A stretch of DNA of 64,000 bases from Basidiobolus meristosporus CBS 931.73 (lineage: Eukaryota > Fungi > Basidiobolomycota). Shown in pieces: positions 1 through 64,000 of the stretch (position 1 is the stretch's first letter; each line of letters starts with the position of its first letter). Position numbers and translations under genes: made by a program. The stretch spans positions 62,001 to 126,000 of the forward strand of contig MCFE01000202.1 of assembly GCA_002104905.1 (NCBI GenBank), read 5' to 3'. The notes under the pieces were generated by a model. That model made no database searches. It was not told the origin of the DNA and worked only from the letters and a program-made list of their open reading frames with translations.

Positions 1-545
1 TTCTCTTTCTAAGGCACTGGTTTGATGTATGTGCTTTTCTTTTGCAGTTGCTGTAAAAGAAGTTTCTGTTGCCTTCAACAGGTTCTGGGTACCTGCTTTG
101 CTGGCTTTCATCTCTTATTAGCACATTTACTACTTCCTTCTTATTGGGACATGTTTTTCTTAATTCTTCATACAGGGGCCTTCTATATACAGTTCTGGAC
201 TCTTGGGCTAATACCAGGCCATGAAACCTTTCTGTCAGGCAATTCAGGAGGGAAACTATCACATTCTCATCAGTAGCTGATGTTGCAATAGATTTCATCT
301 CATCAACTAACAGAGTGACACTGTCAATGATATTTTTAATTCCTTTTCCTTACACTTGGTTTGTGGCAAAGAACTGAGGCCAATGTGGCTATGAGCACTT
401 TGTTCTTTCTTCTGATACTTAAGGCTTCTTCATTTTTAGGAGGTTATTATCACCACATAGTAAAGCTCTAAAGGCCTCTTTCCTGTGATGGCATCTCCAT
501 CATTACCTTCCACACTTGGTAGTTCAATCCATCAAACTTTTAAAA
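1..545 (-). mobile_element. Degenerate copia-like gag remnant
   Basis: Minus strand at ~506-537 reads FDGLNYQVWK, matching the copia gag N-terminal DGxNYxxW motif (compare LDGSNY at ~1535 in the neighbouring element). CpG-free, many stops. Confidence 0.3.
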
Positions 546-1110
546 GGAGGGAATATTCCAGTAGTGGCAGTAGTTGAAATAATAGGGAATGACAGCTTGG
601 GGCTCAAAATCTGTCTGAAGAGTTCTGGAGATACTGGAAGTGGCTGGGAGAATAGGTGTATAGCATGGCTCTCACTTATTGCTTATTGAATGTAAAAGTA
701 ATATTTATACTGTTATATAGACTTGGCATTACAGACACTCTAAATATGTTAAGGAAGGTCTCAAGAACAGGTGTGCAGGCTGTTTGGACCATCCTGGGAA
801 TTTTTGTACTCAGGGTCCCTGATGTCTTTGATAATATTCCAAGTCCCAATAACAAACTTGGTTGGTCTTCTCTAAGATTTGTATGTAATGATTGAAGTGG
901 CCAAGTTAGGCAAATATATAGGTGGAATAACCATTTTTACAACATATTGCAGCTGCCACTATATCAGTGCTATACTTCATTTTGCTTGGTGTACTGAACA
1001 ATGAACCTTGCTTCACCCTTTAGGAGTCTCAAACAGAGTAGATGTGTGGCAAGAAAGGAAATATGAGCCAAGTTGCAGGTAAAGCCCTATCCTATATGCA
1101 TCACAAGTAT

Positions 1111-1456
1111 TATTATAAGCTCTGTGATTCTACCTATGTACTAACCTAACTTAGTCACTTGTACTATTTCCAACAAATCTTAGTGAGCACTGACTAAATT
1201 TCTTGCTAGGGTTTACTTAGAAAATTTCACCCAAACATCAGGTACCCAGAATAAGGAAGTTCTAAAAGTTGCCCAAATAGCCCCAAACCTTGCACACATG
1301 TTGTTGGGACCTTCCTAAGAATACTTTACATGGTTTTAATGCCAAGTCTATGTAAAAGTATAAGCACTATGTGTATGCACAATATATCATTAAGTGAAAA
1401 CCACATAATTTATTGTTCTCCCAATCACTTCTAATATCACCAAGACTCTTACAACA
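1111..1456 (+). repeat. 5' LTR of copia element
   Basis: Ends CTTACAACA; aligns along its length with 4851-5196; start TGTTGTA has decayed to TATTATA. Confidence 0.8.
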
Positions 1457-1470
1457 GGTTATGAGCCCCA
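1457..1470 (+). promoter_or_regulatory. Copia primer-binding site
   Basis: GGTTATGAGCCC immediately after the LTR, one mismatch from the GGTTATGGGCCC copia PBS (internal tRNAi-Met fragment priming). Confidence 0.8.
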
Positions 1471-4400
1471 AGATTCCACTCTCTGTAACATGTACTACTG
1501 CTATTACTGGAATTTTTTCCTGCTGCTGAAAAGTTGGATGGATCTAACTATTAAGTTTACAAAATGAGGATGAAGAAGCTGATACAAGAAAAAGACCTTT
1601 GGGATATTGTCATGGGAGAAGAATGTCCACCTAAAAACTTAGGAGAGGAAGCCTTTGGGTACCACAATAAAGAGCTATGTGCCTTTATCTGCATTTGCCT
1701 TAATATTGGAGACAAATTGATAATTCAATGCTCAAGAGCAAAAGCAGCAAAGAATACGTGGAAGACATTAGAAGACTCATACCAGTCATTTTCAGCTGAT
1801 CAGAAAATATATCTTAGACAAAAATCTCTTATTACAAAGGTGCTGCTTGGTGAAGAACTGAAAATCTAGTTAATAGAGTTACCTTGTGAGTTAATGAGAC
1901 GCAATCTGTGGGCATATTTACTAATGCAAATGTGCTAGTTACCATTCTGAATAGCCTGACAGATGTGTCTCAGGGTCTTGTATCAGCCCTGGAGTCAAGA
2001 ACTGAAGATTCAACCTTATACTATATGAAAGGAGTACTCCAGGATGAAAATTAAGAAATAAAAGTTCCAATATTGCTTTGGGTATCAGAGATCAGAAATT
2101 AGACAAGTTAACTTATATATCTTCATATATGCATGCAAATATAAGTAGTTCAATCAAAGAAACACCAATACTTTGACATAGGAGATTTGGATGCATCAAT
2201 TCTGATTATTTGAGCAAAATGGTCAGAGATTGGCTAATTTCTGGAGTAAAAGCTGATCCTCTGGCTATTTTGAAGCACTGTGAAGCCTGCATACATGGGA
2301 AACAAACCACACAACTGTTCAAGAGCTTGGGGTTAATCAAAACTAAGTAAAAATTAAATCTAATTCCCACAGTTCTGTGTGGACCTATGCAAAGTTTATC
2401 CATAGGGGGATGAAGTAAACAATCACTCTTATTGATAATTATACCAGATATACATTGGTGTACTTCATGGAAAGAACGGTAGAGGCTCTCTCTAAGCTCA
2501 GGGAGCTTAAAGCCACAGTGGCAAGAGAAACAGGTGAGAATTCAAGAAACTATGTTTAGGCCATGGTTGTGCATAACACTCAAAATTCTTTGTCCATTTA
2601 TGCAAATTCATGAAATAAAGCAAGAAACTACTGTACCATGCTCCCCACAGCCAAATGAAGTAGCAGAATGCGCAAACAGATCAGAATTTGACATGGCAAG
2701 CTCTATGACCTATGATCAAAGCTTTTTCAATAATTTTTGCACAGAATCAGTTGGCACAGATGTATGTCTTAAGAGCTGGAGTCAGAGCAGAATGCTTTAT
2801 GATCTTACTCCATCTGAACTATTGTTTGGACTCAGGGCAGGTGCAGAACATCTAAGAGTACTTGGGAATACAGCATAAGCTAGGAAACTGCCCAGAAACT
2901 AGTAAAAAGTATAGCCAAAAAGTGCAAAATGCACATCTTTGGGCTGGTGCAATAAGAGTAATTCATACAGACTCTACAATACCAAAGCAAAGATGCTGCT
3001 CAAGTAAAGGGATGTGTTGTTTGATGAAAAATCAAACTTTATACAAAAATGACATCAGATGATGACAAAAACCTGATCTTAAGTTCACCAATGGTTAGGA
3101 CTGAATCAGGGCAGAGCAATGCAAATATTTTGCTCCAGAGTACTCTACTACCATGGTTTAGCCTGAACCAGTGTCTAAGAATATTTCAGAAGTCATTTTT
3201 CCAGTATTACATGCCTGGGGATCCAACCATACCAGAAATAGCCCATATACAATATTAATAAGGGTACAAACTTAGCTTAGACCTATTTGGTTTATATTGA
3301 TGAGCCCCAAGCTGTAAAAGAGGTCCTAAATAACCCACAGACAAAGCTCTGGAGATCTGCAATGACTAGGCAGTATTAGGCCCTGATGAAAATCATACTT
3401 GGGACTGTGTCAAATTACCAAACAACCAAAAATCAATTGGATGCAGATGGGTTTTCAAGATAAAATATAAAGCCAATGGTACAATGGAAAGATGTGAAGC
3501 AAGACTTGTGGCCAAAGAGTACTCTCAAATAAATGGACTTGGCTATACTGAGACCTTGGCATCAGGAGCCAAGTTTAATTCCTTTAAAATAAAACTGACT
3601 GTTGCAGCCAAATATAAGTTCTTTTTACAACAAATGGATGTAAACACTCTATGTTTGTATGGTAAACTTGAATAGAATATGTACATTGACCAACTTGATG
3701 GGTTCATTTACCAAGATAGCCTCTATTTGGTCTGCAGGGTTAAAATATCTATATAGTCTCAAACAATTACCAAGAGCCTGAAATTGCACAATAGATTCTT
3801 ATTTGGAATCCTGAAGTTTCCAAAGGAGTATGGCAGACTGTAGAGTTGGCTATAAGCTAAGTATAGCAAATCCAGCTCTATATGTGGATGATCTTATTGT
3901 AGCCACCAATAACCTAGAAACACTGGATGAGACTGAATTCAACCTATCTAAGGGGTTCAAGATGTCTGATCTGGTGGAACACAGTTGCTACATAGGTATA
4001 AGGTTTCCTACAGACAAAGGTACCCAGATTATCACCCTAAGTCAATCCAGGTATACTCAGGATATACTATAGAAATACCAAATGGAGAACTGTAAACCAG
4101 CAACTGCCATAAGGGAGGCAAACTTTAACTTGGTCAAAACTCAACCAAATCAACAAGGCTTGGTGCCATCTGAAGGCCCAGAGTTTCCTCTCCAATCTAT
4201 GGTCAGCAGTCTGATGATTTCATGCTTTGAGCACATCCAGATATCTCATATTAAGTGGGGGTTGTCAGGCAGCATAATCAGAGCAATGGATACAATTATT
4301 TTACAGTAGTTAAGCGGATATTTAGATACCTAGAGGGAATTGCTAATATATGCTTAAAGTACACCTATATAGATTCAGCACAGAATCTTGTGAGCTACTC

Positions 4401-4850
4401 TGATGCTGATTGGGGACACAATTTAGAAGACAGAAGATGCCCCACAGGACACACCTTACTTTACTCTACAGGAGCATTTTCATGGAATTCAAGAAAGGAG
4501 CCAACTGTGGCACTGTCCAGCCCAGAGGCAAAATATATGGCAGCCTGTGAGGCTACAAATAAAGCAATGTGGCTAAAAAAGCTTTTAGCAACTTAGACCT
4601 ATGTCAAAAAATTCCTATTGCTTTATTTTCAGATAATCAAGGATGTAAACAATTAAGTAGAGATCTAACTGTTCATGCTAGAGCTAACCACAACAATAGT
4701 TGACATCATATCATACTTGAAGCTATAGAGGCTAACATAGTATACATAGTTTACTGTCCTACAGATGAAATGATTGCAGACATATTTACTGAGCCATAAG
4801 CTAGAGACAAACTTGTATATCTTAGGTCACAATTTGGACTAGTCAGTATA

Positions 4851-5196
4851 TGTTGTAAAAGTTGGTAATACCACCTAAATACTGACCTAACTTTGCTACT
4901 GAGATCATTACCTACAAGTCTAAGAGAATACTGACCAAATTCCTTGTTGGGATCTACTTAAATATTTTTATCAAGACATCAGGTACCCAGAATATGAAAA
5001 CTCTTAAAGCTGCTCAAAGAGTGCAAGGCTTTGAACACATGCTCTTAGAACCCTCCTAAGCATATTGATGTGCTTGTTATGCCAAGATCATGTAAAGGTA
5101 AAAATACTACTTTACATTCAATAAATCATTGAGTGAAAACAATACAATCAACCTGTTCTCCAAATCATTTCCAGTATCTCTAAGATTCTTACAACA
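4851..5196 (+). repeat. 3' LTR of copia element
   Basis: TGTTG...CAACA termini, 346 bp. The polypurine tract seen in the 35 kb copy is deleted here. Confidence 0.85.
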
Positions 5197-5299
5197 GCAA
5201 GGAGACTCCTATGCCTTTGGCATTATGAATTCAAGTACCCCCAATGCATAGTAATCCGTTGAGCAAGGCAACACTGGGTTGGATGCAACAAGCAGCTAA

Positions 5300-7700
5300 T
5301 CTTCAATAGGATAACTTTGCCAAAGTATGCTGGGTATATCTTGGGTGCAAGTCAATTCTTACACCTTTCAATATGGATTTAAAACAAAAGAAACCAGGCT
5401 GCAACTATCAGTGGGACTAGAATTTGGCAGGGAGAAGGAATATATTGGTCAAGTAGTGTAGAGTATTTTGCTATGGTTGCAAGATGTATATGTTGCCAGC
5501 AACACTAGACATATGGTAACTTTGCAAGCATCACATTGAGGAGTTCTAAAGTTGAGGTGATAGATGTTTGTCAATTGCCTCAGGTGTATGCATATGCAGA
5601 GGCTAGTAAGCAGGAGGCCACAGTTCTTTTTGACTCAAAATATGTGTATGAAATATCTGTGGTTGTAGTGGGTAAGCAAATAAAGAGCCATGATTCTGCA
5701 GTAGAATATAGGAATGGCACAAGGGGAGGTAGAGAAGTGAAACACCATTTGGTACAGTGGTATGGTAGCATTGTACAGGACTGGCTCTAGGCCATTATAC
5801 TGCCATGATGATGCCACAAGAGATCTGCACAAAGGTTGCTAAGTCACTGTTAAACCTTCTACTATATAAGGCAACCGCATTCATTGGCCAGTTAGGTCAG
5901 CACAAATACTTGCAGACCACATTAGGACCACTGTAATGGCATGCAAACCTTGCCAAAACACTGTCACATTCATCACAATATTTGGCAGTAAAAACAGCAA
6001 AATATTGTCTCAGTCAAACCATTGGATCACAAGAAGGGTCAAGAATATCAAGCTGCAGGCATTAGGGCAGCCTCATTGCAAAATCCTTGTGGTTGATGTG
6101 GAGTGGATCCACTTGTGGGAACAGATTCTTTCTGTAGGGAAAGCCACAGGGCTCCTGCCAAAGATATGCACAAAGAATGTCAAGGCTAAGACACATGGTG
6201 AGTGATGGGTCTTAGTAGAGTTACTTGTTAGGTATGTGGTATGGATCAATGTTGGCATTGTGTATGGGGACTTATGTACATCCATCCAGTTTACAATCAA
6301 GTAACACCCAAAGATTCATCAGAAACTAACCAGTTTGAATGCATCAAAAGTAAGAGCACCAGTTGAGTGCATAAGTAAGAGGTGCAAAAAAAGGCAATGC
6401 AAATTAATGTACACACATTCAGAAGACAATTGTGTGGCTGGTATCAGAAAGTGAGAGAAATGGCAGGGAACCAATCAGAAGCAACTTGAGGACTGTTGTG
6501 ATGAAACATTGTGGCCAAGTTTTTTGCAAAATCTGAAGTGCAATTTTTTCCCAACAGTTTTTGCATGGTGTCCTAATGGTGTCATTAACTATTGGTCATG
6601 GGATTTGAATTTTGTGATGGTCTTTTGACAGGGTTATCAGACTGATTTTTCATAAAGTGTTTCAGCAAGCATCTCCTGGTTGCAGTATTACCAAATAGTC
6701 CATGCAATCCCATCCCCCTCAGGTATCTGTTAATCTGATAAGCCTAGGCTTGAACAAGCAGTTTACCTTGTACCCTGGCTTGCCTTGTTAGACCAGACTT
6801 TGCTCCTTTCCTGATGAGCCCTTGCCTTACCCCCTGCCCTGTGACTATTCACCACACCTTTCATATAGGTGACTTAACACAAGGTCTGTTGCACTGGGCT
6901 TTAGAGGTAATAGAGAGTCCTGTAACTTGTCTGCCAGACTACTTATGAGAATAACCATCTGGGCTTTCTCAGTGGTTTGCACTCCAGTTGATTCCATCTC
7001 ATCAACCAACAGGATCATTCAGTTGATTGGGCTTCTCATTTTGTCTCCTTGCAGCATTGTTGTGGCCCAGAGTTTTTGTCAAGGTTGGGATCTTTTGGTG
7101 GCTGAACATGACTGCTAGATGTCTTTCAGCACCTTTTAGGAGGTCTTTGCCATTCCTGCTCTTAAGCCATGGTAAACAGTTTGTGTCTGATGTCAAGGCT
7201 AAGGCAGTTGAAGACATTAGGCTCTTTATTCTGGTGTTTTAAAGCTGCTTTGCCTACATCTTCAGAAGGACATTCCTCCCCCCCCCCCCTACAACAACAT
7301 ATCAAGGGCCTCTTCATTCTAGCATTTGAGACTTGGTAGGTCAACCAATCAACTTTTCAGACAAAGGAGAAATTCTGGCAGGTGGCAGTGTTGGGTGTGC
7401 TGGAGAGTGGTGACTTAGACCCATAGACTGTTGGAAGAGTCTTGGAGGAACTAATAGTGATTGGAAGCACAAGTAGATTCCCTGAATTTCACTTGAGAAC
7501 TGGCTATATGGAAAAGTGAGATTCACACTTTTTGATGGTCTTGGATGCATATCATAAACATGGTTTCTCTGGAGCTGGAAATGGCAGGTTGGTATCTTCA
7601 GGTGTACCCAAACTCTTGAGCATTGGATCCACCAATGTCTTTGATTCAAAGGCAGATGAGGCCAAAAGGCCATTGTTCCTTCTTCAGGTCTGCCCAGCCT
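5300..7700 (-). mobile_element. Degenerate Penelope-like (non-LTR) reverse transcriptase remnant
   Basis: Minus-strand fragments in RT order: KIQIP*PIV (~6590-6622; cf. KxHKxxxPxRPIV), MDVHKSPYT (cf. DVxSLYT), FGRSPVAFP (cf. GxPMGSP), KYCDE (cf. RYVDD). CpG-depleted. Boundaries approximate. Confidence 0.45.
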
Positions 7701-9404
7701 GCGGGAGAGCACGGTTGGGGGACCAGTGATTCTGGTGGTTGCTCTCCTCAGGGAGATTTTGGGATCCGCTCATGGTAGACATCCGGCATGAGTTCCAACC
7801 ATGGTGTGATGTGTTCGATGGCCTCCAAAGCGTGACCTTCGCACTTCCAGAATCGACAGATCAGCGTGTGCTTGACTTGGAAGCAAGCCGTGGAGCCGAC
7901 TCGACTTCCACATGCGTCGTGACTTGGTGCGGGGCCCGATCGGTGGCATCCCTAACATCGACCATGGTGGGGATCGAGGGGATTCGGTAGGACCTGGAAT
8001 GGAAGCGACCCAAATCTTCGGTGGTGTCCGAGTGGTCCCGGATTCCCCTCCCCCACCCCTATGTTCCACCGGATCTGCCGACTGAATCTTCCAGAATGTT
8101 TCCAACAGGGCTCCCGTTTGAGAGCGGGAGGGGACAAGCCAATCTGGTGTAAAGGGTGATACAAGCCAGGCTTGGGAAGGGGCGGATGGGGGAGGGGGAT
8201 GGTTTCAGGGAAAGCTTTGGCTCTGTCGCATGCAACTCCCTCCTGGCCACTTGTATGGGTGATGCTTGGGCCGTGGTTCGTTGCGCAAACGACCACCGGC
8301 GCTCGTCCATGTGGCCACTGCGGAACCTTCTGGTGGTGACGCAGGAGCCACGGTGCATTCTGCCAAGCATTGCGACTGGAGGGGGGATCACCCAGCGGCA
8401 GCCTGTGGACCCCGTTCCCACCAAGTGTTAGGGGTCAGCTTAGCTTGCACTCCTCGCCTCGTAGTTGGTGGCTAATGGCTGAGGAGGCATTACGAACTTA
8501 CACGGTGTTAACAGCAACCGAATGATGGCTGTATGGGGCTCGGATCCCGGGCGTTGATGCTCGATTGACATGAGTGGTCACGGCCAAATCCACCCAGATG
8601 GCCGAGGTCCCAGGTTGGCCCCCGGCGGATTTTCTACTCCGATTTCCAGAAGCCCGATGACGCAGGTGGTCTGGATGCACCTCACCCAGCCCCCCCCCCT
8701 GCCGTCCCTTAAGATGGTCAATGGAGGATCGGTGGGAACCTACCCAACAGTGGTTCCAGTCGGGGAAACTTGAGCGTGACCACTCCCCTTGCTTATTACC
8801 AACGGGCACTGACCGGCGGAGATTGGCTGGTCGTGAGTTCCATGCACATCCAGTGATATGTAGGCGGGATGCAGGGGGGAGGTGCATGCATGAAACGCGC
8901 GGTCACAACAAACCATGGACCCGGATCCAGCCTAGGTGTGGCGAAGGTTCCAGAGAGAAGCGAGGTTTATTGAACGCGATGCATGTGCAGTGCTTAAGAA
9001 TAGTGGGTCTCTACTAAGGAAAAGGAAAGCGACCTGGGCCGGGGCACTGAAAGAGAAGGGAACGGAAGGGAAGAGGGGGGCGGAGGTGGAGGTGAAGGTG
9101 AAGGTGAAGATGGGATGATGATAGGAGAGGGGGATGCGGCACTGGGTGGTTAGGAATCATTGGAAGAAGTTTCACGAAAGAATTGACTGCTGACTGATTT
9201 TGGCCCACATAGTCACGGAGTATATCTACAATTTACGAGTACACACCACCCGGGGGGGGGGTTAATATGCTGGGTTCTAAGCAACCTACTGAAGCCATGG
9301 GGAGGGGGGGGGACAGGGAAATCCAGGTTGGAAGTATTCAGGGTGCGGATTGCGTATGGGGCCTACACATCCCCATTTGCCGGTCACGTTGGGAATTGGT
9401 GGGC

Positions 9405-11106
9405 TCAAGCGACTAGGTGGGATTCGTAACGAAACTTCCCTAGCTCCTGCTCAGTGGGTGTTACCGGAGGGGTGTCGAGGGCTTCCAGGATTTGCTGGGC
9501 GATGGGCAGGTGGTCCTCCTCAACCTAAAGCGATTGTTACTAGGGGACATTGGGAGAGCTGACTCGAGGCCGTCCACTTACCAGCACATTGGCGCATTGG
9601 GTGGTACTTAGGTAGATGAGATTGATACCAGCATCGCTGAGGGGGTTGGACATGGAGTGGACGATTCCGTACCGGTCGCATACTAAAACATTCGTTAGTA
9701 CCGGATGCACTTGGCAAGGCCGAGAGCCGAGTAAACCAACCCTCACCGAAAATTGAAAGGTCGATCTGAATCAACCTCATGGGCAGTCTGGTCAGGCTCA
9801 TGTTGATCATGTAATGTTCGAACTGGGCCAAAACGCTTTCCTCCACGATCAGGGAGATCCCATCCTCGGTAGCAGTGAAGGACACGAATCGAGACTTGGT
9901 GCTTCTGTGGAGCAGGGTGGCGGTTAGTATCGGAAATGCGGTGGTGGGAACCGTCGGGATTACCTGAAGTCCTCCTCAAGCTCGGGGTAGAGTAGAATGC
10001 GGATCAACGTCATGGCCCAATTATCTCGGTACTCCTTGTCCAATCCGACCAGTCGAAGCTTGTGCTTCGTGACGATCTTGGTACATTGTCGACGAACCTG
10101 GACGATGATATCTTGCTCAAGCAAGTTGCCGTTGCCAAGGTTTTCCATCGACTCCAGGCTGGTGGGCGGTTGCTCCAAATTGAAGCTCCCTGCGGGGATC
10201 TCCATAGGGAATGGGGACTCGGGAGGGGTGGCTAGCTCCACTGTGTCAAGATCGATGAAGTCGAACCCGCAGGCTTGCAAAGTCTCTACGGCGAACGGGA
10301 TCCGTTTTTCCTTGATCTGCGAAATGAAAAGTTCCGTGAGTACTCTACCCCCACCGAGACCAACCGGTTCCTAGCCCACTTACAAGGAAATAATCGGTTT
10401 GATAGGTCGACAAATAGAATATACTGATTCCAGCTCTAGCGAGGGGGCCTGTGAGTTCGTTGATTCGTCGCGAATTGAGCTCTAGAAATACGGTCAGCGA
10501 AAGGGTTGATGGGGTTCGGGAAAACAAGCGCATACCCATTCCGTAAGCGTTATCAATCTCTAGTACCCGAAATATGTCTTCGCAGATCTTTATCCCGGGA
10601 GTGGACTTCAACGCCGGGGATTGCAAGAAGTCCTTCTCCACGGAAACGACGTCGGCGATGATGGAGATCTCGGAGACATTCTCGGTGTAACTGAAAAAGC
10701 TGTCCCGTCTACGGTGGGAACAGGTCGGTCGAGAGAAAAGTGGCGAGGCGAGAGGCAACGAAGAGGTGAAAGGTGAGTCGGAGGAGCAGTAAGCACAGGT
10801 TTCAACGAGCGGGTGGTGTAGATAAAAAAAGAAAAATGGTTAACAATTGGCCCGCAAATAGTACGTTCACTGATAAACCGAGTTCCAAAACAAGCACTGA
10901 TCAAACAACCCCGTGGTCAGGAAAGGTTAACTCCACTGAACCCACCAAAACTACGAAAACAAAACGGGGGAAATAGTCGAAGCTGAATGGTGTATTAACC
11001 TTGAGGGGAAGAAGGTGTTTTTCACGATGGCGTGTGTCCACAGTGGCCGGGAACTGATAGGGAAGCTGAGAATGCGCACACGCGCGGGAAGAATGGAAAT
11101 GTTCAT
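9405..11106 (-). CDS. CASTOR/GATS-like tandem ACT-domain protein (multi-exon)
   Basis: Exon 1 MNISILPARVRILSFPISSRPLWTHAIVKNTFFP resembles the CASTOR N-terminus; FFSYTEN..EISII, PLARAGISIFYLSTYQTDYFLV and PLSDAGINLIYLST are ACT_7 motifs; GT-AG introns; last exon ends ..ESHLVA* at 9405. Confidence 0.85.
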
Positions 11107-11750
11107 GGGCTCAACGATAGTATATTTAAAGCACTCTGCTAGCACGCAATCGAAGGGAGGTGGGCAGGGGGAAGGTCGAGGTGTGTATAGGAATATTCAC
11201 AAGTGGCACGTACGAACGCCACAGAGAAAAATAGAGAAATCCAGGTTGCGACACTTGGGAGGAGCTGGGTAAAATTTATAAAATCGGAAAAAGGAGAATC
11301 AGAAACATGCCTCATCGAAGGGGGTTGATTGAATCCCATACATCATCCACTGAGCATTCACACATCCTTATTTACTTCAATTCCACAAATACCCCATTCG
11401 CACTCGCTCTTGCACTTAAGCTTCTGTCATTAGCTATCTTTGTGCTGCCATCGGTGCAATAGCGTATCGGAGTTTGGACTGGGTTTGGGTGAAACAACAT
11501 TCATTGAAACATTCACGTAGATCAGTCATCATGACCCATTGTTAGTAATCCGATTCAGGAATTGGTTATCTCCGAAGTCTTCCGCAAGATATGTGACTGC
11601 AGCCATACTTCGTATCTGTCGCTTCAGACATATTCTAGAATGAGGGGCTCACCATTCCTGGCCGTCTATTCTGGAATACATCCACAGCGTATCACATCCA
11701 ACCCGAACATATCAATTGCAACATGCAAATAGCTTCGTTGAGTGGATTTC

Positions 11751-12840
11751 ATGGCGACCAATTCAAAGACCAAACTTTATGTCAAAGGGAACGACGAGGA
11801 AGACTGGAATCACCGATCAGCCTTACCAGTCGCTACGGCAGACGTGGATCTTGATGGGCCTCCCACAACTGGTGAAGAGTACCTGAGGATGGTTCGGTAG
11901 GTCGCCTAGAACAACCTGCCCATCCCCACCCATTAAGCTTTTTTCTCTGTTTGAAGCATGGAAGCCAATAATCGACCAAGTGTATTCATCGCCAAAAACA
12001 AGCCGTCTACTTCCATTCCAACCTCCATACCAAAAACCCCTAGAGAAGCGGAAAAGGTCAAAGGACAACCGGTTAGCCGAGTACCGTCACCAGAATGGCG
12101 AGAGGCGTTCAAGCTACGATTTAGTCGGCTGCGTAAAGTAACGGAACTTTTTGGGTATGCGCCTTGTAGACAATGGATGTTGATGTTGCTTTAAACTTTA
12201 GACTGTCGAGGAGAGAAGGAAAACCATAAAGTCGTCAAGCCGCATTGAGGGCTTGCCAGGCATAAAAGATGAAACAGCGTGGCTTGGTCTTCTCTACGGG
12301 GATTCCTCAAAGGCTGAGACTCCCGCAGAAGCTCAACCATTGCTGCCATACGCATCCGTTGTGCTAAAAATGGACCAGGTACTAGGTTGAATACGGAGTA
12401 ACTTTTCCCAGCGAAACGCTAATCGATTTCCAACAAGAAAACAACGCTGGCCCTGCTGGAGTACCACATCGACTGGCTAGATGAGGACTCGCTCACCAAA
12501 AATCAAGTAAGCATTGCTTCGAAATCCGCCAAAGAATGGATCAAGGCTAACATTCATGCCAAGGCGCAATGGCTATTTGCCCTGCTTCTTCGTGTCGACA
12601 AATTGCTCACCTCCGACAGTATATCAACTCTTCGAGAGCTATGCCGCCAGTGGGGCGCCATACGCACCAACCTGGTAAGTGGTTTCCGTGGCGTTGTAGG
12701 CGCGGCCTCTGGCTAAAACCATTCCATCTCAGACAAACGGGACTGGTGAGCAAATAGCATCGTTGAACATGCTCATTAGCATTGTGATAGATTATTTCGG
12801 ACAACTTGATCTGTGGGAGGAGATTAACTCTGACGGATAA
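11751..12840 (+). CDS. GEMIN2: Gemin2 / SMN-interacting protein 1 (multi-exon)
   Basis: Spliced model has PPTTGEEYLRMVR, QWLFALLLRVDK and IDYFGQLDL, hallmark Gemin2 motifs; ATG 11751, TAA 12840. Confidence 0.88.
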
Positions 12841-13307
12841 TGTAAAATTAATGCCACCTCGGAGGATGAATCTTGAATAAATCGAATCAGAAACATAGCC
12901 AAGTTGGCGGAAATTCGGATTGTTTTTGTTATGAGTGTTGTCCACCAGAGAGGGTTAGATGGCTGATTGGCTCGGCGTGGAAAAACAAGGGACAAAACCC
13001 AATGACAACATGGCTGATTTGTTTACGCTCGATAGGATGTTTACACTTGAGTGATGGCTAATAAATAGTTTGTGCGGAGGATACCGGCCACACTTTACAT
13101 CTCCCACTGCTAGTTTACGAACATTAAGGAATAGCCACTGAAGAGCAAATAGAGGGTGGACTCATTCAACACATTCTACTAACCTTTCCTTTCATAGCAC
13201 CGCACGTTTTCAGGTAGGCTAGCCACAACCCCACCAAACATATATATATTCGGCCCGCCTAACCGATCCTGCTCTAGTTGTCCCTTCGACTTGCACAAAC
13301 GCGAACC

Positions 13308-16300
13308 ATGGGATATTATGGAAGCTTTATAGTCACCCGTAGAGTTGGCGGGGACTTCAAGACTTTTCCGATCAACAAAAAGGAGTTTCTTATCGGAAAG
13401 TAAATATGGTTTGGAGTTTCTCATGGCTGATAACGGGCATAGCAGTTGACCATTCACCTCTAGGCAACTCACCTGCGATGTTCGTATATACTTACCTCAG
13501 ATCGCCGACAACCACTGTAAAATTTCCTTCGAAAAAGAGGGTCAGGTAAGCGGCGAGTTGGACGACAACATGAGGCTGATGATGCTAATCGTCCCCACCG
13601 TTGCAGGCTACCCTTATCAATTTCAGCAAAAACGGGACCATGGTCAATGGAGAGAAGCTCGGCGAGCAGGACCGAAGAGCGCTGAATGACAAAGATATCA
13701 TCACCATCCACGACCGAACCTTCCGTTTCGAGTATTCCTCTCCGAACGCGGCCAAGCCACAGCCAACCGTACATGTTTCAAAACCACTTCGCCCCATCAG
13801 CAGAACGAATGCCTCCGCCACTCCACTTAAATCATCCACACGACCATTCAATCGCACCACCACGCCCCTCACAAATCAAGTCAAGGGACACACCAGGGCC
13901 CCTTTCACCGAGCCATCCAAAAAAAGCGTGAGGCCTATCCTGGGTACGGCCCAGAGTTACAGAGAGAGTCAAATCAAGCAAGAAGACCAGACGCAATACT
14001 CTGCGTTCTCCATGCTTAAGACTGAGCAGCCAGACATGGATGGCCTGCATATCAAAGCCGAGGATGCAATCGCCAAATGCGAAAGTCAGCTGAATACAAT
14101 CAGCGACAAGTTGAACCAGTCAAGCCAGATCCTCGCCAATGCTCACGCGGCCAGTGATCACAAGAACGTGGAGATAATCCCGTCAGTAATCAACAACATG
14201 GAAGCATGTGATGTGAAGGTAAAGACTGAGGATTCAACGGAGAGAGTCCAGGAGCCTAAGCAAGACCATATCGCTGATGCTAACGAGGCATCTCCGAAGC
14301 TTCCCAAGGCGCTGCTCCTATTGAGCAGTGCGAGTTCTAAGAAGAGAAAGTCATTGGATACAACGTCGCTCATGCAACCTCGTTCACCTGGTCGCCGTTC
14401 CTCAAGACGGAGATCCTCACTGCTGGACCACACCAGCTTGCTAGCAATCAAGCCTGAGCAGGATCATTCGGAGCCATCGGTCACCACCACCAATGATGCC
14501 ACGGAAGAGAATCCGCGTCGCAAAGTCACTTTCGGGCCCGACTTGAGCCCGGAGATTTACGACCGCACTCTGCCTCCAAATTCTCCACTCAAGCGAGGAA
14601 AGAAGACTCCCAGCGGGACCCCAGCATTATCACACAGTAAATTAAGAGACGTGATCTCCGATGCCTCGGAGCCTTTATCTGTACGTCGAGTCACATTCGG
14701 GCCAGATCTTAGTCCGGAGATATTCGACAAGGCGCTTCCACCCAATTCTCCACTGAAGAAGGGTAGAATCACCCCTTCCATCAAGCAGACCCCTCTGAGA
14801 GACTCCGTCTGCGCCAAACCCACCACGCCATCCTCCTCATTGCTAAAGAACGTCCTGAAGCAATTCCGTGCGAAAGAAAGCAGCCCAATCACATTGGATT
14901 CCAACGACGATTTTGCTGAGGGTGTTGATTTGGCCGAAGAGGCCAAGGAGTTCTTGCACAGCATAGATCCATCGCAAGACAATCACGAGTCAGAGACGAT
15001 AGAATCCAATACGGATGGCGATGAAAAACCGGTCGAGGATAGCATTCTAACCGGTAATAATGGGTCCGAGCAATTGTCATCCGCTGAGCCTGGCAACGTA
15101 ATCACCTCATCCGAGAGCCTTATCACCGTGAGTATCGAAGCGTCAGAGGATTTCGTCGAAGAAGCTGCAGATGGATTGTCCACACCAGAGAAACGAGCAC
15201 CAGCGTTCTCGGCGACATTCACCTCGGACAGCATTTCTGAAGGGATTGCTATTGCGGAGCTTTTCGACACCTCAATGGTTTCGCCCGTTCACTCTTCTGA
15301 CACCTCAGGCGACAGAATGGAAGTCACGGCTAGCCATGGCGACGCCGATGCTGCCAATCTGCAGCCCGAAGAAAGCCCATCCTCGCCAGCTGGTGATCTT
15401 TCCGACTCTGAAGTCACTACATTTCCTAATGTTGAGAAGGATGAATCTGATTCGCATACAGATGACGACAGAGATGGTGATGATGCAAGCGGTGATCAAA
15501 CGCCGAATACATCTATATCAGTAGAGCAGGATAGCGCACCCACCACTCCTCAAACCATGCCTACTTCCGGAAGCCTATCGGAAAGTGTCAGACAAGGCCA
15601 GGAAATAGCCGAGCTTTTCGCCACCCCTCCAAGCAGGAACCTTGAAAGCCCACACTCCCCCATGTCCGTCGATTCGCCTTCGTCGACTCTTCAACTCCCC
15701 GATGTGGTCACTCCAACTCGCAAGCCGCTTACCACCACTGTGGACACTTGTGAGAGTCTCCGGGAAGGCGAGGCCATAGCCAATCTTTTCGCTACCCCGT
15801 CACCTAAAGCGTCCGAGGAGAAATTCTTCACCCCAGATTCCATCAACGCATTGACCGTAGACGCGGAATCCGTTGTTAGCCAAAGAGCGGTGGACCTTGG
15901 CCAGTCCGGCAAAACCCCATCCATGCATATGGATATGGATACTGAAAGTTTCATTGAAGGCGAAACGATCGCTAACCTACTATCTACTCCGACCCCCGGC
16001 AGTGATGCCCACCTACCAGAATCCCCTCTGGCGGCGAAGTCGACTTGTACACCTAGCTCCAACGTAACTCCTACAAGTAGCGTAGCAGAGTCTCCTCTCG
16101 CACCCTCCCCCCAAGCCTCGCTAGCCACCGAGGCTAATATAGAAGATGCTAATTTCCCCGACTTCATTGCAGGCCTGGAGGGGCTTGGCACCATTTCCGA
16201 ATCGAATCAAGAAGTGGTGACCGTCAGCAAAGAGGATTCCGAGCTCGATGAGACTATGATGGATATCGATTCCGAGGTGGAGAATACTAACGAGGAAGCT

Positions 16301-19300
16301 GAACAAGAGCCACTGGCCGTAGAGGAGTCCGGGGAAACTGCTGCCGAACTGAACGAGGAGGAAACTCCAGATGTGAGCTATGAAGCAATGGTGGAAGCAG
16401 AGGTAGAGCATATTGCAGGTCCCCTCGATCCCGAGAACGACCCTTCGGGCTCAGTCGAAGCCGGCAAACCACTTGAGGAGGGTGTTCTTCTTGATGATCC
16501 TATCAAGGACCCAACCGAAATCGTTGAACATGTCAAGGCAGTCGAGGAAAAAGATCAAGATGAAGATATGGAAGATCAGGAGGAAGTCATCAATGATTCG
16601 GAGAATGCCGATCTTAATCAAGCAAACGATGATGATGAGGAGGAGGAGGAGGAGGAGGAGGAGGAGGATGTTAGCACGTTGATATTTGAGCAAGAAGCGA
16701 CTGTAGAGACTCTTCAGAATGAAGTTGCTGTCGATGTGAGCGAGAAAGAGATAGGAACAGCACCCAACAACGAAAGTGGCGAAGAGACGGACGATAATAA
16801 GCAAATCGATGAAAATGGCGAGGAACACGGCACTGTTAACGTGCACCAAGATGAACTCGACGAAGCAGATGATGCTTTACCCGAAGAGAATTTGAGTGGT
16901 GAAGCCGATGTCGAGGCACATGACACTCTAGAGGTTGATGCTAAGGACGACGAGGCCCAGCCAGAGGCCGAACTGGATGCATATACCAACACTGACGATG
17001 CCAAGTCAGAGGACGGAAATGTCGAATCTGAAGATAAGCCAGATGAAGATCCCGACGTTGCACAGCTTGAGGTTAGCGATCATGAAGATTTTGCTTTGGA
17101 CAATGCGGAGGTTGATGCCAAGGATGATGAGGCTCAATCAGAGGACGGCCTGGACGTGGATGCCAAGGTTGTTGACGCTGAGTCAGAAGACCTAAATGTC
17201 GAATCTGAAGACAAGCTAGATGAAGGCCTCAACGTCGCACAGCTTGAGGAACCTGAGGTTAGCGATCATGAAGATATGGCTACAGACAATGCAGGTGCCG
17301 AGAAACCCAGTGATGACGAAGAGATGGAGTCGGATGAAGCGAAGAGTGATGAAGCTCAGCCAGAAGTTGATATCACGGATGGCCATGTTAAACCAGAAGT
17401 GGAATCGGATGTAGAAGCAACCAACGAAAATGTTGAGCCAGAAGACCAACTGCCTGAAGACTCCCACCTCAAACAGCCAGAGGAAACCGTGGTTAGCGAG
17501 CATGATGATATGGGATTGGACAATGTGGGTGAAAAGCAACCTAGTGACAATGAAGCAGATTCCGAGGTGGATGTCGAGCCACAAGACAAATCGGAAGAAG
17601 TCTCCGAAGTTGCACTGCCAGAGGAAGCAGAAGCTAGTGACCATGAGGGCACAGAGATCGCTGAAGCTGACGATCAACCGAACGTGAATGATGCCGAGGT
17701 TGCAACCACCCCTAAGCGCAAGGAACCCGAACAAGAAGCTTCTAGCGAAACCGAGGAGCATAGTGAGCATGATACCCCAATGAAATCCTCGCCCACCTCC
17801 AATGTGACCCTTGCCAGATCCACTAGATCCCGCCGAAGGGGTGACAGAGTTATTCAGTATCCAGAATCCAATTCGGATGGCGCTAACCAGACTCGTCCCG
17901 TAAGAGCTAGCAAACGAGTCGCTCAATCCGAGAATCAGGAGACATCCAAGCCTGCTCGCACTCGCTCAACCAGGGCAACCAGAACTAATACCGTTCCTGA
18001 TGAAGATACCCAACATGAGGAAGTCGACTCCCCCATCCGTCCTCGTTCTACCCGTCAGAAATCAAAACCGCAACACGAAGTTGAGGCACCCCAACCCGAG
18101 GCTGCCATCGAGGAATCCGATCCCATAGAAGAGAAGGAGGAGCAAGAAGAGGAGGCGCCTCTCCCCAAACCACGGAAGACCACACGCAGGACCAAGAAAA
18201 GTAAGCCCGAGGAACCTAGCCACGTCGAGGCCAATGTCAGTGAAGAGCCCCAGATCAAGACTCGCGGTAAACGTACTCTCGAGGAGTCCAACGAAGAGGA
18301 ACCTTCGTCGAGATCGACCAAAACCCGCTCAAAGAGATCCAGGAAGGTCGCTCAAGAAGACGAGGAGCAACCCGAGGCAGAGATTGTTCCGGAACCCCTG
18401 CCGATCACTCGCGCTTCAAAAAGAAGCAAGAGAACGGTGGAGAAAGTCGAGGCCCAGCGTGAAACCTCCGATCACGATGTCACTGATGAGGAAAAGGTCG
18501 AACCCACTGAGGGTAAGGTTGCCGATGAATCCCCAAAGGTCAAATCCGGACGTCGCAAGCGCACTCGTAAGAACGACCCTGAGCCGATGGCTTCGGATGA
18601 TGAGCTTGAGTTGGAGATGAAGCACGTGACACGACGAGGAAAGCGCGCCACAGCCTCCCAAAAAGCCTCCCAGGCTGAGGAAGTAACGGACGACTCACCG
18701 GAAGATGCGGTGGTGGAGAAGAAACCCAAAACACGTAGCAAACGTGCCGTAGCCACCGTGGCCACCGTGGATGAAGCGGAGGAAGAGCCTTCCGAAGAAG
18801 TGGTGGAGCAGCCCAAGATCACCACACGTCGCGCCAATAGAACCGCGAAACCAACAGTGAAGAAAACCCGCTCCACACGTGGTACCAAACGTGCGGTCAG
18901 GGAAGAGGAACCCGCTGAGGAACCCGAAACTTCCGAGAGCAAGGAATCCGCGAGTGAGGAAGTCACGGACAGCCCTGCCCAGCACGATACCGACGAGCCC
19001 GATACCGTCGTCGAGCCACCCAAACCAAAGCGTGCATCGAAACGCACCAAGGCTCAGAAGAGCTCTACCAAGACTAGCGCCAGAAAGAGCAAGGCCGAGA
19101 TCCCCCCGGAAGCTGATACGGAAGAGGGAGAGGAAGTGGAAGTGGAAGCGAAGAAGAAAGCCACGACCACACGAACCGCCAAAACCACCACTCGTTCCAA
19201 AGCCGCCAAGGCCACGAAACAAGAGGAGCCTGCTGCTGAGGTAATTCCGAAGCGCACCAGAAGCACCAAAACGGGCAGTAAGCGCAAGGCTGATGCAGTC

Positions 19301-19450
19301 GAAGAGGAGCAGGAGGAGGAGGAGGAGGAAGCCAAGCCGATCACCCGTAAACGGGTGAAGGCCAGCGAAACCACCAAACCAGCCACTCGATCCAAAGACT
19401 CCGCAAAGATCACCACGCGCCAGACTCGCTCCAGAACTCGCAAGAACTAG
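13308..19450 (+). CDS. Ki-67-like protein: FHA + 2 PP1-binding modules + repeats + disordered acidic/basic tail (3 exons, ~1990 aa)
   Basis: Exons 13308-13399, 13464-13545 and 13607-19450 give an N-terminal FHA (FPINKKEFLIGKQLTCDVRIYLPQIADNHCKI..NGTMVNG); RRKVTFGPDLSPEIYDRTLPPNSPLKRG and RRVTFGPDLSPEIFDKALPPNSPLKKG; long low-complexity ORF. The gene is certain, the orthology is not. Confidence 0.8.
16931..17293 (+). repeat. Tandem ~180-bp acidic coding repeat inside the Ki-67-like gene
   Basis: Two units EVDAKDDEAQ..D.ESED.NVESEDK.DE...VAQLE...VSDHED.A.DNA with clear DNA similarity. Confidence 0.8.
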
Positions 19451-19585
19451 CGGCTGCATAAAAGATAGAATTGTGTATAGTGTAACTTGGACATATTTTC
19501 GGAATAAATTTTGTGGATATACGCTTGGTAATTTATTTCATTCGCCCCGGAGTCTAGACATATAGGTTATGGTGGGTATGCTGAA

Positions 19586-20391
19586 TCACACCTGGTCATC
19601 GGCCTTCTTTTTGACCTGCTCCTCCTCGATAACGTGGGTGATTAGAATGCTATTGGGCCGTTGTTTGGTCCATGGGGGTAGGGGGGATTGGAACATGGCG
19701 ATCGGAGTGGTAGTCGGATTATTCTCGGCGTAGACATGGGTATCAATGGGCTCTGGCCTCGGGCGTCGTGGAGCGGCCACAACGTGGGATAGGTTGGCGG
19801 CGGAAAGTCTGCTGAGGATCCAAGAGGTGGTTCGAGTGAAGGTCCTGGGGGTAGCAATAGGGTCTACATTCGGAATCTGGCCACTGAGGCGTTGAAGGTG
19901 GTACCGGTTTTTGTACATCAGCGAGCTGCTCCGGGCTCCTTTCTCCTTGGATTGGGTCGGGGCCAATGGCTGCGGGAGGTCGGTGGTCGGTGAGGCCAAG
20001 GTGGACATCTGCCCAGGTAGGAAATCATCAGGGATGACGGAGTCCCTGTTGGAAGGCGAGATCTCGTAGGAAAACCGGGAGGCGTCCCCGAAACCCTAAA
20101 TCAGCCAAAGTCAGTATCGAACATGGATGAACTTCGAGAAGATTGAAAGACCTGGCTTCGCCTACGTCTGTGAATCCAGATAATCAGATAGATCAGCACC
20201 CCCACAGCGATCACCAGTGTGGCCGAAACGCCGATGAGGGAGCCGACTAGCGTGTCTTGGATCATCTCCTTGTTGGCCAGGATTTTCTGGTAATCCAGGG
20301 GGGATGAGGCGGTCTCTATGCCATTAGTAATCGAGATGAAGTGGCCACCCCCTATTGCACCAGTAGGCAACGATTTCTCTGGATACTGCAT
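19586..20391 (-). CDS. Predicted single-pass membrane protein with disordered tail (2 exons)
   Basis: Hydrophobic TLVGSLIGVSATLVIAVGVLIYLIIWI followed by HRRRR; a 56-nt GT-AG intron joins ORF 20101-20391 in frame to ORF 19586-20008. Confidence 0.55.
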
Positions 20392-21089
20392 GGGAGAGGC
20401 ACCGGTGGCTCTAGATTGTTAGTCAAAGACGGGGAAATGCCGGCCACTAGGTGCAGAGGCGGACGAGAAGGGATATTTAAGATAGCAACTTGGACTGCTC
20501 TTCAGATTCAATCGCTATTCTCTTGGACGGAGGATAACATACACATAGATGAACAATGAGCGCGAATTGTCCGGCGATTTATTGCTCTTGCTCAGGTCCA
20601 TTTGTTAATCTTTGTTTACTCAAGTGTTTTGATGGCCATTGTTTGGTTTGACACGCTGTATGAATCCTCACCCAATGCTGCAGATAATCATGATTGCAGG
20701 ATGTGCAGCATGCGGTATGCGGTATGCGAATCGTTGTTGAATCTACTCTTCCCTCGAAATGTTGTTTAATTTACATATACATTGTCGCTTCCCAAAGCGT
20801 TGCTGTTTAATTTACACACATAATCGTGCTTAACTTGACCTGACTGAGCCACTGGTTACAACACTCGCACATCTGGCGATGAGGAGGGCTCAAGTACGGA
20901 GCAGTTTGCGTCATGATCGTGATTGGCGATTTTACCTCACCAGCTTCAACTAATCTAATTGGAAGGTTTGAACACAAGGTTTAGGAAACGTTTCCCGTGT
21001 AGGTGCATGATGTTTCAAGGTACGAAGCGTGGTGGGATTGCTCCTATAAATACGAGGCTGTGGACTGAGAGACCGACGGTATTGCTGCA

Positions 21090-22817
21090 ATGATGGTTGC
21101 ATTCACCTCACCACATCGATCCTCGAGATCAGGCACTCTGTTGTGTCTCTTGCTCGCCTTGATTTTAACGGTCAATGCTGGTGTGGTCGAATACAACCTT
21201 ACCATCACCCAAGATCTACGCTCCCCTGACTGCTTCGAAAGACTAGTCGTCCTGGTGAACAACCAGCTTCCAGGCCCCGAAATCCGCGCTCGTCCTGGCG
21301 ATACACTCGTTGTCAATGTGCTCAACCAGATGGATACGGATGTGGTCTCGATGCATTTCCATGGGCTCCACAACAAAGGCACGCCGTACTCGGATGGTGT
21401 CCCTCGTCTGACCCAATGGCCCATCCTCCCAGGAACCATGTATCGCTACGAGATGAACGTGGGCGACCAGGTGGGCACCTATTTCTACCACGCCTCTACC
21501 AGTATCCACGGAATGACCGCATTCGGACCCCTCGTGATCGACGACAACCTGGGCCCCAGACTGTTCAAGTATGATGAGGAGCGTAACTTCCTTCTGAGTG
21601 ATTTCTTCCACAAGGATGATGACACCATCACCACTGGATTGCTATCACCCAACTTCCACTGGATCTTCGCCCCACAGTCGATGCTCATCAACGGTAAGAA
21701 CCTTGTCGAAACCAAGTGCACATCCAAGGATGACAAGGTCTGCACGTCCTGCCAACACGACGTCACTACTGTGGAGAGGGGAAAGACCTATCGCTTCCGC
21801 ATCTACGGCTCCGCCATGGCCGCATTCTTCCGGTTCAAGATCGCTGGTCACAAGTTGACTGTTATCGAGGTTGATGGCTCCTATGTGCAGCCCTATGTCA
21901 CCGATCATATCGAGGTGAACGCTGGTCAACGCTTCTCAGTCCTAGTCACTGCTGATCAAAGCCCCGGAACCTACTATATCAAATCCGAGCCAGGATACGA
22001 ATGGAAGGTCCCACCTGCTGCTGCAGGCACCCAAGCAGATGGTGTGGCCATCTTACAGTATAAGGAAGCCAAGCAGCCCGATCCTAGAGAGGTCCCAAGC
22101 AAGAACGCACTTCCACAGGTTCCAGAGCAAGAGTTCCTGTGGGAAACTGATAGATTTGTCAAGCTACCATACCCCTCCGACGCTGTGCCCAACTTCCCAA
22201 AACACTTCAACCGCGAGTTCATCCTGACCCCGACTGTAGTATTGCTGGGTGATGGCGGTGGTTTGGTCGGTGTGCCAACTAAGATGGTGATCAACAATGT
22301 CACCTACGAACACCCAAGAACCCCTCTTCTTAATGACCTGTATACTGGACAGATGTCTCGTAGCATCGACTATTCAAGGATCCCGCCCGATGGCTACGAC
22401 CCTAGACGTGGCACTTATCCGATCCAACTCGGGGAAGTGATCCAAGTTGTCCTTCAACTGACCGCTGACCCTAATGGTCGTTGCGACGTGCACCCATTCT
22501 ATCTTCACGGGCACAAGCTGTTTGATCTCGGTGGTGGTAAAGGCGCGTACCCTGGAAAACTCCCAATGCTTAGAAACCCTCCGTTCCCACGTGACATCAT
22601 CACTCTGTACCCTACAGCCGAGAGTCAGGGAATCCATAATGAACCACACTCACCATGCGGCTGGAGAGCATTCCGCTTCATTGCCAACAATCCAGGCACC
22701 TGGCTATTCCAATGTCGCGCCACCCCCCATGCCATCATGGGTATGGCCGCGGTATTTGAGGTCGGAGTGGACAAGCTCCCCCCTCCACCACGTTCTCTTG
22801 GTAAATTAGCATACTAG
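21090..22817 (+). CDS. Secreted three-domain multicopper oxidase (ascorbate oxidase/laccase-like) with degenerate trinuclear site
   Basis: Intronless 575 aa with signal-like hydrophobic N-region; HFHG, FYHAS, HPFYLHG and WLFQCRATPHAIMGM occupy the L1-L4 positions. Confidence 0.92.
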   Translation: MMVAFTSPHRSSRSGTLLCLLLALILTVNAGVVEYNLTITQDLRSPDCFERLVVLVNNQLPGPEIRARPGDTLVVNVLNQMDTDVVSMHFHGLHNKGTPYSDGVPRLTQWPILPGTMYRYEMNVGDQVGTYFYHASTSIHGMTAFGPLVIDDNLGPRLFKYDEERNFLLSDFFHKDDDTITTGLLSPNFHWIFAPQSMLINGKNLVETKCTSKDDKVCTSCQHDVTTVERGKTYRFRIYGSAMAAFFRFKIAGHKLTVIEVDGSYVQPYVTDHIEVNAGQRFSVLVTADQSPGTYYIKSEPGYEWKVPPAAAGTQADGVAILQYKEAKQPDPREVPSKNALPQVPEQEFLWETDRFVKLPYPSDAVPNFPKHFNREFILTPTVVLLGDGGGLVGVPTKMVINNVTYEHPRTPLLNDLYTGQMSRSIDYSRIPPDGYDPRRGTYPIQLGEVIQVVLQLTADPNGRCDVHPFYLHGHKLFDLGGGKGAYPGKLPMLRNPPFPRDIITLYPTAESQGIHNEPHSPCGWRAFRFIANNPGTWLFQCRATPHAIMGMAAVFEVGVDKLPPPPRSLGKLAY

Positions 22818-22928
22818 GTCGCCGACTATGGAAAGTGAAATTAAAATAAACATTCGATTTGAAAATTTCCATACGCATTGATTACGTTTCTCTTGGAATC
22901 TATCCACCACCGTTTCTCCTTGACTGTT

Positions 22929-25149
22929 ATGAGTACGGAAGACTCCCTAAGCCCGCGCGAGGCATACATCTTTACCCTTCAAGAATTGAGTTCTTTCGAC
23001 TGGAATGAGGTGGTTGACAATGCTGTTGAGAGGAAAGAACTTCTCAAGGAATATTTAAGGCTAGCTGCCACCATCACTGAAGGTAAAAACTCTTCTTTAG
23101 CATGAGGGGCACCATGGAAGCTGAATGAGGTGTCTATTCTTTAGCAATTTGCAATATCAAAGCAAAAAAATTATCTCACTTCATATCCTCCGCCCTACCT
23201 TCGTTACTAAGGGGCCTCGAGTTTGTCTCTTGGTCGATAGCGAATTTAGGTATGTACAGCCATAAAGAGCTCAGGGTGCATTTGAGTATACTTACAGAAC
23301 TCTACCTGCTTAGCTTCTGAAGACGAACAAGCTGGGGAGGTAGTTGATTTGCTTTTAGATTTTGTGGACACACTATCCAGTCGGCTCCCAGCAACTGCAT
23401 TGGTAACACTCGATTACCTGTCGCCAAGTAGCCCACAAACTAAAGAATCCCACGTTGAATAGAGTTACGAGCTGAGCCCGAACCCCTCTGACGAGGCAGG
23501 TCGACTTCACTACCTTCTCACATATGTTTTGTTGGAAATCTGTGAACACTACTTAGAGCCAACGCCTTTTTATTTCGCCCTTCGCTATCACATGAACAAG
23601 CAACCCAGATATTACGCACACGAGCAGCCTGCGGTTGAAGTTGGCACGAACTCCAGACTCAAACTGCATCGAATCCTGGTAGTCTACGAGATATGGACGG
23701 GAATGCGCTTGGTACGAATCTCTGACTCCTTGTTTTCATCTAGAACTCTGTCCACAAAATGCAGCTTTCGCTCGACATGTTGTTGCTGCGTAAGGACCAT
23801 GGGTTCACCATCACAGGTAGTTTGGTTTGGTCGATTATAAACTTCTTCACGAGCCTTAAACGAAGAGAACCCTATAGATGATGATGACGAAACACCGCTA
23901 GTACTTTCCGAAGAGGGAGTAGCCACCTTGTTTGCATGCTATCTTGGGACTCAAGTGGATCCAGCTGACGACAAATCATCTCTGCATCCAACCATCCCGT
24001 TCAGTATGACTCATCAGCAAGCCTACAAGTACTTGATAGAGTATGCGACACTATTGTTGGCTAGGTAGGCAAGTTTTCAAGGATCACCTCCAACAGACGG
24101 TATACTCAGCAGTATCAACTACAAATCAAAGGCCGGACGAGAGATATCAAGCCATATACGATAAAGGACTTCGGATTCTTTTCCATCTGATGGAAAACAC
24201 CCCGCCTGAAACCATCTCGTACGAGTCCCTGGACCTCACTCTGCCGATATTTGGCAGTACCATCATACAAGTGACCCAGGTAATGTGGACACTTCGACTC
24301 CATTCTACTTGGAAGCTCACCTCCCGTTCTTCGCAGGCCATCGCCTCATTTGCATCATGCTCGCCTGACGCCAAGGCTCGCTTCTTGGCTTACCAGATCC
24401 TCTCCCAGCATCTGATGAGCATGACGAGCGATTTGAGAGCGATTATTCTCACCGAGCTGCTCTCCAGCTGCCCCTTCGAGACTATGAAATCGGCAGCCAT
24501 CAACCTATTGAAGGAGAGTGTGGAGCGAGACTTCAGCTCAGGAAAGGTACGACTGGTCTATGCAGACCTCGCCAATGCAGCCAATAACACCAGCCCTTCC
24601 AGACCCATCTATTCAACAGCCCAGTACTGTTCCAACAATTCCTTCCGCGGATCCTTTCCCACGAGCATCTAGGGACGTTCGAGGAATCGCTCAACCACCT
24701 GGTCTACGGGGTGAATTTCTATCTCTACCTACTGATTCGGGATAAAGAGAACCAGGTAAGCCGCTCATTACTTCGTGGGCTTCATTTCGTTTGCGCTAAG
24801 TATCTTTCGCCAAGACCGGTGTGTGGAGCGAAGCCAATATCCAAGCCATCGACAGTAAGTATCTTGCGCCCTACGCCAGCGAGATCCGTGGATTGATGCA
24901 GAAGGCCACAGGTAAGGCACTGGGTACGGTCGGCGATATCGATTCTTTTGACTAACAGGGATTCGGCAGAGAATCCACGGGATGCCGAGACCCAGGTACA
25001 TATTCACCGTGCATCGGACCAAGCTTGCGAGCTAACAAACTCCTTCGCAGGCTCTCCTACTCCAGTGCTACTCGGTAGACAGCACCCTCCAGAGGATTTC
25101 GGAAATCATCAAAGTTTATTTTTACAAAAATAGCGATTGCCGCATCTAG
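22929..25149 (+). CDS. YAP1-binding/ALF4/glomulin family protein (multi-exon)
   Basis: ELLSSCPFETMKSAAINLLKE and NFYLYLLIRDKEN|QTGVWS match the glomulin/Ybp C-terminal region; many short GT-AG introns. Exon edges approximate. Confidence 0.7.
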
Positions 25150-25383
25150 AATTTTGTTTACGACTCTTTACAATAAATAATCAACGTAACGGTGACAGCT
25201 GCTCCTCCTCTTCCTGCAACCCTGGGTGGTGACGGAGCTGCTCTAGCGTTTGGTGTATCGTATGCTCGGACTCGATCGAGTGGTGTACTGACTCATGCTC
25301 CGTCGATAGACTCGCCTCGTCGGAAACGACATAGTAACTGGAATCGAGCAGCTACGCAATGAAGTTTGTGAGTCCCTTTTCTG

Positions 25384-27126
25384 TCAAGAAGCCAACCGAA
25401 CATCGTCACTTACCTCGGGATGCCCGTGTCGGAAGTGATACGCCAGCCCGTTGGGGTTCATATAACTCTTGTCACAGCCCTCGACCGAGCAGATAAATGG
25501 CTTCTCCATCTCCTCCTCCTCAGGCCCATGCGCGTGCGTCTGATGGTACTGCAGCCCATTGGGGTTCCGGTAGCTTTTGTCGCAACCCTCGTGTGGGCAT
25601 TTGTACGGCTTTTCGATTTGATCCAGACCGCCGTGCATGCCTGAGTTGCCATGGCCGGATGTGTTTTTCGCGTGCTTGATGTGATAGGTCAGCCCGTTGA
25701 TGTTCTTGTATTTCTTGTTGCAGCCGAGGAGCCCACATCTATACGGTCGGAGGGCTGGGTCTATCCGGGGGTGAGACACCTTCATATGGTAAAAAAGTCC
25801 GCTCGAATCCAGGAAGCTAGCGAGGCAATTGTCGACCCCGCAGCCATACGCCTTCCCCTCGTGCTCTCCGAACTGGAACTCTGTCGGAAGCAACGAGTCC
25901 GAGTGGGAGATGGCAACGAAGTCGGCAGTGACCATGGACTGCGAGGTGTTGAGGATATCTTGAGTTAGCTTGCTTTCAACGGGTGCCATCAGCGCCTGCG
26001 TCAATTTCTCCTTTTCCCGGCTCTTCTGATTCATGCTTCTTTGTATCTTTCTCCACCGGTTGCGACAATGCAGACCTGGGCGTCCGGGGAAGAACTGCGA
26101 GATTTTCTGCCACTGGCTTCCCAGCTCTTCGTACTTCTCCAGCAACAGCCCGTCCTCTTCTGGTGACCATTCCGCTCGGTCGATCGCCGGATCCAAACTT
26201 TCCCTCCAGCGCTTGGCACATTGATCATCTGTACGTCCCGGGATCGCCTCGGCGATCTTACTCCATTGCCCTTGGTAGCGCTCAACCCCTTGGCGAAGCA
26301 ATTCGTCCTCCTCGGGCGTCCAAGCACCTTTGCGTAGACTGGGGTCTAGTGAATGGAACCATCTTTTTCGGCAGTTCTTGTTGGTCCGACCTGGCACACA
26401 TGCAGCGATTTTCGCCCATTTCTCGGTCTTATCGCCATACAGTTGAACCGCTAACCTAAGCAGGTTATCTTCCTCCGGGGTCCAAGCACACCGTTGTCTG
26501 TCCTTCCTTTTGCAAGGAATGGTCGACGTGATCATCAGGGAAGCTTCGGATTGTGAGTGGATGGAGGAGAGGGAGCTGCCCGTAGACGGCAGGCTGACGA
26601 GGCCAGCAAGCGTCTGAAGGTTTGTGTCCAGATTAGCTAATATCGAAGGATTCATGGTTGAAAAGTCATCCGGGTGCAGCTAGCAATAGGCCCGTTATTT
26701 AGTGAGCTAGTATCTCTGAAGGCAAGTGGGGGTCGCAACTTACAGATATCTCATCAACCTCATCTTTAATATGTGAATGCAACACACCTTGAGCAACCTC
26801 ATCATGTTGCAGGTGAGATAGCTCTGAGTGCTCTGAGGTGTCGGGAGAGTGGCTCAAGACGTGGTGTTGAACAGCGATCCCTTGCTCGTCATAAGCCGAG
26901 ATGATATGTTGCTCCGAAGCCTCCCGTTCAAGAGCCAAAGCCTCTTGTTCGTAAGCAGCCGCCAGCTCAGCACTGCTCGGAGAGTCTTCCGGATGATACT
27001 TCAGTAGACAAAGGAAGCGGTTAATGGCAGTGCAGAAGGGGGAAAATCAGGTTCCTGGGTTGGTCTGGAATTGTGGACATGTAGATAGCGTGGGGATATT
27101 TTGGTTTATTTCTATAGACTTACCAT
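25384..27126 (-). CDS. Three-repeat Myb + C2H2 zinc-finger transcription factor (3 exons)
   Basis: Three W-spaced Myb repeats (WTPEED..W..IA..PGRT..C.KRW), then four C2H2-type fingers with GLxYH. ATG-only first exon (27124-27126) followed by GTAAGT; both introns are phase 0. Confidence 0.85.
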
Positions 27127-27563
27127 AAGCTGCAGCTTTTGTGGTTTAAACTCGTCGAGAAACTTTTGGTTCAGTGAGCACGGAGCAGAGACGAGTCAAA
27201 AAGTTTTCTTCGCTCTTCAATCTGCCAGCTAGTTTGAAAAAAAATAGGCTCTCATTGTGAGCCAATCAATGCTGCGGATGACGAATGTGTCACTGTATTC
27301 TGGAATATATATACTCCGCCATGTATCGTGTTTGATCCTTTGTTGGTGTTATCAACTGTAACCCAGACATGTGGTTTATTATTGTTGTGACTACCTTTCC
27401 ATATGCGTAGGATGACTCTATAGAAAAGGTATAAGCATCTATAATATGTGGTAGGAAGCCCATCAACCACCATCTAGCCACACTTGAAGCCCATCAACCA
27501 TCATCTAGCCATACTTGTCTAGTCCAGTGTTGACGGTTTCGCCCTGCATATTCTCCAGCCTGT

Positions 27564-28145
27564 CTAGTAACCACTCTTTCCTCCGTGCCAAGCTTTGGCT
27601 GCAGACAATCCCCATCCATAACCGTTAGCATATCCATATTTCTTCCCTGCTCTATGGCCATTATTAAACCCACGCTTCCTACCCCTGGTCTCGCCGTCGC
27701 TCTGACCCTCCGAAAACCCTTCCCAGTACCCATCGTCCACGCCACTCTGAACACCATCAGCCTTTCCATTTTGCTGCCCTTCGCGTTGCCCTTCAACCGA
27801 GCCCTTGGCGAACCCCTTCCAATATCCCTTGTCTCTGCCATCCTCGTAGCCTTCCTTATAGGCGGCTCTCCTGCCTTCTTCGAAGCCACGCTCGTAGTCC
27901 CCGCTCTCATAGCTATGGTCATGGTCTCCCTGATCGCCCTCGTCCTCGCCTTCACTCTCACCACCGTCATCGTCATCGTCATCCCCATATCCATAGCTGT
28001 AAACATCTCGGCCGCCGTTCCATGCTCGTTTTGAAACACCAAAGCCTCTTTTCTGGAGATTCACCCCGGAATGGTCTTCTGTGGCTAAGACTGAGGATGC
28101 TATATATAGACAAAGGAGAGAGCCAATGGTGAGTCGGAGCATCAT
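27564..28145 (-). CDS. Secreted protein with Kex2-type KR sites and a long G-x-x-x repeat
   Basis: ATG at 28145; signal peptide MMLRLTIGSLLCLYIASSVLA; LQKR and SKR sites; acidic patch; Gly at every fourth residue over about 90 aa. Confidence 0.75.
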   Translation of the reverse strand: MMLRLTIGSLLCLYIASSVLATEDHSGVNLQKRGFGVSKRAWNGGRDVYSYGYGDDDDDDGGESEGEDEGDQGDHDHSYESGDYERGFEEGRRAAYKEGYEDGRDKGYWKGFAKGSVEGQREGQQNGKADGVQSGVDDGYWEGFSEGQSDGETRGRKRGFNNGHRAGKKYGYANGYGWGLSAAKAWHGGKSGY

Positions 28146-28719
28146 TTGAAAACGTCGGTGATTGGATAGTATTGGGAAGAAGTCCAAATGGATTTAGCAG
28201 CCAAAGGGCTCCTTATATCAGTTCAGATGTTTGACATTGGGCACGGAGAACGCGGACCGGTTACAACGAGTCTCTTGAAACGATGTCAAGCCAAACCGCC
28301 TCCAAATTAGGTTTCAGCGCATGGTTCCGGTCGAAACACGGGCGAGTGTAAGAAACCGCACTTCTCAATTATCCTGTTCCAGAATCCCCATGAGCTTTCC
28401 GATCATTTTGGCATGGGTTGTGTGGGATGTAGAGAAATCATGGTTGACGTCAGGGTTTATCAACCTCATTGCCAGTATTGGTATCCGTATTAGGGGAACG
28501 CTGGTGCGAGCATTGAAAGGCGAGCTCCTGGAGAAGAACTGACCTGGAAGCCGCCGGCAAGAATATCTTACCACTTGGATACCCATAGTGTATGCACCAC
28601 AGACTTGCGGCCTTTACAATATACGACGTACATTTCAATAGCACTTTCTAGGGGTCAACCAAACCTTCCGCTCTAAGATTACCAAGGAGCCCGTTTCATA
28701 CAAGAAAAGGAAATATTAA

Positions 28720-29163
28720 ATGGCTACGGAGACGTCCTGGACTTCGCTATTCATCTTGGTACGTAGCAGCCCTCATTCTTCCCCTGGCGGTTGGTCACAG
28801 AACCTCACTTTTCCCCATTTGTAGTCTGCTCTAGTCACCGTGCTCGTCTCGGTTGGAATATACATATGTTATAGGCGCAGCAGTCGTCTGGTCCCAACCG
28901 GAGCCTATCAACTACGCCGAGTCAACTCCGGTAACCAACTAGAACAGGAAGATTTTCAACACCTGCTGTCGGAAGTAATGATAGATGAAGGAGCTGAGCC
29001 AACAGAATCTTTCAGCAGAGATGTTGAGCCCTTCGCTGATTCTGATGAGGACCGAGATATCATCTCACCTCAACCACCCGTGGAGGACTTTGACAACGAC
29101 GCTACCTCAGGCATCTTCGCCATCGACGACGAGTTTGAGGAGTCCAACGTTAGCCATCAATAA
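28720..29163 (+). CDS. Small N-terminally anchored membrane protein with acidic tail (2 exons)
   Basis: MATETSWTSLFIL|SALVTVLVSVGIYICYRR across a GTACGT..TAG intron; acidic C-terminus. Confidence 0.65.
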
Positions 29164-29462
29164 AGTGGAGAGGTTGCTATATCCATACGAAGGGCATTTG
29201 ATTGCTTCTTGTGTTAATTACTGAGAAAGCGAATTCCAACCTTACACCACTTCTCCCCACCAAGCACCAATTTCCCGCCTATTACTCATCATGGAGATAC
29301 TTCTGAAATGCAATTGGATCTTCCAACTGCAGCAACGATTTATTTAAAATTAAAAACAGAAAAGATTGCATTCATTCGATGAAATTGGGCGGCTTCATTA
29401 CGCACGATGGTGTGGGTAGAAGTGAGTATATATACAGAAACAAGGCAGCACTATCCTTTGGA

Positions 29463-29783
<321 letters not shown>

Positions 29784-30177
29784 CTACTGTTGGGGAAGAG
29801 AGGGGAAGGAATAAATTGGGATCAAAAGAGAAGAGAGGTTTATCGCTCACTTGGGGCAAATCAGGGACTTATATATGGGTCGATCACGCGAGATCGTGCA
29901 GTGGATAGAACCGGTTACTTCTAATCACAGTCATTAAGCTCCCCAATCTCGAATTCAAAAATAGGGATGAGTCTTGTGTTGCATGGGATCCCTTGCGCAA
30001 ACGCGTGTCGCCCATCGATCCTGATCCGGTTGGTGATTCTTTGTTTAAACGAGTTGTGCCAATTTGATTTAGTGACCATGAGGTTCTTTATTTACAGATT
30101 CAACAATGGTGGGATGGCTGGGATGGCTGGGATTGCGGTTGGGAATGAGTTGCTGCGATGGAATAAATAACCAGTAT

Positions 30178-31595
30178 TTAGGCGGATGCCATGATGGCCT
30201 CAATTTCCGCAATTTCCTTGGGTGCGGTGGTAAGATTCTCAATGGAGTCCTCCTTGATCACTACATTGTCTTCGATACGGACACCACCGACCTTGCGGAA
30301 CCTGTCGAGGGTGGGGATGTCAAAGAATTTGGCGGTCTTGGGGTCCTTCAGAAAAGGCTCGATGATGGCATCACAGAAGTAGATTCCAGGCTCCACGGTA
30401 ACAACCATGCCTGGCTTCAACTCACGGCGCATGCGCAAATAGCGGATACCGGGCTCGTTGATTCTTTCTACTCCCTTGGGATAGCCACCAACATCATGGG
30501 TGTCGATGCCAATGGAGTGGCCGAGCCCGTGGGGATAGAATGCTGCTGGAACATAATGGGCAATCAATTCCTCAACGTCACCCTTGAGAATGCCGCACTT
30601 GATAAGGCCCTCGCAGGCAATGCGGCTAGCAAGACGGTGCATATCTTCCCACTGGACACCGGGCTTCAAGGCAGCCAGCACTTGCTTTTGCATATCCAAG
30701 ACAATGCTGTAGATGGTCTTGGCATCATCAGTGTACTTACCACCAACGGGGAAGGTACGGGTGATGTCTGAGGCATATCTGTGGTACTCGCCTCCAGCAT
30801 CTACCAAAAACAATTGATTGCCATCAGGCATGTCGCAGTTGTTACGACCATAGTGCAAAGTGGCCGCGTTCTTGCTATATGCCATGATGGGGAGGTAGGA
30901 TTGGCGCATCGAGCCACGACGATTGCACTCGTACTCGAACAACGCTTGAAGCTCACGCTCATTCATACCAGGCTTGATGCTCTTCATGAGACTCACATGA
31001 GCCTCGCTGGAGATCTTGCTAGAAATTCTCATGATTTCGAGCTCAAATTCCGATTTGAACATGCGTGCCTCCTGGAGTGCCTCAAGGAGCTTGCTGTCGT
31101 CGGCGCCACTTTGATATTCGCCCAACAGCGAAGTATCAGTGTTGGCCAAGACGTGCACGCACTTTGGTGAGAGCTCTTTCACGGTGGCGGTCAAGGTGTC
31201 AGCATATCTGACCTCGTCGACGTCATATCTCTCCTTGAGCTCCTCATTGGTTTCAGGCATACCGATCCACACGATATCGTCTTCGGGGATTCGTGGGGCG
31301 AAAAGTATGGCCTTGTCGTTGCCGATGTCATAGAGGAACTCGTATCCTGGCTGTTCAACACCGGTCATATAGAAGAAATAGGGGTCCTGATCGAAAGGCA
31401 TTTCCTGTTGGAAGGTGGTTAGCACTATTTCAAAAACCTGGGTGCGCTTGTGCAAATACTCACAGTGTCACTGTCGAACTTGACGGTGTTGACGTGCCCC
31501 TTCAAGTAGATGACGCCAGAGTCGACACCAAGGTTTTTGGCAACCTTGCGGTTGTTGATTTTAGAGTTATAACGGAATTGCTTAGCGTCGACCAT
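30178..31595 (-). CDS. PEPD: Xaa-Pro dipeptidase (prolidase, M24B), 2 exons
   Basis: LHY, VDAG, YASDITRT, HGLGHSIGIDTHDVGG, TVEPGIYF and GVRIED pita-bread metal ligands; start MVDAKQFRY at 31595 with TATAAATA about 55 bp upstream; one intron after DSDT. Confidence 0.92.
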
Positions 31596-32268
31596 ATCAA
31601 CCAAAGAAGCGGGAAGGATGTTGGTAAACCTCGGGCTGACCACGTCGTATTTATAACGCCATGCATTTGAAAGAGAATGCTGATGATATCACTAGCCTTC
31701 ACGATCCCACATGATATTGTCTGCAGATGATTGGGCTGAAAATACGAGATTCCGATTGTTTGATATCCTGATCAGCCATTTTAATGGGTGGGATTCTTCA
31801 AGTTCCCTTACACAAAGAGAGTTCCCATTCCCACCTCCATTCATTGCAGGTGGCTAATTCGAAACGGTTTTTCGGATTAGACCAAGTGCCGCAAGTGTCA
31901 GTAATATTTCCATACCTGGCGCCAGCTTTCTGAGTGAGGGTTTAGTCACAAGACTCGCTCTGATTATGTATTAATTAGATGCTATCTTCCCTAGACTTGT
32001 GTCATAATTCTGATTAGGATTTGATTGAATTCCAACCAAGCTTCTTTTCCCAAGACCACGGCCATTCGACCTGTCAATTGTCGGTTGCTTGCGCCCAAGA
32101 CTTTCGATAATACGGTATTTGGCTTGTTGCGTATAATTGGGGTAGTCATCTCGATGTTGCATAAATAAACAAATTTATTCAAAGGCCCGATTAACAAAAT
32201 GGTTTAGATTCCGATTAAGCTGATCTATTTAATCAAGGTACGGCTAAAAGTACAAGGGGGTATTGAAT

Positions 32269-33138
32269 TCAACGGCGGTTACCAATTTTTGAGCGCCATG
32301 TTCGAGCTCGTTCAAAGCCATTGATTCCCAACTGATAGTCAACAAATGTTCGTTGAATGTCACTAGAGTGATTCATAACGAATGGCCCATATTGGACAAT
32401 AGGCTCCTTGATGGGTTCACCTGCGACTAGTACGAAATGGACCGAGCTTTGCTTAGTTTCTATGCTGATAGCTCCTCCTTTCTCACTGAGGGTCAACGTG
32501 TGGTGGGCTTTCCCAAGAGTGTTCTTTGCCCCGAAGTAACCCTCTCCCTCCAATACATATAGGAAGCCTTGGTAACTTTCCGGAATAGTTTGTTCGAGTT
32601 TCGAGTTCTTCTCAACCTTGAAGTCCAGGTACATGGTTGGAGTTTTGGTGACCACCGGACTATTGATCCCAAATGAATGGCCGGCAATGACCTTGATCAC
32701 TGCATTGACACCTGGTGGTGACACTTTGGGGATATCCTTATCTAGCAATTCCTGGTATCTAGGCTCGCACATTTTATCGGCTGCGCTAAGGTTGACCCAG
32801 AGCTGGAGACCGCGACACTTGGTTTGTGGCATTTCAGCATGGACAATACCACGCCCAGCAGTCATCCACTGAAGATCGCCGGGGCCTATTTTCCCTTGGT
32901 GACCCGCGAAATCTTCATGTGCTACTATTCCCTCAAGCATGTAGGTGACGGTCTCGAAGCCTCGATGTGGATGATCCGGAAATCCAGCTGGAGGCTCGAC
33001 CATGAATTCATCCAGCATCAGGAAAGGATCGAAGTTCTTGAGCTCACTTGTTCCTATACTCCTTCTTACTGTAGCTCCATCCCCTTCTGACTGTGCGATT
33101 GCCTTGACTTTTCTTGTAATGTATCTTTGGACGGTCAT
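32269..33138 (-). CDS. PIR: Pirin (bicupin, Fe-binding)
   Basis: DPFLMLD, FPDHPHRGFETVTY, GDLQWMTAGRGIVHAE, LQLWVNL, QYGPFVMN; first ATG at 33138. Confidence 0.95.
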   Translation of the reverse strand: MTVQRYITRKVKAIAQSEGDGATVRRSIGTSELKNFDPFLMLDEFMVEPPAGFPDHPHRGFETVTYMLEGIVAHEDFAGHQGKIGPGDLQWMTAGRGIVHAEMPQTKCRGLQLWVNLSAADKMCEPRYQELLDKDIPKVSPPGVNAVIKVIAGHSFGINSPVVTKTPTMYLDFKVEKNSKLEQTIPESYQGFLYVLEGEGYFGAKNTLGKAHHTLTLSEKGGAISIETKQSSVHFVLVAGEPIKEPIVQYGPFVMNHSSDIQRTFVDYQLGINGFERARTWRSKIGNRR

Positions 33139-33578
33139 AAGAAAGTTGTTCAAATTGAAATTGTAATTGATGATGATAGCTTTCCAACCTCTCTAATTTA
33201 TAGTTGGGGCTCCCGGAAGTATTATCCATATATGGATCTATTTTCCCTTGCCCTATGCAACCCGATTTGATATCAAGGAATTTATCCGTAGCGCTGCTTA
33301 TTCCACGATCTAGTCACTACAAATTATCTTCTAACTGCCTGACCATATCAATAGTTTACATCTACCAACCTTGGTGAGCAAAATGTATGGTTAGTTAGTG
33401 AGCAATGTTCGACAGAATATCTTGGTTGATGGGATATTATCGCTGATTCACGTGGATTTTGATTACTGATGCTACACAGCAGTATTGTAAAGGTCCGGAA
33501 TGGGAAATTACATTAGTGATATATCGGAAATATTTTGCTGGGGAGATTACCAATCAGTCGTTCAAGGAAATATCAAAA

Positions 33579-33660
33579 TGATGAGAGTGGGGTTCGAACC
33601 CACGCCTCCGAAGAGACTGCGACCTGAACGCAGCGCCTTAGACCACTCGGCCATCTCACC
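33579..33660 (-). tRNA. tRNA-Leu(CAG)
   Basis: 82-nt cloverleaf GGTGAGA..TCTCATC-A, anticodon arm CTGCG-TTCAGGT-CGCAG, long variable arm, GTTCGA T-loop, TTTT downstream. Confidence 0.97.
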
Positions 33661-33668
33661 TTGTATAT

Positions 33669-34866
33669 TGTTACAATAGTCTGAAACCCGACGAGAACAT
33701 ACAGATGATCACGACATATATAGTTATGTCACTGTGTAATGATGCTTGAATATATGCTCACTGTTGGGCAAACTTGAAACATAGTATATGCAAGCAATCG
33801 TGAATTGTGTTATAAGCAGATCCAGCGCTAAGAATAAAAGACAGACCTTGTTACACCAGAAAAGTGGGAGAACCGGACCTGAATATCATAACATTTGGTA
33901 GCAGCAATGTATTTGAACATCCTCTGAAAAAAAGAAGAGAAGATGAGTACTAGTAAAAGTACTAAAGGTGGTAGCCCTGGTGAAGATTAAAATGCATTGC
34001 AAAGGGAGTAATTACAAGAATTCAAGAAAGAGAACCAGTGGCCAAAGGTGCAATATAGTGCACAAGAAGATTTGCCTACAAAAGAAGATATTTCGAAGGC
34101 TTATGGGAGTCTGGGATCTAATCAGGCAAAGCTGACAAAGCCTGAAACTTATGAAGGAAAATCAAATGTGGACTCATGGACATTTCAAGTTGGAAAGTAT
34201 ATGAAGTTCACAAATGTTAACAAGTCTCAGAAAGTTGAATATGCTTCAAGTCTGCTCCAAGGAAAAGCATTATTGTGGTGGAGATCTCATTTAAGAAGGT
34301 CTAAGGAAGGTCATGAAGATGAAATTGAGATGTGGAAGGAATTCAAACAAGAATTAGTAACAGAGTTTAAACCAATAACAGCAACAAAGCAAGCCAGAGA
34401 TAAACTTGCTAAGTTAGTCCAAAAATAAAGAGATAGTAGTTATACTAACCACTTCAAGAACCTGCTGTTGGCTATTGACAGTATCTCCAAGGATAAGATA
34501 CTTGATTGTTATGTTTGTGTTTAAAAAATCAATAAGAAAAGAAGCAGAGTTGTGTGAGCCACAAATGCTTAGAGAAGCACATATGGTGGCAGAAAGATAT
34601 GACCAGTTTATGTTTGGCAATATCCCGGCTGATAGAAAAGAAGTACAAGAATTTGCTAAAACATTGGACCAAAATAAGAAAAAAACCAAAGAATATTCCG
34701 TGAAACACAACATATGTTATAATTGCAAAAAAGAAGGCCATCATTTTTATGAATGTTTCAAGTGCAAGAAGGATAAACTGTTCCAAGAGGAAGTCAAAGA
34801 TTCTGAAGAAATGTTGAATACAATGGAAGATCCATATATCTTACATAAGGTAGAAAGAGTTTAATT
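33669..34866 (+). mobile_element. Truncated Ty3/gypsy element (5' LTR, PBS, gag)
   Basis: 225-bp TGTTAC...ATAACA LTR (33669-33893) containing AATAAA; PBS TGGTAGCAG two nt downstream; Retrotrans_gag-like KPETYEG..W..ASSLLQGKALLWW and CYNCKKEGHHFYEC knuckle. Cut off by the copia insertion; pol not found. Confidence 0.8.
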
Positions 34867-36250
34867 TGTTGTAAGAATCTTGGAGATATTGGAAGTTATT
34901 GGGAGAACAAGTAGATTATGTGGTTTTCACTTAATGATTCATTGAATGTAAAAGTAGTCTTTATAATTTTACATGATCTTGGCATCACAAACATGTAGAA
35001 TAGATTAAGCAAGGTCCTAAGAACATGTGTGCAAAGTTTGGGGTGTTTGGACATCTTTGAGAATTTTCATGTTCTGGATACCTGGTATTTTGGTGAAAAT
35101 AATTCAAGTAAATCCCAACAAGGAATTTGGTCAGTATTCTCTAGGACTTGAAGGTAATGATCTAAGTGACTAAGTTTGGTAAATATTTAGGTGGAATTAC
35201 AAATTTTTACAACACTCCCACTTGGCTAAATGTTCATACTGACTAGCCCTAACTTTGACCTAAGATATTCAAACTTGCATATAGCTATAGTTGTAATATG
35301 TCATCATTCATCGAGACAGTGATACTGATAGTACTCTTAGTCAGTGATGGCTAATATGTGCTTGGTTCTGGCATGAAAAGTTGGATTTCTACCTAATTGT
35401 ATACATCCTTGATTATCTTGAAATAAAGTAATAGGTGTTTTGTGACATAGGCCGAAATCTGTAAAAAGCTTTCTTAACCACATTGCTTTTTTTGTAGCTT
35501 CACTGGCTGCCGTATACTCTGCCTCTGTGGTGGAAAGTGCTACAGTTGGTTGCTTTCTTTAGTTCCATGAAATTGCTCCTTGACAGTAAAGAAAGGTATA
35601 TCCAGTGGTGGATCTTCTGTCTTCCAAATTCTGTCCCCAATCAGCATCAGAGTATCCCACAAGATCCTGTTCTGAATCCTTACAAGTGTATCTTAAGCAG
35701 ATATCAGCAGTTCCTTTTAGGCATCCAACAATCTGCTTAACTGCTGCAATATGATCAAATCCATAGTTCTGATTATGCTGGCTGAAAACTCCCACTGAAT
35801 ATGGGATATCTGGACATGTTCCAAGCATGTTATACATCAGACTGCCAATCATAGACAGATAAGGAAAGTCAGGGCTTTCAGATGGCACTAAGCTCACTTG
35901 ATTTGGTTGAGTTTTGACTGTTATCAGAGTCTTAGAGATATTGGAAGTAATTGGGAGGACAAGTAGATTATGTGGTTTTCACTTAATGATTTATTGAATG
36001 TAAAAGTTGTATTTATACTTTTACATGGTCTTGCCATTACAAACACGTAGAATAGGTTAGGGAAGGTCCCAAGAACATGTGTGCAAAGTTTGGGGCTATT
36101 TGGACAACTTATCTAATATTCATGTTCTGGGTAGATATTCCAAGTAAATCCCAACAAGGAATTTGGTCAGTATTCCTTAGGATTGGAAGGTTATGATCTA
36201 AGTGACTAAGTTAGGTGAATATTTAGGTGGAATTACAAACTTTTACAACA
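34867..36250 (-). mobile_element. Internally deleted copia element (LTR - partial RT/RNase H - PPT - LTR), same family as 1111-5196
   Basis: LTRs 34867-35214 and 35919-36250 match 4851-5196; PPT AAGTGGGAG abuts 35214; ORF 35559-35897 has YLSMIGSLMY and YSDADWGQNLEDRRSTTG. Confidence 0.9.
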
Positions 36251-37751
36251 ATAACAATATTAACATGGTCAGTATTTTGCCAGCATTCACTTGAAGTCTA
36301 AATATGAATGTTCTCAGTATTGATAAATAGGTATGACAACTTTAACAAAGGGTGTTTTTTATTGCAGTGCCCAGTTGATATATATTTGGGTGTGGATACC
36401 TCCCTTCACTATAAAGCATTAGAGCAAGATTCCCCCATAGATATTTAATTCTGATTGATATGCAAGAAAGATGTGAAAATGCAATACATGGAAATCCAAT
36501 TTGGATGGCTTTGTAATTGATTGCACTCATATTTGCTCCCAATATTCCTGATTATCAATGGGCACATAGTAAATTATGTGTATGGGCAGTAATACTGACA
36601 GTCAATGTGCACAGGGCAGTTTCTTGTAACCATGGACTCAAAATATCAGAGTTCTTGTTTGAGCAAAACTTGGATTCAGGGTATTTTTCCTACCACTTGA
36701 TGGAATGCTTCTGTCAGGGATAGTGATGCATCTAATGGTTTATACGCAACCAATTTATATTTATCTGTGGGTCAGAAATTAACTTTGGAGGTTGTGCGCA
36801 AAGTTTGAAGCTTTTCCTTTCTTTTCCATGACTTGTACCGCACACTCCAACAGTTTGTTTTCGAAGGCCTTACCCAAACAATCAATGCAGCACCTCTCAG
36901 TAGACCTACAGTTAAACGTTGAGCAAAGTGGTGTATCATATTTTACAAATGCTAGACAAGAAGCAAATATCGCAAACCAATTTCGTCCCTAGCGCATCAA
37001 ATTTCAGTCAACGGAATCTTTTCAAATCCAAGGTCAGACCGAAAACGCGTCTAGAGGATCATGTGACAGCCAGTTCGTATAGCCTGTTGAAACCCCAACT
37101 ACACCAATATAAGCTACTGGATATTTGCTAAAACCTAAATTTCACTGGAAATGGCGCACTGTGGCACATCATCTGGATTTGGCTAAATCGTTGAGCAAGT
37201 CGGAATCCGCGAAAATACACGTGCATTAGAGAGCATCTCCCACCACCCAATGAGAGGATCAGTAGCTGGGGCATGGACAACCGAGTGGATGGTATCCAAA
37301 CTGATGTTGATGAAAGTGGGCTACATTAACTAATAAACCTACACGTGTGCACTGCTCCGAATTCCAATGGCCAGGCGAATGTGATGTTTTGTAGGATACA
37401 GGCCATAAACCAGAACACACTGTGGCTCACTCGGAAACCATCGATAAAGTAACATGAATTCAATCAGTCTAGTTTTGTGAGAGTACCGTCCAATGCCCCT
37501 AGTTGTCATTATTGGCGAGTGGTATCCTCACAGCAGACATTACACAAGTATTTTCCACATTCTTTGGTCCAAAAAAGATTCACACAGTCGGTTACAAGTA
37601 CACATTTGCCTTTGGAGGGGTGTGGATTGCTGAATATAAATGTATCTCCCGCCCCTCCCCGGAACGCCAACAATCTATTATGTAAGTATATATAAAGCAT
37701 TTCCAGTTGTTGTTAACCCTCAATAACTTGTTCACTTATCCAGTTCGACTC

Positions 37752-38092
37752 ATGATGCACCCATTAATACTGATCGTGTTAGTCATTATCTTTGTGGGTA
37801 TTCTGGGGAAACTATTCGCTTGTATCCGGACCCGGTCTCGCACTGAAGGTAAGTTTCTTGTGGCAGTGTTTTGGCATGCGGTAACTAATATCCTTCCAAA
37901 GATGAGGAAGAGACAATCCCGTACAGTCGGCCACCTGTTTCGCTAGCAAGGAGGAATCCAGAGATGGCCACCTCGCCACCCCCATACGCAGAGGCCATCA
38001 CCATTCCACCGACTGCCTATTTTACCCCCACTAATGACTCGCCCTACGGCCATTCCCATCCTCAAAGCCAGGCTGATCCTGATTCACACTAA
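37752..38092 (+). CDS. Small signal-anchored protein with PPxY motif (2 exons)
   Basis: MMHPLILIVLVIIFVGILGKLFAC, phase-1 GTAAGT..AG intron, tail with SPPPYAEA. Confidence 0.7.
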
Positions 38093-39511
38093 TTCTGGGG
38101 ATTGATGACCAACGCTAGTCCATCTAATCATTGTTTAATTCGTTCTCATGTACCTTAACCACACCACCGCATGTATACAGAGTTAAGCGGGACTTTCTGT
38201 TAAATAAATGTATATAAACCTTGTCGCAGCTATCTCTACCAGCATCACAATGATGAATCAAGATCCTAATGCTAGATTAACGTCACATCAGCCTACTCTA
38301 TGATCGTTCCAGGTGCTCACATTCTCCAAAAGCAGTTCAATGGAATCGATAATACCTTACAATTCGGCTATCTACCGTAATAGCCAGCCACAATTACTCG
38401 GAAACTTCCTCGGTAGTCATGTGTTTACTCTCAACTGTCAAAAGCCATGGCCAGATTTATGACACATATGTTAGTATCCCGGTGGGTCTCAATGCCTGAA
38501 TTGGATAAAACATGAGCTCCAAGTGGATTTATTCTTTTTCTATAGTTTGCTCATAAACATCCCATTGCGTTATCTGTTCATAGCTACCAACCTATGTAAC
38601 GGCTAAGCATTTCCTTCTCATACAACAAATCAGATATGAACCGTCCAAGTTGCTATTTGAGGACTATTGTAGATCGAGTAAATCCAGTGTAGAAGCGAGT
38701 GCCTGAGGCTGATTGGGATATATAAAAGAAAGAGGGACGATTCTCTGATAAAATGTACATTAGTATACATAGTTCGATAAAGCTTGATAAGAGCAACATG
38801 CAAAGATTATGCCTTTGAATCAAAAATCTGCATCCAGGGAATGGATGGCTAATAGTTGGCTTCCCACCAAATAATCTTTGGATTGGCACTATGCATACCC
38901 AACATGTATTCTACATGATAATGGCTCTGAACATCAAGTTTTAGCAAAGCTTTATATTTGAGTTATGGAAGAACTCACCAATACATGACTGAAGTCTTTG
39001 AGATATGAACAAATGAGTGAATTCAGTAATGAACGGTTCGAACAAAGCGGAGATCTAAAAACCAAAATACCTCTATACATAGTACTCACATGCCGCTTAT
39101 TGGTATTGATTAAATATGGAGCCTTAACAGTGCAATGCACATAGCAGCGGTAATTCCGTCAATATATCTGCATCCTTGATTTTGTGAGATATGAAGAGTA
39201 AATGCTTCAAGTTTCGCGTGTATATATTATGTTCTCATCCCTTGGTCGATGGATCAAAGTCATATGAAAAGGTATTGATCTGATCACTGCCATTCCCGTA
39301 CAGGCCATTCCCGTACAGGCCATCCACAGAACGCCTTCGGAATTTCATATTTTGGAATGTCTCATCGAACCTTATTGAGATATCAAATAGGAAAGTGACC
39401 TAACACCGCGTTACACAGTAGTTTTCCAGCATGCCAAGGGCTGGATATCTAAAACAAGCACGATGCGATACCTATATAAACCATCCGTTCAGCTAGACAA
39501 TCAGCATTTCG

Positions 39512-39947
39512 ATGAATCCGATCTTGGCTCTAATTGCCCTATTTGTTGTAGATTTGGTCATCATAACTTTATTCAAAAGTAAGTAATCTAGTCTAATTTT
39601 TGAGTAGTTCGTTGTGAGTAATGCTGTTAATTCAAGAATGCAGAAAGGAGGAGTTGTTCCATACCGATTTTCCTACCTCAGTTCCACGAGTTGAGCGAGG
39701 GGTCGTCGTACCTGCTAATCCCATGCCCCAAAATACAGTGAGAAATGGTGAGGTAGCCATCCCTTCAAGTGTACACCTTGGCAATGAAGCTGGTTCTCCC
39801 CCTACCTTGACTACCAGCGACGATATCGAGATCGTCATTCCTCCACCGGCATACACTGAAGCCGCTAACAATCCACCTGCCCCATCTGTTATGGAGGCCC
39901 CGCCGAGATATCTCCAGTCCGAAATTAATACCAACTCTGTAGCTTAA
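39512..39947 (+). CDS. Small signal-anchored protein with two PPxY motifs (2 exons)
   Basis: MNPILALIALFVVDLVIITLFKKC, phase-1 GTAAGT..AG intron, tail with PPPAYTEA and APPRYLQ. Confidence 0.7.
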
Positions 39948-40799
39948 TATCTTGTTAATATATCATCCCTAATCTGTCCTCAATCTGTATATATATTGAC
40001 AATTTAATATATGATCACTTATTTGGAAATGACTACATATACCCTTCAACTATATTTAATGTTAACCCGAGTTCCATGAATATGATTGATTAAATCCAAG
40101 CATTCCTGTATTTTAGCCAATCATGCTTATTGTTGACAAACAATTATCTGTATGTAAAAGACACTTTAATACACTGAAAATATCACAGAAGGTAATGCTA
40201 CAAAGCTCAATTACAGCTTAAAGTATAGACTTGTTGCAAAAGTAAAAAATGCTTGGAAATTGTTTGTAGAAATGACACTTGGTGAATGAGTGGTCTGGAG
40301 ACCGGATTAAGTAGTCCATAATGTACCAATGGCTTCTAGCAGTGTTTGTGAGTCAAAACACATCCTTAAATGCAAATACATATCTGAGATTTTGATACTG
40401 CTCAAGGCTAGATGGTGCAATCCTTACCATGAATCAAGAATTAAGAAAAAAGCTGGCTGGGGGGTATAAAATCTAGCTTAAGTCATTCAAGCTGCTATAA
40501 AATGAGCAACTTGTTTGTGAACCTCAAAACTTGAAGACACTATAACCCTCAGCTCTTGACTCAGAACTAATATTTGCAGTTCTAACTGTTGAAATCAAGT
40601 TCAAGGAAAAGAGCTATCACACAAATCTTGTTATAAGAGTTAGGAAACTATGGAGGTGAATGGGAGAACAAGACGACTACAGAATTCTCACTTGATAACT
40701 TATTAAGCACATTGGTAGTATTTTCAGATGCATGAGTCTTGAAGTTATTAAAAGTGATTGCAAGGACAGGTAGATTAAGTGGTTTTACATATTAACTCA

Positions 40800-41866
40800 G
40801 GGGGGAGACAGTCACCAAAAGGTGAAGTCTTTATTTCAGTACAAATAAAGAAGCCAGCACTACTGTGGTAGCTTTCTAACAAGAGTGTATAGCTGAAGGG
40901 ATTGTTTGGTAGCTTAATAGGAAGAAATAATAGCCCTTTAGTGCTCAAGACACTGCTCAGCAGCTAGGGGGGTAGCAAGGGGGATAAGAATGATTTGTCA
41001 GCAACATTAATGGATGTAGTCGGGGGGGGGGAGAGATAGTTAGGGGGGAGACATTCTCCAATAGGTGAAATCTTTATTTCAGTTGAAGTAAAGAAGCCAG
41101 TGCTACTGTTGCAGCTTTGATACAAGAGTGTGTAGCTGATAGGAATTTGGAAAGTGTAGTGTAGTGTGTTCTCTTTCAGGCCTTGATCAGTGGGTAGTTG
41201 CAGTGGTGAAGTCTGAGACATAATCTGGTTCTAAGGTAGAGTAGTCTGATCATATAGGGCATAAACCCAAAAGCACCAAGAATAGCATGTCTGTAGGGGC
41301 ATTCAGGCAGATGAGGCACCAGGGATGTAATGCACCAGACTGCAAGCTTGTTGAGCTTAGTGCAGTCTCTAGAGGTAAGAGAGAGAAGTGGTAAGCCAAA
41401 TTCCAGTAAAGGGAAGACAAACTGCTTGAGTAGAAGGAGGCAGCTGGGAGCTGAAGTTGTAGGAGGAGTAACAGCCAGTAGCTTGTGGAGTGCCTGTCTT
41501 GCCAGGATGATTCTCTTCTTCAGGTGTGCTCCAGAGTCTAGTCCAGTAGGAAGGAAAGGAAAGCCAAGATATGCAGCAGAAACATGAGCAGGTAGTGTGC
41601 AGTTCTCTAAGTTGATAGGACAGCCCAAAGGTACTGTCTTTGCAATGGAAAGCTGGAGATTATTCTTCTGCAGATACTGGTGGATGGTCTGGGAGTTTTG
41701 TTGCACATTGGAGGAGGATATTCTGATGTCATCAGCAAAGAGAGTAACCAGGCAGTCAGCTGAGAGTCTTGGGAAGTCATTCAGGAAGATGGCAAACAGC
41801 ATAGGACCAAGCACAGAGCCTTGAATCACTCCATTAAGAACTGAGAACACTGGTGATTGCTCATTT
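40800..41866 (-). mobile_element. 5'-truncated non-LTR (LINE) retrotransposon
   Basis: ORF 41176-41850: GVIQGSVLGPMLFAIFLND, LFADD, YLG. CpG-free. A ~100-bp block of the 3' region is duplicated (~40800-40900 and ~41043-41140). Confidence 0.85.
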
Positions 41867-41957
41867 ATACTATGATTGCAAAGTAGAATTTATTGGTGTG
41901 GAATGAAATAGTACAAGTGTAGAGGGTTACTTTGGAGATATACATTGTAATACGCAT

Positions 41958-42341
41958 TTAATGGGTGGGGCATTTGGTGCACTTGCAGTTGTCACCACAG
42001 CAGCACTTGCCACTTTGGCCTTCGCACGACTCGCACTTGCAGTCGTCCCCGCAGCAGCACTTGCTCTTCTTGGCCTCGCCGCATTTACAGGCGGAGCCGC
42101 ACTTGCACCCCTCGCCACAGTTGCATCCGGATTGCTTCTTGCCTTGGCAGTTGACGCACTTGCAACCGCCCTTGCACTCGCAGGGTGGCACTTTAATAGT
42201 CTTGGCGCACTTGCACTTCTCGCAGGTGCAGTTGTCCTTGCAAGAGCAGGTGGCCTTCACTTCGACCTTTTGGCATTGGCATTGCTCGCACTGGCAGTTC
42301 TCGCCACAGCAGCAGATCTTGACGGTGTGTTGGGAAGCCAT
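41958..42341 (-). CDS. Long modular metallothionein, copy 1 (127 aa, 36 Cys)
   Basis: MASQHTVKICCCGENCQC...CKCTKCPTH; CCC and CxC motifs, no aromatic residues, intronless. Confidence 0.92.
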   Translation of the reverse strand: MASQHTVKICCCGENCQCEQCQCQKVEVKATCSCKDNCTCEKCKCAKTIKVPPCECKGGCKCVNCQGKKQSGCNCGEGCKCGSACKCGEAKKSKCCCGDDCKCESCEGQSGKCCCGDNCKCTKCPTH

Positions 42342-43522
42342 GTTGAGTAGTTTATTGATGATAGAGTATGCAAATTCCAAGCCAGATTCCAGATTTTTAT
42401 AAATTCATTTTCAAGTCGGAACGACGCATCTCACTATTCCCTCCCAATGGCGTAAATCTCGCTGCACCAAATGTTCTATTCAAAGACTCCACTCTCCGGC
42501 TCAGAAATTACATCACGCGAGATGCCACCCAAATCGTCATCATCAATATCCATTGGTGATTCGCAGCTGACGTTCCCCAGTGGCTAAAATAACGCAAGCG
42601 TTAATTGAAGCAGCTCCTTTAAGCAAATATCTTGGCTTTTCTCTGGTTATGATTGCGCATCAATTGAGGCCATGCCACGAGTAGTGAAAGCGCCTAAGCA
42701 CTCAAGCTACAAGCTGGTTTCAGGTATTGTACATACGGGGAATATCCGATCCATAGTAACCTGACGAGAGCGAACTCCGACGAAATGAATATACGCCCAC
42801 CAATAATTGAGTAATACTCCAAAGCAGTGGAAGTCACTGCGCCATTACCTTATAAATAATAGAGGTACAGAATCACCCAGATCAACTGGATTCTTTTTGA
42901 AGTATAGCGGCGGAGGGGAGAAAGCGGAGTTCGGTGACCCTTTTAACCCCGAACCATCAAGATATTCGCCTGGATTCTGTGATTCTTTAACACTCACCAT
43001 ATCACGATATATGGACTTCAGATACACACTTCACCCACTTGATTCAGAAACGGAATCGTGACAAGAATCATACAATCAAGTAAACGCAAGAGCATGACAA
43101 ATCTTGTAGTGTCGGACCAATGGTTGGTGCATTCCCCAATAGCTAAAATAACGCAAGGGATCAATAAAGCAGCCATTCCAAGCAAGTTGCAACCTGGAGA
43201 GGTATGTAAAGTCGTAAATGTACAATTCAACATTATCACATCACTATTGTCTCAGCATTTTACCGATCTCCTAAGGTATGAATCAACTAAACAGTGAAAT
43301 AATCATCATTGATACATGTGAAGATTCTCGCACTGCGTCCTTCTAGTTTCTGAATGGGATAATGAAGTTAGCGATTCAACGGCGCCTGATGGAGACTAGA
43401 CTAAAAAGTATGCGGAACACCGGAATATTGCACAAGGAGTGATTGTCAAGAGAGATCTATTAGTTGGGAATATCATAGTACAGTGTAAAATGCTAATTTG
43501 AGATATACTTTACGGTGGAAGT

Positions 43523-43756
43523 TTAAAGAGTGAGACACTTAGTACACTTGTAGCTGTCACCATAGTAGCACTCGCCCTTCTGGCCTTCACATGACTCGCA
43601 CTGGCAGTCTCCCCCGCAGCAGCACCTGTACTTCTTGGCCTCGCCGCATTTGCATCCGGATTGTTTCCTACCCTGCCATCTCACGCACTTACAACCATCC
43701 TTGCACTCACAAGGTGGCACTTCCACGGTCTTGGCGCGCTGGTACTTAAACGTCAA
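43523..43756 (-). pseudogene. 5'-truncated metallothionein pseudogene
   Basis: C-terminal half only (VPPCECKDGCKC...), several Cys changed to Tyr/Trp, no start codon; abuts the 3' flank of copy 2. Confidence 0.85.
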
Positions 43757-43847
43757 ACAATATGATTGCGAAGTAGAATTTATTGGTGTGAAATGAAATA
43801 GTACAAGTGTAGATGGCTATTTTGTAGATGTACATTATGATGCCCTT

Positions 43848-44231
43848 CTAATTGGTGGGACATTTGGTGCACTTGCAGTTGTCACCACAGCAGCACTTGC
43901 CACTTTGGCCTTCGCACGACTCACACTTGCAGTCATCACCGCAGCAGCACTTGCTCTTCTTGGCCTCGCCGCATTTACAGGCGGAGCCGCACTTGCACCC
44001 CTCGCCACAGTTGCATCCGGATTGCTTCTTGCCTTGGCAGTTGACGCACTTGCAACCGCCCTTGCACTCACAGGGTGGCACTTTAACAGCCTTGGCGCAC
44101 TTGCACTTCTCGCAGGTGAAGTTGTCCTTGCAAGAGCAGATGGCCTTCACTTCGACCTTTTGACATTGGCATTGCTCGCACTGGCAGTTCTCGCCACAAC
44201 AGCAGATCTTGACGGTTTGTTGGGAAGCCAT
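43848..44231 (-). CDS. Long modular metallothionein, copy 2 (127 aa, 35 Cys)
   Basis: Near-identical to copy 1; one Cys-to-Phe change (DNFTC). Confidence 0.92.
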   Translation of the reverse strand: MASQQTVKICCCGENCQCEQCQCQKVEVKAICSCKDNFTCEKCKCAKAVKVPPCECKGGCKCVNCQGKKQSGCNCGEGCKCGSACKCGEAKKSKCCCGDDCKCESCEGQSGKCCCGDNCKCTKCPTN

Positions 44232-45092
44232 GTTGGAATGTTTAATGATGATAGGATATGCAGGTACCAAGGCCGATTCCTGCTTTTATAAATTCGTTTC
44301 CCAAGCCGGAACGACATATCTCGTCAATCACTCCAATGGCGTAAATCTCGCCATACCGAATATTCTATGCAAGCACTACATTTGACATCACGTGACATCA
44401 CGCACTTATTCTTCATCAACACCAATGGGTGATTGGCAGCCGAGGTTCCCCAATGGCTAAAATAACGCAAGCTTTAAATGAAGCAACCCCTTTGGGCACA
44501 TATCGTGGCTATTCTCTGATTTTGGTTACGCAGTCAGTGAGACTATGCCGTGGGTAGTCGAGTCACGTTTAAAGCACCGGTACACTCAACTTACAAACTG
44601 GTTCGAGATTCAAGGAATATTTTGAGAAGAATGGGCTTGAACGAAATGAATGTGCATCCACCGATAGTTGAATAACTCCCCATGGTTAACTCAGGAACAG
44701 AGCGAGTCACTGTGCCGTTTCTTTATTACTAATAGAGTTGTAGCGTTACCTTACTTAATCAGATTCTTTTGAATTATTGCGGCGGAGGAAAGGAAGCCAA
44801 GTAGATTAAACCTAGTGCTCTAGATATTCGCCTGGATTCTCTGGTATTTGAGCACACAACCACGTCACGAAATATGGACTACATACGTGGGAAATTTCGC
44901 ATCAAAACTCACGTGACGCAGAAACACACTAGCGGTTGGTAGTTCAATCAAGCCTGAAAAATAAAACTACAGAATATAGTAAACACAAGCATATGCCAAA
45001 TTTTGTAGTTGTCGAGTAAGATTTATTGATTCGGAATTTAATAGTACAAATGCAGAAAAGTTTGTATTGGAGATATACACTATGATGCGCAC

Positions 45093-45440
45093 TTAATGGG
45101 CGGGACACTTGGTGCATTTGCAGTTATCATCACAGCAGCACTTGCCACTTTGACTTTCACACGTCAAACACTTGCAGTTGTCCTCACAGCAACATCTGCT
45201 CTTCTTGACCTCGCCGCATTTGCATCCGGATGGCTTATTCCCCTGGCAGTTGACGCACTCACAACCACCCTTGCACTCGCAGGGTGGTACTTCAACAGTC
45301 TTGGTACACTTGCACTTCTCGCAGGTGCAGTTGTCTTTGCAAGAGCAGGTGGCCTTCACTTCGGCCTTTTGGCATTGGCATTGCTCGCACTGGCAGTTCT
45401 CGCCACAGCAGCAGATCTTGACGGTTTGTTGGGAGGCCAT
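45093..45440 (-). CDS. Metallothionein, copy 3 (115 aa, 32 Cys)
   Basis: Intact ORF with an in-frame 12-aa deletion (CNCGEGCKCGSA equivalent) in module 4. Confidence 0.88.
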   Translation of the reverse strand: MASQQTVKICCCGENCQCEQCQCQKAEVKATCSCKDNCTCEKCKCTKTVEVPPCECKGGCECVNCQGNKPSGCKCGEVKKSRCCCEDNCKCLTCESQSGKCCCDDNCKCTKCPAH

Positions 45441-46042
45441 GTCGCGGTGTTTATTCAGAATAGAGTATGCATGTACCAAGGCCGATTCCTGCTTTTTATA
45501 TGCTTTCACTTGCTCACCCGCACCAATGGATCACCCATGCTGACCAATGGCGTATATCGCGCCTCCGATCAAGGCCGGTCCAATCGCTCTCCTCTACTCC
45601 GAGAAATTCGTCACATGATAGCATCGGCGTTGATTTTTCGTCATGTTCAATCCACGATTAGTAAGTGATCATTCCCAACGGCAAAAATCACGCATTGGAT
45701 CGACGAAGCATCTCCTTTAGGCAAATCTCTGGACTTTTCCATAGTAACCCAATGGACGCGGCTTTACTGCGAGTGGTAGATGGACGTTTAATGCATACCA
45801 AAAGTTAGGTTACAAGCAGGTATGATGCAACGGTCAGATAGGGAGTTATTGTCTTTGAGGAATATAGCATGTTTGGCCTGCTATGGCCCCAAGAAGATCA
45901 ATTGGACTGTTGATGAGTTTATGAGAGATTTACGCCATTAGAGGATGCTGTGAGATGTGTTGTTCCAGCTGGGAGGGTGATTGTATAAAAAGCAGGATTC
46001 GGTCTTGATGCGTGCATACTCAGTTCTTTACAAACTATTAAA

Positions 46043-46160
46043 TATGGCTTCCCAAAAAAAACAGTCAGGAATTGTTGGTGTGACGAACGTTTCCAATGTT
46101 CAAAGGTGCGGGTGGAGGCGAAGGCCAGAGCAACCAGTGCATTAAGTGCGCTGCCCACAA
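46043..46160 (+). pseudogene. Inverted, heavily deleted metallothionein remnant
   Basis: ATGGCTTCCCAA start, MT-type 5' UTR/TATA (ATAAAAAGCAGGATTCGG) and upstream GAGATTTACGCCATT motif; frameshifts and a large deletion. Coordinates approximate. Confidence 0.65.
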
Positions 46161-46625
46161 ATATTAGAAAAGCCTAACCCTGCATACACTCCCATCATAT
46201 CTTGTAAATTTTCTCGAACTATAATATAAAGGTATAATAAGTTGGCTACAAATCTACCCTTTGCCCCTTCTTTCCCTACACTATCAACGGTTCCCACTAT
46301 TTCTCGCTTGTAGATCTTAGTCACAGAACCTTGAGTTCATCATATTCTGTACAACATTCAGAGGAAATCTCTCCTTCATGCCCAATGCACTGCAGAAGAA
46401 TGTCGGATTGTAGATTATGGAAAACTTCACATTGCTTATCACACGTTTCCTCAATGAACTCCGAAATAAGTGATTTTCACCAATCCAAGTGGAGACCCAA
46501 CCTACAGGAATAAAGAATAAACCGATAACGCCATAACGATGATAGTCCAGCGGAATTGATTTATTTGGAATTCCAAAGCACAAGCTTGGAAGATATCTTA
46601 TGGAGATATACCGCACGGTGAGTGA

Positions 46626-46971
46626 TTAATAGGTGGGACACTTGGCGCACTCGCAAATGCTGCTACAACAGCAGGTACCGCTATGGCTTTCGCACAACTC
46701 ACAATCGCGGTCGCTCCCGCAACAACACTTATTCTTCTTGATCTCGTCGCATTTGCAGCTGGATTGCTTTCCCCTAGCAGTTGATGCACTTGCAACCGTC
46801 CTTGCACTCGCAAGGTGGTGCCTCCGCAGTTCTGGCGCACTCACATTTCTCGCAGGTGCAGTTATCTTTACAAGGGCATGTGACTTTCACTTCGACCCTT
46901 TGGCATTGGCATTGTTCGCATTGACAATTGTTGCCACAACAACGGATCATGGCGGTTTGTTGGGAAGTCAT
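46626..46971 (-). pseudogene. Metallothionein pseudogene (nonsense + frameshift)
   Basis: MTSQQTAMIRCCGNNCQC.. stops at TAG (46774); the remaining modules continue in another frame to ..CAKCPTY*. Confidence 0.85.
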
Positions 46972-47812
46972 GTTGGAATGTTTAGTGGTGACAGAGTATG
47001 CAGGTGTCAAGGCCGATTCCTGCTTTTTATAAATTCATTTTCAAGTTAGAACGACGCATCTCGCTATTTCCTCCAATGGCGTAATTCTCGCCATGCTTTA
47101 TGATCAATCCAATCATCCGTGTCGCCTCCTCTTAGTGACAGACGCGGTTCTTCACGAATAATTCTCCACAATGCTACAAACTGATGATATGTGAATCTCC
47201 CCCAATAGCTAAAATAACGCAACGGATGAATCCCTAAGCTTATCGAGGGTTACACAGTATACGAGGCTTCGAATAGTAGAATCATGTTTGATCCGCATCG
47301 AAAGTAAAGCCAAAAGCCGGATCCAGAACATGATCGGAGAAGCGTGTGAAGTAGTGCCTAGAGTGGAAGCCAGCCGATCTGTGATGTACATTTCTGGGAG
47401 GTGGTTTGATTCGACACCTAATCACCTTTTTGAATCATTGCGTAACCTGAAGAGTTTGACTTCGCAGGGTGTGTTGAGTACAACCGGCATGTGTTGGCAG
47501 CTTCATTCGTAAGGAAAGTCCGATGAGTTGCATATAGATCATATCGCATTCCAGTCACCACACAGGATTCATTCGAAATTAGTGAAAGTATATTTACCAC
47601 TATCGCCCATTTGGTTTTCGGGTCATCTAGTTCCGTAGGAATCGACACAAAGCGTACTGGCGCGGAGGTAACCAGGCTGGTTAAGTGGTACGGTATGATT
47701 TACGCTATTAGGAGGTATGGGTGATCCGTTGGTCCGGAGTGGAAAGTGAATTTATAAATAGCAGGAATCGGCCTTGGCACCTGCATACTCTAACACCATT
47801 AAACATTCCAAC

Positions 47813-48117
47813 ATGGCTTCCCGACAAATCGTCAAGATCTACTGCTGTGGCGAGAACTGCCAGTGCGAGCAGTGCCAATGTCATAGGTCGAAGTGAAGGC
47901 CGCCTGTTCTTACACTGATGACTGCACCTGCAAGAAGTGCGAGTGCGCCAAGGCCGTTGAAGTGCCACTCTGCGAGTGCAAGGGCGGTTGCAAGTGCGTC
48001 AACTGCCAAGGCAAGAAGCAATCCGGATGCAACTGTGGCGAGGGGTGCAAGTGCGGCTCCGCCTGTAAATGCGGCGAGGCCAAGAAGAACAAGTGCACCA
48101 AGCGCCCTACTCACTAA
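47813..48117 (+). pseudogene. Inverted metallothionein pseudogene (frameshift + C-terminal module deletion)
   Basis: ATGGCTTCCCGACAA start; 1-nt deletion near 47883 causes an early TGA; downstream frame encodes modules 2-4 joined to TKRPTH. Confidence 0.85.
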
Positions 48118-48544
48118 TTCATTAGAAAGACTTAACCCTCATTACTTCCGCCATTGTACCTTGTAAATTTCCTCGGAAGTATTTGTCATAACAAATTAGT
48201 TCCGAACCTGCTCTTTGCCATTGAAGCCCTATTATTATTGGAATTTTCTTCTACGCCTCAGTTACCGAACCTTGTCCCCTTTACTTCCTGGTAGCAGATA
48301 ATATGTTCAGTCATAGTGCATTAAACCGACACAATATGTATGAAACGCATCGTTTTGTATGTCACTTGATTCAAAATCAATTCATAATCGAACAACTCGA
48401 TGGAACATGAAAAAGCCAAACACTCTGGCCTAGCGAACACAGGAAAACGTCAAATACTATGATTGCGAAGTAGAATTTATTGGTGTGGAATGAAATAGTA
48501 CAAGTGTAGAGGGTTACTTTGGAGATATACATTGTAATGCGCAT

Positions 48545-48928
48545 TTAATGGGTGGGGCATTTGGTGCACTTGCAGTTGTCACCACAGCAGCACTTGCCAC
48601 TTTGGCCTTCGCACGACTCGCACTTGCAGTCGTCCCCGCAGCAGCACTTACTCTTCTTGGCCTCGCCGCATTTACAGGCGGAGCCGCACTTGCACCCCTC
48701 GCCACAGTTGCATCCAGGTTGCTTCTTGCCTTGGCAGTTGACGCACTTGCAACCGCCCTTGCACTCGCAGGGTGGCACTTTAATAGTTTTGTCGCACTCG
48801 CACTTCTCGCAGGTGCAGTTGTCCTTGCAAGAGCAGGTGGCCTTCACTTCGGCCTTTTGGCATTGGCATTGCTCGCACTGGCAGTTCTCGCCACAGCAGC
48901 AGATCTTGACGGTTTGTTGGGAAGCCAT
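48545..48928 (-). CDS. Long modular metallothionein, copy 4 (127 aa, 36 Cys)
   Basis: Intact; near-identical to copies 1 and 2. Confidence 0.92.
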   Translation of the reverse strand: MASQQTVKICCCGENCQCEQCQCQKAEVKATCSCKDNCTCEKCECDKTIKVPPCECKGGCKCVNCQGKKQPGCNCGEGCKCGSACKCGEAKKSKCCCGDDCKCESCEGQSGKCCCGDNCKCTKCPTH

Positions 48929-50633
48929 ATTGGAATGTTTAATGATGATAGAGTATGCAGGTACCAAGGCCGATTCCTGCTTTTTATACATTCACTATCC
49001 AAGCCGGAACAACGCATCTCGCCAATTCCTCCAATGGCGTAAATCTCGCCGTACCTTATGATCAATCCAATCACTCATCTTCACTTTCTCAACCGGACCG
49101 ATCTTTCTTACTGTATCCACCAATGCCTCGTGATCGGTCCAATTGTCCATCACTTCCTCACGTGAATTGTGCCACTTTCATTTATCATCACCTATGGACG
49201 ATTGGTAGGCCGTTGCAATAGCTAAAATCACGCATGCGAATGATGGTGCAGCTCCTTTAAGCAGCTCTCTTGGCCTTCTCTATGGTTACACAGTAGATTA
49301 TGGGCTATCTGTAATATAGGGAACTCCTGTCTAGGAAAAGTATATGAAAATCTGCTAGTAACGAGCGCCAGCCTGACTATTTCTTGAATGCGGCTCCTTT
49401 TGACACTCGACCCAGTAGTTTTGAAAAATGCGTAACTAGGCGAAATTGTTTGCGTGGAACCCAATCGTCTGAGCACATTCACTATGAAAGCAACTCCCGA
49501 CAACAATGACTTGAACATATTTCATCCAGTGTGGTGAACATTGCCCACACTATTTTCCCTTCAAACGAGGATTCGCGTTACTCCTGAACAACCCATAAAT
49601 CCCGAGTATTAAACACAGTTGTTGAAATTTTTGATTTTTAAAAGTATTGTTGAGTTCTCAGGTCAGCAATCGACCCAACCCGGGTTGCAATCCGGGTGAG
49701 CCTGGGTGGTATTAATCATTAGTGAGTAATGATCCCCAATTACATCATAAAGAAAACTATATGTTATTTATAAAATAACAGGTAAAAGTTTCCTACTGAG
49801 AATTGAAGTGTCACGAAGACGCCTGGGTCGTATTTAAAGTCAACCAGACCGCTGTTGATATTGTGGGATACGTAGCAGGGGGGGGGGAATTGTTGAGAAC
49901 TCCTAACCAGACCTATCCATTGGCTGACTGGCTGAAAAAAATCACGTTCCCTGCGGGTAGATTTAAGAAAATGAGGAAAAAAAAAGATAGCTCTATCGGG
50001 ATGATTTTCGTACAGTTCGTAAACGGAAGCCGTCACTAAACAACAATCTCTTGGGAATCTGGTGGGGGTTAGCGATAGATTGGTTTCTGAATAATGACCA
50101 AATATCCTGCAGGATTGACATCAGTTGATATTTCTCCGATGTGAATGATCGGCACGAGATACTAGGCCTATTTGACTCTGTAAAATTGTATTGTATTCCG
50201 ATGCGTCAAATATCCGAAAGGGGCCTGTCTTTATTGCAAGTTACTTCTTCATCAATTTAAACCTTTGTCATAGATACTAAGTACGCACAGGTCAGGTCTC
50301 AGACTATTTTAACATTGTTATGTTACGTACTTAAAGAGTAATGTCCTTTAGAGAGTACGAAAAGGGATAACGTGTATGTTATCTTGTGTAAGAATATCTC
50401 TTTAAAAGGTTAGGGTGGTGACTTTGTAGAAATATATTCAAGCTAATATTCGTTCCTACTACGCTCTTCTGCCTATAACCAAAAACTCCCTTTTTATTTA
50501 GTTGCTTGTTTAGTATTTATACCTTATTGTGAGTCTGGTGATTTGTCTTTGATTTGCTTCTCCCTGGCTACTAAGTCGTCTTTGTATGCGTTGATGTCAC
50601 TTAACATCGAGTGACTCTTTACTCAGTAACAGT

Positions 50634-50895
50634 TGTTACAGTTAAGGCCCGAAAATCCTGTTAGCGTTACCTACAAGCCTAGTACCTACCATGGTATCAC
50701 CTTACCAAGCCTGGACCAAGGCTAAGGAATACTTAAAAGGACAGGCAAGAAAAGGAACAGACAGTTAGTTATAGTTATTAGCTCCAATCCGTCCTTGACC
50801 CATCCTGACCCAATCTCCCAAGACCCCTTTGAATAAACCTACTCTTAGTACCTATTCCCGAGATCCTATCTCTATCTGTACCAAGAGTTACAACA
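50634..50895 (+). mobile_element. Solo LTR with 4-bp target-site duplication
   Basis: TGTTAC...ACAACA, 262 bp, internal AATAAA, flanked by CAGT (50630-50633 and 50896-50899). Orientation inferred from AATAAA. Confidence 0.7.
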
Positions 50896-50906
50896 CAGTT
50901 AAATTC

Positions 50907-50979
50907 GGCCTCGTAGCTCAGTGGATAGAGCGTCCGCCTCCTAAGCGGAAGGTCCCAGGTTCGACCCCTGGCTTGGTTG
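50907..50979 (+). tRNA. tRNA-Arg(CCT), acceptor stem defective (possible pseudogene)
   Basis: 73-nt cloverleaf with perfect D, anticodon (TCCGC-CTCCTAA-GCGGA) and T arms; A20; TTTTT terminator; acceptor pairs 5 and 6 mismatched. Confidence 0.85.
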
Positions 50980-51837
50980 CTTTTTATTTATTTATTCCTA
51001 TCAATGTGAGGTAAAACAGCCTTTTGCCCCAAGCGCAGCAGAGTGACACTTCACTCAACGTCTTCAAATATGACACCATATGAACTGTTGGACAACCCGT
51101 TATTGCTCTTGTTATGCACTCAGATGAATGGCAAGCTAGAAGCCGAATGGGCCAACCCTAGTCACATCCAAAGTTGTTGAATTTGCGGTCATGAGATGAC
51201 TCAACTTCTCACCGGAAGTCTCTGTGTTAAGAGATAGGTTGGGAATGCTCTGGGCTGCATGGGTATTTGATGCTTCAGACACACACTTCAGCCGAACGTG
51301 TACATGAAAGTATGATCAGCCATTTCAAGTTATGTGGACAGTGGGGTGGAGTGAGAATACATCTAAAACGGGCAATACTCATGGTATGGAAGTCCGCACA
51401 CACCCCACTTGTCAACATTTTCATGGGTACTCGGGGAATTCTTGGTTCGATTACCACATGAATCTCCATGTCATTGTCCGAATCAAAGAGTACTTCTTCC
51501 ACAGCACTACTTCACTAATCACACACGTTCAGCTCTATTTATCCCAACTAGGTCCACACTCTGCCGGACCTCATGGTTTCCACCTCCTACAATCGACCAT
51601 TTACCTCCGAAAGAAGCCTTCTTATACAAGTAAATACACAGGAAGCTACATCAGTTCTTGACCATTCGATTGCTGGCTTCCATCAGAACATCCACATGGT
51701 TCACGAACCCGACGCACCCCAGCGGGAATGATCCATGTCATTCAAAATCAACCCAAAGTGCAGATTTAGACGAGGCGAAGGGGAGTTTATTTTCAACACC
51801 AGGAGGGATCGGAGTCTATTCGAGGCGGTGGGAATGC

Positions 51838-52089
51838 TTAGTTCTTGCTGTAGCAGCCGCCCTTGTTGCCACTGTGGCAACAGGATTGGAACTTGTTGAA
51901 GGTGGACTGGCTCCAGTCGGCGAGGGCTCCCCATTGGGTAACCCCGCGGTTGAGGACGGTGACCGCGCAGTATTCGGTGTTGACGGGATCGATGCCAGCG
52001 TTGCAGGAGTTGCGGGTTTTGGAGCACCAGTAGTAGGCGGTGCCGGCGTTGGCGACGCCGAAGAGTCCAACGAGGGTGAGAAGTTTCAT
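51838..52089 (-). CDS. Small secreted cysteine-rich protein (83 aa, 6 Cys)
   Basis: MKLLTLVGLFGVANA signal peptide; C-x6-C-x11-C-x28-CC-x7-C pattern; intronless. Confidence 0.75.
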   Translation of the reverse strand: MKLLTLVGLFGVANAGTAYYWCSKTRNSCNAGIDPVNTEYCAVTVLNRGVTQWGALADWSQSTFNKFQSCCHSGNKGGCYSKN

Positions 52090-52943
52090 CTGGGTAAGGG
52101 AAGAGGGTCTGTCTGGTGGTCGGTCAAGATCGAGAGCGCAGATCACTTGCCGTTGATGATGGTGCGCTTGATTCTTTTATACTCCTTTCTCTTGTCAACT
52201 TCCTCTTGGGAGCGAAGATTTTCGTCAATAACCACCTCACATCTCCGCCAATGGTGGCTCACGTTCACGTAGATCCTCACTTAATCAGGCTTGTGGATCA
52301 TATCTCCAGTTCCCAACTAAGGGTCCACGAATGAGGACCTCACGTATCCTCACCTAAGCTCGACCGAACGTCGCACCGCTGAATGAGCTAACCAGCTCTG
52401 TGTACGCACTGGTGCGAACTGGGGGTCAATTAATTTCAGCCATATCGGTGCATGCATGGGACCCCGGTGGAAAGTCCAAGCAAACGGTTGACCTGATTCT
52501 CAGTTGGTAAGATACCGGTTCCATAAAAGCCGAAATCTCAACCACTCGGATCCATCCGACTCGTATGGCTGAGGATGATCCATGCTTAATTCGACAATCG
52601 TGTGAAGGGTGTCGGAGGTAGATCTAGGGCTAATGGGGGCGATTTTGAGGATGCTAGACTGTAAAGATAGGGTGGAACTTGAATGCCAAGAGGTTACGTT
52701 TCCAGGTGCTGGTTGATACTAGTGTGGAAACAAAGCCTGAAGAGCATCATGAAGCTGAGAGTGCAGTCACCTAATAGAAGGATGCTTGGTTAGAACTCCA
52801 AGCTGGCGGCCGCTCCATCGGTGATGAGTGGGTGTATAGCGATTGATGGATATTCAGTGGTATAGTTATAGTATATATAAATGGGATTTATTCGGTATCC
52901 AGATTATGCATGAGAGATTTGGTACGATGAATGAGCAGTAAAA

Positions 52944-53837
52944 TTATTGCCCACGTGCAATAGTAGCGGTAATGTAGCCAGAGGGGTCGCTAATGGGTTG
53001 GAAAATGTTCATGTCCTTGCCTTCGTTGGGAAGGTTGAAGGGTTTCAGGTTGATACTGAGGTAGTGCTTGTTCGGGAGTGCATAGCTGATCTCGCGAACA
53101 TCCACATTCTGAACCAACACCTTCTCACCCATCTGGTACATGGTGGCTTGCACCGAGGCGGAGTCGTCAGTGGCAAAGGTGCTGAGGGTGATCTCACGAA
53201 CACTGTTGGCAATCTCGTCGAATGGAATCTCTTCGATCTTGGACTTCTCGAGGTTGTAGGTCCACTTGGCATCGACACTAGTGGAGAAGATTCGGTCAGT
53301 GGCGTCTTGAAGGGTAGTGTACTCGCAGCGGTGGAAGTTGGTGAAGGCAGAACCAGTGGACTTCAACACAAGGAGATCCTTGAGGCGAGACTCAATGGAC
53401 ACCTTTCCATCCCGAGAGACTGTCATCTCGACACGTCTAGTCTCATCGCCATCACGGAGGAAGGAGTGAGGGTGGAGTTGGCCATCGATCTCAACACGGG
53501 TCCAGCGGTGTTGGATGAGCTTGATGAAGACATCATCGACGTGGGAGTATCTGTTGATGAAGTGTTGGCCAATCTCGTAACCAAAGCGCTCGATGGTCTG
53601 GACATTCTCAGACTTCTTGGCAAGGACGTAGAGGGTGTTCTTGACAGTGTCAGTTGGGACAACAACAGAGTTGTCAGCCTCGGTGTAGGAGGTCTCGAAC
53701 TTGCCATCGAGGAGGACTTGAGCAGTGAGCTCGACAACATCATGCCAGTTCTTGGTGTGGCGGATGACCTTGGTGATGCGAACCTTGGTCTTGCCGTAGG
53801 CTTGCTTCTTTAGGTAGGCATTGGAGGTGTTGGCCAT
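52944..53837 (-). CDS. UOX: Uricase (urate oxidase), paralog A, 297 aa
   Basis: YGK, ADNSVVVPTDTVKNT, LKSTGSAF, DRIFST, SVQATMY, LPNKHY; ends IARGQ. Confidence 0.96.
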   Translation of the reverse strand: MANTSNAYLKKQAYGKTKVRITKVIRHTKNWHDVVELTAQVLLDGKFETSYTEADNSVVVPTDTVKNTLYVLAKKSENVQTIERFGYEIGQHFINRYSHVDDVFIKLIQHRWTRVEIDGQLHPHSFLRDGDETRRVEMTVSRDGKVSIESRLKDLLVLKSTGSAFTNFHRCEYTTLQDATDRIFSTSVDAKWTYNLEKSKIEEIPFDEIANSVREITLSTFATDDSASVQATMYQMGEKVLVQNVDVREISYALPNKHYLSINLKPFNLPNEGKDMNIFQPISDPSGYITATIARGQ

Positions 53838-54318
53838 TTTGTGGATGGGTGTTTGGCTAATGCTCTGTGTGAAATAGTGATGAGGGTTTCTCCCGATTAT
53901 ATAGTACATAGTTGGCTTGCATTAGCATAATGCTGGGTCGGTTCTCTGGTAGTCTCGGCCTTTGTTCGCACTTGTCCTCCTATCGTCGAAGGGTACATCA
54001 AGTTGCCACCCAACATAGATATTCTCAACGATTGAGATCTACTCCACATCCTTTAATTTCGCTCCTATCACAGATGAGCTGTGTGACATAAACTGCCGTG
54101 TCGCCAGTCCAATAAGTCAAATCTGATCTATTCAGCTGGCATAACTAGCTACTGATCTAAGTCTAGACTCAGATTTTGGGAGCTGGACTAAAGGTGACTA
54201 GAATATGGTCTTAGCGCCAGTCCGAAGCTATACGTGTGGAGATGGAAGCAAATACCGCTGCTCGTATATAAAGTGGTACTAGGTCGTAGATAGTAGTAAT
54301 TATCTACTATCTTACAAA

Positions 54319-55209
54319 ATGTCCGGAGCAGCTGAGCTGAAGCGTCAAGCCTATGGCAAGGCCAAGGTCAGAGTCACCAAGGCTATCCGTCACACCGCCC
54401 AATATAACGACATTGTCGAGCTCACCTGCCAAGTGCTCCTTGAGGGTGACTTCAAAGAGGCCTACACCAAGGCTGACAACAGCATGGTTGTCCCCACTGA
54501 CACCATCAAGAACACTTGCTACGTTATTGCCAAGAAGTCCGACCACGTCCAGACCATCGAGCGCTATGCTTACGAGCTTGGCAAGCACTTTGTTGACAAG
54601 TACTCCCACGTCACCCATGCCAGTGTCCACATTGTCCAACAACGTTGGGCCAGAATCAATGTCAATGGTGAGCCGCATCCTCACTCCTTCTACCGTGATG
54701 GCAGTGAGACCAGAGAGACCTGGGTTACTGTTGCTGCTGACAGAGTGAGCATCAAATCGGGATTGGAAGGGCTGCTTGTGTTGAAGACCACCGGCTCCTC
54801 CTTCACCAACTTCCATCTCTGCGAGAACACCACCCTTCAGGATGCCGATGACCGAATCTTCTCCACCACTGTCAAGGCCCACTACAACATCGACACCTCA
54901 ATCGGTGTCGAGAACGTTCCATTTGACCGCATCTTTGAAGGAGTGCGCAAGACCACCCTGGATGTGTTCGCTCACGATGACTCTGCCTCCGTTCAGGCCA
55001 CCATGTACCGTATGGCCGAGTTAATCTTGAGGCGGTTCCCTGAAGTCCAGGATGTGTACTACGCACTGCCCAACAGCCACCACTTTACTACCAACCTTGC
55101 CCCCTTCAATCTACCCAATGCTGGCCAGGAGATGACGATTTTCTCGCCAGTGACTGACTTCTCTGGATACATCACTGCCACCATTGGTCGTTGTGGTAAC
55201 AAATTTTAA
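54319..55209 (+). CDS. UOX: Uricase (urate oxidase), paralog B, 296 aa
   Basis: YGK, ADNSMVVPTDTIKNT, LKTTGSSF, DRIFST, SVQATMY, LPNSHH; ends CGNKF. Confidence 0.96.
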   Translation: MSGAAELKRQAYGKAKVRVTKAIRHTAQYNDIVELTCQVLLEGDFKEAYTKADNSMVVPTDTIKNTCYVIAKKSDHVQTIERYAYELGKHFVDKYSHVTHASVHIVQQRWARINVNGEPHPHSFYRDGSETRETWVTVAADRVSIKSGLEGLLVLKTTGSSFTNFHLCENTTLQDADDRIFSTTVKAHYNIDTSIGVENVPFDRIFEGVRKTTLDVFAHDDSASVQATMYRMAELILRRFPEVQDVYYALPNSHHFTTNLAPFNLPNAGQEMTIFSPVTDFSGYITATIGRCGNKF

Positions 55210-56110
55210 TCTACCATCATTTCACTGTAAAATTCGTTAAATAAATCTTTTCGAATAAATTTATCACCAACTCTCATCAATCATGTTTAAAGCGGTAATC
55301 TATTATTGATACAACTGGGTACTTGCTCCCTTGTCGGAACAAATGAACGATTAAGATTATACATGATTATGACAGTTTAGCCACCATGATACGAACAGCC
55401 ACACGTAACCATCAACCAGTAATCGGTATCTGTGGACAGTATTCCTCGGGAATGTGGATATATGCACCCAAAAACGATCGTTGTTTGAGTAGATGTTTGG
55501 TGCAATGTGTTCTGGTTAGTTCACTCGTTATTACTTACACTATTCACTATATGCATTCTATACTACAATACTCCTGGTAGATCGACTTTGTTAATGGGGA
55601 TAATTGAATTTTAGTAGACAGCATACATTCCAAGTAGACACTAACAACTCTATACAGATTTGAACCGGGCTTTGACCAATATTGAAAAATGCTTTCACTT
55701 TGATGAAGCCTTGAAAACGATGAGATTATGATGTCTTTGCAGTAACAGAAAGTCGCTTTTACCTCTCAAGGTATTCAGTAAAAATAAGGTAATCACATGA
55801 AACACGATGAATAGTAAAAGGACTTGACCAAGCATCGTTGCATTGTTTCCGCAACGAACCGGAGGATTGGCCAAGTATGAAATCACAGCATAGGGATCAT
55901 TATTCGGTGATTCCAGGGCTACACCAACTGTACAGGGATGGAGATGATACACAGTGTTTGAAATGCCAAAACAACCACTGGGTTACAGAGGCTCAGTTCT
56001 AGGCTGCATAGAAAGTATCAATCAAACTAATTGCAACATTCCTGCAGCGACTCACAATCAGTACATAAAAAAGTGATTGGAACATCCACATCCTCACCAG
56101 TCTGCCCTCC

Positions 56111-56644
56111 ATGTCCATCATAAAATCCCTACTGTTGTTCAGCGTTGCGATTGCTCTTACTCACAATCCTGTTGCTAGTCAGGAAGTTGAAGATGGTAGC
56201 ACAGCTGTTGCCAGTCAGGGGACTACTGATGGTGGAGCCGCGGTGCCGGGTCCTGAAGTCATTCGCCTGGAAAAGCGGTACGGTGGTGGCCCCGCTCTCT
56301 TCAGTTCTCATAGCATTGCCGGAAGTGTACCCGTAATTCAAGGCAGTCCTCTAAATCTGGGAAACAGTAGCAAAGGAAAGAAACACGGACGCGGGCACGG
56401 GCACGGAACTGCTGGAAAACGAGGTCCACGTGGGAGACGTGGAAGACAGGGGAAGCGGGGGAGACAAGGAAAGCGAGGAAGACCTGGTAGGCCAGGCAGA
56501 CCAGGTAAATCCGAGATCTATGTTGTAAATCCAGAACCTCCAACAACTCCAGCCCCTGAACCAAAACCTTATTCTGATGATGTTCCCCCAGTCACAAACT
56601 CTCATACGGATGATAGTGCCCCTCCAGCTGAGCCAAATTACTAG
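56111..56644 (+). CDS. Secreted protein with a short cationic collagen-like (Gly-X-Y)12 segment
   Basis: Signal peptide, LEKR site, 12 Gly-X-Y triplets (56405-56512), Pro/acidic tail. Confidence 0.75.
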   Translation: MSIIKSLLLFSVAIALTHNPVASQEVEDGSTAVASQGTTDGGAAVPGPEVIRLEKRYGGGPALFSSHSIAGSVPVIQGSPLNLGNSSKGKKHGRGHGHGTAGKRGPRGRRGRQGKRGRQGKRGRPGRPGRPGKSEIYVVNPEPPTTPAPEPKPYSDDVPPVTNSHTDDSAPPAEPNY

Positions 56645-57479
56645 TTGCTGGAATAATAAAGAACTGAGGGATTGATGGAAATACACTATAATTGTTATGA
56701 ACAGCACATCTATTCAATAACATAATCATTTGCCACGATGGCAAAGGTGTTGTTTATCTAGAACATTTCCGAATTGAATTCTCTTTCTCAATGCCACACA
56801 ATAAGACTTGACATGCATCAATGAACAGGCATTGAGTTGCGGTTGAAAGTGTTTGTCTCAGCTCATTGCATCAGGATACTTTGCCTATACGTACCTGACT
56901 AGTGATGATACCCGTAGAGGTGGTTCTGGAATCATCGGAGCTAGCATGCATTAATAATGGAAATGAAACGGTTCTGGATACGGAATGGAGGTAATGGTTA
57001 GGATGTTGCTGATTCCGTCAGTGGTTTAAGTGGTCAAGAGCTTGTGCAGAAGCGCTGGCCCGTACAATTTTTGGACTACATTATAAAATCATCTATACAT
57101 ACAAATAAAATCCAGTTCCGATTCAGTTCAGATCCTGGACAGCCAGCAATATACACGTAAAATATTTTGCCCTGCTTATCAAGTGGGGGGTAAACCATAT
57201 AATGGCAAATAAGGCGTTGTTTACTCAATTCACAAGGCAGGGGGTGAACTACCAATCGCCATTTTTGGCTAAATTTGGGTTGATTCTGATAGTTAACACA
57301 CTGAACTGTATCTTGGCTTAATGAGACAGAGCAGGAAAAGGAAAGGGGCACTTGTTTACATACGGGATACCCCATGTTTCGCTGGCCCATAAAGGGAAAG
57401 CTGTAGGTTGGTATAAATGGAGGCTCTATTGAGATATATCAAGGCATCCACTAAGTGCTATATCTCTTTTTAAAATAGA

Positions 57480-58918
57480 ATGAAATTCTCCGCTCTTAGA
57501 ATCTTGTGCTTCCTCTCTGGTTTGGCAGCAATCAACGCTGCAGCTTTCGATCGGAGATTGCAAGCTAGAAGCGGTGGGGCCTATGATGTGACGGATGTAT
57601 TTGGTGGAGGTAATGGCGGAAATGGCGATTCTAACGGCAATGGTGGTAATGGTAAAGGAGGAAACGGAGCTGGTACCTATGGTTCTGGAAATGGCGACAA
57701 CGGAAACAGCGGTAACGGCAACGGAGGTAATGAAGGGAACGGAGCTGGCGCCTATGACTCTGGAAATGGTGGTAATGGCAACGGTAATAGAGGTAATGGA
57801 GATGGTAATGGTAGTAATGGCAACGGAGGAAATGGAGCTGGCACCTACGATTCTGGAAACAGTAATGGAGACAACGGTGGTGGCAATGGTGGCAATGGTA
57901 ATGGAGGAAAGGGAGCTGGCGCCTACGATTTTGGAAACGGCGGTAATAGTAATGGTAACGGTAACGGAGGCAATGGCAATGGAGGAAATGGAGATGGTAA
58001 CGGTAATGCCGGCAGCGGAGCTGGTGGCTATGGCTCCGGAAGCGAAGGTAATGGCAACGGCAATGACAATGGAGGAAACGGAGCCGGCGCCCATGACTCT
58101 GGAAACGGTGGCAATGGAAGCAATGGGGCTGGTGCTTATGACTTTGGAAACAGTGACAATAATAACGGTAACGGAGGCAACGGTGGTGGCATGGCAATGG
58201 CAATGGCGATGGAGGTAATCAAGCTGGAGCCTATCACTCTGGAAACGGTGGTAATGACAACGATAACGGAGGCAATGGTAATGGTAATGGCAATGGAGAA
58301 AATGGAGCTGGTGCCTACGATTCTGGAAGCGGCGGTAATGGAGGCAATGGAGATAGTAATGGCAATGGCGGCAACGGAACCGGTACCTATGATACTGGAG
58401 ACGGTGGTAACAATGGAAATGGCAACGGTGGTGGCAATGGCAATGGAGAAAATGGGGCTGGTGCCTACGATTCTGGAAACGGCGATGATGGTAACGGTAA
58501 CGGTAACGGAGGCAATGGCAATGGCAATGGTGGAAATGGAGATAATAAGGGCAATGGCGGCAATAGAGCTGGTGCCTATGATACTGGAAACGGTGGCGGC
58601 AATGGAAATGGCAACGGTAACGGAGGCAACGGAGGCGGCAATGGTAATGGAGGAAATGGAGCTGGCGCCTACGATTCTGGAAACCATGGTAACGGTAACG
58701 GTAACGGTAGTGAAGGCAATAGCAATGGAGGAAATGGAGATAGTAACGGCAATGGCGGCAATGGAGCTGGTGCTTATGATACTGGAAGCGGTGGCGGGAA
58801 TGTAAATGGCAATGGTAACGGAGGCAATGGTGGTGGCAATGACAATGGAGGAAATGGAGCTGGTACTTATGATTCTGGAAACGGAGGTAATGGGAATGGT
58901 AACGACGATTGCCAGTAA
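57480..58918 (+). CDS. Secreted Gly/Asn-rich GAGAYDSG-repeat protein, copy 1 (1-nt frameshift at ~58191)
   Basis: Same N-terminus as copy 2; repeats continue in another frame after GGC-ATG-GCA and end DDCQ* at 58918; the span of 1439 nt is one base short of 480 codons. Confidence 0.75.
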
Positions 58919-59813
58919 TTATAGAGTCATATAATCTAAAATTTGCTTTTATATATAAATTCCATAAATAAAATCGAATATAGCTGATACTCACGACCCG
59001 AAGTAATACAGTGACAAAAAGTGTGGAAAAACCCTCACTAACCACTCAGGATACAAGAAAGCAGTAAATTCCTATCTAAAAGCTGTGTGTTGATCTATGG
59101 ATCCAATAGTCATTTTCCAAGTTCAGTCGAAGACACTTTGATTTTTTGGATTATTTCCATTCTCGAATCCCTACCCAAGTAGAGAGTAATGTTCCAGAAT
59201 AATGAGGTTGTCTTTGTAAAATGGTTGGACTATGCACTCAAACTAGAGCTAAATACTGCAATGAGTTGTGTATTTACTCACCTTTCTTAAAACATTCTTG
59301 CGCTATACGGTGATTACTCTACATATCAGAGTTTAGCAAAGAGTTGCTTGTCGTTTTGGTGAGAGTAATTCCCACTTCTACAATAACATCACTATATAAA
59401 TAAATCCTTCCTAAACAGTTGTCCATAGTTGCAGTATGTCAACATATTCTATTCGATTGGTGCGAATACCGAAATGTTATCGAGATCCTAACTCCCGATT
59501 CTCCAGAATAGCCAGTGAAACCTCGCTTACTTGATATGATGCAACTCACCAGCCACGGGGTAGAGGAAGTTAAGGTAAATGTGGGGAAGAAGGTTTCGTT
59601 TACTCAATTCACCAGGCAGGGGGTGGACTCCTTACGATACTTAACTCATTGAAATGTACCTTGGCTTGCTGAGACATAACTAGAAAAAGAAAGGGGCGTC
59701 AGTGTGCATATTCTTTCTGTCCAAAAGGCTAATGCTGTAAATTGGTATAAATAGAAGCTCTAGTGAGATATATCAAGGCATCCACTAAGTGCTATATCTC
59801 TTTTTAAAATAGA

Positions 59814-61043
59814 ATGAAATTCTCCGCTCTTAGAATCTTGTGCTTCCTCTCTGGTTTGGCAGCAATCAACGCTGCAGCCTTCGATCGGAGATTGCAAGCT
59901 AGAAGCGGTGGGGCCTATGATGTGACGGATGTATTTGATGGTGGAAATGGTGGAAATGGCGATTCTAACGGCAATGGTGGTGATGGTAATGGAGGAAACG
60001 GAGCTGGTGCCTATGGCTCTGGAAATGGCGGCAACGGAAACCAAGGCGGTGGAAATGGTGGTAACGGTGCTGGTGCTTACGACTCTGGCAATGATGGCAA
60101 TGAAAACGGCGGTAATGGCAACGGCGGTAACGGTGCTGGTGCTTATGACTCTGGGAACGGCAATGGTGGTAATGGAGGAAACGGAAATGGCGGCAACAGA
60201 AACGGCGGTAATGGAGATAGCAATGGAAATGGAGGTACCGGAGCCGGTGCTTATGACTCTGGCAGTGGAGGTAGTAATGGAAACGGCGGTAACGGTAACG
60301 GTAACGAAGGTAATCGAGATGATAATAGCGGTAACGGAAACGGTGCTGGCGCTTACGACTCTGGAAACGGCAACAGTGATAATGGAAGTGGAGGCCATGA
60401 AGACGGCAATGGAAACGGTGGAAACGGGATCGGTGGTAATGGAAACGGAGGTAACGGAGCCGGCGCCTATGACTCTGGAAATGGAGACAAAGGAGATGAA
60501 AATAGCGGCAGTAACAACGGTGGCAACGGGAATGGAGGGAACGGAGCTGGTATTTATGACTCTGGAAATGGAGGAAGCGGAAACGGCAGTAACGACAACG
60601 GAGTCAATGGAAATGGTAATGGAAACGATGGCAACGAAGCCAGTGCCTATGGCCCTGGAAATGGTGGAAACGAAAACGGCGGTAACGGCAACGGAGGTAA
60701 TGGGGATGGTAATGGTAATGGTGCTGGCCCTTTTGACTCTGGTAATGGTGATAGCGGGGAAGGTAGCATTGGCAATAGAGATAGTAATAGCGGTAATGGA
60801 AACGGTAGCAACGGTGCTGGCGCTTACGACTCCGGAAACGGCAACGCTGGTAACAAAAACGGAGGCAATGATGATGGCAATGAAACTGGTGGAAATGGAA
60901 CAGGTGCTTATGACTCTGGAAACGGAAACGGTGGTAACGGCAACGGGGGTAATGGAGATGGCAGTGGAAACGGTGCTAGTGCTAATGACTCGGGAAACAA
61001 TGGTGGTAATGGCACCGGGAATGGTAATGACAATTGTCAGTAA
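59814..61043 (+). CDS. Secreted Gly/Asn-rich GAGAYDSG-repeat protein, copy 2 (409 aa)
   Basis: Signal peptide MKFSALRILCFLSGLAAINA; about 12 G(A/T)G(A/I/P)(Y/F)DSG-type units separated by NG-rich spacers; ends DNCQ. Confidence 0.85.
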   Translation: MKFSALRILCFLSGLAAINAAAFDRRLQARSGGAYDVTDVFDGGNGGNGDSNGNGGDGNGGNGAGAYGSGNGGNGNQGGGNGGNGAGAYDSGNDGNENGGNGNGGNGAGAYDSGNGNGGNGGNGNGGNRNGGNGDSNGNGGTGAGAYDSGSGGSNGNGGNGNGNEGNRDDNSGNGNGAGAYDSGNGNSDNGSGGHEDGNGNGGNGIGGNGNGGNGAGAYDSGNGDKGDENSGSNNGGNGNGGNGAGIYDSGNGGSGNGSNDNGVNGNGNGNDGNEASAYGPGNGGNENGGNGNGGNGDGNGNGAGPFDSGNGDSGEGSIGNRDSNSGNGNGSNGAGAYDSGNGNAGNKNGGNDDGNETGGNGTGAYDSGNGNGGNGNGGNGDGSGNGASANDSGNNGGNGTGNGNDNCQ

Positions 61044-61145
61044 CACATGGAGTTATGGTAGAATGATAATGTATTTATAATCTATATCACCCATAAATAA
61101 CATTGCTTAATCGATATCACTTCTCTATTTATAATATAAATGTCT

Positions 61146-61174
61146 CGTGGGTTCGACCCCCCACCTGGGTAGCA
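61146..61174 (+). pseudogene. tRNA 3' fragment (T arm / B box)
   Basis: GTGGG-TTCGACC-CCCCAC followed by CTGGGTAGCA; no 5' half upstream. Confidence 0.45.
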
Positions 61175-61423
61175 AGTATTTTATCATATGCAATCTGTTA
61201 GGAGGGACACTACATTATTTTAACCCTCGCCAGAGAAAATACTGAATTAAAATGACGGCAGAAGCAAAGAATAGGTCATAACCGGCAGGGTTGAGGTCCG
61301 ACGCCTTGGTGATGGCAAGTAGTGCTCTGCGTGGAAGATTGGCTGGCATCAATGTGTTGTTCTGAATACCAACTAAGCCCATTGTGGCTTGGTTTTTCTC
61401 CTAATATCTATTTATTAATATAA

Positions 61424-61470
61424 AGAGGTGGCCAAGGCGCTGCGTTCTGGTCGCAATCTCTTCAAAGGCC
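61424..61470 (+). pseudogene. Decayed tRNA-Leu(CAG)-derived fragment
   Basis: GAGGTGGCCAAGGCGCTGCGTTCTGGTCGCAATCTCTTC aligns with the D/anticodon/variable region of the tRNA-Leu at 33579-33660. Confidence 0.6.
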
Positions 61471-61699
61471 TCACTGCAGTTGACATTATGGTTGCTATCC
61501 ATTCCAAGATCTCCTCAATAATAATTGCTTGGGCTATGGGTCTTTAGCTATTTTGCATTCCAAGACTATAAATTCCACATTATTGAGTTATATTAGCATC
61601 TTTTGCTATACACTTTGACACTCTTACAATATTGTCAATCAATGATAGCTACTACCACCTGAACAGTAGACAATAAGCTCTACTGGATTAACATGCAAT

Positions 61700-63400
61700 A
61701 CATTACATCCTCTTTGAAGAGTACAGGTCTCCAAGCCCTTTGAGCTTGCTGAGTATGAGTAGTGGAGAGTATCTGCCAAGTTATACTGGCTATAAAGAAG
61801 GAAGGCATTATAGAGACTGTAGTTTACATCATTATAACTCAGTTTTTGACTGCCCTGTATTATGTTGGGTTTGACTGGTGTCTTCAGTGGACTAACTTGA
61901 TTACATGGCACTATCAGTAGTAATGTCCGCAATATCACAGGAGTGCTAATTACAATGTTTCAATTGCATAAATAACATCAAGCAGAAAACCTTATTGTAT
62001 CATTTCTTTGTTAATAAATTGATGCCATTCATATCACCATCTAGATTAGTCTTCTGTCTATCCATAGTAGCTACCCTTGGTTTCCAAACTACTATCCTCC
62101 AGAATGGTATAGACAACTTCTGTAAGGAACCCACTTGAGTGCCTCATCATTGCAATTTGCGGTGGAATTTAGCACTTCCATTCTATGCACATCATTGGGA
62201 TCCTCTACAGGTTTTATGTGCTCTATCATTTGCAAGTTACAAATCACTGAATCATAAAGTCTTCACCAAATATTTATATTCCATGCTTAAAGCAATTTAA
62301 CATGAAAATACCTACAACCAAGATAATGCTGTCAATGAGGGAATGGTGCAGGAGACAAAGAGGCTAATGTTGAAATATTCTCAAAAATATATTTATCATA
62401 ACTCTTAAAAATTAGTCTTTTCCTTTCTTACTACAACTTTGGACATCATTTGTTAATAAGCAAAAGCTATACTAGGTTGCTGGCTAATTCTAATAGTGTT
62501 GCAGCCAAAGTGAGTCATTTCAAATCTGGTATTGATTGAACACTAAAGCTTAATACCTTGGTATAGCAACAAGCATATATTTCTAGCAATGGTAGCAGCA
62601 AATCAAGTGGTAGAGCTACTGCCAGTGAAAAATGACTCCAAGCTTTATCAATCTTGCTTGCTGCAAGCTATGTACAATTGTAAGCACATTAAGTGATCTG
62701 CACAGCTTGCTCTAGGCAATTGTAAACAAGCAATATGCATTGTATGTGCTCAGAGGGCTGCATCAGGACATAAAATGAAGCACTATTCAAACAGTGCTCT
62801 GCTCCCTCCTGCATAGCATACTCAAGTGCTTTGGCTCCACCCTTCATTTGATGACTAGGTCCAGCATGATACTTGGTATTGAAGCAGTAACCACAGCTTG
62901 AAGAGTGGCAAGACCAAGAATCACTACCACAGTAGCAAAGCACATATTGAGGGCTGAATAATATAATTGCAACTATGTGGGCTACTTTATAGCATGGTGG
63001 GCTATTTATTATGGCTATCAGGGTGAATTTTATTAGATAGCATTCTGTTGTGGGCTTTATTGAGGATTGAGTGTTGAATTCATTGTTCTACTACTCTACA
63101 ACTACCTGAAGTCCATGGTTTCCATCATTAGTATGCTTCATGATCAACACCCTTACTTCTTAAAAGGCACCATTTCAGTGCTAATATTTCCATCAATTGC
63201 TGGTTACTTTACAATATCAATAATTCTAGTGGACAAGTTACTGTCTTTAGCACCTATTATTCACTGTCTGTTACCACCTAGGTATGCAACTCTACTAATG
63301 TTACAGAAATAAGAATCTCAAACGGCTATTAAAGCCATTGCTTTAATACAACATCTCAGCGTATTGGCAGTAACTTGACATGTTGAAGGAATAGCATTGA
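61700..63400 (-). mobile_element. Degenerate hAT-type DNA transposase remnant (DUF659-like)
   Basis: Minus-strand fragments in the expected order: QAVVT (cf. VQVVTDNA), AEHCLN (cf. CAAHCLNL), NTRF (cf. TRFAT). CpG-depleted; ends not defined. Confidence 0.5.
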
Positions 63401-64000
63401 AAGTGTGCTGTTATCTGCAGTACTTGAAATGGACTAACACATGTTGAAACAAGTATAAATAGGTAATCTGGTGGATGTAATCAATATAACTGCTTAATAG
63501 CATTTCTAGTATCAAGTTTTAGATGTCACTTGGCTAATGTTGATCTTACTAGTGAGATATTTATTGCATATTGTTGTGCATCAACATTTAAAACTTGGCC
63601 AATTTCACTACGTTAGAAAATCTAGTATCCTAACTGATTTTCCCTAACCCAAACATAACTAATCCCTGTTATGGTTTATTTTATCACTTCTCAGAATCTA
63701 TTTTTTGCTGTCACACCTGATCAATTTTTGTGTGGTCATTACATCCTCAACTGATCTGCTAAGCCTTTCCAAGTGATTAGTTATCTGAGATTTCTCCAAC
63801 TACTTAGCAGTTGCCAAGACATCAGCCAATTAATGATGCAATTTTTCACTTATCTTATGCACCTATCAACACCCCAACAGATTTGAATTAGTCCAGTCTC
63901 TTGGCACTTACTAATGCTACTCAATCAGAAAAGTATAAATAAAGTTTACTGAACCTTTTGGTTTAGTGTGTGTCTCAACAAAATTAAAATTGTGCCTCAG

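Follow-up and report, generated by a model that had tools for sequence, protein, structure and literature searches.

A cluster of eight copies of one gene unit, located between 41.9 and 49.0 kb of the 64,000-nucleotide stretch of Basidiobolus meristosporus DNA analysed here (the window), probably encodes a family of long, modular metallothioneins specific to Basidiobolus. A tblastn comparison of copy 1 with the whole window detected no copies elsewhere. Six copies read from the minus strand; the other two are inverted (plus strand). Four (c1, c3, c4 and c8) are open, with products of 127, 127, 115 and 127 aa that each begin with MASQ, and four (c2, c5, c6 and c7) are decayed by truncation, frameshifts, stop codons and loss of cysteines. 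The tblastn matches and open reading frames bear out a preliminary description of this DNA, which had counted four intact and four decayed genes within ~7 kb, and the copy map agrees with the strand distribution it gave. The unit is compact and intronless, its coding region spans 115-127 codons, and its promoter, 5'UTR and 3'UTR blocks are duplicated together with the gene, as was also claimed. The LINE fragment said to border the array is real: a 5'-truncated reverse-transcriptase sequence (ORF 41176-41850, minus strand) directly downstream of c1 matches Pfam RVT_1 with E=3.2e-10.

The open copies are all on the minus strand. The ORF, translation and module map of c1 (41958-42341 including the stop codon; ORF 41961-42341) give 127 aa, 36 Cys and six modules. 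Its nearest copy, with 97.9% identity in the coding sequence, is c8 (48545-48928 including the stop; ORF 48548-48928), also intact, with 127 aa and 36 Cys. The intact c4 (45093-45440 including the stop; ORF 45096-45440) is without 12 codons of module 4 and has 115 aa and 32 Cys. By ORF and translation, c3 (43848-44231 including the stop; ORF 43851-44231) has 127 aa; though open, it carries a Cys to Phe change at codon 38 and a C-terminal His to Asn change. Two minus-strand pseudogenes are of the 115-aa type: c2 (43523-43747), which shows the 12-codon gap, is truncated at its 5' end at codon 42, where it adjoins the c3 3'UTR, and has Tyr, Arg or Trp in place of Cys at six surviving positions; c6 (46626-46971) is interrupted by a TAG at codon 66, has lost 2 bp at codon 68 and carries Arg in place of two Cys. 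The inverted pseudogene c7 (47813-48117, plus strand), of the 127-aa type, has lost 1 bp at codon 24 and carries Tyr in place of two Cys; its modules 5-6 are gone by a deletion between two AAGTGC repeats, with the C-terminal TK(R)PTH and stop codon kept. The other inverted copy, c5 (45925-46183, plus strand), is a relic with promoter/5'UTR homology from 45925 and ~50 codons from 46044 that contain many frameshifts. A solo distal upstream element without coding sequence (43137-43198, minus strand) is, judged by its homology to the repeat family, a ninth relic of the unit.

Three signals hold conserved positions in the intact copies: a TATA box (-60), the CCAAT-type box GCCATTGG (-107) and, ~60 nt past the stop codon, AATAAA. 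The promoter block of c1 (42342-42700, minus strand) is representative of all units, with TATAAA at -60, GCCATTGG at -107 (42444-42451) and a ~60-nt distal element (42578-42639). On the same strand, the c4 block (45441-45740) has GCCATTGG at 45544-45551 and the distal element at 45676-45737; the c8 block (48929-49280) has them at 49031-49038 and 49216-49277; and the c3 block (44232-44560) carries GCCATTGG twice (44333-44340 and 44450-44457) as well as a CACGTG at -163. The 3'UTR block of c1 (41867-41957, minus strand) includes the AATAAA, and its homology with the c3 and c8 units stops ~94 nt past the stop codon. Across the window, GCCATTGG has 10 occurrences where 2.9 are expected; six of them are inside array promoters. 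The MRE, Ace1/Cup2-type, Mac1-type and Zap1-type patterns revealed no conserved metal-response motif in the promoters. The intact genes are predicted to be expressed, and metals may induce them.

What kind of protein is encoded? The c1 and c8 products have 36 Cys in 127 aa (28%) and that of c4 has 32 in 115; the 127-aa protein also has 21 Lys and 13 Gly. Phe, Tyr and Trp are absent from c1, c4 and c8, the single Phe of c3 being the one that replaced a Cys, and each open copy has 0-2 His. There is no signal peptide. The sequence consists of six modules of the form CxCx3CxCx2C(xC), with CCC heads on modules 1, 5 and 6, 5-7 thiols per module and linkers of 6-8 residues; no Cys column varies among c1, c4 and c8. 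A very high Cys content (the class range is ~15-35%), few aromatics or His, and conserved CxC/CxxC/CC motifs are the sequence hallmarks of metallothioneins, and the array proteins show all of them. The length of 115-127 aa is at the long end of the class and upholds the earlier statement that these are unusually long for fungal metallothioneins. The AlphaFold2 model has a mean pLDDT of 35, which indicates no autonomous fold, as expected for an apo-thionein; the value is compatible with, but no proof of, folding around metal-thiolate clusters.

The product would be a cytosolic, Lys/Gly-rich protein, foldless on its own, and we infer that it folds around metal-thiolate clusters, one per module or module pair, which would sequester metal ions. 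By the standard of metallothioneins that have been measured, 36 thiols might bind ~12 divalent ions or ~20+ Cu(I), and the gene dosage offered by the four open copies would raise metal capacity. The locus may serve in metal detoxification, and perhaps a high-capacity one, as the preliminary description had proposed.

Similarity searches place the protein outside described families. Pfam metallothionein models gave no significant match; the only family with any match at all is that of the plant Ec/PEC metallothioneins (Metallothio_PEC, PF02068), which is sub-threshold (E=0.02-0.6, 11-16 bits against a curated cut-off of 31.8). NCBIfam and PDB sequences yielded no match, and metagenome contigs no significant one. 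In the ESM Atlas, too, the nearest clusters are plant PEC metallothioneins; the score of 0.82 makes this no more than a lead, as shuffled proteins reach such a range one-third of the time. These weak matches all fall on metallothioneins. The very large protein searches, which included a profile search (E<=0.001) against 1.84 billion representatives, returned one relative, P0001, a 109-aa B. meristosporus protein of decayed appearance; because of HMMER composition filters, an absence of relatives is weak evidence for so biased a protein. None of the four open-copy sequences has an exact entry in a 15-billion-protein collection, in keeping with the remark in the preliminary description that metallothioneins are often missed by annotation, and no paper in the searchable literature connects Basidiobolus with metallothionein, which fits its suggestion of a possibly undescribed locus. 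By sequence comparison, no described family matches the array protein, and the family is restricted to Basidiobolus.

Could the main role of this intracellular Cys-rich protein be other than metal sequestration, e.g. as a thiol redox buffer or scavenger of reactive oxygen species, a spore store of sulfur or cysteine, or a Zn-dependent structural or nucleic acid-binding protein? Promoters without a recognized metal-response element and the lack of homology to any proven metallothionein leave room for such a role, and the high Lys content (21/127) would also suit polyanion binding. The regular CxC/CxxC/CCC spacing, without an aromatic or hydrophobic core or a predicted fold, is however the pattern of a metal-thiolate cluster, and such a role is considered unlikely. 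It also overlaps with the metallothionein reading rather than replacing it, since known metallothioneins scavenge radicals as well. Another explanation is that the repeat family is dying or functionless, and that the open copies are just its most recent duplicates, whose frames gene conversion and a stop-poor codon composition, rather than selection on the protein, have kept open. Half of the copies are dead, c3 is minus one Cys, and the sole annotated public relative, P0001, looks decayed; both antisense frames are open across the genes as well, which shows that long ORFs come easily with such a composition. The substitution pattern argues otherwise. dN/dS between open copies is 0.14-0.35, the Cys frame has the lowest value among the six reading frames, and c4 compared with the other open copies gives 0.14-0.17 at a dS of ~0.4-0.5, too much synonymous change for genes that are simply too young to have decayed. 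All 32 of the shared Cys codons of c4 are kept, whereas pseudogenes at a similar distance have lost 2-6 Cys; every Cys is retained in the open copies save the one in c3, and the promoter and poly(A) signals are conserved. The intact copies are under purifying selection in the Cys frame, and a functionless family is improbable. The decayed copies, with Cys changed to Tyr, Arg and Trp, present a picture of relaxed constraint, and with half of the copies dead and c3 starting to lose Cys, selection on gene dosage is at best intermittent.

Misassembly might also account for the array or for its number of copies: a repeat could have been collapsed or over-expanded, or haplotypes merged, as repeats with units of 1.2-1.9 kb are difficult for assemblers and copy number in the organism rests on one assembly. 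The window's uricase is identical at 296/297 positions to a protein of B. meristosporus CBS 931.73, in agreement with a source among early-diverging fungi. The public contig that encodes this protein apparently also carries the metallothionein-like P0001, yet P0001 matches any window copy at 73% or less, so that assemblies or haplotypes differ at this locus; this public copy, absent from the array, hints at between-assembly variation. Artefactual duplication, however, yields identical copies. Those of the array differ by 2-31% in coding sequence and by 20-34% in promoters, and have private lesions and unique junctions, e.g. where the LINE fragment follows c1 and where the c3 3'UTR joins codon 42 of c2. 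Duplication during assembly therefore did not produce the array, and an artefact is very improbable.

The array copies differ in how their coding and flanking sequences have evolved. In c1, c3 and c8, coding identity is 95-98% but promoter identity only 70-79%, and the synonymous sites of c1 and c8 have diverged far less than their promoters (Fisher p=2.8e-6, synonymous versus promoter sites). Gene conversion acts on the coding regions of these three copies. The birth-and-death evolution proposed in the preliminary description holds in that duplication and decay are seen, but it is not pure, as conversion operates alongside. Gene number probably changes through unequal crossing-over, or segmental duplication, of a ~1.9-kb unit in which a 127-aa gene is probably paired with a 115-aa gene; some copies have been inverted and some have decayed, and conversion keeps the coding regions of c1, c3 and c8 alike. 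The 36-bp (12-codon) indel sits between TG(T/C)GGCGAGG direct repeats, and slippage between short internal repeats probably alters module number.

The evolution of the metallothioneins, a polyphyletic class, is a recognized problem. In the searchable literature, long modular fungal metallothioneins are known from Tremellales only. A six-module form in a second, independent fungal lineage would offer a natural system in which to follow the growth and shrinkage of modular metal-binding proteins, with a 12-codon indel and a two-module deletion caught in the act, and the balance of gene conversion and pseudogenization within an array. Basidiobolus alternates between soil and amphibian or reptile guts, and a metal sink tunable by copy number and module number would be useful to such a fungus. 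As a tentative broader proposal, Basidiobolus may have evolved its own metallothionein family, unrelated in sequence to those described and carried in multi-copy arrays near chromosome ends, where conversion preserves coding regions and unequal exchange varies gene and module number to give a tunable sink of ~12 divalent ions or 20+ Cu(I) per chain. The array also flags genes missed by automatic annotation of the B. meristosporus genome. It does not amount to a new kind of system.

In Saccharomyces cerevisiae, CUP1 copy number sets copper tolerance, and the repeats are near-identical, head-to-tail and vary in number between strains. The Basidiobolus array similarly has several metallothionein genes side by side, but its units are old (dS up to 0.5), diverged, partly inverted and half-dead, with homogenization limited to coding regions, and the proteins are unrelated to CUP1 in length and motif. 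Crs5 of S. cerevisiae (family 13; sequence in PMC4755600) has TVKIC.C.GE.C and CxCEKxKC segments that resemble, by eye and as a lead only, TVKICCCGENC and CTCEKCKC of Basidiobolus; it has 69 aa compared with 115-127 aa and was not among the matches of the profile search of 1.84 billion representatives (E<=0.001).

Close parallels in architecture are CnMT1 and CnMT2 of Cryptococcus neoformans and TmMT of Tremella mesenterica (122, 183 and 257 aa), whose 6-7-Cys units each hold Cu4-Cu5 (PMC4755600). Like the Basidiobolus proteins, these are long, have tandem Cys units with spacers, are without aromatics and either escaped annotation or were mis-called (PMC4755600). Their unit follows the Neurospora pattern CXC-X5-CXC-X3-CXC-X2-C (PMC4755600), whereas that of Basidiobolus is CxC-x3-CxC-x2-C(xC), often CCC-headed; with an intra-module Cys spacing of 1-3-1-2-1, the array protein contains no 7-Cys unit of the Neurospora type. 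TmMT has 10 exons and a Cys density of 23%, compared with intronless genes and 28% in Basidiobolus. CnMT and TmMT are single genes rather than an array and have a measured Cu specificity, and they were absent from the matches of the very large protein searches, with no detectable similarity.

The family 7 metallothioneins of Tetrahymena (96-181 aa), from a different kingdom and with no significant similarity in the profile search against the 1.84 billion representatives, are hierarchically modular and fall into the Cd-type subfamily 7a and the Cu-type 7b (PMC1808422). Most Cys of 7a are in CC/CCC clusters, CCC being rare in metallothioneins generally; 7b has essentially no CC/CCC, is built of CKCXXCKC units and has Lys adjoining Cys in a strong majority (PMC1808422). 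The Basidiobolus protein combines 7a-like CCC runs (9 of its 36 Cys) with several 7b-like CKCxxC motifs and 12 of its 21 Lys next to a Cys. Its values are intermediate and fit neither diagnosis, so the Tetrahymena rules cannot predict its metal preference. Because it mixes features diagnostic of opposite preferences in ciliates, the protein would be informative on what sets a preference for Cu over Zn/Cd.

Four very Cys-rich open reading frames, each starting with MASQ, appear in the six-frame list for 41-50.5 kb of the window. With c1 as a tblastn query, eight loci are found in the 64-kb window, all of them at 41.9-49.0 kb. The open copies are all on the minus strand: c1 (41961-42341, 127 aa), c3 (43851-44231, 127 aa, with one Cys changed to Phe), c4 (45096-45440, 115 aa) and c8 (48548-48928, 127 aa). 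The other four are decayed. c2 (43523-43747, minus strand) is 5'-truncated at codon 42; c5 (46044-46183, plus strand) consists of a promoter and about 50 shattered codons; c6 (46626-46971, minus strand) has a TAG at codon 66 and a 2-bp deletion; and c7 (47813-48117, plus strand) has a 1-bp deletion at codon 24 and has lost modules 5-6, the last two of its Cys clusters. A solo distal promoter element without coding sequence (43137-43198) represents a ninth relic of the array. Directly downstream of c1 is a 5'-truncated reverse-transcriptase open reading frame (41176-41850, minus strand; RVT_1 match, E=3.2e-10). The eight tblastn loci, the reading frames and the RVT_1 match agree with the preliminary description in copy number, protein lengths, orientation and the LINE border. 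All readings of the array rest on one assembly.

The c1 protein has 36 Cys, 21 Lys and 13 Gly among its 127 residues and is devoid of Phe, Tyr and Trp; no signal peptide was found at its N-terminus. The Cys residues are grouped in six modules with the spacing C-x-C-x3-C-x-C-x2-C(-x-C), joined by linkers of 6-8 residues. One module has seven Cys, four have six and one has five, and CCC opens modules 1, 5 and 6. In the 115-aa form, module 4 is shorter by 12 codons, and this 36-bp indel is flanked by TG(T/C)GGCGAGG direct repeats; in c7, modules 5-6 were lost between two AAGTGC repeats. As the losses are sited between short repeats, slippage or unequal exchange within the gene alters the number of modules. 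No fold is predicted with confidence by AlphaFold2 (mean pLDDT 35), as would be expected of an apo-thionein.

Is the Cys frame a true coding sequence? Between open copies dN/dS is 0.14-0.35, and for c4 against the other open copies it is still 0.14-0.17 at a dS of ~0.4-0.5. When all six frames are compared, the ratio is lowest in the Cys frame and next lowest, as expected, in the antisense frame whose wobble positions coincide with those of the Cys frame. An antisense Ala/Leu-rich open reading frame was considered as the true gene and was ruled out by the frame-by-frame dN/dS values, a stop codon that interrupts it in c3 and the direction in which the TATA and AATAAA signals point. An upstream in-frame ATG of c8 falls within the TATA box, and MASQ is therefore the translation start. 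None of the open reading frame translations tried, the four metallothionein-like proteins included, is present letter for letter in a collection of 15 billion proteins; the genes are therefore unannotated there, in line with the earlier remark that annotation often misses metallothioneins. The ESM Atlas contains the c1 protein letter for letter.

Gene signals are regularly placed. Wherever the 5' end of a copy survives, TATAAA lies 60 nt upstream of the ATG, c5 having it at 77 nt, and AATAAA follows the stop codon by ~60 nt. Transcripts are predicted to start ~30 nt before the ATG and to end ~90 nt past the stop codon. Every minus-strand copy with a promoter has GCCATTGG, a CCAAT box on the opposite strand, at about -107, and most copies carry a second such box inside a conserved distal element of ~60 nt. 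Against an expectation of 2.9, the window contains 10 occurrences of the motif, six of them within the array promoters (42444-49038). A promoter scan found no MRE, Ace1-type, Mac1-type, Zap1-type, AP-1-type, HSE or STRE motif conserved across copies. Because no known metal-response motif is conserved and GCCATTGG is fixed, regulation of the array may use a CCAAT-binding complex.

How did the array form? The first four copies are, in order, of the 127, 115, 127 and 115 types (with or without the 12 codons of module 4), c1 and c3 being 1890 bp apart and c2 and c4 1570 bp; the alternating types and the spacing suggest that a two-gene unit was duplicated. The 3'UTR of c3 abuts c2 at codon 42, where c2 is cut by a duplication breakpoint. 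The tree of the copies is an unresolved star. The three copies of the 115-aa type may have a single or a recurrent origin, recurrence being conceivable because their deletion falls between direct repeats. Birth-and-death had been proposed for these genes, and a coding divergence that runs from 2% (c1-c8) to 31% (c2-c6), together with the four dead copies, bears it out, but the process does not act alone, as gene conversion also affects c1, c3 and c8. These three copies are 95-98% identical in coding regions as against 70-79% in promoters. Between c1 and c8, the outermost copies, differences are found at 3 of 67 synonymous sites as against 83 of 279 aligned promoter sites (Fisher p=2.8e-6), and the last 300 nt, 3'UTR included, are 98% identical. 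Judged from these alignments, gene conversion is confined to the coding and 3' region of the pair. Retroposition or cDNA-mediated conversion came into consideration with the intronless genes, a homology that stops close to where poly(A) addition is predicted, and the neighbouring LINE; it is ruled out in that homology reaches past the TATA box on its upstream side, and c1 and c8 become highly alike from near the ATG onwards, not from the transcription start.

Relatives of the protein are scarce. No significant family emerged from Pfam (E<=1), NCBIfam (E<=10) or PDB sequences (E<=10), the only Pfam matches being sub-threshold ones to plant PEC metallothionein (11-16 bits vs a cut-off of 31.8). 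ORX81395.1, a 109-aa 'hypothetical protein K493DRAFT_342388' of B. meristosporus CBS 931.73, is the sole match both of the full-length protein in a word-index search and of a profile search of 1.84 billion representatives. It is 73% identical to c1, with several Cys changed to Phe, Tyr or Ser and module 4 scrambled. It is encoded on a contig of 43,707 bp, a length also recorded for the contig of the near-identical uricase, and its best match among the window copies is at most 73%; that contig therefore represents this locus with a different array content, whether as an allele, as a paralogous segment or in the version of another isolate. When the query was cut down to modules 1-2 so as to reach short metallothioneins, the word-index search returned no matches, and a metagenome scan with the protein alignment found no relative. 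Because composition filters penalise such sequences, the absence of relatives carries less weight than it normally would.

A degenerate DNA pattern for KCCCGD[DN]CKC matched two contigs, neither a clear relative. One (APMI01002490.1, 1290-2136, plus strand) has a 58-aa bacterial Cys-rich open reading frame (…CCCGDDCKC…) whose similarity to c1 is not significant beyond the searched motif. This frame is directly downstream of an AraC/HTH_18 regulator with a CxxC motif in its N-terminus; the pair might be a metallothionein-like gene of a bacterium and the gene that regulates it. The other (Ga0315857_102933, 172-1419, minus strand) has a 416-aa open reading frame dense in CCCGxxCKCC and CxCGxxCxCC modules, with no Pfam match; its similarity to c1 is local (E=6e-5 over 33 aa). 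A real gene here would encode an extremely long metallothionein-like protein.

Other features of the window include, at a distance of 4 kb from the array, a uricase gene (52947 to about 53837-53909, minus strand), identical at 296 of 297 positions to a B. meristosporus CBS 931.73 uricase, the next-best matches being paralogues in B. meristosporus and B. ranarum. A second uricase gene (54319-55209, plus strand) is head to head with it, at ~60% identity. Uricase is unusually expanded, with at least 10 paralogues listed for B. meristosporus in the protein set. A weak collagen-like match is present at 56111-56644, and 57426-61080 has long overlapping open reading frames on both strands, up to 539 aa, with strong GC skew and no Pfam match. 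No telomere repeat array is found within the window up to 64,000. A three-domain multicopper oxidase gene (21090-22817, plus strand) lies ~20 kb from the array.

The array probably encodes a cytosolic metallothionein whose fold forms around metal-thiolate clusters. The Tremellales proteins bind Cu5 per 7-Cys unit and Cu4 per 6-Cys unit (PMC4755600); by analogy, a c1-type chain would carry roughly 20-24 Cu(I), or about 12 divalent ions (Zn or Cd) if each of these takes up ~3 Cys. In Tetrahymena, CCC clusters characterize the Cd type, and CKCxxC with Lys beside Cys the Cu type (PMC1808422). The c1-type protein has both features, and the sequence therefore does not reveal the metal preference. 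A literature search found no paper relevantly linking Basidiobolus or Zoopagomycota with metallothionein, and a 2025 survey of metallothionein duplication and domain expansion in fungi does not mention the early-diverging ones. The N-terminus of Crs5 printed in PMC4755600 resembles that of the Basidiobolus protein, as judged by eye only. Although the Basidiobolus genes, intronless and arrayed, differ in unit pattern from those of Cryptococcus, Tremella and Tetrahymena and from CUP1, share no detectable homology with them and belong to none of these groups, the c1-type protein is proposed to work like the long modular metallothioneins of the first three, and the array like amplified CUP1.
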